Notes under the pieces: model-generated | Databases searched by the model: none | Told to the model about the DNA's origin: nothing | The model's input: the letters and a program-made list of their open reading frames with translations, nothing else | Part shown: positions 1 to 64,000 of the stretch, in pieces | Position numbering within the stretch: position 1 is the stretch's first letter | How the letters are laid out: each line of letters opens with the position of its first letter | Position numbers and translations under genes: made by a program | Source of the DNA: Camelus dromedarius | Taxonomy: Eukaryota | DNA length: 64,000 nt | Assembly: GCF_036321535.1 (NCBI RefSeq) | Contig: NC_087463.1 | Span: 16,306,001-16,370,000, forward strand | Reading direction: 5' to 3'

Positions 1-530
1 TTGTCTTGTCCCATCCGCTTGCTTCAGGCTGTTATTGAAAGCATAATAGATTTTAGCCTTTTTGTTTGTTTTTGGTATGTTTGCTCACAGTACAACCTTT
101 AAGTGAAAAACATTTATCAACCAGTTTTTACAAAAGGCTCTTCCCTTCTCTTGAAAACATTGTAGCTTTAGATGTCTGTCGTTCTAACTTGCCCTCTAGG
201 AAATGTATGTATATTTTCTTGATCACTTGGCACTTTCTGTCCTTAACAGTATTGTGTGTGTGCCGAGTTGATGACGGTGGCTTTCAGATTCCTTTTGGTG
301 GAAAAGAAATTCCCAGCTACTGCACAAAACAACGGAAGCCATGATACTTTCTTTGTAGAACTAGTAATTGATCTGGAAGGACAATTCAGAACATAGAAGA
401 TGTAACAATTTCTCTCACAGTCTACTGTGGGAGAATACAAAAATGTGTATAGTCTCATCTAGCACGTGCATTTATTTATCCTCTTCCATGTAACATAATT
501 CACAGTAGAATTTCTATACGTGTATTATAG

Positions 531-643
531 GTTTACATATGAAATAGCTCCAGTATTTACTGTCATGGAAACAGTTCTTCTCAAGAAAATGTGTGACATT
601 ATTGGCTGGGGAGAAACAGAAGCAGATGGAATATTTTCACCTG
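531..643 (+). CDS. GAD3: GAD3 exon, 113 nt: (M)[37 protein letters not shown](G)
   Basis: tattatag|G acceptor, CTG|gtaaga donor; size equals the GAD1 counterpart. Confidence 0.96.
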
Positions 644-3600
644 GTAAGAAAGCATTTTCTAAGCTAAAAGAAATATCAGAAGACAATCAAAATATATTTC
701 AATGTGACTATTTTTGAGAGAGAATGCTCGTAAGCCATGGTGTTGGTTATAATTACAAACCGAGTTTTTAGAAATCTACAAGTGGTGAGTTGTGTTGTTT
801 GAGCTTTCTCTCAAGACTTTCAAGGAAGGCTATTTTAACAATCACATCAGTAATTTGACACCACTTTAGTTTCAGAAAACACTCAAATTGTCATGATTTC
901 AGTCAACAGTTCTGAACACCACTTTAGTTTCAGAAAACACTCAAATTGTCATGACTTCAGTCAACAGTTCTGATTTTTGAAATTAGATTAACAGTCACTG
1001 TTTCTCTTCCATAGGTGGGAGTATATCAAACCTCTATGGTATCCTAGTAGCCCGTTATAAGAAATATCCAGAGATAAAAACAAAAGGCATGACTTCACTT
1101 CCATGCATTATATTATTTGTTTCTGAACAAGTAAGTATAGATTTTTCCAACTTTTAAGAATTTTCTCAGATATACTGATAAAGTAATTGAAATCGGAGAA
1201 TATTTGCTTCATTTTTACACTAAATATATTTAGTAATCTCTGTGTCTGGATCTACATATTGATATGGAAAGGGGGAAAAAACCCAACTTTCCGGTCCATA
1301 TAGACTCTACAGATTAGCAATAAAAATAATTCAAGATTAAAATTTTATTTCAATGTAGGAGAAACTAACAGAATAAATATGATTATAAATATAAAACATT
1401 CTGCTATCTTTACCAAGAGAAATCAAACCATAAGTATTTCAAAAATCTAATGATTCTCTTTAACACTGAATGAAGGAATAAGAATGTGATTAATGTTTTA
1501 TTTTTCAAGTTAGGACCAAAGGAGTTGATTGAAAAGAAAGCTTTATTTTTATAGGTCCTCAGCCAAATATTTCTGATATTGACAATATATCCACTAATGT
1601 CTCCTTTAGTTTTAATGTTCCAACCTTGTGCACAGTATAAAAACTTCTTAAAAAAATCAGTTCCTTCCTCTAATAAATCTGATTTTTTTCTTTTCTACTG
1701 TGGTAACATTTATCATCTTGAAGTGTCACTGCAGTCCCAGCTTGAGATTTCTACCTAAAAGTACTTGGAGACACAGGGTTTTCTGTAAAATGTCCCTAGG
1801 TTTGTGATGTCCATCCTTCGCCAAACTCAAACTGGTGTTATATGGGTGCGTATATCAAGCTGGAGACCGCTGCTGCGTGTTATTTACTATATGACGTTAT
1901 TTAGTATAAATAACAGTAATGTTATTTATAACATTATGTCATTATAAATACTTATAATTATTATAATATAGCTATTATAAATAACTAGTAATACTATTTA
2001 CTATAAAACGTAATATAATTGAAGATGTTTGTTTACAAATGTCACTTTCGCCATCATTTGCATATACTTTTTAAATATAATGAGCACAAGAAGCTGAAAT
2101 TCCATAATGTAGATTAAAAAAAATTGTTCCCTATTTAACCTGTGTATTCTCCACTGACATGAAAATGTGGTTGAGGTTTTAAATTTCTGTATTTTTTTCT
2201 CTCATATAGCTGGTATTTTCTTGGCAACTAAAAATAACTCAGGCCAAGTTCATCTTTTGAGCTGCTACAACCTCCATCTTATTGATACTGTTTATATTAC
2301 GTAAATGTTACCAGGAGATACTAGCCACCAAGAAGGCAAGAAATCAGTTGATGTCAGAGTCAGAATTAAAAATTGGAAGCCTAAGAATTGACTCAGTTTT
2401 TCAGGCTTAACTCTGTAAAATACTCTGTAATGCAAGACTGAAAGCTGTCCATAATATGTAAGGGTTTACCTGGAGGTATAGTCACTGCATTTATAAATGA
2501 CATGATTCATGTGTATACAGAGAACTGGAAGGTTCAGACTCCTCCTGCATGGGAAGAGCTGTGTTCTGTGACTGTGTGGTCTAGAAGGAGGTACTACAAC
2601 CTTCTTCATCTCAGCAAATGTTGTGATAAGGGTCTGGAAATATCCCTTGGGAGCTGTACTTACGTGTATGTACATATATCCCTGCACAAACTCATTCAAA
2701 GCTATGCGTAGTGCCAGTGATGCACTAGTGTAAATGGCGCTCTAATGCAGGAAAATTAATGCCTTTCCTGTTTTCACTTCTGCCCAAGGGTCATTATTCA
2801 GTAAAGAAAGCTGCAGCAATCCTTGGTATTGGAACTGATCACGTAATTGAAGTAAAATGTGATGAAAGGTATTTTTCTTAACACATTCTCCAATTGTTTT
2901 ATTAGCATTATGCTTCATGTGAAGATTCAAATCTCCTGTTTCTCTTATTCCAACTTTTATCAAGAATACTCTCCCAGATTAGTTTCAATAATTTTAACTA
3001 GAGGCAATTATGACAGAAGCACCAAAGTTATCCTATCCTATTGTTAAGATTTTTTTTTACTAGATATAGTCTTATACAAGTGAGATTGGTGCATATCTGT
3101 CCCTTGTTTTAGGTATATTGAAATATCGGTGTAATGATATTTGGAGATGAAAAATTCAACTGCATTAGAAATCTACAGAGTGAAAATAAATTTCCATTTG
3201 TCTTGAATCCCGCTTTTCATAAGTAAACTATTTAAAATACATATATTCTGGAAGATCACTTTGATGCATATCAAATTTATTCATACAATTATGCCTATCA
3301 AATTCTATCTTGTAATCTGTAACTTATTCTTTTAATTTTTTTGGCTTTAGAATATATCATAGAAATCTTATTCCATGAATTCATACAGACCCTTCTTATT
3401 CTTTTTGAATTTCTTCAGAGTTATCCGTTTTATAAATGTAACATAATTTCACAAACCTTATTTAAAAGGATTTTCATATTTTAATTTTTATTTTTTAAAT
3501 AATTTTAAATATTTTAATATTTAAGGACAGTACTTAAATGAATATAATTACATAAATATATCTGAGTGTCTGAATATTTCTCACATGAATTCCTAGGGAT

Positions 3601-6600
3601 TGAATCATTTGTTCAAATAATATCTGCATTTACGGTTTCACAAAGATTTTTATTTGCCCTTTGAATATTTTTGAGGCAAATGATGCTCTTATCTACCATG
3701 TGAAACCTGAAAATTGTCAGTAGTTCTATATTTGAAAATTCTAATGACAAAAATGATGTTTAGTTGTTTGGAACAATGAACATCGAATATACTGACCAGC
3801 CAATTGTGTATGATTACCATGATCTGTCTGTTCATGTGCTTTGCCTGTTTTTTATTAGTAATTTATTATTTATTGGCTTGGGAAAAAATCTCTATATATT
3901 GAGAAGTTCTGAACTACAAAATACATGAATATAAAATATCTTGCAAATGTGTTTTATGAGTCTGTTATTCAATACTTTATCTCAGTTGTTTGATTTTCTT
4001 TATATATTTCCTGAGAATTCCTCCCCCACATATTTTACATATTTTTTACTATTATGAATAAGATATTTTCTATTATTTATTCACAACAATTAGTTTAAAA
4101 AATAGAAACCTAGTTTACTTTTGTAATCACCCCGTTGCTCAACAATCTTATTATTTTCAAAAGTTTTTCCATAAACAGTTTTAGGTATTCCAAGGCATGC
4201 ACACACAACCATATGTACTCAAATTAAGGGTTTGTGTTTTTTTTCCTATTTTAATTTCTTTCTATCTAGCTGGCTAGCTATCATCTATCTGTCATCATCA
4301 TCATCATCATCTAGCTAGCTAATAGATTATTACCTTAGAAAATGGTACTATAATACTGGTGGTAGTGAGCATCCTTATCTTATTCCTGACTTTAATAGGC
4401 ATGCTTTCAGTGAGTCATTAATAGATATGCTGACTTTTAGTCCAGTAGCTGGACAGAGTAGGAAAATATTGGCTTTTTTTTTCCTCAGAAATTTGCTGTG
4501 AAGAAATGTGAGGCCAACTGAATTTGTGCCACCATTCCCCCCACCCAAATTTAGATACTTGACTTTTCTACCTTGATGTCAAGAAGTCTTAACTTTATAA
4601 TTTAAAGTTAATAAGGAGAGAGAGAGAAAGAGATTATTATTCTGTATCTTTCTTAGAAAGACCAGATACCTTCTGATTTGTAAGTAATGCAGATTTTAAG
4701 GTGACTGAACAGTAAACTAAGCATTCTTTAACTCAAATAATGTGATATTTAACATTGGTTTTAGGTAACTGAACATTTACTTAAACCTGTGTTTATACCT
4801 ATAAATACCTTTGGGAGACACTAAAAACTAATTTTAAATCTTGAATATTATTTTTCTTCTAATTGGTAGAATTAGTATGTCTGTTCGCTCATAATAAATC
4901 AATATGTATTTGCATTTTTAAGGGGAAAGATGATTCCAGCTGAGTTAGAGAAAAATATATTACAAGCCAAAAGAAAGGTATGTTTTGCAGTTACATATTT
5001 AACATGCAAAAGCATCTTAATTTTTTAAACCTATTTTTATTAGTGGAAAACAATTGATAAGGTAATTACTAAAGGAAATAAAATAATCCTTAAATGTAGG
5101 ACATTTCTTCCAAAATTGAAATATTTAAGTAACATTGCAGTATTTCTCTGATAATTTTGTTTCTGTTAAGTATCCAAAAAAAGCTATCAGGATATTTACT
5201 CATAAAGGAATTTGGTCATCTGCATTGTTGTGGTACAATTTTTGGAAAATAAATTCGGAAAGAAATAATAAATGAGACTCAGAGGCAGTGCTCTTTGTTC
5301 ATCTAATGGTTAAGCTACTTTCTCCTGTACTGGAAAAATCTCCAAATATTTGAAATTATTAAGTGCTTAATACTCTTAGTCAAAGTTGCCCAGCTTCCTG
5401 ATGTCCAGCAGTGTAAGGCTTAGATAACAATATTAGCATCCCTGTGGACTTCATGAAATTGTGAGAATGATACAACTTTTGTCATCACCAGGGCCAGACT
5501 CCTTTCTGTGTCGCTGCCACCGCCGGCAGCACAGTGTTCGGGGCCTTCGACCCCCTCCACGACATCGCAGACATTTGTCAGGTGCACAGACTCTGGATGC
5601 ATGTGGATGTAAGTCACATCCATCAGTCTGGACCATGATTTCCCTTTTTAAAAAGTGTATTCTGGGAACAGTCCTTACAATTTCCTGACTGGCATTTCAG
5701 GCAAGATGAAAATTTCTCTGTAAACCCAATTTTTATAATGAATAGATATCAAGAAAGAATAGTCTTACTTCCCTAAATGATCTTAAAATAGACTTAATAT
5801 ATTATGGAAAGAGCTATAAATATATCAGGTGTTTAAAAAAAAAGTCTAAACCTATATCAATATTCAGCTAGCAATTTAGAAAATCAATTCGAAGAAACAG
5901 TTCAAACCTGATTTTAAATAAAAAAGACTTAGCCCATTACTTTAATATACATTTCTTAATTAATAGCTATTAAGGAAATTAAAAGTTTTGATGTTCTTAG
6001 TTTAGTACAGTGACTTTGGGCAAAAATGTCTTTGGCTTTGATTAAGAGTTGGACAAATTTTAAATTTACATCTTTAGGTAGATATTTTCATTTTTCTATA
6101 GTATTGCCAAATTTGATGCCAACTTTAAAAAAAAAATCTTGTCTCTGGAAATTATACAGCAGGTGTCTCTTTCATTTAATTAGAAACCTAAAACTTTACT
6201 ATGTCATGAATAGACAATGAGAATTCAAAGGAGGAGATTTTAAAATGCATTGTTCTTCTAAGTAGGGTAATTATAGCCAAGTTTATAATTATCCAGCGTA
6301 GCAATTAAATCTTCATCAACTTTTGAAATAAATTTAACGTAGGCAAAAGCAGTCGGTGCTATTTAAAAAGAAAGAATTGATATAAGAACACATATCCTTT
6401 GTGTCTGTTGCAGGCAGCCTGGGGAGGCGGACTGCTGCTGTCCAGAAACCACTCCTATAAACTCAGTGGCATTGAAAGGTGAGACCTGGCCCATTGCTTG
6501 TACCAACAAAAAAACGTATTTAGGCTTCTGTTTTCTGTTGCTAGAGTGTGAGCTCTAATTGGAGCTGTTTTCTCACCTAGGGCTGACTCTGTGACCTGGA

Positions 6601-9600
6601 ACCCACATAAACTCATGGGTGTCCCCCTGCAGTGTTCTGCTGTCCTGGTCCGGGAAAAAGTAAATGATTTCAATCTTTAAGTAGTGATGTGATGGATATC
6701 TTGGTAATGACTAGCTTCCCTGTGAATGTTTAAAACCAAAATAGTTAAGGCCTCATGGGATTAGCATAGTGCAGTGCAATTTGCCCTACTGAGGAAACCT
6801 TCCCCCTTGATCTGTAAGTAGCAGCCACTGCATAATTAAAGTGCCATAAAATCAGATGACTATAGGACAAGTAGTGAGTCAGCGTGTGGGTAAGACATGG
6901 GGTGAGACCATAGACTGCGATGAGGTCTCTAGAAACCCTGGGCATTCACGTCCCACCTTTTTAAAAACACCACGAACAAAACAAAATATCTCTTTGGGGT
7001 CAAATATGGTCCCCTGGCTGATTTGTTATCTCAAGAGTGTAGGGCCAAAACAGGACTCATTTTAAGTGTGGATAACTATGAGTAACTGTGATATATTTTT
7101 AGCAGATAAAGCACAAAGTTATGGGTTGGATAAAATTATTTTCTGCTTATATATTTGTGTATTTTATCTCCATCAACAGTAAATGCAACTCTATACAAGG
7201 AGATAAGCCCATGATCTCTTCCAAGGGGAGATACAGTGATGAAGTTCAGCTTGAGTATTCCCATCTCTGCTGAGTTGTCAGAAGTGCAGATGCACTTTAT
7301 GTAGCTCTCATTTATGGCTTTGTTTTCTTTCTCTCTTATTCACAAGCAATTCAGTGGGTTTGGGTTTAAAGATAAAAGTGTTTGTCTTCCCATTATAAAC
7401 TGCCTGAGCTGGCATTCCTCACTTACTCTTGAGTATTAAATACCTACCTCATCTCCTCTCGTCCTAAAAGAGTCTTTGTTCTCTCCCAGCCTAAGTCATA
7501 CTCAGAGCAAGTCAGGCTGGAACGGTTACCTCTGCTTCAGACTCTGCTCAGTTGACCCCATGGCAACAAGACCCCATCGATAAAATGGCAGCTGCTATGA
7601 GTTGGAAACCCGCAGGTTCACAGGCTCAGTTTTCCTGTCTGTTGGTGTGTGTTCAGTACCTAGAAATTACAGTGTGGCCACATTTTTTTTTTCCCTTTAA
7701 GAAGCTTTTGAGTTTGCTTCCCCTCCCTGTTGCTGACAGATCTATGTTCAACTTTCAGATTCCTGATTCTTTAATGTTTAGGGCTCAAATACAAATTTTT
7801 TGCAATCTCCCCTGATTTCTTCTCCCACAATGAGTGTGTGAAAGTTACCCCGCCCTCACCCCCCGCCTCCGTCTCCTGCAACCCAGATTGTAAATTCCAT
7901 CAAGGCAGAGATTTTCCCACCCTTTTCGGTATCACAAATCCACTGTCCCAGTGCATGACAGGTTGTATGCATTATAAATATCTGTTGTATTAATGACTAA
8001 CTGTTGCTTACCTTCACATCAGAACCAGTAGTTAAAGCTCATATTGACTATACTGTTTTAAAATATTTTAAATAGTCTCCAACTCTTATCTAACAAACAA
8101 TTGAAGTGGGAGTTTCAAGTAAACTAAAGAGAAAATATTTTCATTTGTAAATAGGACACTCAAAATATACATACGTAAAGTCCTCTCCTTTGCAAGGTAT
8201 CATTTCTATTCCATTTCCCCCAAATACTTCAATAGTTACCTCCACATCGTGGTCCTCTCCCTACATCCATAAGCCTCTCCTAAAAAAGAGTATGAGTTTT
8301 CTTCCTTTAGAAACTGAATTTCCACAAACTCTAAGACAAGCTGCCCTCTTGTTAGCTCCCAAATTTATCACTGTAAAGATATACGGTCTTGAAAACTAGT
8401 TACCATGCTCAAGTTTCAGTTTCTTCAATCTATAAAAATGATGTACGAACAGTACCTATGTCATAAGTCTTCCGTGAGGATCAAATGATACAATATTTGT
8501 GAATTGTCCAGCATAGAATAAGCACATTGTTATGTGTTTCTTATTCAAAAAGTTGTATTTGGTATATATTTAAACTATATCCTGTCAGTGCACACAGATT
8601 TAGCCTTTGTTACGCTTAGCAACACACACCTGTTGAGAAAAGACTGTTTTTAACCTGGTAATGGAAAACGTTTCTTTTCTCCAGTGATTTTTTTTTTAAC
8701 CATCCAAAGCGAATATTTCTCGATTCATCAACACTAAGGAGGAATGTTTTCAACATCTTTTATATGAGAGGAAATGGCTAGGAAAGTACCAAATTAAATA
8801 AATGGATTATTTTACTCTCTACCTTTTGTGGCCATCAGAGCAGTTTATTTTACTGGCACCTGTATGGTTGATTCATGAGAGAGTTTACTGGTGAACTAGT
8901 CACTCATTAATAACTTCAATGCATGATAGTCACATAATTTCAGAAGAGCAGCAAAGCTTCAAGGCTTTTAAGAAAAGTTAAAAGAAAAATAGATAGGTAG
9001 TAATTCAGTTACACCATCTACTGTTCCAGAGAAATCCAAAGAACAACTGAAGCCACTAAAATACTAAGGAAGTAACATATTTTTATACAAAACAAACAAA
9101 AATTCTACTTATATGTGCATGTAAAGCAGAAATGTGAAGTGAATTGAAATAGTTGTGGTTTCTTATTGAAATGTGTATGACTTACATAGTAGCTATGTTA
9201 TTCCTTTTCAGGGCCTCCTGGCAGCATGCAACCAGATGCGAGCTAGATACCTTTTCCAGCCTGATAAACTCTACAACGTTGACTTTGACACTGGGGATAA
9301 AGCTATTCAGTGTGGCCGACACGTTGATAGCTTTAAGCTGTGGTTAATGTGGAAGGCAAAGGTAGGGATTTGCCACCTCTTTTATTAGGTCCTATTAATT
9401 TGGATACACAGTATAAACAATTCCATTTTTTAGAACTTCATTTGGGTGTCTTTTCCCAAATTATTTTCTTAAGCATCTCTCGAGGAAACTGCTCTATTTT
9501 TAATTGCAGATGGCAAGCTTGGTTTCTCAGGTCAGAATGCTAACTGAGGTGGAAAATTTGTTGGCCTTTTCTACCATTACTACGTATTCTACCAAATGGC

Positions 9601-12600
9601 AGAAATTAAAATCTGTTAGGAATATTAAATTGTTTGTTGCTTTTTAAAAACTGTGATTTTTTCCTTCTACTAATTGGAATTGGAAATAGGTCAAGCTACT
9701 TGAAGTCAATATAGATTCCGAGATGTGAACATTCTATTGCCTGAATGTTCACTCTACCTTAGAGCCAAGGGCAGCAGATACAGTCTCTCCAAAGATCATG
9801 ACCAGTGTAGGATGTGTTCTGCACCCTCCTTATTTACAATTTTTAACTTAATCAATTGACATGCTTTTAGGAAGCTGTTTCTATTGTGCCTTCCCAGTCC
9901 TTCGTAGGAAGACGGACATTAGGTTCTGTGCAGGTAAAAGCTTTGACATGAACTAACAGCATCTTTAATGCATTGGGGTCCCAGTCCTCTACAGCATATC
10001 TCCCCCTCTGTGGATCCTAAGGGACTCTTCTCAGCTGTCAGTTTCAGGGGTAGTCATACTTCTCCAGAACAATTGGTTAGGTTTTTATTTGGTGGATATG
10101 GAATTGCTAGCATGAAACTCAAATAGACAAACAGGTTCTGTAACATGAATCACAGAGGCAGATTCATGATCCTTCTTTAGTTTGTCTGTAATCTGTTGGC
10201 AACATTTTCTCTTCTAACTTTAACTCTTTTTTATCACCTGCTTTTTCCTAACCTTATACTAACCTTGTTCAAGATAAGCATTAAAATACCACCTCAAATA
10301 CTGTATATACATTAGTAACTCACCTTCAATCCTTTCAATAATAAGGCATTGAAATAATGAATACATCAGTTCAACAATAATGGATCTACCATTTGTTGAA
10401 CATGTATTAGGCTAGAAAGCTTTAAATGTTATTAAGCTTATGTTTCCCAACCTTTGTGCTGAGTGAGTGTCATTAAATAGGTAAAGAAATTAACTTGCTG
10501 ATGGATAAAGAGAATTAAATCTTTGGCTGTGGGTTCTGTCCAGCAGAAGTCCCACCAAGACGGAAGGAATTACTCGAGGATTTGTGGAAAGTCAAGAGAG
10601 CTAGAGGGCTTCAGAGACCAACTCTTTGAGCCTCTCAAACACGCCCATGTTTATTGTGCACAATCAAAGAAAAGAGCATAAACAGTTGTGTCATGGAATG
10701 CAGGAGCTTAAGGAAAAACAGGATCAGGAAGAGATCAGAAATTCCACAGTGGGCACAAAGGCTTAATGTATCCTCAGGGCAGTCATGGGGAGAGGGGAAC
10801 AAGGTACATTCTTCAGACATGAGACATAAGCAGACCACCAGAAAACCAGTTCCTTGTCTTGGGAGTTACAGACTATCTAAACAGCAGAAAGCATGCCCAG
10901 CGTGTATAGCTGAGGGCATGGTCCTCGCTTTGCAACGAGCAGAGTAAACCCTGAACTAGGGACCTGTGCTTCAAACAAGCCATGTCCTATGTTTATAGCA
11001 AGGGACACACTATGGCTATGCCACTGCGGAAGCAGCCCTAGGCTAAAACCTCAACTATGCAAGCAAGGCATTGTCTCTGCTTTTTACAGCAAGGAGACAG
11101 GCGTGCAGATGCACAGACGCCTGCCAGCAAAGCACATTTGTTCTTCCTAAAGGTCACAAGTGGCTGGGGTCTATTAGAATTTATTAACCCAATCATGGGC
11201 TCCCACAGCTGGCATTTCACCTAAATCCAAAATCTATTTTTTTCCCCACAAATCCACATCGTCTTTCTTAATATAAAATTCACGTAGGGTAGTGATGAAG
11301 AAACAAACTCATCATCTTTTGCATATGGAGATGACTTCATAAAAGTGGTGCATAAACAGATGTTATATTAGCAGAGCCATTCCTGTAGGAGTAGGAAATG
11401 AAATCTCAGTGTACCAGGGGAAGGGAATTCTTTTCCCATTAAAGATCATTTCTTATACACTAGAAGTCAGGTTCAGGTAAATATCCACGGTGGACTTGAA
11501 AGGGAGTGGACGTGCAAGTTTGTAGCGTGATTTCCAACTATTAAACATTTAAATATTTGATCTGTGAGCCTCCATCAGTACTCTTGACAAAACGATGGGC
11601 ATTAAGAGCAAAGTCTAGAGATATAAATGAAAAAATTGATATTTTTTCTCACTTGTGATAATTATATAATGAATACGTCATTGATGGTAGAGGTGAAATT
11701 TTTATTGAAATGCAAATTTCTTAAAAATAAAATTAATTACATAAAATACTGTAATAGGTTATAAAGATAAGTAAGATCTACAAACATCAGTTATTCTTCA
11801 AGAGTAACTATAATGTGAAATATTTAGATGGATTTTCTTTTTGGATGGATTTTCTACATGGATTAGACTGGTTTTATATTCATAAAATGACTGTTTTGGC
11901 CGGGAGAATGCTATAGGAAGCTGAATTGTCCAAGAGCCCCATCTGCTCCTCTTAAATTAATAATTGCATTTGCCCTGAGAAACCTTTGCTTCCCAAAGGT
12001 TTCTCCCAGTCCATGACTGATTGAAAATGGCAGGGATTCTAAGGCATTCCCATTCCTGAGGGACAGGAGGCTCTCCTTGATGGCTGAGTTGGTGAAAAGG
12101 GTTCCCAAGGGCCTTTCGGAACCTCACTTAGTCATCTAGGGCGCTTCCACCTCGCCTTTCCCCACCTTCTGCTTTCACTTAAGAGTCAGACTTCTTCACA
12201 ATCTGAAAGCTCTCCCGGTCTAGCTGGCTCCTTCCCTCTGTCTTTCACACAGGTTCTTCCACTATTAAAATCCTTGCACCTTTAACCCCATCTTGGTGTC
12301 TGCCCTTTCGAGGACCTGGGCTAACAGTCCAATTAAGTTCAGAATGGAAGTGCCTTTGTCTTTACTATTCAGTCTTAGTAGATTTTTTTTTTCCAAGAAA
12401 CTTAAAGATATATTTACAATGAGGATACACATCCTGATATTCTTCATTGCCAATTTAATATGCACTGAAGGCCACTGAAAGTTCTGTATGGAAAACTTCT
12501 AGAGAGTAATACATTCTATGTCAAGCATTTCAATGGTCTTTGGTCCTGTTTCTTCAGAATCCAGAGTAGGAATATTCTTCATCAATAATTTCTATTACAT

Positions 12601-15600
12601 TTTCTGCCGTATTTTCTTCTTTTAACTACTTACAGCTTCCTCCCTAACCAGATTGTTCTCAAAGGAAAAATCTGACACAATAGCAAATGATAAAGTGGCT
12701 AGCACAAGAAATTAGCCCATTGATATTTAATCATTTCTATTCTTAAGCATTTCAAAGACTAACAATGCCTTTTCCAAACTAATATTTGTTCAGAAGAGAG
12801 TTGGAGCATTTAGACCATATGTTCATATAATCAAAGCTTCNNNNNNNNNNNNNNNNNNNNNNNNNNNNNNNNNNNNNNNNNNNNNNNNNNNNNNNNNNNN
12901 NNNNNNNNNNNNNNNNNNNNNNNNNNNNNNNNNNNNNNNNNNNNNNNNNNNNNNNNNNNNNNNNNNNNNNNNNNNNNAAGGCTTTGGAAAAGGATAAAAA
13001 AGTGAAAGAATGCCAGGGGTGAGTATTCAAAATTTTAAGTAGTATGTTAATTGTCGATAGGAAGGTTACATTTGAGCAAAAATCTGAAACAAGTGAAGAG
13101 GAGATCATGCTGATATTTAGAAGTGTAGCAAGAGGGAATGTCAGTTGAAAATCTTTGTGGCTGAAGTATGCCTGTTGTGTCGAAGACACAGCAAGGAGAC
13201 CACCGCGGCTAAAGTGGAGTGAGCTGGTTAATTACAGGGAAGTAATGTGAGTAAGATAGGATGTGGGAGAGTTCCTCCATCCTTATCATTCTTAGAACGC
13301 CAGTGCCTTCTGTCTCTGTTGAAAACAAGTTCTGATTTAACTAGAAAGTGTGGCCTCTTGGGGCTCCTAGCATCCCCTCTTACTCAGTTGTAGGTGCAGC
13401 ATCCTCACTTTGGACTATTTGCATTGAGTGTCACTGAGCTCCCACATATCACAGGACCAGTGGAATTCTGTGCTCACTGTGCATTGCAAAGGCTACATGT
13501 GAATGGGAGGCAGGGAGTAGCAGGCATGTATTTCCTGTATCTCCTTAGCTCACAGGCATGATCCATTGTCCCACTGGACTTCACTTACAAAACACAAGAC
13601 CGAAATAAAATTTTAAAGAGTTTCAGGACAGCAAAACTCCTCTGAGGATGGGAAACTCTTCTGAGTATGGGACCCTGTATGACTGCACAAAACTGTATGT
13701 CCATGAAACCAGCTCTGATCACAAAGGCTTCGGTGTGAGGATCCACTGAAGTACCACTTCATGTGGTTGTGAAGGATCTACACCACACAAGCCTGGAATA
13801 AGTATGAATGTGTTAAATAAATACATTTAAATAAAATTTAATACATTCTAGGAACTTCTTCAATGTAATCTAAAGGTACTTCCTTGAATGAAGTTTTTAC
13901 TTTGAATTTTTTTTTTTAATTACAGGGAACCTATGGCTTTGAGGCACAGATCAACAGATATATGGAACTTGCAAAATACTTGTACAAAGTTTTAAAGAAA
14001 AAAGATAACTTTAAGCTTGTGTTTGATGCAGAGGTAAGGATTCTTTTAGTGGGCTTTTTTTTTTGGAGAGTCCTTAATGGATGTATACTTTCTTTGCTGA
14101 GGATTTTGTACTTGAAACTATTACTTGTCTAATACTTTGAGATAATTTAAAATTAAGATATATTACATATAACTATCATACATATTTTATCTTACCTAAA
14201 TGCAAAACATTGAGGCTTTAAAAATGTTTCCATTTAAGTTCTCTGTCATGCAGGCCAAGGGTCCAAAAGACTTAATTTGATGACTATATTCAATTTTTTA
14301 ATTTTAAAGACAAAACTATTCGGTTATAATTGCTTTTCTGATTTTGATGGCATTGAATCAAGAGTAATTTCATTGTTCCTAGCTTTTTTTCTTGTATGTG
14401 AAGTATGCAGTTTGGTTTCTGGATAGTAGATGACGTAAGAGAAAGTGGGCTTTAAATTATATAATAATCCTTAGTTGGTCACTATTAAGGTAATAAGTAG
14501 ATATTAATGAAAAAATTGAGAGTTTTTAGTATTATATCCATTTCCCTCTTCAAGACCTGGTCAGCCATCCAATGGCTTGCATGAAGTCACGCTAGTGAGT
14601 CATTATTAGGAAAGGAAGGTGCTTGTCTCCCTCTGCTTGTATTAACTTTAATTTTTGGTAGTCTCCCTCAGTCAACTAGACGTAAAGAAGTTTGTTTATT
14701 TGTTTGTTTTTAATACTACCCGTTCCCTGATAGTTTGTTTTCCTCTCTGAAATCAGAGCTTTCACAGTTGATTTAAGTAAAGTTCTCTTCTATCCTTTAT
14801 CTCTGTAAAAGAGATCCAGTCACTGAAGCCAGACACCTTGAGTTCATCTTGAAAGCCTAGCAAAGATCAGTTCTATCTTTTGAAGATGTTGGAGATGGAA
14901 ACCCTCCTATTTAACCCACAGCCTTTGCTTTAGCGAAGCTTTCTTCATTCTCTCCTGAATCACTACAACATTTTAGTTACTAATATTCTCCTCTCTCCAA
15001 TGGTGCTCTCCTCTAATCGACTGTCTGTACCACAACCTGAATGACCTTACTCATGGAAAACACTGGCACTATCATCAACATACTTAATATATTTTGAGGA
15101 CTGGGCATGGGATGGGAGGCTGAAGACTGAGCTCTCTGTGAGGACAGCAACTGTTTCTTTTACCTCTGTATTTGGTGCCTGACTTAGACCCTCGAAAGCT
15201 ATTTTTAAATATATTAAAATTAAATTAAATTAATTAAAATACTTCTGGAATAATTAAGGATTTAGGTAGTGCTTTAAAGATACTTATAAAATCACTAAGG
15301 AATTAGGTAATGCTTTAAGAACATGTGTAAAATTTTTCTTTTTGGTTTAGCCTGAGTTCACCAATGTCTGCTTCTGGTACTTCCCACCAAGACTTAAACA
15401 TATCCCAAAAGGTTTTGAAAGAGATCAAGAACTGCACAAGGTAAGTCTGTGTGTGTATGGGGTGGTGTTTTTAATTTTAATATTGCCTTTTAAATAATGT
15501 GTCTGCATTCATTTGGTTGGTGGATGGTGGTCATGTGGTCCTAAGCCATTGGTTTAATACTCATATGGAGCCAAGTGAAATCTCAACCCATCAGTCATTT

Positions 15601-17280
15601 TGCAGATTAATCCAGTCATCATTTATATAATTGAGAACTATTTATTGAGTGCTTAATATTCAGTTATCTGAGTTTCTTACCCTTTGTTCAATTCATTCAT
15701 CAGTTAATATTTGCCAGGTGTTCCATAGGAGTTAGAGGTATGAAATGAATAAGACAGAATCCCAGTCCTAGGTGGGCTGGAAGGCTTAGTGTGGAGAAGT
15801 CAAGAATATAAATAATTACAGTTCCTAAGAGCAATAGAAGAGGTACTTGGAGAAGCGTGATCACATTTGAAATACTTATTACAAGGTCATCTGAGTAAGA
15901 ATCTGAGAGAGATTTTTTTTATGGATCAATGATCAACACTGAAAAAAACTGAATATCATAACAGTGGGGAGATTTAATATTTACCTTAATGATGTATGTT
16001 ATAATAGAGAGGATTGCCACCATTATGTGCTGTTTAGCACATACATTTATTGTAAGCTTTTAACCTATCTTAAGCACACATCATATACTTTATAATAGTA
16101 GTACCACCACTTTTGAGTTGACCAACATCACAACCACTTATGTTAGGAATGCTGAGTACCCTAGGATAAGTTGAACACAAACTCTCTGACGTTCAAGGGC
16201 ATCAACTTTTTATACCATCAGAAAATTTCACTGGACTAGTAAATTCCAAGACAAAACAGAGATTTTGTTTGTTTGTTTAAGGGCAAATACTAATGTCTTT
16301 TATTCTGTGGTCATGTTGATTAATTGAAATGTTAAATAACGAAGGACATTAAATGAAATGTCTACTAAAGGAGACACACACACACACATATATATAGTTG
16401 CTTCTGCACTGCCATTATATAAACACTTACGGGAAAGTTAAGTCATGGATGGCGTGTGTAGCATTTTAAAGTTAAACTATGTGCAGAAGCAGAAGTTCTG
16501 AGAAGAGGAGCGTGTTGAGAATGCCCTCTTCCTACTTTCCTGAGCCTCCGTGACACTTTATTCTATAATAGTAACCCAAGAGCTTAATGTGATCTCATGT
16601 CACATGCATGGTGGTGTTTTAGGAGCTGTACAAGACAGTTAAAGAGGCAGACTTCCTCTCTGTGAAATTTACAAAGAAACTGTGTTTTGCTGCCAAACAG
16701 TAACCTTGTAGGAAAACTCGAGATGTATTGTCATTATTCAGATAGTAGACCAAAACATACTACTGCTTTTCCATTCCCTATCTCATTTTACCTCTTTCCC
16801 AGATACTTTGAATTGCCTGATAAATATGAACAAAATGTCACTCCACCTTCTCTAATGTATTCTTGCACACTTGCATTATTTTGTGAGTTTGGTAGTTGTG
16901 AATCGGGGAGCAACAAGAGCTGCAGTATGAATTTAGAAAGTGCTGCTTTTTTTTTCTGTGCTAAGCTGTTTCTTAAAAATTATTCCTGATGGTTTTAAAT
17001 CGCCTGCAATTTCCTTCAAGCTAATGATAGTTATGTAGTCATCTAGAATGTGGGACAGTGTTTGCTTGTAAAATTTCCTTTTAATGATATTTGCATTTAC
17101 GCACAGATTGCTCCAAAGATTAAAGCACAGATGATAGAGGAAGGTACAGCCTTGATAAGCTACCAGCCATGTGGGGACAGAGTAAATTTTTTTCGAATGG
17201 TCTTTTCTAATCCTGCCACCAGACAAGCAGATGTTGACTATCTTCTTGATGAAATTCAAAGGCTTGGGAAAGACTTATGA
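531..17280 (+). CDS. GAD3: Glutamate decarboxylase 3 (GAD1-like paralog), 5'-partial, 11 coding exons, 381 codons plus stop: join(531-643,1015-1130,2789-2868,4923-4977,5492-5608,6414-6478,6581-6659,9212-9361,13926-14033,15351-15440,17107-17280)
   Basis: Exons total 1147 nt and splice in frame with GT-AG introns. Motifs: [40 protein letters not shown] (PLP lysine), YLFQPDK, IQCGRH, NFFRMV, C-terminal RLGKDL*. Against recalled human GAD67 the 150-nt exon is ~39/50 and the 108-nt exon ~19/36 identical, too low for a mammalian GAD1/GAD2 orthologue. GAD family identity is near certain; the name GAD3 is inferred. Confidence 0.9.
858..973. repeat. 58-bp tandem duplication (2 copies, 1 mismatch)
   Basis: 858-915 and 916-973 read acaccactttagtttcagaaaacactcaaattgtcatga(t/c)ttcagtcaacagttctga. 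Confidence 0.95.
1015..1130 (+). CDS. GAD3: GAD3 exon, 116 nt: [39 protein letters not shown]
   Basis: tttctcttccatag| acceptor, CAA|gtaagt donor. Confidence 0.96.
2789..2868 (+). CDS. GAD3: GAD3 exon, 80 nt: [26 protein letters not shown](R)
   Basis: ttcacttctgcccaag| acceptor, AAG|gtattt donor; contains the PLP-stacking His. Confidence 0.96.
3150..4440 (-). mobile_element. Old L1 (L1M/L1ME-like) fragment
   Basis: T-rich decayed sequence with antisense ORF2-like text such as 'gagcatccttatcttattcctgactttaataggcatgctttcagtg'. Confidence 0.6.
4923..4977 (+). CDS. GAD3: GAD3 exon, 55 nt: [18 protein letters not shown]
   Basis: gcatttttaag| acceptor, AAG|gtatgt donor. Confidence 0.95.
5492..5608 (+). 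CDS. GAD3: GAD3 exon, 117 nt: [39 protein letters not shown]
   Basis: gtcatcaccag| acceptor, GAT|gtaagt donor; ends at the PLP-binding Asp. Confidence 0.96.
6414..6478 (+). CDS. GAD3: GAD3 exon, 65 nt: [21 protein letters not shown](R)
   Basis: tctgttgcag| acceptor, AAG|gtgaga donor. Confidence 0.96.
6581..6659 (+). CDS. GAD3: GAD3 exon, 79 nt: [26 protein letters not shown] (PLP Lys codon 6609-6611)
   Basis: ttttctcacctag| acceptor after a 102-nt intron, AAA|gtaaat donor; NPHK Schiff-base motif. Confidence 0.97.
8395..8530 (+). mobile_element. MIR SINE fragment
   Basis: 'agtttcagtttcttcaatctataaaaatg...gtgaggatcaaatgataca' matches the MIR core. Confidence 0.7.
9212..9361 (+). CDS. GAD3: GAD3 exon, 150 nt: [50 protein letters not shown] (catalytic loop)
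   Basis: ttccttttcag| acceptor, AAG|gtaggg donor. Confidence 0.97.
10530..11207 (-). mobile_element. Solo LTR (probably ERV1 class), antisense in a GAD3 intron
   Basis: TG...CA termini, 4-bp TSD GCTG (10526-10529 / 11208-11211), minus-strand AATAAA (tttatt 10650-10655). Confidence 0.7.
11892..12326 (+). mobile_element. ERVL-type LTR (MER54/MER73/MER74-like), sense in a GAD3 intron
   Basis: Ends 'attaaaatccttgcacctttaaccccatcttggtgtctgccctttcgaggacctgggctaaca', typical of this LTR group. The 5' boundary is approximate. Confidence 0.65.
12841..12977. other. N gap (137 nt); further gaps at 19504-19650, 42929-43065, 49493-49636, 49809-49969
   Basis: Runs of n. Confidence 0.98.
12990..13230 (-). 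mobile_element. L2 fragment
   Basis: 'gaaggttacatttgagcaaaaatctgaaacaagtgaagagg...gcaaggagaccaccgcggctaaagtggagtgag' resembles antisense L2. Confidence 0.55.
13310..13717 (-). mobile_element. MER45-like hAT-Tip100 DNA transposon remnant
   Basis: 'ttcacttacaaaacacaag...gggaccctgtatgactgcaca...catgaaaccagctctg' is the reverse complement of the MER45 left end. Confidence 0.7.
13926..14033 (+). CDS. GAD3: GAD3 exon, 108 nt: [36 protein letters not shown]
   Basis: T-tract...ttacag| acceptor, GAG|gtaagg donor. Confidence 0.96.
15351..15440 (+). CDS. GAD3: GAD3 exon, 90 nt: [30 protein letters not shown]
   Basis: ttctttttggtttag| acceptor, AAG|gtaagt donor. Confidence 0.96.
17107..17280 (+). CDS. 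GAD3: GAD3 last coding exon, 174 nt: [57 protein letters not shown]
   Basis: tttacgcacag| acceptor; TGA at 17278-17280; FFRMV substrate-binding Arg retained. Confidence 0.97.
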
Positions 17281-18049
17281 TATGTCAGTATGAACTTGAA
17301 TACCAAATGTAGACATCAATTTAAAAGCGTCTACTGCTGAAGATAACAAGAAAGGAATATTTGAAGTGATACCCTCTCTTTTGGAACGTTAAGAAGATGA
17401 AAAAGGAATGGGTTCGTGGAAGATAGATGTAGGTAGATAGATTCAACTTTGTTCATGTATTTGTTGTTTTTACTAATTCAACAAAAATTATTGAACATCT
17501 ATTAAATGTCAGGGGCTTTTCTTGGTGTGCTTAGAATACGTCAGTAAATGAGAAAGACAAACATTCCTCCTCTTGTAAAGAAAGAAATTCTACTGTGAAC
17601 ATTCAGTAAGTTAACATATATTTACTTGCTTGAATTAATTGCATGGGCTTCCTGAGTTGAAATCGTTTTCAATATCATACAGCAGCATTCTGTATCTGTA
17701 AAAAAGAAAATAATGCATAGGATGTTTTTCTATTTCAGCTAAATTGGATAAATAGAATTTTCTGCATTTTGGAGCAGAGAGTCAGGAAAGGGAATGACAG
17801 GGGCTGATATATTTGCCTTTTGATACTTGCATTTTTATTTAAAAGGGACTGTGGCTTCCACCAAGCTTCTATGCAGTGATTTAATTCATTTTTTTTCTTG
17901 CAACACCATTTTGAATGTTCCTAAAGATCAAGATTTTTTTAACAATTCTCCAAAAGTATATTAGCCATATTTCACAAAATGGTATTAGGTAGCTCCGTAT
18001 TGATGGTGAAATTAGCGTTTTTCAGCTCCTTTTTCTGAGATAATAGAGT

Positions 18050-18255
18050 TAACGTTAATTGAGCACTTACTGTGTATCAGATGGTATGCTAAGGATCTTA
18101 ACTTACATGGTCTCATTTATTTCTCTATTAATATTACACTTAAAGTGCTTTATTATCTCCGTTTTGTGAATGAGTGACTAAGATTTAAAGAGTTTAACTA
18201 ATGTGTCTAACAGCATGCTGCTGATGAGTAATAAACCCCAAATTCAAAGCTAGCC
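18050..18255 (-). mobile_element. MIR SINE
   Basis: 'ttgagcacttactgtgtatcagatggtatgctaagg...ctccgttttgtgaatgagtgactaagatttaaagagtttaactaa'. Confidence 0.7.
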
Positions 18256-18464
18256 AGGCTTTTTCTCAAGTGTGTATGACAGAGAGCCTGCCAGACACCT
18301 TGCTCCAATTCACTCACACTACCTACCAGTAGAGCCATTTGTCAAATCGCTTGATATATGCACGTCTCTTTCCTTTCCTCTGAAATAGGAATGATAATGG
18401 TGCCTGTACCACAGCGATGCTGTTTGAATAACATCAAATGATTATATCAAATATTTTTTAAAAA

Positions 18465-18597
18465 TTGAATCATTCTCTATGTGTTAGCTTTTTCTTCCAT
18501 GATGTATGCATAAATCAAATCATCACAATATACACTTTAAATATCTTACAGTTGTAATTGTTAATTATACCTCAATAAAGCTGAAAAAATAAAAAAG
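18465..18597 (+). mobile_element. L1 extreme 3' end with AATAAA and A-tail
   Basis: 'aaatcatcacaatatacactttaaatatcttacagttgtaattgttaattatacctcaataaagctgaaaaaataaaaaa'. Confidence 0.8.
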
Positions 18598-19121
18598 ATG
18601 TTTTCTCAGTATACAAAAAAATCAAATAACTTCAAAGGAAGTAGGGATGTTAAGAATTAGTGTTGCATGAGGAGAAAAGTAGAGGGAAATATAGGATTGA
18701 ATGTAGAGAGAAATATGAAGAGGGAAAGAATTTGATATAGTATACGTGTTAACTCCTCATTTCTAGCCCATTAACAGTCACTTCCCACCAACAGGCAAAG
18801 AGGAAGGTGGACCCAGTAAGAGACCTGGGGTACTGGCGATGTATAGGCTCAGTGCGTAATTAATTAGTTTTGCTTATTTAATTTTTTATTATGTCAAATA
18901 GAGCCAGAGATTTTAAAAAATATATTAGGTACAAATAATGCTCCATAGCATTGCTTTTATTTTTATTAATCATTCAGGATACGACCAAATATTGTCATGA
19001 TTCTTTATGGCAGAGGACATTGTACCCTCTGTTTTCCAAGCTGTTGCATTCATTCAAGTTAAAATGCCTGTAAACTTTTATATTTTAGAGATAAAAACAC
19101 AAGAATTAGGGATAGAGATTC

Positions 19122-19650
19122 TTTCTTTTTTAATTGAGGGCTAGTTGCTTTACAATGTTGTATTAGTTTGTGGTATGCAACAGAGTGATTCAGTTATACA
19201 TACATATTCTTTTTCATGTTCTTTTTTATTATATGTTATTATAAGACATTGAATATAGTTCCCAGTGCTGTATAGTAGGACCTCATTGTTTATCTATTTT
19301 ATATGTAGTAGTTTGTATCTACTAATCCAAAACTCCTAATTTATGCCTCCCTTTTCCTCTTTGGTAACCATAACTTTATTTTCTGTGTCTTTGAGTCTCT
19401 TTCTGTTTTGTAAATAAGTTCATTTGTATCATTTTTTAGATTCCACATATAAGTGATATCATATGATATTTGTATTTCTGTGTCTGACTTACTTCACATA
19501 ATCNNNNNNNNNNNNNNNNNNNNNNNNNNNNNNNNNNNNNNNNNNNNNNNNNNNNNNNNNNNNNNNNNNNNNNNNNNNNNNNNNNNNNNNNNNNNNNNNN
19601 NNNNNNNNNNNNNNNNNNNNNNNNNNNNNNNNNNNNNNNNNNNNNNNNNN
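19122..19650 (-). mobile_element. Cetartiodactyl-type L1 3' UTR, running into an N gap
   Basis: 'ttttaattgagggctagttgctttacaatgttgtattag...ttagattccacatataagtgatatcatatgatatttg'. Confidence 0.85.
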
Positions 19651-21913
19651 ATCATGGTTTCTTCCAATATCAATTCTATGAATTAAGCGAATGTATTTTT
19701 GTAGAGTTTCTAGAAATCTGCAATCTGGTCTATTCAGCAGTGTCCTGTTAATAATGAGGAACCTAATAAAAATTGTTCTCTATCATTTTGAGGTATACAA
19801 CATTTTCAGTTATTTGAATATCTACTTTACATGTTGTTGAAAACTCGTAATGTTTAAATTAAAGAAAGGGTAATACTCGTTAACCTGTGTCACCTCTCCA
19901 CCCTTGAACTTGGAGTATTTTTAATTTCATGGCCAGTCAAAATTATTTTCGCCATAGAACGTTTAACTAGTGTTCCCATTGCTGTATTCTCTCAACCAAG
20001 CACCTGACATAGACCTTGAATTACATGAAATAATGCATGAATTTGCCCTCTATAACTTATAGGAATTCTATGAAAAGAGATTCCTTTCTTGCTGCTAAGA
20101 GACTTAGTTCAACATAAATTTCTTAAAGGGGTATTACTAAGTTAATTTTTTTCTTTTGAACTTTTTCCAAATATACTGCAATATGTTTTAACATAATGAA
20201 TAACACTGGTGTAACCAACAGAGATGACTGCCAGAGAGACTGTGTCTCCAGAACTTAGGGTAGAGGAGGGTAGACCAAAAAGTGAAAATAATTTGTTTTT
20301 AAGAAATTTATTTTCAGTTCAAAGTGCGACTATAGGATTGTGCACAACATATAGAGAAAACTTGAAACATAAAAGAACCAACATCCAAATGGGGTTCTGA
20401 AATACAGATCTTACCAGGCAGATAATATGGAGTGATGATAATCAGTTATGTGGAAAATAAAAAATCGTTTCGATAAACACTTTGATATTGCTGGAGTAGA
20501 GTATAAGATACAGGGTTCTGCTACAAACAACTAGGAAATTATAGGTCCTTAATGTTAGCATTGTGACAACGTGAAAACAAAGTGAATTAAATACGGGGTA
20601 GTATAATGAAACTTGTCTCGAAGAAGGGGAAAAAAAGACAGTGATTTTGATGGCAGTTTCAAGGACAGCTTAGAGGAGGAACAAGTCTGGAGGTCAGAAC
20701 ATGAGTTTTAAAGGCTGTTGCAATAATCCAAGAAAGGATGAGAGCTTCGCAGCACAAGGCAATAGGGGGTCAAAGGCTATTTAGGAAGTAAAATTTCCAA
20801 AGTGCACTGGAAAGATTAAAAAAAAAAAGTTTGGAGAATCTGAGGTTTCTAATTTGAGAGACAGCTTAGATCTCAGTAGCTCGATCTAAAAGGGAAAGCC
20901 ACATTAGCACAATGTCATGGTCCTAGTTAGCTTACATACAGTAAACAGACTGAGATGTATGGATTTATAGGGCTTAGCTCTCTGGAGAACATCACACAAG
21001 CTATGTAGCTATCGAGTATATAATAGAGATGTTTCATGACTGAAAAAGCTCCCTTCTGTGTAATTAATGTAACATCTTACGTTACTTACAGGCTTCCTAA
21101 GTTAGTGTAGTCTGAGCCGGCAAGAAAGGACCTGGGGAACTGTTGACAATCTCACTCCTCTCTCTACTTTGTGCTTCACAGCTACTTGTATCCTAGAAGC
21201 TTTCAGTAAAGCTTCATACTGAATGTGACCTCTGGTTCATTTGAGTCTGATTTAACAGTTGGATCCTTTGTAATAACTCAATGATTATCTGACCCAGGAG
21301 TCTGAGAAGGAATGTTTGAAGACACTGGTCTAAATTAATTCCTTCAATATTTCCAATGCAGCCCTATAGAAATAGGTCTGGAATGGAGAAAAGTCATCAC
21401 CGCACTGGATTGACTCTAAACAGTCTCATTTTTTGTTGAATCATAATAGCTCTATGTTCTTCAGTTGTTCAGTTTTTTGTTGGGCTTTTGTCTCAGCTCA
21501 TTTGGTCCCTTAATTCCTTTTGATTGCAAAGTCAGTTTTGTTTTGTTTTGTTTTTTGCTTGTTTGTTTGGTTTTGTTTTCCCTCTGCTGTCTGGCTTTCA
21601 TATTAGTCCTCCATTCAGGGCACAACTTTTAATGTTTATTCTGCCCAGCCAGCCCCTTACTTTCCCCACGGGCTGCTCGCCCAGCCCATAGCAAGAGACT
21701 TAGGAATATTGGCTCCAGCCAGAGGCCATGCCTCACTTGCCACTTTTGTTTGCTATAATTCGAATGGTATCCAACTCTTCCCATCTAAAATGTCCATCTA
21801 AATATGTCTGTTTTTTTCCTACTCTAAGACCCCAGTGTAGAATGTAGGCACAAATTCTATAGATATTTTATGATAATATTGGAATTTATTAAAATAAAAA
21901 AAGTGTGACAAAC

Positions 21914-22120
21914 AGGTTTAAGAGCACAGATGCCTGGGGTCGAATCCTAGCTCTGACCCTCGCTAGCAGGTTCCCTGATCTATCTCCCTGTGTTCACTTT
22001 CCCCATGTCTGTAATAAATAGTACTCATGCTTCCTCACTGGTAAATGAATTGGTTTGTGTATATAAAGTTCTTTACACAGTGCCTGGAATTTAGTAGGGC
22101 TTCAATTTGTGTTGATATTA
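21914..22120 (+). mobile_element. MIR SINE
   Basis: 'ggtttaagagcacagatgcctggggtcgaatcctagctctg...cacagtgcctggaatttagtagg'. Confidence 0.75.
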
Positions 22121-24591
22121 TTAATACTACAGACTTTAAAAATGGTTTTTGAGGTAGGTTTTTGAACTCACTGTTCAAAACTCATATTCTGTCTGGTTTG
22201 TCATTCTGCCTTTCCACGCGCAAAGACTTGTGTTAGAGGCACGATGTGGAACAAATGGGCTATAGATGGGCCTGGAAGTGTGAGTAGACATCCCAGGTGG
22301 CAGCATCAAGAAAGATATGATCTGGAACTATGTGAAGTAGAAAGATGTAAAGATTACGAATCTGTTACTTAAGTAAAAGGTATTTCAAATAATTTGACAA
22401 AACCCAAAAAATGGAAACATTTTTCAGCTGTACTGTGGTTTTATAGTTTTATTTCCTGAGTGCCAAGAACACCACCTTTCTGATAGAATGACCAGATTTT
22501 ATCAGAAAATGTAACAGTAATGTAGAAGGAAGAGATATAACTTTATTAAGAAAAGCAGTTATGTTTAAATTTTATTCCTGAATTACCCTGGACCCCTGGT
22601 CAGTTTTCCTGTCTGTCTCCTACACTTACCGTACCTCACGGGCTCAGTGTCTACTAGGCTGAGATACAGCAAGAATCAAGGTTATTTTTGTGACTCCTAC
22701 TCCCCATGTTGACCAGTATAAAAAGATATATGGAGAAATATATGAGTTAGAAATTTTTGAGACAGCAAGCAACAGAATGAATGAAAACAATGAGTGTTCC
22801 ATTTGCTGAAGTTGGTTCTCTATTCCCAGTTCGCCCAAATAATCTTGGTTGCAGACATCTCACGTACATTTGGAACTTGTACTTGGAACTGACCCGTGAT
22901 TTCAGATTATCTCTCGGCCACCCTGCAGTCCTGTCTGAGAGCATTTTACCACTGTGGTCCCTTGGGAACATTTTAGGATGCATTTAATCTTCCATGGATA
23001 GTAAACACAGTATTTCCAAGTCTCAGCTCCCCTGTTCCCATTTGTCAAATCATTTAAACGTACATAGGAATACAAATGAAGGCGTACATACCCAGTTATC
23101 TTTGATTTAGTCATGAGCTAGAGGTACGACATAATGCATAGTTTATGTTAATTCCCTTTGCCCGGATCACATAGCTCAGGGAATAATTGGCGTAATTAAA
23201 AGTACAGCTTCTCTCAACAGTCTAACTTTAGCACTTGTGCTTTGTTTCAGTGATTTATGGGTAACTTTGAAAATCAACGTTACTCAGCCCTTCTCAAATC
23301 CTATGGATTGATCCTTGTATAATCACAGCAAATGCATTAAGTAACTGTGTTATAAATTAAAATTTCCTTTGAACAGCTGATTTATTGTGATCATTCAACA
23401 GTGCTGGATTTTTGTTACAATGACTGTATTGAAAAGTTAATGCCTCTTGGAAATAAGATGATGAAAATGTGAAAATGCCAACTATATAGATTTGTTTTAT
23501 AGCTTTGTTAAATTTGTTTAAATTTAACAAAATTTAAAGTTTCTACTTTTTCCTTGATTTCTAAAGTGAAGAACATTTCTGCAGGGTTTTTTTTTTCCCC
23601 CTTTACATAAAAGGAGCAGCTTTGAATCATTTTGCTTTCAATTTTATGCTTACTTTTTCTTCTTAGCCACCTAACTCCAAGGCCATTAAAGGCAGAGGTC
23701 TTCCTAATTGAGCATTGTGAGGCAGGGGTCAGTCTAGGATCTGGTCCAGGAACCAAAGGTGCTGGATTATTTGGTTATTGATTCACACACTCACAAGTCC
23801 TCACAATAATGCACACCCAAATGAGATCACGTACAAGTAAAGATAGTTTTGTGGACCTGGCTAAATGTTACTACCTGTTTGTGACATTTAGAACTTACTT
23901 GTCATGGAACTCACAGAAATTTGTTTCTGTTTCCTAAGAATCGTTCATGCTTCATAGTTATGTGCTCTAAAATTGGCATAGGAAAAGTATATGTCAAAAT
24001 ATTAGAGACATTTCATTCAAATGAACTAATGTTTACTTATTGCTTTCTTAATATCTTTAAAAAATTCTTTGTATTATTATAATTCACACAAAAGCCTGGC
24101 ATACAGGGCTACTGAGGCAATACCTGTTTGAAAGAAGACTGAAGATTTAAAAGTGTTTAAAGGCAATACAAGATCAAAATACAATTTCATGTCTATACAC
24201 TAGTAATTAACAATCAGAAAATAAAATTAAGAAAAAAATTCTGTTTACAATAGCATCAAAACTAAAATCTCTAGGGATAAATTTAACAAGAAATTCAAGA
24301 CAAATGTACGGAAGTTTTAAAATATCCTTGAAAGAAATTAAAGACCTAAATCAATAGATACATGACTTGCAAACATTTTCTCCCATATCATGGGTTGTCT
24401 TTTGACTTTCTGGAAGACCAAGAAACACAAAAATTTAAACTGACATGATCCAATTTATGTTTTTCTTTTAAAATTTTGTCCCATGTGCTTTTGGTGTCTT
24501 TTCTCAGAAACCGTTGCCTAAACTGAGGTCACAAAGAGTTACTCTTATGTTTTCCTCTAAGAGTTTGATAGTTTTAACTCCTATACTTAGG

Positions 24592-24877
24592 GGATTTTTC
24601 TACTTAAAATTCTATTTAAAAATTTTTTTTTATTGAAGTATAGTCAGTTTACAATGTTATGTTAATTTCTGGTGTACAGCAGAGTGATTCAGTTACATAT
24701 ATATGTAAAATATATATATATATATATTATATATTCCTTTTCACAGTCTTTCTCATTATAAGCTATTCCAAGGTATTGAGTGTAGTTCCCTGTGCTAGGC
24801 AGCAAGACCTTGCTATTTGTCTATTTTATGTACAGTAGTCAGTATAGTAGTTTGGGATTTGCAGATACTAGCTACTG
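24592..24877 (-). mobile_element. Young L1 3' fragment with a 5' inversion, TSD TACTTAGG
   Basis: TSD at 24584-24591 and 24878-24885; antisense 3'UTR followed by sense 'agtagtttgggatttgcagatactagctactg' (24846-24877). Confidence 0.8.
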
Positions 24878-25332
24878 TACTTAGGTTTTTGATCCAGCAT
24901 TAGTTAATTTTTGTATATGATGTGTGGTCGGAGCCTAACTTTATTTTTCTCTGTGTGGATGTCCACTTGTCTCAGCATCATTTGTTGAAAAGAAATCGTT
25001 TCGCTGTGCTTTTCAAAAATCAACTGATCGTCAATGGAAGTATTTATTTCTGACTCTTAGTTCTATTCCAGTGTATACTCTCAGTAAGAAAGACAACCAA
25101 TTCATTCCTGTAACAATGTAGATGACTCAAAATGCATTTTGCTAAGTGAAAGAAATTATGCACAGATTGTAGAAAAAGGCAAAATTACAGAGACAGAGAT
25201 CAGATGAATGGTTCCCAGGGTTGCAGGTCCAAGGGGTAGGCTGTCTTTAGAAGGGCAGGCAAGGAATTTGGGATGTGATGAACTATTTTGTGTCATGACT
25301 ATAATGGTGGATACATTACTCTATGCCTTTGT

Positions 25333-25470
25333 GTTTTTTTAATTTAAATTATTTTTTACTAAGGGGGGGATTAGGTTTATTTGTTTATTTTTAGAGGAGG
25401 TACTGGGGATTGAACCCAAGACCCTGTGCATGCTAAGCACATGCTCTACCATGTGAGCTATATCCTCCCC
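25333..25470 (-). mobile_element. Camelid tRNA-Ala-derived SINE (Vic-1-like)
   Basis: Reverse complement of the 27131 element; TSD tct(a/g)tgcctttgt at 25320-25332 and 25471-25483. Confidence 0.85.
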
Positions 25471-27130
25471 TCTGTGCCTTTGTTAAAACCCACAGAACTA
25501 TACACCACAAAAAGTAAATTTTACTGTTTGTAATTTCTAAAATAAAAAATAATGGTTTGGAAAGTTAAAGTAAAATAATGATCACTTTGTTCTAGATTGC
25601 ACTCTTCCTTCCTCTGAGTAATACAGTGATTTGATTCAATGGCTAGAGAGTCAATTGAAGACAAATAGGAATTAGAGAATTCCACACACCAGTAAATATT
25701 TCAAAAATGCTATTCTGCTCCTATACTACTAAAATTTAGGGATTCACCATGTTTGTTAGAGGCTTCTTATCAAGTGTATTAATTGGTGTAGCTTATAACA
25801 TGGATGAACTTTATTTGTATTTTGTTCTGTAGTTAGAAACTTCAAGAAGCAAAAATGTTAGAATGAAAAAATGCATGAGGGAGTCAACCAAGAAGTAATA
25901 CTAATTTCAGTTGCCATTTCCATAGTGTTTGGGGCAAAGATGCCTGTAATTGCTTCTGTTGCTGAAAATGAAGTTTGCAATGATCTATTGATAGCTATTC
26001 CTTCATAGCAGAATCACTCATGATAAGATACATGGAGACAAAGAACTCACTTGAATATATTCATTAGACATAAATCAAGGAGAGAGAGAGAACAGTTTTA
26101 CAAATATAATTAAAAGAGCCTATATTTTACAAGTAGAGGCACATGAAAATTTTCTACTTTGGCAGAAAATCTGAACATCTACTTTGACAGATGATCTGAA
26201 GTCTGAAAATAATAGTGAGTCACAAAATTTTGGGAGAAATCAGTGTTTAATAGGATCCCATTTAATGGGCTTCTGACTGCTTCTTCTCAAGCAAAAGAAA
26301 ATAGAGAAGTTTATATTAGAATTTCTCTCCTTCATTTCAGATGACTGATCACTCAGTGGGTCTTCTACATTTGTTGCCATGACAACAGAGATGGGGAAAC
26401 AGAGAAACTATTAACTATGTCTCTCTAGATACTCAATTATATGTTTGATAGGATGATGTGCTTAATAAAAAGTGACAGCACAACATATTGCTCCACAGAC
26501 TCAATCTGGGTTCTCCTCTAGTGCAAGCTGTCTTCCAAACCGTCCCATCAGTTTTTATGATATGAAACCGTGGTAAACCATTTGCTTTTGAGCCAGTGAT
26601 CCTCCTAGGCTATTGCTTCTTCCGACTACATACATTTCCACCATATTCTCCACTGAAGCAGCTACTGTTGTGCCCAGTGTTCAGTTATTACCAGTTTGAT
26701 GGTTTTCCTGATGCTTGTTCATCTGCAGCAGAAGAGAAAGTTCTTGCTCAGCTGGCCTGTGGACACAGTGTATTGAGCTATGAATCTTAACCCTGTCTTT
26801 ATATATATATCCCACTCATAAGAAGTTTTTTCCCAAATAATAATGCCTCCTTTTAGAATAGATACTTCTTATACTCAGATGATTAGCTCTTCAAGAATAG
26901 GGACTGTCTATGGGATACACTGGGTAACCTGTGTCAATGACGTGAGGGTCAAGAATACACTTAATATATGTTTAGCTGTACAAGGGTGATGCTTCAGTCC
27001 ACCATAGGATGGGGGAATTTAGAATTGTTGTTCTCAATGTTATAATGTGTCTCTTCTCATTCTCTGGTCACAGTAGAGAAATAGTAGAGAGGGAGTACAG
27101 AATAATTTAATACAAAGAATATATATTACA

Positions 27131-27249
27131 GGGGGGAGGGTATAGCTCAAGTGGTAGAGTGCATGCTTAGCATGCTTGAGGTCCTGGGTTCAATCCCCGG
27201 TACCTCCTCTAAAAATAAAATAAAACCTAATTACCTCCCCCTGCCAAGT
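27131..27249 (+). mobile_element. Camelid tRNA-Ala-derived SINE (Vic-1-like) with intact Pol III A and B boxes
   Basis: ggggggagggTATAGCTCAAGTGGtagagtgcatgcttagcatgc...GGGTTCAATCCcc...aaaaataaaataaaacctaattacctcccc; 16-bp TSD with 14/16 match (27115-27130 / 27250-27265). Confidence 0.9.
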
Positions 27250-27620
27250 AAGAACATATACTACATAAACCACACACATATAAAAGTTACATAAAATCAG
27301 GAGCAATTACATAAAACAAAAGTTAATTCTTTCATTATTATACATGGTCCTAAACAGATCATTAATATCCTGAATTCCAAAGTTTATGTGGGTGTATCAT
27401 GAGGAAGCAAAACTAGAATTTAAAAACTATAGTGACATTATCTGATTACTTTTTCACACATTACCTTGCCAAGGTTTTTATGGCATCTTCTCAGTCATTA
27501 AGTAGTTTTCTATAGTGTTCCATTAAAGAAAGATTACTTGGCTGGAATTCAGTGCTTTGTGTTTAAACGTTACTTTGCCTCTGGGTTCTTTAACCCCAGG
27601 GCATGACTCCTGGCCCAATC

Positions 27621-27745
27621 CAGTGGTTCTCTAGGGGAGCTTTTTAAAAAAGATACAAATGCATGGAACCCACCCAGACAAATTAAATCAGAACTTCTGA
27701 GATTGTGATCAGAGTTGTTTTTTTTTTAAGCATCCCCAGTGATTG
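27621..27745. mobile_element. MER5A-like hAT-Charlie remnant
   Basis: 'cagtggttctc...aaattaaatcagaacttctgag...aagcatccccagtgatt'. Confidence 0.65.
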
Positions 27746-29179
27746 TTTAAAAAAAAAAAAACAGTTACAGTTAACTCACTGGATTATTAGCCAGTAAAGT
27801 TAAATAGAAAAAAGTCTGACCTCACTAGTTCCGTCTCAGAACAGCCATCGAGAAATTGGCTAGTTTCTCGAGAGAATGAAGGTACACACTCACATTACAC
27901 AGCATTTTGCTCTACCACATTTGATGAAAGAACATATATTCGCTTTGAGCGTAAGTGTCCAGCTGGCCCAAAGGGCTCATTGTCTGAGCATTTAGTATGT
28001 TAACAGTATGATCTATGATATTTGGTTTGATGTTCTAAGTAGAAAAATGCGAGATTGTTGAAGAAGGCCTTATGATATTGAGAGAAGCAAGTCTTCATTG
28101 TGGAATGGAAGTAGCTGAATCTATTTTAATCATATCTCTCCCTAAATCAGAAAGAGTCACGTAATTTGTAAAACTATAGAATGTAAGTGAGAATTATTTT
28201 ACAGCTACACAAGGTCTAGTGTCAGTGACTTCCAGTTCAGTTAAAGGGGTTGTTTACAGATGACCTATTTTATTTCTCCATAATCTACTGTGTATCCACT
28301 AAACTGAAACAACTTAAAACCAACTACATTAAAAAAAGAAAGAGATTGATTTATTTAAGCCCAGGGAAAGGAGAGGAGAGTGGCAACAACTCCTCCTCTT
28401 CTCTCTGATTTATTCACCACGTGAGGTTGCCTCAGGACTGTTTTTGCTCTCCCTCTGGGGAGACGAGACTTTCCACCAAGGAAGAGGTGAGGACTTCTAG
28501 ACTCGGCTGTGAGGGGGCCGACTTTCTGTCTGGGAAGAGCTGAAGGAGTGGGTGGGCTCTCCTGGGGTTATCATCATCTCCAGCAGCTGCTGTTCTAGTG
28601 ACGACTGAAAACATTGTTTTTAACGGTTCTCGCGTTCTTTGCTCCTCTTATACACAGCAGCGCCTCGTGACTTGTGGACTCATTGTATCCATTAGGTGGC
28701 ACCCAATCTGTGTGGCAGGTGTGGGAGCGACAGCTCTTTTCAGGATCTGACATAATTTTGGGTCAACTGCTTGGTTGCACTTAGAAAAATAACTGTGTTG
28801 TTAAAAAACAACCATCGTTATGGCCTCTTCATTCTGACCCATGTAAATCAATGTGATTCTCTAAATGATCTGAACCAAAATGTACTTAATATCTTAATGT
28901 AAGTATTTTTTATTTCACCAATTTTACACTATTTGCCTTCACCGTTCATCTGGAAGTTTCCTTCACATAGGCTAACAGATGCTATCTTTCTCATTTTCCA
29001 TGGCAGAAAGCTTTGCAGTGTGCCCATAAATATGTTAATACACAAGTAACTTAATTTTCATAAACTCGAACTGTGGCTGTATACCAAAGAAGAAGTAACA
29101 TGCTAACATGGTTATGAAGAATTTCCATTTGCCTTTTTCTGAATTTTCTTTTCAACAGTGCTGATTCTTAGAGCTTTAA

Positions 29180-29470
29180 GTCTTGCCAAATTCCCCACAT
29201 AAAAAAATTTGTGTTTATATGCCTTTTGAGATTAGCATAGCCATGTAACTTGTCTAGGTGAACAAACATGAGTGAAAGTGATGTGAAACTCCTGTGATTG
29301 ATCTCTTTCTGCTACCGCAGTGATCCGCATTAGAGTTGGTGGTTGCTCTGTCCGCCTAGGGCCCAGAACAAGACACTGTAGACTAGACACCCAGATAATC
29401 TGCAAGTGTAGTTAAAAGCCACTAAGGTTTGGGGGTTATTTGTTACCATTGCGTAATCATTCCTGACTGC
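29180..29470 (+). mobile_element. MLT1-type MaLR LTR fragment
   Basis: Ends 'ttaaaagccactaaggtttgggggttatttgttaccattgcgtaatcattcctgactg'. Confidence 0.7.
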
Positions 29471-29589
29471 TCTCACCATGTAATTCCCAGGAATTTCAGT
29501 GTGCTTTGAATTTTAGCTGAATTTATCAGTTAGCCTGTATTGTCACATAGGTGACTACAGTTCTTAACTCCTCCTGCTTCATCCTCAGG

Positions 29590-30210
29590 GGAGGCAATTA
29601 TGGTGATATCATCACTGTAAGGCACTAACTGGCTTTTAATGTTTATCATTTCCAAGTCCTTCTCCACCTAATTATGACGAACGCCAGTGAATTCAAATAT
29701 CCCCATGGGAAAACAGTAAATGTATACTCGATTCCATCCAAAAGCACGCAGGCTGAGCCTGGCTCAGTTGAAAAGAAGGCCCTCGCTAGTCTGGGAGGGC
29801 AAACAGATTTCTGCCGAGCTCTCTGACCTCTTTCTTGTTCAGTCTTTTCCACGTTCGACCCAGCCGAAGCCACCAGAGACACCCTGTGCTCCTGACCTCC
29901 AGGGTGTCTGCTTTGCACACTGACCGGTCAAGACTGTTAAGAGGGGATTTAGTAAGAAACAGTACTCCTGCTTCAGCCACTGTCTTAACAAGGGTGGTGA
30001 TCTCTTGCCGCCCTCCGGGCAGTTCTAAAAGTTGTCCTTTCGTGTGGCCAGTTGGAACTGGGCAAAGGGCGGACTTGGACAGCAGCCCACGTGAAAAGGG
30101 CCCGGCCAACAGGACCAAGCACGCATTGTATCCATCCCATTCATGCGCGTGGGAAGAGCCCAACCCATAGCTCTCCACCCTCCCAACACAGAAGCTCCTC
30201 ACTCTCCCTC
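29590..30210 (-). mobile_element. Fossil ERVL pol (reverse transcriptase) fragment
   Basis: Minus-strand peptides LELPGGRQEITTLVKTVAEAGVLFLTKSPLNS, DGIEYTFTVFPWGYLNS and YSDDI (29605-29619) match recalled ERVL RT motifs (IPGG.AEISATIKDLKDAGVV.PTTSPFNS; QYTFTVLPQGYINS; YIDDI) in order, across frameshifts. Confidence 0.8.
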
Positions 30211-30569
30211 CCCTTTCTCATTGGGCCTCTCACAACAGCATCGCTGTCCTGTCCGCAGTCTCACTGTGCCTCAAGCACTCACGCCTGCTGGGAAAACTAA
30301 GCATTTGCAAAAAACGGCTCCTTGGCTGCTCCACTCCTATTGTTTCGTAAGATCCCCGTCAGGGGGTGGATGACTGGATGAGCAGGGCATCGGCTTTTAA
30401 TTGTTTTCAGATTTGACCACTTTGACTAAGACAGTGGACTCATTTCTGGTTCAAATATTTTTCATTCCAAACTGAGGTCCTTGCAGATGAATCTGAATTC
30501 CTCAAGGCCTCAGAGGCATAAGGAGAATAGATTATATCGTCTTCATTGAGAGTTGTGTTTGGAAAGGAC

Positions 30570-31200
30570 TTAGGTCACCGGAGTTACATTTGATTTGTCA
30601 GGCTTGGTTTTATTCTTTATCATGGCAGATCTGTTTCAGTTTTTATCTTAGTCCTAGGGCGCAGGTCCTTTATTTTGGAGCTTCGCCCTTAGTTGGAAAG
30701 CCTGGTTTGTCTAGAGTGTCCCCTGAGTGTCCCAGGCACTCGGCAAGGCCTCTTCCCTCCTCCGGGACTGGAGCTCCCAGGGGCAGTTAACCAGTCTGCC
30801 AGCTGCTCTCTGCTGCGCTGCACGGAACCTCCCAGTGTTCACGCGTAACCCGGCCCGGGAGACCCACGGTGAACCCCCACTGCAGCCTCCCTCTGCACGG
30901 CAGCCGCTTCTCTGACGCTGCCGGATGGGTGAACCCCGGCTGCTGCAGCACTCAGAGCTTCAGCTCTGCCTTCTCAGCTCAGCGAGACCCGTCCTCCTGG
31001 GCTCCACCTCCGGGCACCACAGCACGTAAGTCCTCCAGGCAGAACGGGTGATCCGTGTGCTTCCTGGTTCTCTTCTTTCAGGGATGATGGTCTTGCGCTG
31101 CCTTTGTTCGATGCCGGGAGACTGTTGCTTCAGGTGTTGTTGTCCACTTGTATAGTTACTTACGACTGGGGGGCAAGCGCGGCGCCAGTTACTCCATCAG
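30570..31200 (-). mobile_element. Ancient L1M 5' UTR fragment, CpG-rich
   Basis: Reverse complement contains 'accatcatccctgaaagaag...ggtctcgctgagctgagaaggcagagc...gccctaggactaag...taaagaataaaaccaagcctgac', resembling old L1M 5' ends. Confidence 0.6.
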
Positions 31201-31599
31201 GCCTGAGCGTGGACACCTGATTGTCTTTATTTCCAGGAAGGCGTTTTTCTGTTCGTGTTTGTTTGTAATAGCCAGATAAGTATATTTTCATAAACGGGCC
31301 AGCAGGTGTCAGTAAAAGGCAAAGCAGTGACATGTGAGTTTTGTATTGGGCTGTCAGATATTTAATTATCAGAGTCAGAGCTTAGCAAATAAATCCGTCT
31401 TTTAAATGTAATAACTCTACGCATAATCCTCTTTTTTTTGGTGGCGGGGGTGGACAGGTGGTAGCAAGAAGAGGCATTGGTTTGATTTTCCAAGGGAGCA
31501 GTAGGACCGCCAGACACTCAGCTGTTCTGGCCAATCATAAGGCCTTGAGAAATCCCACTCAGAAGGTTTTCACAAAGAAATCTCACACCTCCCAGGGGC

Positions 31600-32163
31600 C
31601 AGTGCCCCTGATCAAGCTGGCCTTAAGGTTTTCTTTAGTTTGGTTAAACTTTAGACAGACTTCTTCCTGATTCTCAGCCAGACCCATGACCTTCAACTTC
31701 CTAAAACATTTTTTTTTTTTTAGAAAACTTGTAAAAATCTTCCTCTATCACTTTGAGATGTAAAGCTTTTAAATTAAACTTCTTGCCTGTTTTATAACCC
31801 AAGAACGTCTTTCTGAAGGACCTGGAAGCCATGCCTTTGAAATTCATCATCAAGTAAGATGGTGCCTCCATCTCCCAGTTTCAGTGTGGGGAGAGGGGGC
31901 AGGAGACTTTGATGGACACCTCGCTCCAAGGTGTAAAACTAGCTCACGTCAGGAAGATAGGAGCGTGTTTATTTTTCGTCTGGGTAAGGTCAGTTAGCAA
32001 ACACAGATGCCTGAAGATCTCATTACTCCAGCTCTTAAGACTCTCTTTGTTTCAGCAGAGTTGAGCTCAGACTGAGTTCTGGCCTCTCTCCCCTAATGCG
32101 GTTGCTCTGAATAACATCTTCTTTGTGTGCTTGACTTTGTCCAGTGCAGTTTCTGCTTTGACC
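31600..32163 (+). mobile_element. ERV1 LTR (MER31/MER39/MER34 group)
   Basis: Ends 'gagttgagctcagactgagttctggcctctctcccc...tgtccagtgcagtttctgctttgac'. Confidence 0.65.
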
Positions 32164-32357
32164 TACGAAACCGGAATTTATGTAAAAATCTCTAAGTTAT
32201 CCTTCACATTTTAAACAAGTATTTTATTCACCATACTTAGTGTGATGTAGACATTCAAATACACGCTCAGGGTTTTTGAATGTAAAGTACTTGTATGTGA
32301 GAGACTATTATATGAGAGTTTTTTTCCTGAAAAAAAAATTTCGTACGTCTGTAAAGA

Positions 32358-32458
32358 TGGTTACACATATCTGCCAATGTACTGAAATCCACTGAATTGT
32401 TCATTTTTAAATGGATGAATGGTATGGTGTGTGGGCTGATTCAATAAAACTGTAAGCT
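32358..32458 (+). mobile_element. L1MB/MC 3' end fragment
   Basis: 'gatggttacaca...aatgtactgaaatccactgaattgttcatttttaaatggatgaat...caataaaactgt'. Confidence 0.7.
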
Positions 32459-35400
32459 TCCAGCGAGTATAGTGCTTGTCAGCCAAAGTGGAACCTAAAA
32501 AAGACAAGAATTCTTCTAGTGTTAGCAAGTTCATCGTTTGTATTGGTGTCTCACGCATTGAAGAATTCTTTGTCATTAAGATGTTTCAAATGCGTTAGAA
32601 ACAGAGTTCAGAAAATTATACAACTCATAAAACAGTGATTATTACGAAATTTAAGAATAACTGAAATTGAATGAGTTGGTTATGCATCTAAGCATAGAAA
32701 GCTTACTAGACCTTTATTTAAAGTTGTATTATTTAAAACTATAAAAAGTCATAACTTCAGTAGCTTTTCAGAAGGGTCCTTGAACTCCCCGAAACCTGAG
32801 TAAAAATAGTATTTCCCTTATTAATAATTGCTAGATGTATGTAACTTTAAAATATATATTTGCTGAAAGTTGGCTAAGTGAATTTTGTTGGCTACATGCA
32901 GGAATGCAGTATTAACGTACACTGTTAGTCTCGTAATAGAAATAAGCTTGTAATATGAGTAAGACTTTATATAATAACCACTTTATAAAATAGGATTCTT
33001 CCATGTGGGATATAGCCAAATATAGCTCTTTTATTAAAGTATATCTATTAAAAGCATGCTAGAATAAAAACAAAAGTTATGCAGAGAAACTCATGCAAAT
33101 ACGTCATATATAAAGTTGCTCTCTTAAATTTTCGCTTTGAAATCAAAGTTTGAATGGTTGGCAATATATTAATTTCCTCACTAGACCCTGCACAGAGCAA
33201 AAAGTACTGTTTGTGTGAGTCCGTGTTTCACTTTGAGCTCAGTAGTGTTCCCAGATTATTTAAGTACCTTAAATCGTATCATACTTACGCTATAAAATGA
33301 GTTTTAAGCAATTTATTGTCTCTGTTTCTGTAGCTGTGAAGACAGTACCCTTGATCCTTCTCACACTCACATAATGCACTTGAAATTAGACATATCTTTA
33401 AGGGAAAAGTTTTTATAGACTAATTAGTCTGTTATATGATCATGATGAATATGAGATGGCTAAATTATTCTTCAGGAAATTTTTATTTAAAATTTTTGAA
33501 AAATAATTATTAAAATAATGTTTTATTACAGAATGCCGAATTATAAAGACTCTCAAATAAGCCACTCTTCCATAGAAAGGATATTCCTATATTAAATATA
33601 AAAATCTAAGATTTTAGTTTTAATTTGTCTATGTAAGTGACTGAGCAATGTATAAATTCATACCAAATAATGGCAAAAAAGACTTCCTTAATAATGCCGC
33701 TAAGAACGTTCAGCTGGTATAAGAGTTTGATTGAGAACACAATATTTCCTTAAGTCAGTTAAAAGTTATTTAATAACCTATTTAAATAGATGAAACCAAA
33801 ATACTCTCTTTTTACCAATGTTGAGTTCTATTCCAAGGGTCATAAATTTGAGAAGATAGTTGTGCTTGAAAACTGTGATAACCAGGTTAGCAAGTAATTA
33901 CGACTAAAAAGAGCATCTAATTCTATGTGGGTAAAAATGACATTCCATCAGTGTGAAACCAGCCACTTTGTACAAATGGCAAAATAATGCTTGTGGGAAT
34001 AAAAATATCAAGTACAACCCGATATGGGCTATTAGTTAAATTTCTAATGGTCAACTCAGAATAATTTATTTCTTTAATGTATTTAACCTACAAGTTTCCC
34101 AGGGGAAAAATGAGTGGAAAAGCTAACCAATTTGAACCACTAACTTAGATGAATGGCAGAAGAGAGAATTTCTTCTTGCTTCTCGAGACAACTCAGTATC
34201 CCTGCTATTATTTAAATTTCAAATGGTCAAATCAAAATAAAAAGAGAGAGGGAAGGGTCTGAGGGGTTACGGTACCTGGAACCTAACAGAAGGGTGGAGC
34301 CTAGTAAGCGGATATGCACGGAGACGGTCTTACGGCGGAGGCTGGCCAGTGAGTTTACCGGAGCAGTGGTGTTTGACATGCAATTTAAAATTGTCCTAAT
34401 CTGTAATGTAATTTTTCACTCCGAGCCAAAATATTTTCAGTAAAAATCTGATACAAACAAAAACCTTGGCTAGTGGAGTCTGGGACATGAAAAGAAGATA
34501 ATCACAGTTTTCTACAAGAGAACAGCAACACAGCAAGCAATGCTTAACCGGCGTGTTTTAACTCCAGTGTGCATTGTCTCAGGAGTGGATGGGGGACTAT
34601 CAACTTCCTCCCAGTAAGAAATCCTGCTGAAGGGACATCCCACTTTGGGAGGTTTGCAGACTCCTAAGAAAATACCAGTTAATAACAGAATGTCGAATAT
34701 TTGATAAAACAACTTGGTTTAGCCTCTTAAAAAAAAAAAAGTCAAGGTTGTTAATACAAAGAAGGAGATGAGAAGGAATTAAAGACTTCTCTATATTATT
34801 GCCGCACAGCAGGGAAACAGGCTCCTCAAAACCTTGCTTTGAGGCAATTGAGCAGGCAAAGGATTTTGTAAGGTTTGGGGGATGGAGCTACTGCAAACAC
34901 AGCAGGTGGCTGAGATGTTGAGAAGACCCAAAGCGGATTTCCAGGCACTCTGGCCTGTACATTTTCCAAACAGACACCTGGTTAATGTGAGCAAGAGAAA
35001 AAGACCCTGCCCTTTCTCTGAGAAAGATGTGAGTGATGGCAAAAAAGGAAGAACAGAGTAGATACGAAATTATACGAACAAAGGAATCAGAATTACAGTG
35101 TTCCTGTAATCTTGGCTACGGCAGTCGCTTGCAGGGACCACCTTGAGAAAGGAGTCCACCTGAGACTGAATTATGTGACAGAGCCACTGTGTTTTGTAGC
35201 AATTTAGGAAAAAAAGTTGAATGAATAAAATTAGAAATTTGGGGGAAAAAGATGTAGAAAACCATGAAATACAAAGGATACTCTTTGATTGGTTCAAAAA
35301 TATCATTTATCTAAATTTTGTGTATCTAAATTTTGAAACGGATTATTATTATTCCAATCAAATTTTTCCTTAGGTTGATTCCTAAACAGAATATTTTGTT

Positions 35401-36745
35401 TCAAGCTAAGACAGAATTTATGTTAAATTTCTTATCTATGAAGAGCAGGTGGGGAAAAGGCATGTATTGCCATATTGAAAACACAGAGTGTATTTCTGCA
35501 CATAAAATAATACAAAAGGAAAGCACTTTAAACATAAAAGAAATGTATGAGTGAAATTAATATTTTTTAGAAACGCAATTTTATGTTAATTAAATTATTT
35601 GTAATTCAGCTTTCAAGTACAACTAATTAGCAAAATGGGAGTGTCAGGTTAAAATTCAGCAATATTTAAATTATTTATGGTATTATTTATGGTATTTCAT
35701 CTTAAAATTCTTTTAACTCTGGATTTAGTTCTCTGACCACATACAATCTAATTAGTAATATCCATAATGTTCTTTATGTATCTAAGCAATGCTCATTTTC
35801 TTAAATTTAATCTTCTATCTTACTGATTAAATTTGCTCTTTAATCTGCAAAAGCACAAAATAGATTTATTTTTGAAGCTCTAGAGCATTTGGCTGATTCA
35901 ACATTGGAAAAACAATTAATATTGCTGAATCTTTACGCAGGGTTCAAATGATGGTTTAGGGCAGTGCAGCTGAACGGTGCATCTGCCCTGTGCACCGAGC
36001 AAGGAGTCCACCCTGAGGGTGAGGAGGAAAGAGCCCACAACACGGGTTCCACCTACTCCACTGGCCTCAAAAGCCCGGCTCAGGCCAGAGCAAATAGCAG
36101 TTTCCCACTCTCCTCTTTACCCTTCTTTTTTCTCACGATGTCATCTCTTCCCTAGAGACCTTCATCCTGGCTTCATATTCTGTGTCTAAACGGAGATCGT
36201 ATCTGATTTGGTGATGTATTTGTGTATAGAATTTTGTGTATGTAAAAATCGAATGCAATAGGAATCGTTTTCTACTTCTAATAATTTCAAAGGAAACAAG
36301 ATGGTGGGGGTTTTTTTTGTGCCATTAACCAAATTTCTAATAAATGAAATAATATTCAAAGAGTTGATGAACTGGAAGGATTAACTGCTGTAGAATGCCT
36401 AATTTGTTTCAAGCCACAGAATTTGATTTCTCACTTTTAAAAAATGAGAATATTAATCTATGCCTCACAGTGTTCTCTTGTGAAAATTAACTGGTATTAT
36501 GAATGTAAATTAACTGAGGCTCAGAGAAATTAAACAATTTGCTGCATAAATGACAGGTGAAGGATCTAGTTCCAGTTAGTAGAACTTGTTAGATGCATTT
36601 GGGAAGAAGTTGGATCCCATGACTCTTAGAAACTGATCTTTTTTTATACGTTCAGTTGAATATGCCACTTTACTGAACTATAATTCACTATAATCCCTTT
36701 ACTCCTTTCCTGATGGAAAATACACACGTACCAAGAAACCTTCCT

Positions 36746-36778
36746 TGCATTTACTAATTTGCCCACCAGATGGCAGTA
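36746..36778 (+). promoter_or_regulatory. Bipartite CTCF motif (upstream module plus core)
   Basis: TGCATTTAC-taatt-TGCCCACCAGATGGCAGTA: near-consensus core with an upstream TGCAxTxC module at 5-bp spacing. Confidence 0.7.
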
Positions 36779-36949
36779 TCAGTCCACAGGCTGTCGAACA
36801 GTCCAGTAAAAGTTCTTGTAAAACTTTGACATCCTTTATTTGTGCGAAGCTAAGTAAACCTAGGCTTGACCACATTTGTTCCCCGATGTGTTGATATTAT
36901 TCTTACCATTCGCAAATGAAACACTGCTGAAAAGTCCCACATGGACGTT

Positions 36950-37330
36950 GTTTTGCCGCATTACCGTGAGTGAGGCCTGATGGGGCCAGTCGCGGTTCAA
37001 GGGTCACCAGAGGCAGGAACTGTTGATGGTCTGGTTACTCCCAGCTGCCCCGGAGAACCCGGCACATCACGCGGGGCCGCTCAGCGGCGACACCAGGGTG
37101 ATCACCAGGCGCGGGGGCGGGCGGACGTGGGCTCTGGACAGGTGCCTTTATTGTAGTTTCTGTGGAAAAGAAAGGAGGCAGGAAAGCAGGTTTAGGCTTG
37201 GCTAATGAGAATATCAGCAGGCTCTGGAGGTGGGGGCCGTCCCTGGTTGCCTGGTACCCGGCCCTGGGGCAGTGAGGGGGGTCCTTTGGGATGGGGACTT
37301 ACTCTTCTGCTCTGGAAGAACTGACAGCGT
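36950..37330. promoter_or_regulatory. Small CpG-rich, promoter-like segment with overlapping GC boxes
   Basis: Local CpG cluster; GGGGCGGGCGG at 37114-37124 in an otherwise AT-rich region. Confidence 0.4.
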
Positions 37331-37345
37331 CGAAACTGGGTCAAG

Positions 37346-37390
37346 ACACCCCCCCCCCCCCAACACACACACACGCGCACACACACACCT
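37346..37390. repeat. (C)n plus (CA)n compound microsatellite
   Basis: 'acaccccccccccccaacacacacacacgcgcacacacacacct'. Confidence 0.9.
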
Positions 37391-37936
37391 CCCTGTCTTG
37401 TATAAGTTTCCTTTAAATTTTGTGGCAAGTCGCTTCCTATTTCATACGGATCAAAGTCCTTTCTATCTTGTTGAAAATGATGACTCTTTACTGTGTTAAG
37501 TCATAGTTAGTGGAAATCAGTTAAACAATCATGTATTATGTAATAGAAAGCAAATTGTGGCTCCTGATAGCAAAATGATGAAAAAGCGGGGAAGGCACAT
37601 AAAAATTCAGATGGAAAGGATAAATTCAGGGTAAGAGTGGCACATACATTAAAACATGAAAATTGAAAGCCTGGAGGGATTGGCCTAAGTTTATATCAGC
37701 ACCCCTAGCCCTTCCTCATCCCTCTCCAAATCAGAAGAGGCCTCTACGCCATGCAAAAGTAAATGATCATCTGGCAAGAGGACCTTCCCCAAGGCTCTCC
37801 ACTCTGGTAAAGAGGTGATGGAGGGGGAGTGCTCAAATTTATACCCACCTGTGACTCTGGCCATGCAAGTTATCACAGTGATTATGACCAGAGAAGCCCT
37901 TTCTACAGCAGCTCTCAGGAATACTGCTCATCTGCT

Positions 37937-38596
37937 TGATGCAGGAGAAATGGAAGTGGGGCGCAAGAAGGGCCATGTCCCAGGCTTTGGTTGAGCCCCT
38001 GAGACGTGCCCTGCCAGGTGTGGGTCCTTGGCTTCGTGCGAGAAAGAATCCAAAAGCGAGCCACAGTTGAGTAAAGGTAGATTTATTCAGAGAGATATGT
38101 TGAAGGGCAAGAGAAAGGCCACGAGGTGTGGGGGTTGAGTGCTCAGATTAAAAGTAGGTACACACTCCATAGACTGAGTGTGGGCTGTCTCTGAATGGAG
38201 GGAGGGAGAGAGAGACAGAGAGACAGAGAGAGAGAGGCTGCCGCCCTGAGGGGCAGTGCTGCCCATTTATATGGGCTTTGGTAGCTTCATATGCAAGTAA
38301 GTGGAAGGACCAGTCTAACTAGCCTGAGGAAGGGGCTGGGATTCCCAGGAAGCTGGCCATTTCCCCATCTTTGACCTTTTGTTGCTAGACTTGGGACTGC
38401 CTTGGTGCCTGTGGGCGTGTTATTCACCATGTTAATATATTACAGTGGGCATATAATGAAGCTCAAGGTCTACTAGAAGTTAAATCTCCCACCATCTTGA
38501 GCCTCAAGGCCTCCTGGGGGTTGAATCTTGCACCATTTTGATGTTAATTGCTGTAGCATTCCTTGAACGGCTGTGCCCTGCCCTCTTCCTGTCTCC
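37937..38596 (-). mobile_element. ERV1 solo LTR (MER41/MER4-like) with an internal (GA)n
   Basis: TSD TGCT (37933-37936 / 38597-38600); minus-strand TATA (tttatat 38266-38272) and AATAAA (tttatt 38082-38087). Confidence 0.8.
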
Positions 38597-39340
38597 TGCT
38601 CTTGGATTTACCTGAGGCACATCAGTCAGGGAGGGAGACTGACCAATTCAATATGACTTGAAAAGAAAGAATAGACTCATTTTAGAGATAGTATTGTAGC
38701 GGGAGATACACAGCATTTAATCGAAAGGGTAGATTTCTACCTTATTTCTAATATTTTTTCACATTCACTTTTTAATTATGTCCCACAATTTGCAGTTCAA
38801 TATTGAAATTTTCAAGTCATTTAAAATAGTTCATTGTGATTGCAGATTTTGGTTCTGGTTTTGATTTTTATTTTACCTTTTCTATTCAGTTACCTTGTGA
38901 TTTGAAATCATGTAGAATGTATTTTCCTGGTGTGGCTAAGTCTGCGTTGACGAGGCTTTCTCAATGAGTGTGGTAGGTTTTCTGGACACGGACGCACCAT
39001 CCTGCTCCTGTGGTAGTCACCCAAACGAGGCAAAGGAAACTGTGTAACAAACTATATCTAAGCTTTCTGAAGGCAAGGATGCTTGTCTGATTTGTTTATT
39101 TCCTGTGTGCGCTGCTCAGAATTGAGCATGACACTATTAGATCTTTGATGCTTTTATTTCCTTGAATGCATTGGAACCAATTTCACTTGTCTATAAATTG
39201 CTGTTTTGAAGAAAAGGGAAAAAAAATCAAGATTGAGTCAGAGGAGAGTCTCAAGAGGAAAATGTATGCAGCTTCAAATTACATACAAAAATAGTATTTA
39301 GAGGGTGAAAAGGATAGACTGGAAGCTGCAGTGTAAGAGT

Positions 39341-39864
39341 TGTTACTGAGTCGAGGCTCCTACTTTGTGCCACACCGTGGGCTGGTAAATCATGAGATGA
39401 GTTGTTGGGGCAAGGAATAGTGACTTTATTTGGAAAGCCAGCAGACAGAGAAGATGGTGGACTAGTGTCTCAAAGAGCCATCTTACTTGAGTTAGAATTC
39501 ACGCTTCTTTTATACTAACAGGGGACAGAGGGGCATGGCTGGTTGTTGCAAACTTCTTGGTGCTAGGACCCTTTGTTCTTAGCGCTGTCCAGGGACGTCT
39601 GTTCACAAGGTTCCTATAAACCTCCAAGGAGACAAATGTTATTCTATGTTCTGCAACTTTTTAATCTGCATATGGTTAGAAAAGGGTTACACCTTTTAAA
39701 GGTCAGAGCCTTGTGAATGGGCTATCCTGAATGTTTCAGGCCATAGGCAACATTCTTGTACAAGTAGTGTGGGGCCAGCATGACGAAGCGCAGGCAACAG
39801 AGCACAGAGGTCAGAGCTAAAGGAATGATCCAATATGGAGTCAGGTGTGTTCTCCTCCGTTGCA
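39341..39864 (-). mobile_element. ERV1 solo LTR (MER34-like)
   Basis: TG...CA ends ('tgttactgagtc' ... 'ggagtcaggtgtgttctcctccgttgca'), TSD gagt/gaat, minus-strand AATAAA in 'gactttatttgg'. Confidence 0.75.
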
Positions 39865-42659
39865 GAATGACTTGCAGTCAACTCTAAAAAAAGGATAAAG
39901 ATAACTGAACTGGTGCAGAATTTGGTAAGGATAGTTTTGCTGAAAGAGTGGAACATAAATTTCTTTTAAAAAAAGGCACTTGGCTGTTTGTTTCCTTTTT
40001 GTTTCCGCAGTGCCTGGAACAGTGCAGAACCTGTGGTTCACGTACAGTAATTAAGTGTCTCCTATGAGATTAAGGAAGGAGAGATAGAGAACACTGTTCT
40101 GAAAACAAATAGTTGAGTTCATAGTTTGGAACTCACTGACAATAACAAGAGAATGAGCCCAATAATGAAAAGGAGTGTGAAAACGTTGGTCAATGGGCAT
40201 ATTTTTAAAATAATAATAATAAAAACCATCAAGGATATTGATCAATTGGGAAGAGCCAAGAAAGGCTAGCCTGGATAATGTGGATCTCTAATTTATGACA
40301 TAAATTCCTTGGGTTTTTAAAATCAGCTCTGATAGCAATTTATACTTCATTACTGTTTTCCTTCTAGATCTGGGTATTTCTGTATCTATCTTCCCCCATT
40401 ATTGTGACTGCTTTTCTCTGTGGGCAAAGCCAAGTTATACTTGCATCTTTGAAGAGACAGTAATTCTGTAGTTGCAGAGTAATTACTTTTCTAACTTCCA
40501 TAGTAAATTTTCTCTTAAAACACTACCTACAGTGTGAAATTGAGTAGATATCTGATGGAGCTCAGCCCATTTATTTCTCCCCTCAAAATCATTAAGTTTG
40601 AGTCACATTGAAAGCTATACTGACATTAAATAATGCATTCTATTGCTTTCAATTGCTTTTCTACCTACTCATTATCCAGGGAGAAAAGCACCTCACAGTC
40701 CTTCACGTTTGGAGCCTGTGTGTTTTAAATACACACACACACACACATATACACATTCTTATACTATTTTATAATTAATAAGTAATAGCAACACAAAGAA
40801 GAGAACAGCTTGACTTATTGGGCTCTTGGGTTACAATAAGTAATTCTTGTGATCAGGGATGTTATTAGCAATTGGGTTTTTTGAGTGTTATTTAATTTGG
40901 CACTAATTTTCCATCACAAGTGCTTGCTACATTATAATTTATTTTGCCTTTCATAAAATTGTCTTAATTATACAGAAAATGTTAGCACTATGGTTGGCTT
41001 TTAATTAGCATATTCCAAGAAGAGAACTGAATCCAAGCTGGGATATACAGGTATTGATTTTCTGCCTTCTATGCCACAGGGTCAAATATAATGTGCATGT
41101 TGTTTGTATTAATATATATTCCTACCAATGGCATTGAAATCTGTCACTCTTATTGATTCCTGTTCTAAAATAGCCAGTGCCTATTGATTTAGGCAGAAAA
41201 ATTATTGGGATGGGTTTAGCACTTACTTGCCATGACTTACAGTCAATACCTGACCTATTGAGCAGACATTCATAATATTGCACTTTATGCATACCCACCG
41301 AAGTACAAAGCACGCAGAAAGATACAGTGGATGGGTACATTCAAAGTGGCCTGTAGACCAGCTGTCCTTGTGGGTTGTTTTCTGAATGGATCTCCAGCAG
41401 GGCTGGAGGGAAATTGTGTACAGTTGCGAGGGTGTCTAGCAAAGTGTGTGTAGCAGGAGCTACGGTACTGAAATATTATCCTGGAAGTGTCTGGAATTTA
41501 TAAGAAAATCCCCACACTAAGACCACTGGATATAAGGGACTTTCTGGGTTCCAGCTGACAATACAGGTAGGATATGGCTAGATGTGAAAACTCAGCAGAC
41601 ATGCATCTAAAAACTTCTTGGGTGATAAAATCTATTTCCTATTTCTCAACAAATATTAGATTTTATCCATTATTCTGAAATTACCCCACTCTCAGATAAA
41701 TGCAGAGCTAGAAAGCAGGAATACCATACCTTATGAACTCTCTGGAACCAGAACCACTCAGAGTTAGTCCTGTTCTAGCTCGACCTTTATATTTGTTTAA
41801 TTCTGACCGGACCTCAGATTTTCAGATTTAGCCTTTTGTCTTGTATCCACTAGTGCATTGCATTCCATGGCCTTGGAACTAACTAATATTTTTTGGCTGG
41901 TCTCTATTTTCTGATGTTAACCCTGATAATTTTACATAGCTTCTCCTGGTTATGGCCTGTCTGATGCCCATAAGAACCTGATTTTACAAATTCCCATGAT
42001 TTTGCACAAGGAAGAGAAGAAAACATACTTTCCATCTTCAGTAAAGCACTTGAAGGTGATTCTGGGGCAATGAGCAAACTTCAAATATGAAACTTTCGTT
42101 TCCAGAACTCCTACAATTTTTCTTGTTTCTTGAGAGAAGTGTAATTGGGAAGGAAAATTAGTTAATCTTGAGCAAGTCTGTCACTTAAGGTTCATTTCAC
42201 TAATTTGTGTAACGATCTTGATTTAAAGTTTTAAAGTTATACTAATCTGTAAAATCTCTATCTAACTACATTAGTAATTGAATCAAATTTTATTATGAAT
42301 TAGGATTTTCAGGCCTGTGGTTGTAGGCAGTTTGGTATCTGTGAAACACTTGGGTAACTGGTGGATAGATAATAGAGTCTGGGTTGAATCTTAATGCATC
42401 ATATTCTCAAATATTTAAGAATGTTGAATTTAGTTGTTCTTGGGTGAATTTCACTGTGTACATCCCCAAAGTAAGAATCTTCCTGGTGTCATCCTTTTAA
42501 ACATGATTCTCTCTTTTTTGAAAAAAATCACAAAAATGTGGGAGCATTGATCAAAAGCCAGTCTTTGGAGGTAAATAACCTTGCTTTAACTTGATTCCAC
42601 CAGTTAGTGACTCTGAACTTTGACAAGTCATTCAGTTTTTCTAAGGATATTTCCTCAGT

Positions 42660-43460
42660 GTCTTCAGGGACTGCAAATCAAAACCACAATGAGATACCAC
42701 GTCAGATCTCTTAGGACCACTATTATTTAAAAAACAAATGATACTGAGTGTTGGAGAGGATGCGGAGAAAAGGGAATCTTGGTACACAAATGATGGGTAT
42801 GTAAATTGGTACAGCCTTTATGAAAAACTACAGAGTTTCCTCAAAAACTTAAAAATAGAAATACCATATGATACAGCAATCCTATTTCTGGGTATTTATG
42901 CAAAGAACTGAAATCAGTATTTCAGAGANNNNNNNNNNNNNNNNNNNNNNNNNNNNNNNNNNNNNNNNNNNNNNNNNNNNNNNNNNNNNNNNNNNNNNNN
43001 NNNNNNNNNNNNNNNNNNNNNNNNNNNNNNNNNNNNNNNNNNNNNNNNNNNNNNNNNNNNNNNNNCAGCCTTAAAAAAAGAAATTCTTCCATTTGCTATA
43101 CATAGGTGGACCTGGAGGAGACTATGCTAAGTAAAATAAGCCAGGCATAGAAAGACAAATACTGTATGATCTCAGACTCACAGAAACAAGGAATAGAATG
43201 GTGATTTCCAGAGGCTGGGGGCAGGGGAAGTGGGGAAATGATGGTCAAGGGTACAAAATGTCAGTTATGTAAGACAAATTCTGACATCCACTATACAGCT
43301 TAGTGTCTACAGCTAATACTTAAATACAGTTATGTATAACTAGACATATCTATGCAGTTATAACTATATATAGTTATGTATTACATGTGCATATACAGTT
43401 ATATGTTGTACTTAAAATTTGTTAAGATGGTAGATCTTACGTCAAATATTCCTAACCACA
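42660..43460 (+). mobile_element. L1MA/MB ORF2 end and 3' UTR, spanning an N gap
   Basis: 'gcaaatcaaaaccacaatgagatacc...aaatagaaataccatatgatacagcaatcc...gacaaatactgtatgat'. Confidence 0.9.
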
Positions 43461-45946
43461 GAAATAATTAAATTACAAAGTTACAAATCAAGCTTACACA
43501 CCCATAAGCAAAAGTATATTTGTGGATGGAATATTTATTGATTCAAGACATTCCTTGCAGTCTGCATGACATTTAAAATGTTTTAATATTTGTTAATAAA
43601 AACAAAAATAAAAAAATAACTGCATGCCAGAAAAGGAACATTTCCACCATGCATAGTAGCTTTTTTGAACATTTCAGGTACCCAGATGTCACTGAAGACC
43701 AACAGCTATTAAAAGATGCTGTGAGAGATAACAAAAACATTGTCCACCTTGTGTCCAGCATCTGTGTCCCTTGGGGCTATTCAGTTGTGAATTTTGAAGT
43801 CTTTATTAACATTTCCCCTAAGGGCCAGAGCAAGAGATTAAGTAAAATATAGAGCAAAGTGATTTTTAATCCCACAATTGGCCCTAAGAAATTGTATTTA
43901 AACTTACCTAGAAGCAATGAATCTTTTTAACCTCTTTACAAAAATTACTCCACAGTTTGCTTAGTCATTTGTTAGGGTAATTTAGTTTATAATCTATAAG
44001 CAAAATTCTGTTTGCATAAGCATACACATACTCATACATGCACACACATATTTCTACTGTATGATCAGATTAAATACATCATTAATTACATAACGGATAG
44101 AGAAAATAGCCAAGTCGCAGGTCTTATCCAAGGATGGATGTGTCATTATCGTGCTGCTGACCCCACACACTCGCTGTTGTCCGTCTCTGCCAGACACGAG
44201 TCCCAGTGCCAGCGAGCCAGTTCTCCGCCGAACTCAAGAAGTGATCATCATCCTGTGTAGACGCATCTTCTCCCATCTGGGTCTCAATGAAATTTGATAA
44301 TTGTGTTACTTTTTTTGGTGAGAGAAAGCCATTTCACAGCATCACGTGAAGGAAGCAGTGCATTCACACTTTCAGATGCTGATCACTTGGCAGCATTTCC
44401 TCTTGGGCTATGAGGCAAGTATCCTTGGGTACCAGTGTGCTTATTATGGGCTTTCTGATTGCACTGCATTCCTAGACACAAAGTTTCATTTAAGATATCA
44501 GGTCAGATGTCTTCTGTGCTCCAGCAGCTTTTTTTCAGGACTGTTCACGAAATGGAAAGTTATTTCAATGTCACGTTTTACAAGAAAAAAAAGCTTTATA
44601 AATAGAATTTATTTTCCTGCAGGAGAATAATCACTTAAAAATGGTAATTATCTAAAACACTGAAAAATTCAGCCATCACTGAACAGGTTTCAGTCTTTTG
44701 ATATTAAATACATGGACAGGCTCTTAATAGCATTAGAAATAATGAAAAATTTCATAATTGGCATAACATTTTTTGTTGTATCAGTATTTCAGATTCTACA
44801 AAAGATTACCAAAATCAAAATAACAATTTATGAATGATTAAGCTTAAAAAAATAAATATTGCATATCCATAATAATGGGGATTAAAATGAAGGTCATTTT
44901 ATGTATTTACACAACATTCTTTGTTCTCTGGGTTTTACACATCATCAAAATCAGAATAAAAAGTAAAGAACATTTCTGATCATTGCCAAGAATTGCTTTA
45001 AGATTTCCAATTCTCTTGTTGGTTTTATTATAAGAAGTAAAAAAATCTGTGCTATTTCTTAAAGTCTAAAAGTTGTTCTTAACCAGATATACGCTACAGC
45101 GTTTACAACAAAAAGTCTATAGTTTCTTTATCAAATATGCAGATGTTTATTTTAATTTAATGTGGTGTTTTCGATTCAATTAAGAGTTTCCCTCAAGGGT
45201 GAACTGTTTTATGAATCAGTTCTGATGCTTGCCCACTTCTTACTATTTTTGATCTCACTATGTCCTTTAAAACCTGATGTATAACCATGTAGAAAATTTG
45301 TGTTGCATGTACCATTTGGGTCACAGTAGTCTTACTGTGTTTTTTTTTTTTTTCTCTCTCCTAGAAATGCTTTGATGTTATGATGATATTTATGTGGATC
45401 TATGGGTCATCCCCCTTGATAACAGACAATAAATAACAAGAATAATATAAACAATTTCAGCAGATCTATGTCCTAACTGAATTCATAGACTTCAATTAAG
45501 GAACCTCAGTTTATTTTTTCCCGTGTGTGGTGAATAGGCTTTACGCAAACAGGAAAACAGGTGAGCTGTTGCCTTTGAAGTGGATGATGGCCTCACCGGC
45601 TGGCACCTCAGTCTCCTCTTTGGCAAAATGAGGTGACTGAATGAGATGATCTTGGACTCCATTCCACCTCTGACGGTTTATAATTAAATGTAACTGTTAT
45701 AGTGATGTTGATAATAATTTCTCTGAAACAATCCACTTCAAACTGTGCTCTTCAAGCCATAGGAGTATTAGAAGGTGCTTAAGAGTTGTCACAAGGTTAT
45801 TAATCAATTAACTGGATTTAAGACTGCTCAGAACAGTTCCTCTCAAACTTGCTTAATATATTAATGCATTCATGTGTGAGTACATTTAAAGAATATAGAG
45901 ACAGAACACATATGTATGTGTGGATGTTTGCATGTGTGTCTACGCA

Positions 45947-46050
45947 TGCTGTCCAGTATGGCAGCCGTTAGCCACCTGAGGCTGCTGAGCTCTTGAAATG
46001 TGACCAGTGAGACTGAGGAACTGAATTTTTATTTAATTTAATTTTAATTT
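45947..46050. mobile_element. MER3/MER33-like hAT-Charlie fragment
   Basis: 'gctgtccagtatggcagccgttagccacctgaggctgctgagctcttgaaatgtgaccagtgagactgaggaactgaattttt'. Confidence 0.75.
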
Positions 46051-46139
46051 AGATTATTTTCTAAGATGTTGGACAGGACAGCAATAGGATTTTTTGAGCT
46101 AAATAAACTGGCCACAATTTCTTATTATAAGCCATTTCT

Positions 46140-46405
46140 TTTCTTTTAAGTTTTAGTCCCCAATTTACTTTTTATTTATACTCATTCTATTTACTTATTA
46201 AGATATAATTCACATATAACATATATTAGTTTTAGGGGTACAACATAATGATTTGATATTTGTATATATTGCAAAATGATCACAATATAAAATGCTAAAT
46301 AAGTCCTGGGGGATGTAATGTGCAGCATGATGACTATGGTTAATAATACTGTACTGCAAATTTAAAAGTTGCTAACATAATAGATCTTAAAAGTTCTTAT
46401 TATTA
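46140..46405 (-). mobile_element. L1MA-type 3' fragment with a 5' inversion
   Basis: Antisense extreme 3' end (about 46190-46287) joined to a sense upstream segment 'taagtcctgggggatgtaatgtgcagcatgatgactatggttaataatactg'. Confidence 0.7.
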
Positions 46406-46547
46406 GCAATCTTTAAACATTAGCTGAAGACTAATTAAAAGAGTTACTTTATAGGCAATTTAAGCATCAAATGAATAATTGTACTGGGTAACTGAATTCC
46501 ACTTCATACTTAAAATCCTGAAATTCTTTTGCTCAGATTATGAAACG

Positions 46548-46755
46548 AGCACAGACGTTAAATCAGACAAATCCTGCTTGAATTCTAGCTTTCCAGCTTG
46601 GTAGCAGAGGGTCATATCTACAGGTGAGTTACTAACATCTGTAACCCTCAGCTTCTTTGGTCAAGTGAGGACAAAAATTCCAATCTCACAGGACTGCTGT
46701 GTAGATTAAGGAAAATAATACATATGGAATCCCTGATGCAGTGCCTCATGAAATC
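46548..46755 (+). mobile_element. MIR SINE
   Basis: 'gagcacagacgttaaatcagacaaatcctgcttgaattctagc...ctcacaggactgctgtgtagattaag'. Confidence 0.7.
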
Positions 46756-49492
46756 GATTTTCTACAGATGTTATTTCACCTTTCTATGAGTTATAGAACA
46801 TGTAACTGAGGCATGTTTAATTCATCTTTTCAAATGTATAGGTAAATTACATCTTTAACTAGCGTTGAAGATGGAAAAAATAAAAATGATAAAAATCTGT
46901 TAAACTAGAGTTTTACTTCTCCAGTTGTGACTTCTAATTTGATGACTAATTGTCCAGGTATATCCCAAGACTGGGGAAACAAGGAAATGGAGAACAAAGA
47001 TCTCCTGTTGCAGTTTAATATAAAGAGTACAGATTTGAATCTTGTAAGTATATCCACTGCCACTAGCCATAATGCAGCTGCCAAGCCTAGAAGATGCTTG
47101 TCATTGAGTCTTTGAAGGCTTGCGCATATGCTGTTGTGGGTACACAATTCCTTTCTCCACTTGGCCTCTTCTCCAGCAGGTATATATCAACTTTAGTGGT
47201 GGCAAACTGACATCTCAGGAAGAGAGTTCAGGTAAACAGCACTGTGACGGGTGCTGTCCAGAATCGACCATAGGCGGACAGTCTTTTTAAATTAGAAAGC
47301 TACTTCTTGAGCAAAATTCTGAGTAAGGAACACTGAAAGGAGACTCTATTTTCTATTACCTATTAAATTTAATGCTCTAAGCATGCCCTGATATCCACAA
47401 ATGTGAGACCTGAACACAAATTTATAGGTTATGTATATTTTCCACTTATTCTTGATACTAAATTCCAGTTCACAGACTTGTACCCTAAATGCTTAAGAAA
47501 AAACAGTTCAGAAATTTTACTCTAGGTGATATATTCCTGTGTTCCACAAAAAAACTGAATTTCCTTGTAGTTGAAAATCAGGAGTATAAAATATAATTTT
47601 GTTTTATAGTACCTGGTTATATACTTCTTCCTTTGGAAAGGACTGTTATTTCTATATTTCTTCGGATAACTTCAAAACCTAAGTGCTAAACTCGTCCCTT
47701 GGGACTCTCTTTGAAACCATTTGGCATAAAACAGATTTGTTCAATGAATCTCAATAGACTCACAAAACATTTTACTAGGTCAACAAAAAGTAATATTTTT
47801 ATGCTGGAGGAACAGTGCCTCTCAGAGGACTAATAAAGGTCCAGACTTGTTTTACCACTAAAGATGTATTAGTAATTAGTGGCCTGTTTACAGAGGGAGA
47901 CTTGCACTGACATTTGGGAAGGTGTGTCTAAGAAGACAGTTCCAATTGACTTCCAAATGCAAAATGGCCCCACGGTAAACTGCTGATTTACCAAGATGAC
48001 TTGTATGTAAACATCCTGGGCATCTTCTGAGGCGGCCTGACCTGTAGAGAACCTGTCTGTCTAATTCTGAGGCTCTGCAAAACTACACAATGCAAAGGCC
48101 CCTGCTTATTCTAAAAACAGTGAGTATAATTAGTCTTGAAAATCAATGTTTCCATTTATCAGGATGACAAAATAACTTGTTAAAATAGTATGCTTAATTT
48201 ACATATCCAAGAGGTAACAAAAGCTTCATCTACCATTTATTTGATTATATCCTTTTAGGAGAAAAAAATGCAGTTCATTGGCCGTCTGCCATGCTCTAAA
48301 ATATAGGACGTAATTAGAACCATACTGTTGTCATGTTTTCATAGCAAAATACAATCTGCTTTCAGACTGAATACACCATTATCTTATCTGGAGCTGCTTT
48401 ATTCATAATTATTATGATATTTATGCCTATGGGTGAAATTAATAAAATATGAATTAATTGAAAATGAATTTCACATATAGCATCTTATTTAGAAATACAA
48501 CAAAAATGTTTAGAAATTAGACAACAAAATGTTTAGAAATCAAAAATGTTCAAAAATTAAAATAAATATTATATGTACATATGCATATATGTAAAAATCC
48601 TTTACTTTTTTGTATAGGGCAAAAATAATATGCAACAGTAAATGTTATTTTTTAACATAATTAATGCCAGTGACATATCCATAACTAACTTTTTCAAGTG
48701 ATATGAAACAATAGTAATTTAAAGAATTTTACTCCAAATTATAGTAATTCAATTTCCCCACCTACAAAAGATTTTACTGGAATTATACCATTATTAAAAT
48801 ATTTTGAGGGCTAAAAGCAAAAACCTAACCAACTAATGAGAAAATATGAAAAATTTAAAGAAAGGTATGAACTTATGTGTCTATTGCTACATTATTTCTA
48901 CATTTCATCTTTGGATGTAGGTTACACTTTTTTTTCATTTTAAAACAAAGTTCCTATGCCATTTGTTTATTCTCCTAAGACACAAAGTAATACTAATCTG
49001 TTTAGTTTTCAATCATCATATCATGTTCAATTCACTCAGATCCTTTGTGGATACTAATTCTGCCTCAATCATCTGATTCCCCAAACCAAAAATGTTGCAA
49101 GCCTTTAAAATTTTTTCCAGTAATAGGTGAATTTGTCAAGAAACTGGAATATTTGAAATCACTGACACCAGTGCATTCTTTCCTGGTAGACAGACCTACC
49201 TGGGAAGAAGCTTACTACAAGAAATTAGCTTTAGTAGCATGACCTTAGAATCAAGGATGGTAATTTTTGGCATCAGGATAAAATAGCATCATAATATGGT
49301 GCTATTTATAATGGAAAATGAGAATTTAATTACATTTCAAATCAATAAATACTTATTGAATAGATGCATTGAGCTGGTCTCCTGTCTTCCAGACACTATT
49401 TTAAGAGCTGAAAAACCAATAATGAATAAGACCTAAATGGTCACCTTCCTTACAAAGTTTGCATCTTCACAAGGAAGAGAAAACCAGAAATT

Positions 49493-50320
49493 NNNNNNNN
49501 NNNNNNNNNNNNNNNNNNNNNNNNNNNNNNNNNNNNNNNNNNNNNNNNNNNNNNNNNNNNNNNNNNNNNNNNNNNNNNNNNNNNNNNNNNNNNNNNNNNN
49601 NNNNNNNNNNNNNNNNNNNNNNNNNNNNNNNNNNNNTGCTGGGAATGTAATTTGGTACAGCAGCCACTGTGGAAAACAGTAGGGAGTTTTCTCAAAAAAC
49701 TAAAAATAGAACTACTGTATGACCCAGCAATACCACTCCTGGGTGTAGATCCCAAAAAACCCAAAAACACTAAATCAAAAAGACAGATGCACTTCAACAT
49801 TCATAGCANNNNNNNNNNNNNNNNNNNNNNNNNNNNNNNNNNNNNNNNNNNNNNNNNNNNNNNNNNNNNNNNNNNNNNNNNNNNNNNNNNNNNNNNNNNN
49901 NNNNNNNNNNNNNNNNNNNNNNNNNNNNNNNNNNNNNNNNNNNNNNNNNNNNNNNNNNNNNNNNNNNNNGTTTGCGGCAACAAGGATGGACTTGGAGGAC
50001 ATTATGCTTAGTGAAATAAGTCAGAGAAAGGTAAATACTGTATGATATTGCTTATATGTGGAATCTAAAAAGATACATCAAATAGTGACTATAATAAAAA
50101 AGAAGCAGACCCACAGATACAGAGAACAATCTAGTGGTTACCAGTGGGGAGATGGGGGAGGGGCAACATCGGGGTGGGAGAGTGGGCGGTACAAACTACT
50201 GGCTGTACGACAGGCTCTAGGAAGTATTGTACCACGCAGGGAATATAACCAATATTAACTTCAAATAGAAAGTAATCTTTCAAAATCATATAAAGAATTA
50301 AAAAAATTTAAAAATGAAAC
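49493..50320 (+). mobile_element. L1MA-type ORF2 end and 3' UTR with two N gaps
   Basis: ORF 49652-50011 reads [29 protein letters not shown] (L1 ORF2 C-terminus), followed by a typical 3'UTR. Confidence 0.9.
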
Positions 50321-52399
50321 ATGAAAAAAATGACTACGGGGGAGTAGAGTACTTTGAAAATACCTACTAGGAGGCGCTGGGTTTTCCCAGAGGTGCTTTA
50401 CATTTTCTCTGAGGATATTAAATATGAGCTAAAATCTGAAGGATTAGGAGTTTAAGAAAAAAACTTATTTTGCTCTTGCTTTTTCTTGGTTTGGTTGATT
50501 TTAGAAATGTTTTAGGTTAAAATGTCACATTATTTTATGTTTAAGTTAAATTACTATTGTAATTTACACTAATTACTATATTACACTAATTACTATTTAG
50601 CCTACTTGATAATATTAATGGTTTAAAAATACTTTTGGAGTATTTGAATTGACTAATTAAACATGATAAAATGTATTTAATATCTGATGTTTGGAGACTG
50701 CATCAGTCTTTCTAAACAGAATGTGTACAGTACAACACTCTCACATCTTACACGTTAAGTACCTGAAAGAAAAGAAAAAAGAATCAAATCACTTAGGAAG
50801 TAATTTATCTACAGTGAGCCTATCCCAGAACCTATAGCCTCAGGCTAAAATACCACGAAGACAAATGTTATTTTTATAAATGTACATATAGAACATACAT
50901 ATCTAATTTATGTAATTATATATTATAAATTTACAATTAATAAACACAAACATTCTTTTTATTTTACAGGCAGTTTGCCTAGATCACACAGGTGGGAACT
51001 GGAAGAAACAGGCTCAAGGACACGAGGACCAATTTTCCATTTCCAGGTAAGCAGTCAACTACATCAAACGTGGAGTTTTTCACTACACACATGGTTCTAT
51101 ACTAAATTTTACAAAAATTAAAATTGTTACAAATCCATTTTTCTGTATATTCTACTTGTGATTATCCTTGTATTATAATTATGTTGATTAATTTGTCAAA
51201 ACATTAGCTTCTACCTACTTTGTGGTAGGCTTGACATACAACGGATCTAAGCCCTAATACAGTCCATGAAGAGCCCTAGAAGAGGCAGACACTTAGCGAT
51301 TATGTATTTAGTTAAGGAATGAGTGAAAATTCCTGTATTTGTAAATTCATTTGATCCTGAAAGAAAAATTCGATAAATAAAGATGTATTTTTAAGCGCAT
51401 TAATTTTAAAAGGGAAGGTTAAATGACTTCCCTACTCCATGCATTTTGTAAACTACAGAAGTGGGTCATGTGGCCACAGATTACAGGAACTCATAAAGCT
51501 AAATAAAATCCACTTGAATTAGGTCCAAAAATCAGAATAAAATAAATACAGAATTTGTAGCTAACATTTTTATCTAGATAATGGTCCCTCAGGCAGCTTC
51601 TCCCGATTTCCCACTGAAAAACAATAAAGAAATGGAAGAGCGATGAACACTGTCGACGAGTGGCAGTTAGCCATTGCTAACATCTGGGGCTGGAGGAGAA
51701 ATTCATTGATTATAAGATGTGTGGATCCCAATTAACAATCATAATCAGAAGTTATCCTTCCTTCATTGTTAAATGTTTACTGTGAGCCAGACGTTTAGTT
51801 CTTTCTTGAAAGAGAGGTAGTGATACGACGTAGCTTTTTTGCCCCACTGTTCTGGGTTTAAAAAAATAACAACATCTATGCTGAGCAGAAAACTGGGCAG
51901 CTAAGTCCTTCTTCCTGAAATGGCCAATACGAATAGTCATTTTCAACCTTCCAGAGATTGCCACCACCCAAAACCAGAAGGGCAGAGAGTATGAACGTTT
52001 GTCAAGCGCATTGTTGAGGGAGCGAAGAAATGGCTACTAACCCCCACACGGAAGCTGTGATTCTAGAAATAAAGCAGATGAAAGCAGAAAAAAAAGTGAG
52101 GCATTTTTTGGCTTGTTTCTGTTCTCTGCTATTCCATATCATCTTAAAAATAAGCACTAATACAAGCATTTAATAATAGATACTATTTCTGTCCAGCAAT
52201 GATTAACATATTATATACTTGTTCATCTAATTCAGGCCACATATGTGGGAATGCCACACAGTCTAGCTCTACTATTACAAAAAAAAAAAATTAGCCCAGG
52301 TTCAGAAACATCCCTCTTTCTATTACAAAATGCTTGCCCAATTCTAGTAACACCCGAGTAGGTATGAGCAGGGACAAGGAGAATTTATATGCTGTGAAT

Positions 52400-53590
52400 G
52401 TACCACATCTTAACAGATTGCTTCTTACTCTAGAGTAAATAAACATATAAAAACACTGTGAGTTCTGCTTCTGCTTAAGATGCAGAAAGCTTCAAGAGAA
52501 TATCATTTTCAAACTAACAATGAGAGAAAAAAAGCCAGCTTATCTACAAAATCATTACTTTGTATTGAGCTCATCAGAAGGTTAAAGTCGCAAGTCAAGT
52601 AAACTACATCCCTGAGAGAGAGAATCCTTTTCAGTGAGACACAGGACACAGGAACTGTTTTATCTCAGAGAACAGAAGAAAGATGTGAATGCCGTATAAA
52701 CAAGTAAGAAAAAAATTCGCTAGAATTACATATAACCCATTCTGAAAGAACAAATATGGGCTAGCCTCAGATCAGAAGAGCTAACATCCTTGGATCAAGG
52801 GAGTTCATGCTCATTTACAATCTCTTTTGAGTAGCTCTCCATCGGTGCTCAAGAGAAAGACGAGGTGCATGGTAGGAGACGAGAGGGGCCCCCTTTCGTG
52901 GTGCAGGGATGGGTGGAGGTGACTGCTGCTGGGGCACAGACAGAAAATCCTGCCAAATTTCCTTGACTGTTCTCTGCTATGAAGCATGAACTTTAAAACT
53001 CTAGGATATAGGTAGCAATCACTGAACTCCGAGGGCTGATTAAAAATTAATTATGAGAAATAAATAGAAGCAAAACCCCTTCTGTCTTTGGATGAGGGTA
53101 AAAAGAGCTCTTACTCAGGATACAGGCAAAGATCAATGGCTTAGAGAAAACCTCCTGCCCCTGGGAGGGGGACCCAGAACCATGGTGGGTTCAGGATTCT
53201 GCATCCATTTCCAGCAGGGGTCTGCTAACACTGGAGGAGGAACAGGAGCCTCAGGCACGTCACCGATCCACATCTGAGCACGCTGACAAAGTTTCATCCC
53301 CAAGAGCCAGCCAGGTAAGCAGAACCTGCCTAAAGTGGAGGCCGACCAGGTAAGAAAAATGGTTCTGAGTGAAAATGGGGAAGGAGAAAAAGCATGAGGA
53401 GAGAACCCCTATGCGGCACAGGTGCGCAGGGACTGCCGAAAGCCGTGGAGCAGGAAAACAGAAAACCCGTCTACACCAAGCCCTGCGCTCAGCACAGGTG
53501 AGAGCGGCACTGGACGTCTAAGTGTGCAGCGCCGTGAACAGGACAGTGGCAACAGTGAAACCCAAACCCAGATCAACTCCCGATTCCTTT
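52400..53590 (+). mobile_element. Ancient L1M 5' end fragment
   Basis: Purine-rich 5'UTR-like text ending 'agtgaaacccaaacccagatcaactcccgattcc'. Confidence 0.5.
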
Positions 53591-55520
53591 GAACTGGATC
53601 TCTGTATGTAATATATTTCTGGCTGATTTTAGTATCTGTTATTTGTTGTTGGTTTTCAAGAGTTTGACTATATAATTGTCTCTGGGTATCTGCGGGGGGA
53701 TTAGTTCCAGGACCCCCATGGATACCAAAAGCCGCGGATGCTCAAGTCCCTGATCTCAAGTTGTGTGGTACAGTCAGCCTTCGGTATCCACGGATTCCGC
53801 ATCCGTGGACTCAACAACCATGGATCGAATTCCGCGGCTGGCTGCCTGTCGAGGTTTTTGTTTTGTTTTGAATTCTGATCAGAATTTGCTGAGATTCTTG
53901 GATCTGTGGATCAGTATTTTTTCTCTATTTCAGAACATCCTCAGCCATTTTCTTTTCAAATATGTGTAACTTATTTTCTCCCTTTTAATCTGGGAATCCA
54001 ATTACAAGAATCTTAGACCAAAAGTACTGACAAGTATCAATGCTTTTTTTCTGTGTTTTTGAACTCTTTTTTTTCACTTTGTGTTTTAGTTTGGATTGAC
54101 CCATATTCAAGTACGCTGATTCTAAGCAGTCTTCTATTTAATCCACCAGATAAATTCTTCAGATCTGATACTATATATCTTATTTCTTGCATTTCTATAT
54201 GGTTCCTTTGTAGAGCTGCCACACTCCTGAAATCACCATCTCTTCAGGAATGTTATCCCTTCTTCCAATAGATCCTTTGGCACTTTTCATAGTTGTTTAA
54301 AACCACTGTTATAATTTCAGCAACTGAGCATCTCCAAGTCTCTTTCTTTAGACTATTTATTATCTCGTCTGTATGTCACATTTTCTATTTGTGTGTGCGT
54401 GTATTTTGTAATTGTGGTTGCATGCTGGCGTTTGCATATAAAAATGTAGACAGTAAATCAAATGACATTTACTTTCTGCACGTCCATCGGATCTGCAGTT
54501 CATCTGGGTCGGGCGTTGCTGCTTATTGTATTTGAGTCAGTTCACCACTGACTTCAGACCTTCGGGGATTTGGATGGAGACTTCCCCATCTGCACGGTCT
54601 GGGGCCAAGGCGGGACTTAGCCAGTCTTGTGTGTGCTTCAAAGCTGAGCCGCCCGCGAGATCTCTTGCTACTTCACAGCCTGGCTGTGAAGTGTCTGGGT
54701 CACCGGAGTGTTCTCTTTGCTGCCCAGTCCTTCCTCTTGGTTTCTGTGCCTACAGGAGATCCCCACAGTCCAGCTGTCTCTTCCTTCAGAAGGCAGCCTC
54801 CCTGCACTCTGTGATGGCTCAGAATGTTTCCACATTTCTCTCAGTTCTACTCTGTGCCTCCAGGCTTTGGTTTCTGAAATTGTGGAGGGTGTCTGGGATT
54901 TCTCACAGTTCTCTCACCCCACCTCAAGACTCTGGTGATTAGAAGCCCTGATTCTGTTAGGTGGCCCCCTCAGTCTGCTGGTCCAACTCAGTTTTTGGCA
55001 GTTGAAAATCTGGGGGACTCGGAAGGATGTTATCTGATCATGCCCTCCTCTTTTCATAGCAACCCCCCAGCGCATCTTTGCTAGAAGTCTACCTGATCCC
55101 CTGCCTTCCCACCACTTTCTGTAGGTGACTGCTCTGTATGGGGAGGAGGCCAGTGTGCCCTAGGGTGACTCTCCCAGGTCTCCTTCTGTGTCCCAGCTGC
55201 TGACACACTTCTCCCAAGTATTTGGTGAAGGTTTGTGGAAAAACGGTGGTGTCTGAGGGCAGACGTGCTTTGTGGTGGGAACCCTTGTAATTCTAACATG
55301 ACTTGCCAGCCCGCACGTTGCTGTTACTTTTTTTAAACTTTAGCTGTTTTCACCTTATCATCGTCTATGACAGGTTCCTTTTCCACCTGTTCTTTGGCCA
55401 GTGGAAAGCTCAGCCGTTGGTCTTCCATTGCCTGCGAAAGACGTGCCACTTTGTGGACTTAGGTCGTTTTGGTTTCTTTGAGGCCTCAGCAAACTGCTGC
55501 TCTGTCTCTTGTGCTGTTTA
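53590..55520 (-). mobile_element. Ancient L1 ORF1 plus 5' UTR fragment
   Basis: Minus ORF 54037-54222 (..LKNLSGGLNRRL..SIQTKTQSEKKEFKNTEK) resembles the ORF1 coiled coil; T-rich antisense L1 text. Confidence 0.65.
53682..53845. mobile_element. MER2/Tigger2-derived DNA transposon fragment nested in L1
   Basis: 'ggtatctgcggggggattagttccaggacccccatggataccaaaagccgcggatgctcaagtccc...cagtcagccttcggtatccacggattccgcatccgtggactcaac'. Confidence 0.85.
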
Positions 55521-55699
55521 ACTGTGAACAGCTTCTTCACATTAGATCTTTTACATCTATAGGCATTTACTAGAAAGTAACAGTTATTACTAGTTGGTGA
55601 CCCTTAAATGATTCCCCACGCTTCACCACCACAAGCGGTTACTTCTCCTCACATGCCATATTCCATGACCCTACTTAAAACATTTTTTTTTTCAGTCTT

Positions 55700-55887
55700 C
55701 TCACTGTGTGAACTCAAGTTATTACACATTTGCCTACTTGTTTATTGTCTGGGTTTCTCCCCTGAAATGTATGAGGGTAGGAACTTGGATTGTTCACATT
55801 GGCAGCTTTATTCCAGTATCCAGAAGAATGCCTGGCCCAGGACAGACACCCAAGAAACAGATATTGAACAAGTGAATGAATAAATTT
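55700..55887 (+). mobile_element. L2 3' end
   Basis: 'gaatgcctggcccaggacagacacccaagaaacagatattgaacaagtgaatgaataaat'. Confidence 0.7.
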
Positions 55888-55989
55888 GGTTGACCAGAGT
55901 TTGGTTAGTGAAATATGCCCTCTTTACACACACCTCTGTATGCATGTATGATACGGTATCCAACACACCTGCTTATAGTCATGGTTAGT

Positions 55990-56545
55990 ATACGCTGGGT
56001 GGTCCCCAAGGCCACCCTCAGATTCAGTAAGTCATCAGAAGAACTCACAGATCTCAGCAGAGCTGTTATACTCGTGGTAACGGTTTATTAGAGCAAAAGG
56101 ATATACATTAAGATCAGTGATGGGAAAAGATACCTAAGAGCAGGGTCCAGCAGAGACCCGGAGTGGAGATACCTATTGTCCTATTGTCCTCTCTCAGTCT
56201 GAGAAATCTCGTGCTTATTTCTCCCATCAGTAATGGGTGACACTATGAAACACTGGTTAGAGTACTGCCAACCAGGGAAGCTCACCTGATTTTTACTTAC
56301 CTGAGATTTTAGGGGCGGTTGGTCACATAGATATGGCTGACTGCCCACGGGACTGAACCTTAGTTCCAGCCCTTTCAGAAGTCACGGTGAACCACTGTTA
56401 GCACAGGCAATCTGGTGTAGCCTGCAGTCCCCAGGTAAACAAAGACATTTCTCTCACGACATTCCAGGAATTTAGAGGTTACCTCCCAGGAGCTTGGGGC
56501 AAAGGGCCAAACTTTTCTTTGGGCAAGGTTAATCCTTTAATGCAC
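55990..56545 (-). mobile_element. MER21-type LTR
   Basis: 'ggtggtccccaaggccaccctcagattcag...gaactcacagatctcagcagagctgttatactc...tttgggcaaggttaatcctttaatgcaca'. Confidence 0.85.
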
Positions 56546-59500
56546 AGCTCTGTATCGGCATCTATCCAGTTGTGCATTACATGGACATACATGCTATTTC
56601 TCCATTTTTCCTTTGCATGCTGATCCAGTGGCCTGTAATGCACAGCAATAACAAAAATTCATTACAGAAATACGGCAAGTTGACACAATAGCTTCCTGCT
56701 TTTTGGAACAATTTACTGTTTCATTCCCTCATTCTTTTAATTTTCTTGCAGTGGTTTCAAGCTTTCAACTAATCAAATGCAATTTTCATAAAATGTAATT
56801 TTAATAAAATTTCAGTTTTAGTAAAATGTTTACCTTATTACTTGAAAGCTTGAAACCACCTCAGAAAAACACACTGGTAACCAACATTTAAGGGAAATTT
56901 TGCAGAACAAATAATAACAAATGATACTTAGAATTCATTTAGGCATAGGTTTCTTATCTGAGGAGTCAAGCAAAGAAATCCATTATTTTTACCACTTTTC
57001 CAATTTGCATTAGGACTATTATTTACGGCAATTAGAAGATAATGCATTTTAAATATATACAAATCATAGAAAAGATAATAAAATATTTTATATCGGTGTC
57101 ATTACCACTTTATATCCCCTAATTCAGTTACAGCCAGCTTTATTAGCAGATATTTTGGAATTTGGTGTCTAATATTTAATCATGAAGCCCATTTTCTCAA
57201 CTGTGAGCATTTTCCTATTATTTGTATTTTATTTTGTACACTTTACTCTGTGAAGAGACATTTGAAATGAGAAATAACCAGATAACCAGAAAAAGGCTGT
57301 ATCAAAGATAAGGAGATGTCGCTAGGCTAGTTAAGAAAGCCATTTCTAGTTTGATTTTCTTCCAAGTTTACTAATGTGCTGTGTGAGTGTAAATGTATAA
57401 TGTCTCATTTGGATATAGCATCACACAATTCAGGAATGAATTTCAGCATGCAGTTTCACTCCATAAGAGCTTTCAAGTTACTCTTCTAAGAGTAAGAGTT
57501 TCTTCAATTAATGAAAAGAAATGCTTAATCGATACTGCTTCCTACAGTAGGTGATAAACCTAGTCTAAGGGACAGCCAGTTATAAACAGCTGAAAAGGTC
57601 AGGGAACCAGGCGGACAGGCAATAAAAGGCAAGAAGTACATTTAGACAGATCATGATTTTGAAAGAGAAAATTGTTCTAATGGATCCACAACTGGAAATA
57701 GAGGGCAACGATTATCCTCAGAATGCTTTTCTGGACTAGAGGCTGAAACTAATTTGCACGTGAATTTGATCTGCGTTCTGAGTTGATTCAACCTACGTTT
57801 ATGATTTAATTTGTAAATATTCTAGGCCATTCTTATAAGAACAGCTTTCACTCTCTCAAGTGGCACCAGTCTAAGCTCAGAACTAGCAGGTATTTAAAAG
57901 TATTAACGGTGAAGCACAGATTCCCTTTGGATGAATAATCTAGAGAAACGGTATTTTGGAAAATAAATTCTATTATCTAAATAATACAAAATTTTAAAAT
58001 TCCATTTTTAAACAACAAAGATGGGCATATCGTCAATGCAAGATCATTGGGGTAAAAGTCTAACATATGGGGGTTGGAGGACCATCTCCATGGCACAAAA
58101 TCCATGGTACAAAACCTAGTACTCATCATCAATCACAGAAATTCCAGTTCTGTTTAGAAGAAGTTCCCAGACAACATCTTTACCAAAAAATGGATATCCT
58201 AACAACTGCTTGAATAAAAGAAACCATAACCTAGCATTTGTAAGAGTTTTTGCTGTTGCAGAATTCTCAATGTAATGACACTTCTCACCATTGATTCAGA
58301 TTTGCATGCATTATGTTCTTGTATGCAGAGGATGATGTTTTTGGTGACATAAAAAGGAATCAATTAATAGATCTGAGTCTTCTGGTGATAGTAGTCTGAG
58401 ATCAGTAATTCTAATGTTAACAGATGTGGAAAGGATTACCTGAACATGAGCAAACATAAAATACCACCAAAACCTCATTAATTTGGTTTTACCCTTCAGA
58501 ATTTATCATTATTTGAATAGAATGCATTAATGCTTACTTTTGTTGAATACATTTTTTTTTCACAGAGTTATGTGTATAAACTAAATACTGAAGGGAATAT
58601 TGTGTTTACAACATAAAATTTTAGACACACTAATTTACATACGTGGTACACTTAAGAATAGTTAATCCACAAGAATTTTTAAATAAGAAACTAACTTTTT
58701 TTTTCTGCTCTGAAAATGTTCAGATTTTTTTCAATATTAAAATAACCACCCTTAATCTTATAATATCCTTTTGAATATATCTTATTTCAACATCAGAAGA
58801 ACTTTTGAGCTCTGTAGTTCTATTGTTTTCCTATTGGAGAACCAATACAACACTACACAAGAACTTATGTACAGGATTTTATATAAAAGGAGAAGAATTG
58901 AAGGAGTCAGGAGAATGAGATTATCAAAATTATCAGATTATGTAATTTTAAAAAGCATGTTCAAAATAAGAACAATTTCAGACAAATTAGGAAAAGAAAT
59001 TCACCTGTTTAACTTGTAGAAGGTTTTTCCCCAAATTATTTTATTTTATACTACCAAATATTGGAATATAAACTAAATACTAATAAATATTTTCTAAAAT
59101 AATAGACCAAACAGAACCTTACTAGCAAAGGCCAGGCAATTAAGGGCACTTTCATCCTAACACTGTAATAATGTACATAAAATTATGTATTATTGGGGTA
59201 AAATATTTTCCAAACCTGCCTTTATTTAGGAAATTCTATTTTTTTCAAATAAAAGCCTAACTTGTCAAAAGATCTAAACATCTGAAAGAGAGTTTAATTT
59301 TATGCACCTTTAACCTGTAAGTTAGCAAGCAACATTTACATAAAAATGTTATTTCAAGAAGAATCCATTATTTAAGTTCATGTATTTGTACATTTCATGG
59401 GCGGATTAGATTAAAAAAAAAATCTCTGTGGCAATACCTGCTTCAGAGAGAATGATATATTTATATCTGGGGAACAAGCTTCCAAATGCAGTACAAACAT

Positions 59501-59924
59501 CTATGAGTTTTTCTCAAAAAATGATTGAAAATATTCATCTTTTTTTGTAGAATCAAACAAGATTTAAGAAATATAAGAACCTTAAATATACAGAGGAAGT
59601 TGCAGCTGTACCTAAGAGAAATTATTAATCACTCTTAGGCAGTTTTTGACAAATATGCAAAGTAAAATTTTTTAAACTGTCATTGGATTCTTGGCCATAT
59701 GATCAACTTTTATTCAAAACATAATTCTAAAGTCATCCATAGAATTGTCAAGATAATGTGTGTGTATTTTGAAATTATAAAATGTAGGTTATAAAATGAA
59801 TGTACAGGTATGTCCCTTAAGATGCCATCAAAGGCTAGTTTTCCTATAAAGTTTCTGTGATTCCAGGAAGTAGTGAGAATTTGATACTTTAAGACAATGC
59901 CTAGAGATACACTGAAACAGATCG

Positions 59925-60272
59925 CCACAGTTAAGAATCATGAGGTCCACTAGGAACCCACCTCTGTCTCTCGTTGCTTTCAATCCTGGGTGATGGATAA
60001 ACTAGCACCATTCACCATGGAGTAGCCCACACACCTGACCCAGGACTCCTCGAATCTAAAAGAAGAAATCGGGTGGACGCTGTAAAAACTCGGGGTCCAG
60101 CACCTGCCCCACACCAGCTTTCGGCTTGTATACAGGAGCTCTTTTACTTCTGCCTTCCAGCTATTGTACAGATTTCTCCCTGTGGTCAACCTTAACCCAG
60201 AATCATAAATAAGGGGAATACTATGAAAAAAGAGTTTCAACGTAGCTAATTTGACAGGACAAATCTACCGCA
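59925..60272 (-). mobile_element. LTR33-like ERVL LTR
   Basis: 'agatttctccctgtggtcaaccttaacccagaatcata...gtagctaatttgacaggacaaatctaccgca' resembles the reverse complement of the LTR33 start. Confidence 0.65.
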
Positions 60273-61854
60273 GTGTCTACCTCATGGGGATTCCCAACAT
60301 CTTCCTCACAAACATTTACATTTGATTTTCCTCTATTTTATCCTATAGTTGTCAAGAAAAATTTCAAATTTTTAATGTCTGAAGAAAATGTCAGAAAATT
60401 AAGCACGTTGAGAAAACGAGGTTTATGTGAACTCATTTGCATACTTTCTCTAATACTTAGCATGCCCAAGAGTTCTGCAAATAGTAACAGGACTTCATTT
60501 AGACTGAGATTCAGAAAAGGAGGCGTTCCACATAAGAAAATAAATTCAGATCTATCGAGGTTACTCCATTAAACTCATAGAAATTATCCTTTGTTTAATG
60601 AGGGTGCCCTTATTTTAGTGGTCAGTTCATATTATAGTTATTGATGCCCCCAAAAGAGCATACAGTCATTTCCCCTTACCAGTCAGTAATGGTGGGTACT
60701 TCTGAAGTAAAGTCCAAGTGGGTGAAATTATTTAGTTAAAAATTATTTCTCTACAGCTACTTAGAAACTTATTGAAAAAAAGAACAGAAAATAAGTGATA
60801 CCCTAAACTGGCCAAGAAATAGTTTTAATGTATTAGGAAAGGACACATTTGCTGATCTCTGCTTTTCCACAATATAGGAACAACTAAAAACAAGAATGAA
60901 CATCTGAAAACAAGCACTGTGTTCACCTTATTAAATTTATATTTTTATCATGCATTGCAGATTGCTTCCTTAAAATGCATTTTAATGATCTCAATTCTAT
61001 TTTCATCACTTTCTTTTCATTCCATTAGTGGTGAACAGTCATCTACAATTTTTGCTGCAGTCAGTAAGTCTGCTTTTATGGGTTCTCCCTTAGTACCTTC
61101 AGTGTAAATCTGTAGGTGGGGAAATTTAATTACTATAATTTGGAGGAAGATTAGCCAGGCTTATTAATAAACACCTAATGACAATGTAAAGGACTTTTTT
61201 GTGATGGATTTTGTCACGTGTATCTGTGTGTTCAGATATATTTCACTTGTTTCCTCTTTCTGTGTTCTGATTTATCTGTGTTTACCTTCCCAGATAAATT
61301 ACCTCTGGATAAGCAAGGAATTAGGTTATTCAGATATGTGGAATTTATGCATAATTACATAAAATGTCACTAGTAATTTTACTGTCTTGATTTCTGTCAT
61401 TATCTATAACAATTCCAAATCCTTTTATCACCAATCATCAAAAGAGCTATCTGGAATATACTTCAATGATAGCATTGACAAAACACGATGAGACATAACT
61501 TCCAATTCAGTGTTTAATTTCTCACATCTTAGTTCATTCTTCCTGAGGTGAATACCATTTTTCTCCATTCACAATCCTATTCATGATGAAATATTTCCTA
61601 AGATTACAGCAAACATTTTAATTTAAGTCATCTTTTTGAGGGTGATGAACAAATATTTTTGATATTTCTAATTACTGATAAGACTATTTCATGGAATTTA
61701 TTCAGTGTCGATAATATGTCTTCTCCTGAATCCTGCTAAAGTCGGCACTAATTTCACCTTCTTAATTCCATTTGTTTAATCATTTTCACCTTTTATTTAT
61801 CTAAATTCATGTTTTTATAACCCTAATTACAACCAGTGATGTTTTAATTGTAAA

Positions 61855-62085
61855 ATAACTATTTATTGAGCATTTATGCTTGTCACTAATCATAAAGTAT
61901 CTTAAGGCCTCATAACAACTAAGCAAAGTAATTGTTATTATGCCCTTTTATATCCACAAAGAAACTGAGGTTTAAAAAAATTAACTTTCTATCGATCACA
62001 CAGCTATATGAGTCAGAGCTAGTAATTGAATCCACTTCGTTCTGAATCCAGGACCTGTGCTCTTATCTCTACAGTATATTGCCTT
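61855..62085 (-). mobile_element. MIR SINE
   Basis: 'atttattgagcatttatgc...gaaactgaggtttaaaaaaattaac...gatcacacagcta...gaatccaggacctgtgctctt'. Confidence 0.8.
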
Positions 62086-62087
62086 TC

Positions 62088-62111
62088 TTTTTTTTTTTTT
62101 TTTTTTTTTTT
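62088..62111. repeat. Poly(T)24
   Basis: Direct count. Confidence 0.95.
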
Positions 62112-62981
62112 GGCAAAAAAAGAAATTTGTCTAAGAGAACATAATCTATATGTTTTTGTATAGATGCATACATGCACCAAATAACATGTAAATGGGAAGA
62201 CTTATTATGCAAAGGAGACATAATAGTTATTTGATTTGTATCACAAGGGCTTTGTGAACTTAGCATATGCAATCTGTTTTGCATTTTGTAAAAAGTTATA
62301 TAAATAGGACTTAAAACCGATTTAAGGAATTTTAAATAAATGGAAGCCTCAAAGTTATTTAGCTGTAAAAGGGAGAATAAACTGGTGGAAAAGAACACAG
62401 GCTTTTATTATATTTGTGGTTTCCTAGTTAAAAAGAAATAAAGGGGAAAATCAGAGACATAAACTATATAACACATAGATTGTTAGAATAACATATAGTT
62501 GTATAAAAAATAAAGTTTACTAAATATCAAATAATGATTCCAAAATGTCAAAAAGTTGTATTTTAATCTATGGGACACATCTATAAGATGAATACATCCA
62601 TGTAGTATCTTTTCAGAGCACAGGTATATTATGCAAATTTGGGCATATCCGATTTTTTTCCCAGTTCTCCAATACTTTGCCATTTAACTGATGATACCAC
62701 TTACAATTCAGAGTCACATATTTTAGTGATATCTCTAAATAAATAAATTCACAACTATTGATTTTTTTATTCTTCCTTACCTTCATTCCCCAAATTTCCA
62801 TTTTCATTTTTATTATTTCTTCTGTTCCTATCAGAATAATTTAAATTGTTGCTAACTCTGCTCAAAGTATCAGGATAAAGATTAAAATATTATAGAAGTT
62901 CTTGGAATTTCCTTAAATCCTTTGTACTGCTTGTTAGGTAGAAACATATTGAATAATACATGCAATCAAAATATGTATACA

Positions 62982-63059
62982 GGGGGAGGGTACAGTTCAA
63001 GTGGTAGAGTGCATGCTTATCATGTATGAGGTCCTGTGTTTGATCCCCAGTACTTGCTC

Positions 63060-63128
<69 letters not shown>

Positions 63129-63153
63129 ACTTAATTAACTACCCCCCAAAACT
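62982..63153 (+). mobile_element. Camelid tRNA-Ala-derived SINE (Vic-1-like) with an internal (AAAT)16
   Basis: gggggagggtacagttcaagtggtagagtgcatgc...; (AAAT)16 at 63063-63126; TSD aaaatat(g/a)tata at 62968-62979 / 63154-63165. Confidence 0.88.
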
Positions 63154-63399
63154 AAAATATATATATTGGAGAAAGTGTAATAATCTTTGATGTTTGGATT
63201 TGAATTGAAAGGATCTGTCAACTCGTGATTATCAATCTATAAATGTAAAATATATTTGTGTGAGTTTGTGTGTATGTGTATGTGTATATATGTCTGTGTA
63301 CGTGTGTGTGTGCTTACTTGGCTTTGTTTATTGAGAGGGTTTGAGAATTGCAGCACCCTAGCAATAAAGAGCACGTCTGGCACCAAGATCTCCCTTTCT

Positions 63400-64000
63400 G
63401 AATTCCACTTTCCAAGAAAAGGAAACAAGACTCCTTTAGAGAAATGACTAAGTCTAGGGGCAGACTAGCAAAGTACAAGATGAGCCTGAAACATGTTATT
63501 GTGGCAGAAAGTAGGGAAATCCTTGAAAGCTGATGGAAATCTGTCAAAAAGAAGGGAACTTAGCTTGAATGGACCCATACTTGCCAAAATCTGATATAAT
63601 TTGAGCATCAAACTGAGTAATAATGATGGATTTTTATCACAATAAATATTTAGCAATATTTAGTAATCTATGAAATTATATTGATATATCAGTAAAGGAG
63701 TAAGTGAATAAGAGAAAGCTCTTAGAATACTAACAAATATAGAAAGAATGAGATAATTATAAAAATCATCATTTAGTAGCCACCATAATGATACAATTTT
63801 CAGGCAGCATTCTTCAGTGAACTGCTGGTTGAACTCTGATGAGCTAGTAGGTGAAATCAGGATACAGGGTGAGATATTTATATAGTACAAAAGTATCTCC
63901 ACATACTCATTAATTACACATGGAAAAAGAGAAATTTTACAGTGAAGAAACTGACAGACATCACCTTATTTCACTGCTTAAAGTTAACATGAGTAGTAAT
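63400..64000 (+). mobile_element. L1MC-type 3' UTR, continuing past the window end
   Basis: 'tacaaaagtatctcccaca...attaattaca...tttacagtgaagaaactgacagacatcaccttat...aaagttaacat'. Confidence 0.75.

Follow-up and report, generated by a model that had tools for sequence, protein, structure and literature searches.

Gene structure at the locus

The window, a stretch of 64,000 nucleotides of Camelus dromedarius DNA, carries at 531-17280 on the + strand the last 11 coding exons of the dromedary orthologue of GAD3, most likely a working gene and predicted from its sequence to encode a glutamate decarboxylase that makes GABA. GAD3 is the third vertebrate GAD of Grone and Maruska 2016 (Sci Rep 6:30507; PMC4962313), and also goes by the names 'glutamate decarboxylase 1-like', gad1.2 in Xenopus, and zgc:163121 in zebrafish. 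That work described the family together with its phylogeny, exon structure, synteny with MC4R and CDH20, and loss from hominids as well as from mouse, rat and squirrel, and it pointed out that GADL1 lacks GAD activity despite its name. GAD3 is thus already published for mammals, among them horse, rabbit, dog and platypus, and the sequence-only reading was correct about the paper as to the third GAD, the MC4R/CDH20 synteny and the hominid loss.

Exon 1 (531-643, 113 nt) opens with the third and last base of a Met codon split between exons and encodes FTYEIAPVF...GIFSP(G), the first residue of which is the equivalent of GAD67 F214. Exon 2 (1015-1130, 116 nt), which encodes 38 residues, is followed by exon 3 (2789-2868, 80 nt) with the counterpart of the PLP-stacking histidine H291, by exon 4 (4923-4977, 55 nt), and by exon 5 (5492-5608, 117 nt), where the equivalents of T348 and D373 are found. 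The AAWGGG motif is in exon 6 (6414-6478, 65 nt) and the N-P-H-K motif in exon 7 (6581-6659, 79 nt), the latter corresponding to N402, H404 and the Schiff-base lysine K405. Exon 8 (9212-9361, 150 nt) encodes the 11 residues of the catalytic loop, including the Y434 equivalent, as well as that of C455, and its top match among solved structures is GAD67 (2okj; E = 5.8e-23). Beyond intron 8 (9362-13925, 4564 nt) lie exon 9 (13926-14033, 108 nt), exon 10 (15351-15440, 90 nt) and the last coding exon, exon 11 (17107-17280), with 171 nt of coding sequence, the R567 equivalent, the terminus ...EIQRLGKDL* and a TGA at 17278-17280.

All acceptors of the 11 exons have AG and all donors GT, the donors being mostly GTAAG, GTATG or GTGAG and the acceptor tracts rich in pyrimidines. 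The exons total 1147 nt and, after the split-codon base, give 381 codons plus the TGA with no internal stop or frameshift, which bears out the canonical splice sites and uninterrupted frame that the sequence-only reading had reported. This is the 3' part of the gene, 381 of about 504-516 codons; the promoter and the initial 123-135 codons fall outside the window, and what is said of them below comes from database gene models. Past the stop, positions 17281-18492 can be aligned at 68-78% with the region 3' of the GAD3 stop in sheep, armadillo and elephant, and are a probable 3' UTR or flank with candidate polyadenylation signals at 17501 (ATTAAA) and 18230 (AATAAA).

An assembly gap, a run of Ns at 12841-12977, lies wholly within intron 8. 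Its 1-kb flanks match the alpaca GAD3 locus colinearly, 60 bases apart and at 96-98% identity (coordinates only were compared), and therefore no coding sequence is affected. Exons 8 and 9 also join without a missing residue in all ungapped orthologue alignments, and an exon hidden in the gap is ruled out on both grounds.

Camelid orthologues and existing annotation

Searches of structures and databases were made with single exons, and later with the dromedary database protein that is identical over the 381 residues; among representative sequences the last exon matched mainly short fragments and a few useful long ones. Two Camelus dromedarius RefSeq proteins, XP_064336369.1 and XP_010978310.1, match the 381 residues at 100% identity. 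Their names, "glutamate decarboxylase 1" and "glutamate decarboxylase 1-like", are as had been expected of a camelid gene annotated only as GAD1-like. There are two mismatches with the Bactrian/wild camel protein and six with alpaca. The identification is correct, but the gene is already known and annotated, the family having been described in 2016 and the camel gene being in RefSeq.

At the DNA level the window is 96-97% identical to, and colinear with, the alpaca GAD3 locus, and it is also colinear, introns and 10 kb of 3' flanking sequence included, with the GAD1-like loci of sheep, dingo, rhinoceros, armadillo and elephant. In the alpaca sequence compared, four more coding segments precede the part that matches the window, at 10001-10033, 11776-11898, 12323-12568 and 15104-15193. 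Positional orthology is shown only by this colinearity with GAD1-like loci; MC4R and CDH20 would lie outside the window. No ORF of MC4R size occurs in the window, and 17.3-64 kb shows no recognisable coding segment; no meaningful ORF of at least 110 aa turned up, none of the stop-free segments of at least 75 aa downstream of GAD3 resembles a conserved exon, and no neighbouring gene was seen within 10 kb of the orthologous GAD3 loci examined. The GAD1-like gene of pig has been reported from chromosome 1, within a QTL interval that takes in MC4R. An Rfam scan of the window returned two tRNA-like matches only. A tRNA-Ala-derived SINE family restricted to camelids is present in the window, in agreement with a camelid origin of the DNA.

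Placement among the glutamate decarboxylases

The exon sizes (113/116/80/55/117/65/79/150/108/90/174) and phases are the same in GAD1 of sperm whale and hedgehog, so that the sizes are indeed exactly of GAD1 type, and they are also the same in alpaca GAD2 and in GAD3 of sheep, dingo, rhinoceros, armadillo, elephant and alpaca. Over the 381 residues, ungapped identity is 92% to the pig 'GAD1-like' protein and 90-91% to those of sheep, dog and rhinoceros, compared with 66% to GAD1, 64% to GAD2 and 53-56% to CSAD. Bit scores of the full dromedary protein are 837 for GAD67, 757 for GAD65, 553 for CSAD and 532 for GADL1. Pfam PF00282, the group II PLP-dependent decarboxylase family, is precomputed for all GAD3 orthologues, and NCBIfam, a prokaryote-oriented library, gave only sub-threshold matches to the full dromedary protein.

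In a maximum-likelihood tree of GAD1, GAD2, GAD3 and CSAD, with GADL1 compared only by its solved-structure score, the window protein falls inside the GAD3 clade (25 rows, support 97/94) and groups there with pig, sheep and narwhal. Support is 98/96 for GAD1 and 100/100 for GAD2, and the CSAD outgroup is split off at 100/100. Placement within GAD1 is rejected by the AU test (p = 3.3e-6, log-likelihood difference 247), as is placement within GAD2 (p = 2.1e-5). The identification as GAD3 made from the sequence is therefore upheld by tree and AU tests alike, with no clustering of the protein with GAD1, GAD2 or CSAD. Because the GAD3 clade also takes in members from shark, gar, coelacanth and Xenopus, the duplication is ancient.

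Compared with published GAD3 there is nothing essential that differs. The window protein shares its clade with gar gad3, a coelacanth protein and a Xenopus laevis protein of 542 aa (presumably gad1.2), its exon junctions are the same, the full camel models have the shortened N-terminus, and the locus is colinear with six mammalian GAD1-like loci; the paper, however, lists no camelid. GAD67 (2okj) has the same exon sizes, all of the PLP-binding and catalytic residues, and the loop proline (Pro438) of mammalian GAD67 in common with camel GAD3, yet it is a separate ancient paralogue. GAD65 (2okk) likewise shares exon structure and catalytic residues, but is also a separate paralogue and differs at loop positions 433, 438 and 441. 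CSAD and GADL1 (2jis, 6zek, 6enz) belong to the same group II PLP-decarboxylase fold family and have the conserved Lys, His, Asp, Tyr and Arg, but differ in their specificity residue.

Selective constraint

The maximum-likelihood omega for placental GAD3 is 0.192, and pairwise dN/dS values range from 0.11 to 0.19. Along the lineage leading to the window sequence, 16 non-synonymous and 28 synonymous changes give a dN/dS of 0.15 (binomial p = 1e-9 against neutrality), and the replacements are conservative exchanges (I/V, E/D, E/Q, N/D, K/R). Between camel and alpaca there are six non-synonymous and seven synonymous changes (omega 0.23, p = 0.01). A dN/dS near 1 would have spoken against a functional gene, and the values of 0.15-0.23 for these two comparisons are far from it. 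The only baseline was GAD1, at an omega of 0.027. Non-synonymous change in GAD3 is thus about 5-7 times as fast, and its omega about 7 times as high, so that GAD3 is constrained, though less tightly than GAD1 (~0.19 versus ~0.03).

Intact exons, canonical splicing and purifying selection together indicate that the exons in the window most likely belong to a working protein-coding gene. A pseudogene, whether processed or unprocessed, is ruled out by the presence of introns, the intact frame and an omega well below 1. The GAD3 models of three Camelus species and alpaca in RefSeq are free of the LOW QUALITY flag, which is carried by the models of narwhal, minke whale and clouded leopard. Several mammals have lost GAD3 or retain it only in degraded form, so it is dispensable in some lineages.

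Active site and predicted reaction

The nine catalytic and PLP-binding residues that had been listed for the protein are all present when it is aligned to the 594-aa GAD1 (H291, T348, D373, N402, H404, K405, Y434, C455 and R567). Among 201 columns that are invariant across 20 GAD1 and GAD2 sequences, 171 are kept in the window protein, and most of the 30 replacements are conservative. Fixed differences that set the GAD3 clade apart from GAD1/2 number just three (G244A, I494L and I580V), each of them conservative. Three further changes are seen in Camelus: G433R, private to the genus and adjoining the catalytic Tyr, where alpaca keeps Gly; M406L, immediately after the PLP lysine; and S290G, immediately before H291. 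A Leu after the PLP lysine is also the CSAD residue.

The substrate pocket is of GAD type as judged from its residues, with Ser192 in place of Phe or Tyr, the catalytic-loop Tyr434, and Arg567. F214 is within the window, whereas the specificity Ser is encoded just upstream of it and was seen in the dromedary RefSeq proteins; S192 and N212 are present in camel RefSeq proteins and in 23/24 GAD3 rows. The role of Ser183/192, as opposed to Phe94 of CSAD, has been described (bioRxiv 10.1101/2020.09.25.308866), and in the same work CSAD was not turned into a GAD by exchanging this one Phe for Ser, so that the residue at this position cannot by itself prove the substrate.

The product would be a dimeric, PLP-dependent group II alpha-decarboxylase. 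PLP should be bound in it as an internal aldimine to the K405 equivalent, with the H291 equivalent stacked on its ring and D373 pairing with its pyridine nitrogen. R567 is expected to bind the leaving alpha-carboxylate, and protonation of the quinonoid intermediate would fall to Y434, which the other subunit contributes on its mobile catalytic loop. Because the pocket has Ser where CSAD has Phe and GADL1 has Tyr, the most likely reaction is predicted to be L-glutamate -> GABA + CO2.

Alternative readings of the locus

Taken at face value, the RefSeq names would make this either GAD1 or a copy of it that arose recently within the lineage, and both "glutamate decarboxylase 1" and "1-like", along with a top solved-structure match to GAD67, could be cited for such a reading. 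It has almost no chance of being right and is already refuted by the tree and the AU test, and the shark, gar, coelacanth and Xenopus members of the GAD3 clade speak against it too. Moreover, an identity of only 66% to mammalian GAD1 is to be set against the ~10.5 non-synonymous changes (dN 0.012) that separate sperm-whale and hedgehog GAD1 over these same 381 codons. A different concern is that the gene is intact in sequence yet unused or beginning to be lost in camels, its apparent constraint having been inherited from older branches. The repeated loss of GAD3 in mammals (reported for hominids, mouse, rat and squirrel) and the flagged cetacean and felid models lend this some colour, the camel-alpaca comparison has 13 substitutions only, and the literature searched yielded no expression data for mammalian GAD3. 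However, none of the 11 exons has a stop, frameshift or splice-site defect, alpaca is equally intact with its four upstream coding segments included, the within-camelid omega departs from neutrality, the replacements on the window lineage are conservative, and the camelid RefSeq models are unflagged, so that a silent or decaying gene seems a poor prospect.

An improbable reading, if a less remote one, is that GAD3 is a working enzyme whose main substrate is aspartate, cysteine sulfinate, cysteate or another acidic amino acid, in which case the product would be beta-alanine, hypotaurine or another amine instead of GABA. Grone and Maruska raised the possibility themselves (PMC4962313), and GADL1 provides a precedent for a GAD name without the activity. 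The faster evolution of GAD3 than of GAD1 and the M406L change next to the PLP lysine, where CSAD has Leu, point the same way, and a search of the literature gave no enzyme assay of any GAD3. Against this, the specificity position has the Ser of GAD65/67 and not Phe or Tyr, N212 and F214, which are Ser and Tyr in CSAD, likewise agree with GAD, the catalytic loop is closely like that of GAD67, only the three conservative differences are fixed between the clade and GAD1/2, and the whole protein is far nearer to GAD67 than to CSAD or GADL1. A glutamate decarboxylase thus remains the preferred reading.

The N-terminus and wider implications

The dromedary RefSeq proteins have 123 or 135 residues ahead of the first residue encoded in the window, as against 213 in the 594-aa GAD1, so that the camel database models are ~80-90 residues shorter in the N-terminal region. 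In gar Gad3 the shortfall is reported to be the N-terminal targeting region of GAD65/67, and if the part missing from the camel protein is the same, GAD3 would probably be a soluble cytosolic enzyme. The shorter N-terminus is unlikely to include the palmitoylation and targeting region of GAD65. More speculatively, and with low probability, GAD3 of camelids, and of mammals more widely, might be a cytosolic decarboxylase that is constitutively active, has a loop like that of GAD67 and lacks the N-terminal targeting region, perhaps with a non-synaptic job such as making peripheral or metabolic GABA, or with a shifted preference among acidic amino acids. Were this the case, a whole branch of GABA biology would have gone unseen in the standard models through the loss of the gene in hominids, mouse, rat and squirrel.

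GAD3 is of interest as an ancient and constrained paralogue for GABA synthesis that is absent from humans and mice, and neither the enzymology of mammalian GAD3 nor a map of its expression turned up in the searched literature. The window adds no new handle on either; what is new here are the omega values, the count of invariant positions kept (171/201) and the three clade-fixed differences. These support GAD3 as a probable true glutamate decarboxylase, and one that is worth assaying as such. A minor point concerns nomenclature: the plain name "glutamate decarboxylase 1" of XP_064336369.1 can mislead orthology pipelines.

Gene structure and integrity

Unmistakable GAD peptides, e.g. [29 protein letters not shown] and [10 protein letters not shown], occur in stop-free segments of the + strand between 499 and 17280 of the window, a piece of vertebrate genomic DNA with 36% G+C and five N runs. 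Exon boundaries set by hand on the sequence give eleven + strand exons, at 531-643, 1015-1130, 2789-2868, 4923-4977, 5492-5608, 6414-6478, 6581-6659, 9212-9361, 13926-14033, 15351-15440 and 17107-17280, the last being the terminal coding exon. All 11 acceptors are AG, each preceded by a pyrimidine-rich tract, and all donors are GT, in most cases as GTAAG, GTATG or GTGAG. The 1147 nt of coding sequence, the first base of which is the last of a split codon, comprise 381 codons followed by TGA, with neither stop nor frameshift in the window exons. The sequence-only reading of this DNA had proposed eleven exons at 531-17280, a 381-codon frame and canonical splice sites, and the re-derived gene model matches it exactly, with AG/GT at every junction. 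Its description of the exon sizes as exactly those of GAD1 also holds. The homologous coding sequences (1146 nt) were pulled by exact peptide matching from nine loci: six of GAD3 (sheep, dingo, rhinoceros, armadillo, elephant and alpaca), two of GAD1 (sperm whale and hedgehog) and one of GAD2 (alpaca). The eleven sizes (113, 116, 80, 55, 117, 65, 79, 150, 108, 90 and 174) are identical in all nine, again with AG/GT at all junctions. This agrees with the published finding that GAD1, GAD2 and GAD3 have the junctions of exons 3-16 in common (Grone and Maruska 2016, PMC4962313).

One N run, at 12841-12977, falls within intron 8 (9362-13925) and could in principle conceal an exon. Exons 8 and 9, however, abut with no residue missing relative to GAD67 or to every orthologue (ungapped alignments of 381 residues), their sizes of 150 nt and 108 nt recur in every other GAD gene examined, and the 1-kb flanks of the run, compared by coordinates only, match the alpaca GAD3 locus colinearly with 96-98% identity, separated there by 60 bases. 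No exon can therefore hide in the run, which leaves the GAD3 coding sequence untouched and the frame independent of the gap. The other N runs, at 19504-19650, 42929-43065, 49493-49636 and 49809-49969, are non-coding and lie 3' of GAD3; in the alpaca locus, 125 bases separate the flanks of the first.

The first 123-135 codons of GAD3 lie upstream of the window. In alpaca, these codons are spread over four coding segments, of which the last lies 2.8 kb 5' of the counterpart of window exon 1, and the camelid RefSeq GAD3 models carry no LOW QUALITY flag, so the upstream part of the dromedary gene is probably intact as well.

Paralogue identity and annotation

The last exon, used as query, retrieved a narwhal protein, which in turn retrieved many "glutamate decarboxylase 1-like" proteins from tetrapods and fishes. 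The window protein aligns without gaps over 381 residues to the pig protein (92.4% identity) and to those of sheep, dingo and rhinoceros (90-91%). Its identity is 66% with mammalian GAD1, 64% with alpaca GAD2 and 53-56% with CSAD. In a maximum-likelihood tree of 53 proteins (381 shared columns, LG+C20+F+G4) that included GAD1, GAD2, GAD3 and CSAD, with CSAD and CSAD-like proteins as outgroup, the GAD2 clade was supported at 100/100, the GAD1 clade at 98/96, and a third clade, spanning chimaera, shark, gar, sturgeon, coelacanth, Xenopus, reptiles, platypus, marsupials and placentals, at 97/94. The window protein lies in the placental part of this GAD3 clade, grouped with pig, sheep and narwhal (93/94), and clusters inside none of GAD1, GAD2 or CSAD. 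Placing it with GAD1 lowers the log-likelihood by 247 units (AU p = 3.3e-6) and with GAD2 by 166 (AU p = 2.1e-5), and both placements are rejected, which bears out its earlier identification as GAD3. The tree resolved no branching order among GAD1, GAD2 and GAD3. The gar and Xenopus members of the GAD3 clade, both named 'glutamate decarboxylase 1' in the database, are presumably the gad3 reference and the gad1.2 of Grone and Maruska, respectively.

Camelid proteins taken from cluster look-ups show that the gene is camelid, from the dromedary or a species that cannot be told from it over this sequence. All 381 residues are the same in two Camelus dromedarius proteins, XP_064336369.1 ("glutamate decarboxylase 1", 504 aa) and XP_010978310.1 ("glutamate decarboxylase 1-like", 516 aa), with two mismatches to the C. 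ferus/C. bactrianus protein and six to that of alpaca. Window positions 1-27281 are colinear with the alpaca locus at 96-97% identity, and the window is also colinear, across introns and 10 kb of 3' flank, with GAD1-like loci from sheep, dingo, rhinoceros, armadillo and elephant. The expectation that this camelid gene would be annotated only as GAD1-like is thus borne out by its RefSeq names.

The name 'glutamate decarboxylase 1', given in RefSeq to camel XP_064336369.1 and XP_006182867.2 / XP_010959729.1, is that of true GAD1, and several UniProt entries for GAD3 of pig, cattle and rabbit likewise use the GAD1 name. Such a collision of names can corrupt orthologue tables.

Catalytic residues and predicted activity

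In the numbering of a 594-aa GAD1, the equivalents of H291, T348, D373, N402, H404, K405, Y434, C455 and R567 are nearly invariant throughout the GAD3 clade, and alignment finds all nine in the window protein, as first read from the sequence. The protein also keeps 171 of 201 columns invariant across 20 GAD1 and GAD2 sequences, and only three differences, all conservative (G244A, I494L and I580V), are fixed in the GAD3 clade. The catalytic loop has the sequence [11 protein letters not shown], as against AGYLFQPDKQY in GAD67. Directly before the loop's Tyr434 is an Arg433 (9245-9247; codon 220 of 381) that is private to Camelus; elsewhere the position is Gly in alpaca, most placental GAD3 and GAD67, and Ser or Cys in GAD65. 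Because it varies within GAD3 (G, E, D or R), the Camelus change from Gly to Arg is probably tolerated.

In CSAD, His191 stacks PLP, Lys305 forms the aldimine, Tyr335 serves in protonation and Arg466 binds the leaving carboxylate, and the pocket position of Ser183/192 in GAD65/67 carries Phe94 in CSAD and a Tyr in GADL1, although specificity is not set by one pocket residue alone (bioRxiv 10.1101/2020.09.25.308866). The codon for the pocket Ser lies in the exon immediately 5' of the window, where the camel RefSeq proteins read NQLSSGLDV; the Ser is present in 23 of 24 GAD3 rows, and N212 and F214 of GAD3 are also GAD-type. The full dromedary protein scores highest against GAD67 (837 bits), followed by GAD65 (757), CSAD (553) and GADL1 (532). 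Judged from the kept catalytic residues, the GAD-type pocket and these scores, camel GAD3 would decarboxylate L-glutamate to GABA. A non-synaptic role, or a shifted substrate, seems improbable; nothing special in the window sequence speaks for either, and the matter rests on experiments.

Selection and distribution

Nei-Gojobori dN/dS between pairs of placental GAD3 genes is 0.11-0.19, and a single-ratio codon model (GY+F3X4) fitted to seven sequences gives an omega of 0.192. Relative to five other placentals, the window lineage has 16 non-synonymous and 28 synonymous private changes (904 and 239 sites; pN/pS = 0.15, binomial p 1e-9 against neutrality), and its replacements are conservative (I/V, E/D, Q/K, N/H, E/Q and K/R). 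Against alpaca, with six non-synonymous and seven synonymous differences, omega is 0.23 (p = 0.01). None of these GAD3 values, from 0.11 to 0.23, is near 1, the value named beforehand as counting against a functional GAD3, and purifying selection is clear. GAD1, however, has a dN/dS of 0.027 between sperm whale and hedgehog, so GAD3 is constrained about seven times more weakly.

GAD3 was described in fishes, amphibians, reptiles and birds, and in mammals such as horse, rabbit, platypus, macaque and orangutan, with a shared exon structure and a truncated N-terminus, and the gene was reported lost from hominids, mouse, rat and squirrel (Grone and Maruska 2016, PMC4962313). The sequence-only reading had cited this third vertebrate GAD and its hominid loss correctly; its observation is confirmed in every detail and its interpretation supported. 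The window gene is nonetheless an ordinary, already known member of the published family, annotated in RefSeq. Later work on GAD3 is nearly absent from the literature searched, with passing mentions in reviews and one zebrafish transcriptome preprint.

GAD3 models of narwhal, minke whale, clouded leopard and king vulture are flagged LOW QUALITY or lack exons, and the narwhal branch in the 53-protein tree is long (0.19), which together hint at further independent decay beyond the published hominid and rodent losses.

Flanking sequence and repeats

The synteny MC4R-GAD3-CDH20 has been reported (Grone and Maruska 2016, PMC4962313), and a pig GAD1-like gene is a candidate on chromosome 1 in a QTL interval that includes MC4R (pig GWAS paper). 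Neither an MC4R-sized ORF nor a recognisable coding segment was found between 17.3 and 64 kb of the window. A G+C-rich, CpG-island-like stretch at about 29650-31700, 12-14 kb 3' of GAD3, has 60% G+C and a CpG observed/expected ratio of 0.62 (30751-31250 passes the CpG criteria), with long stop-free frames on both strands that hold no recognisable protein; it could be the promoter of an unannotated transcript. Comparable patches rich in G+C are found at about 37.0-38.1 kb and 53.1-55.6 kb.

The window also holds three copies of a tRNA-Ala(AGC)-like element of ~100 nt with an A-rich tail, at 25394-25468 (- strand), 27136-27209 (+ strand) and about 62970-63077. They score 44-46 bits as tRNA in Rfam. 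In alpaca the repeat has three copies at the GAD3 locus and six at the GAD2 locus, and it is absent from seven non-camelid loci (those of sheep, dingo, rhinoceros, armadillo, elephant, sperm whale and hedgehog). It is therefore a camelid-specific, tRNA-derived SINE and not a tRNA gene, in keeping with the camelid origin first assigned to this DNA. It resembles the published vic-1 SINE.
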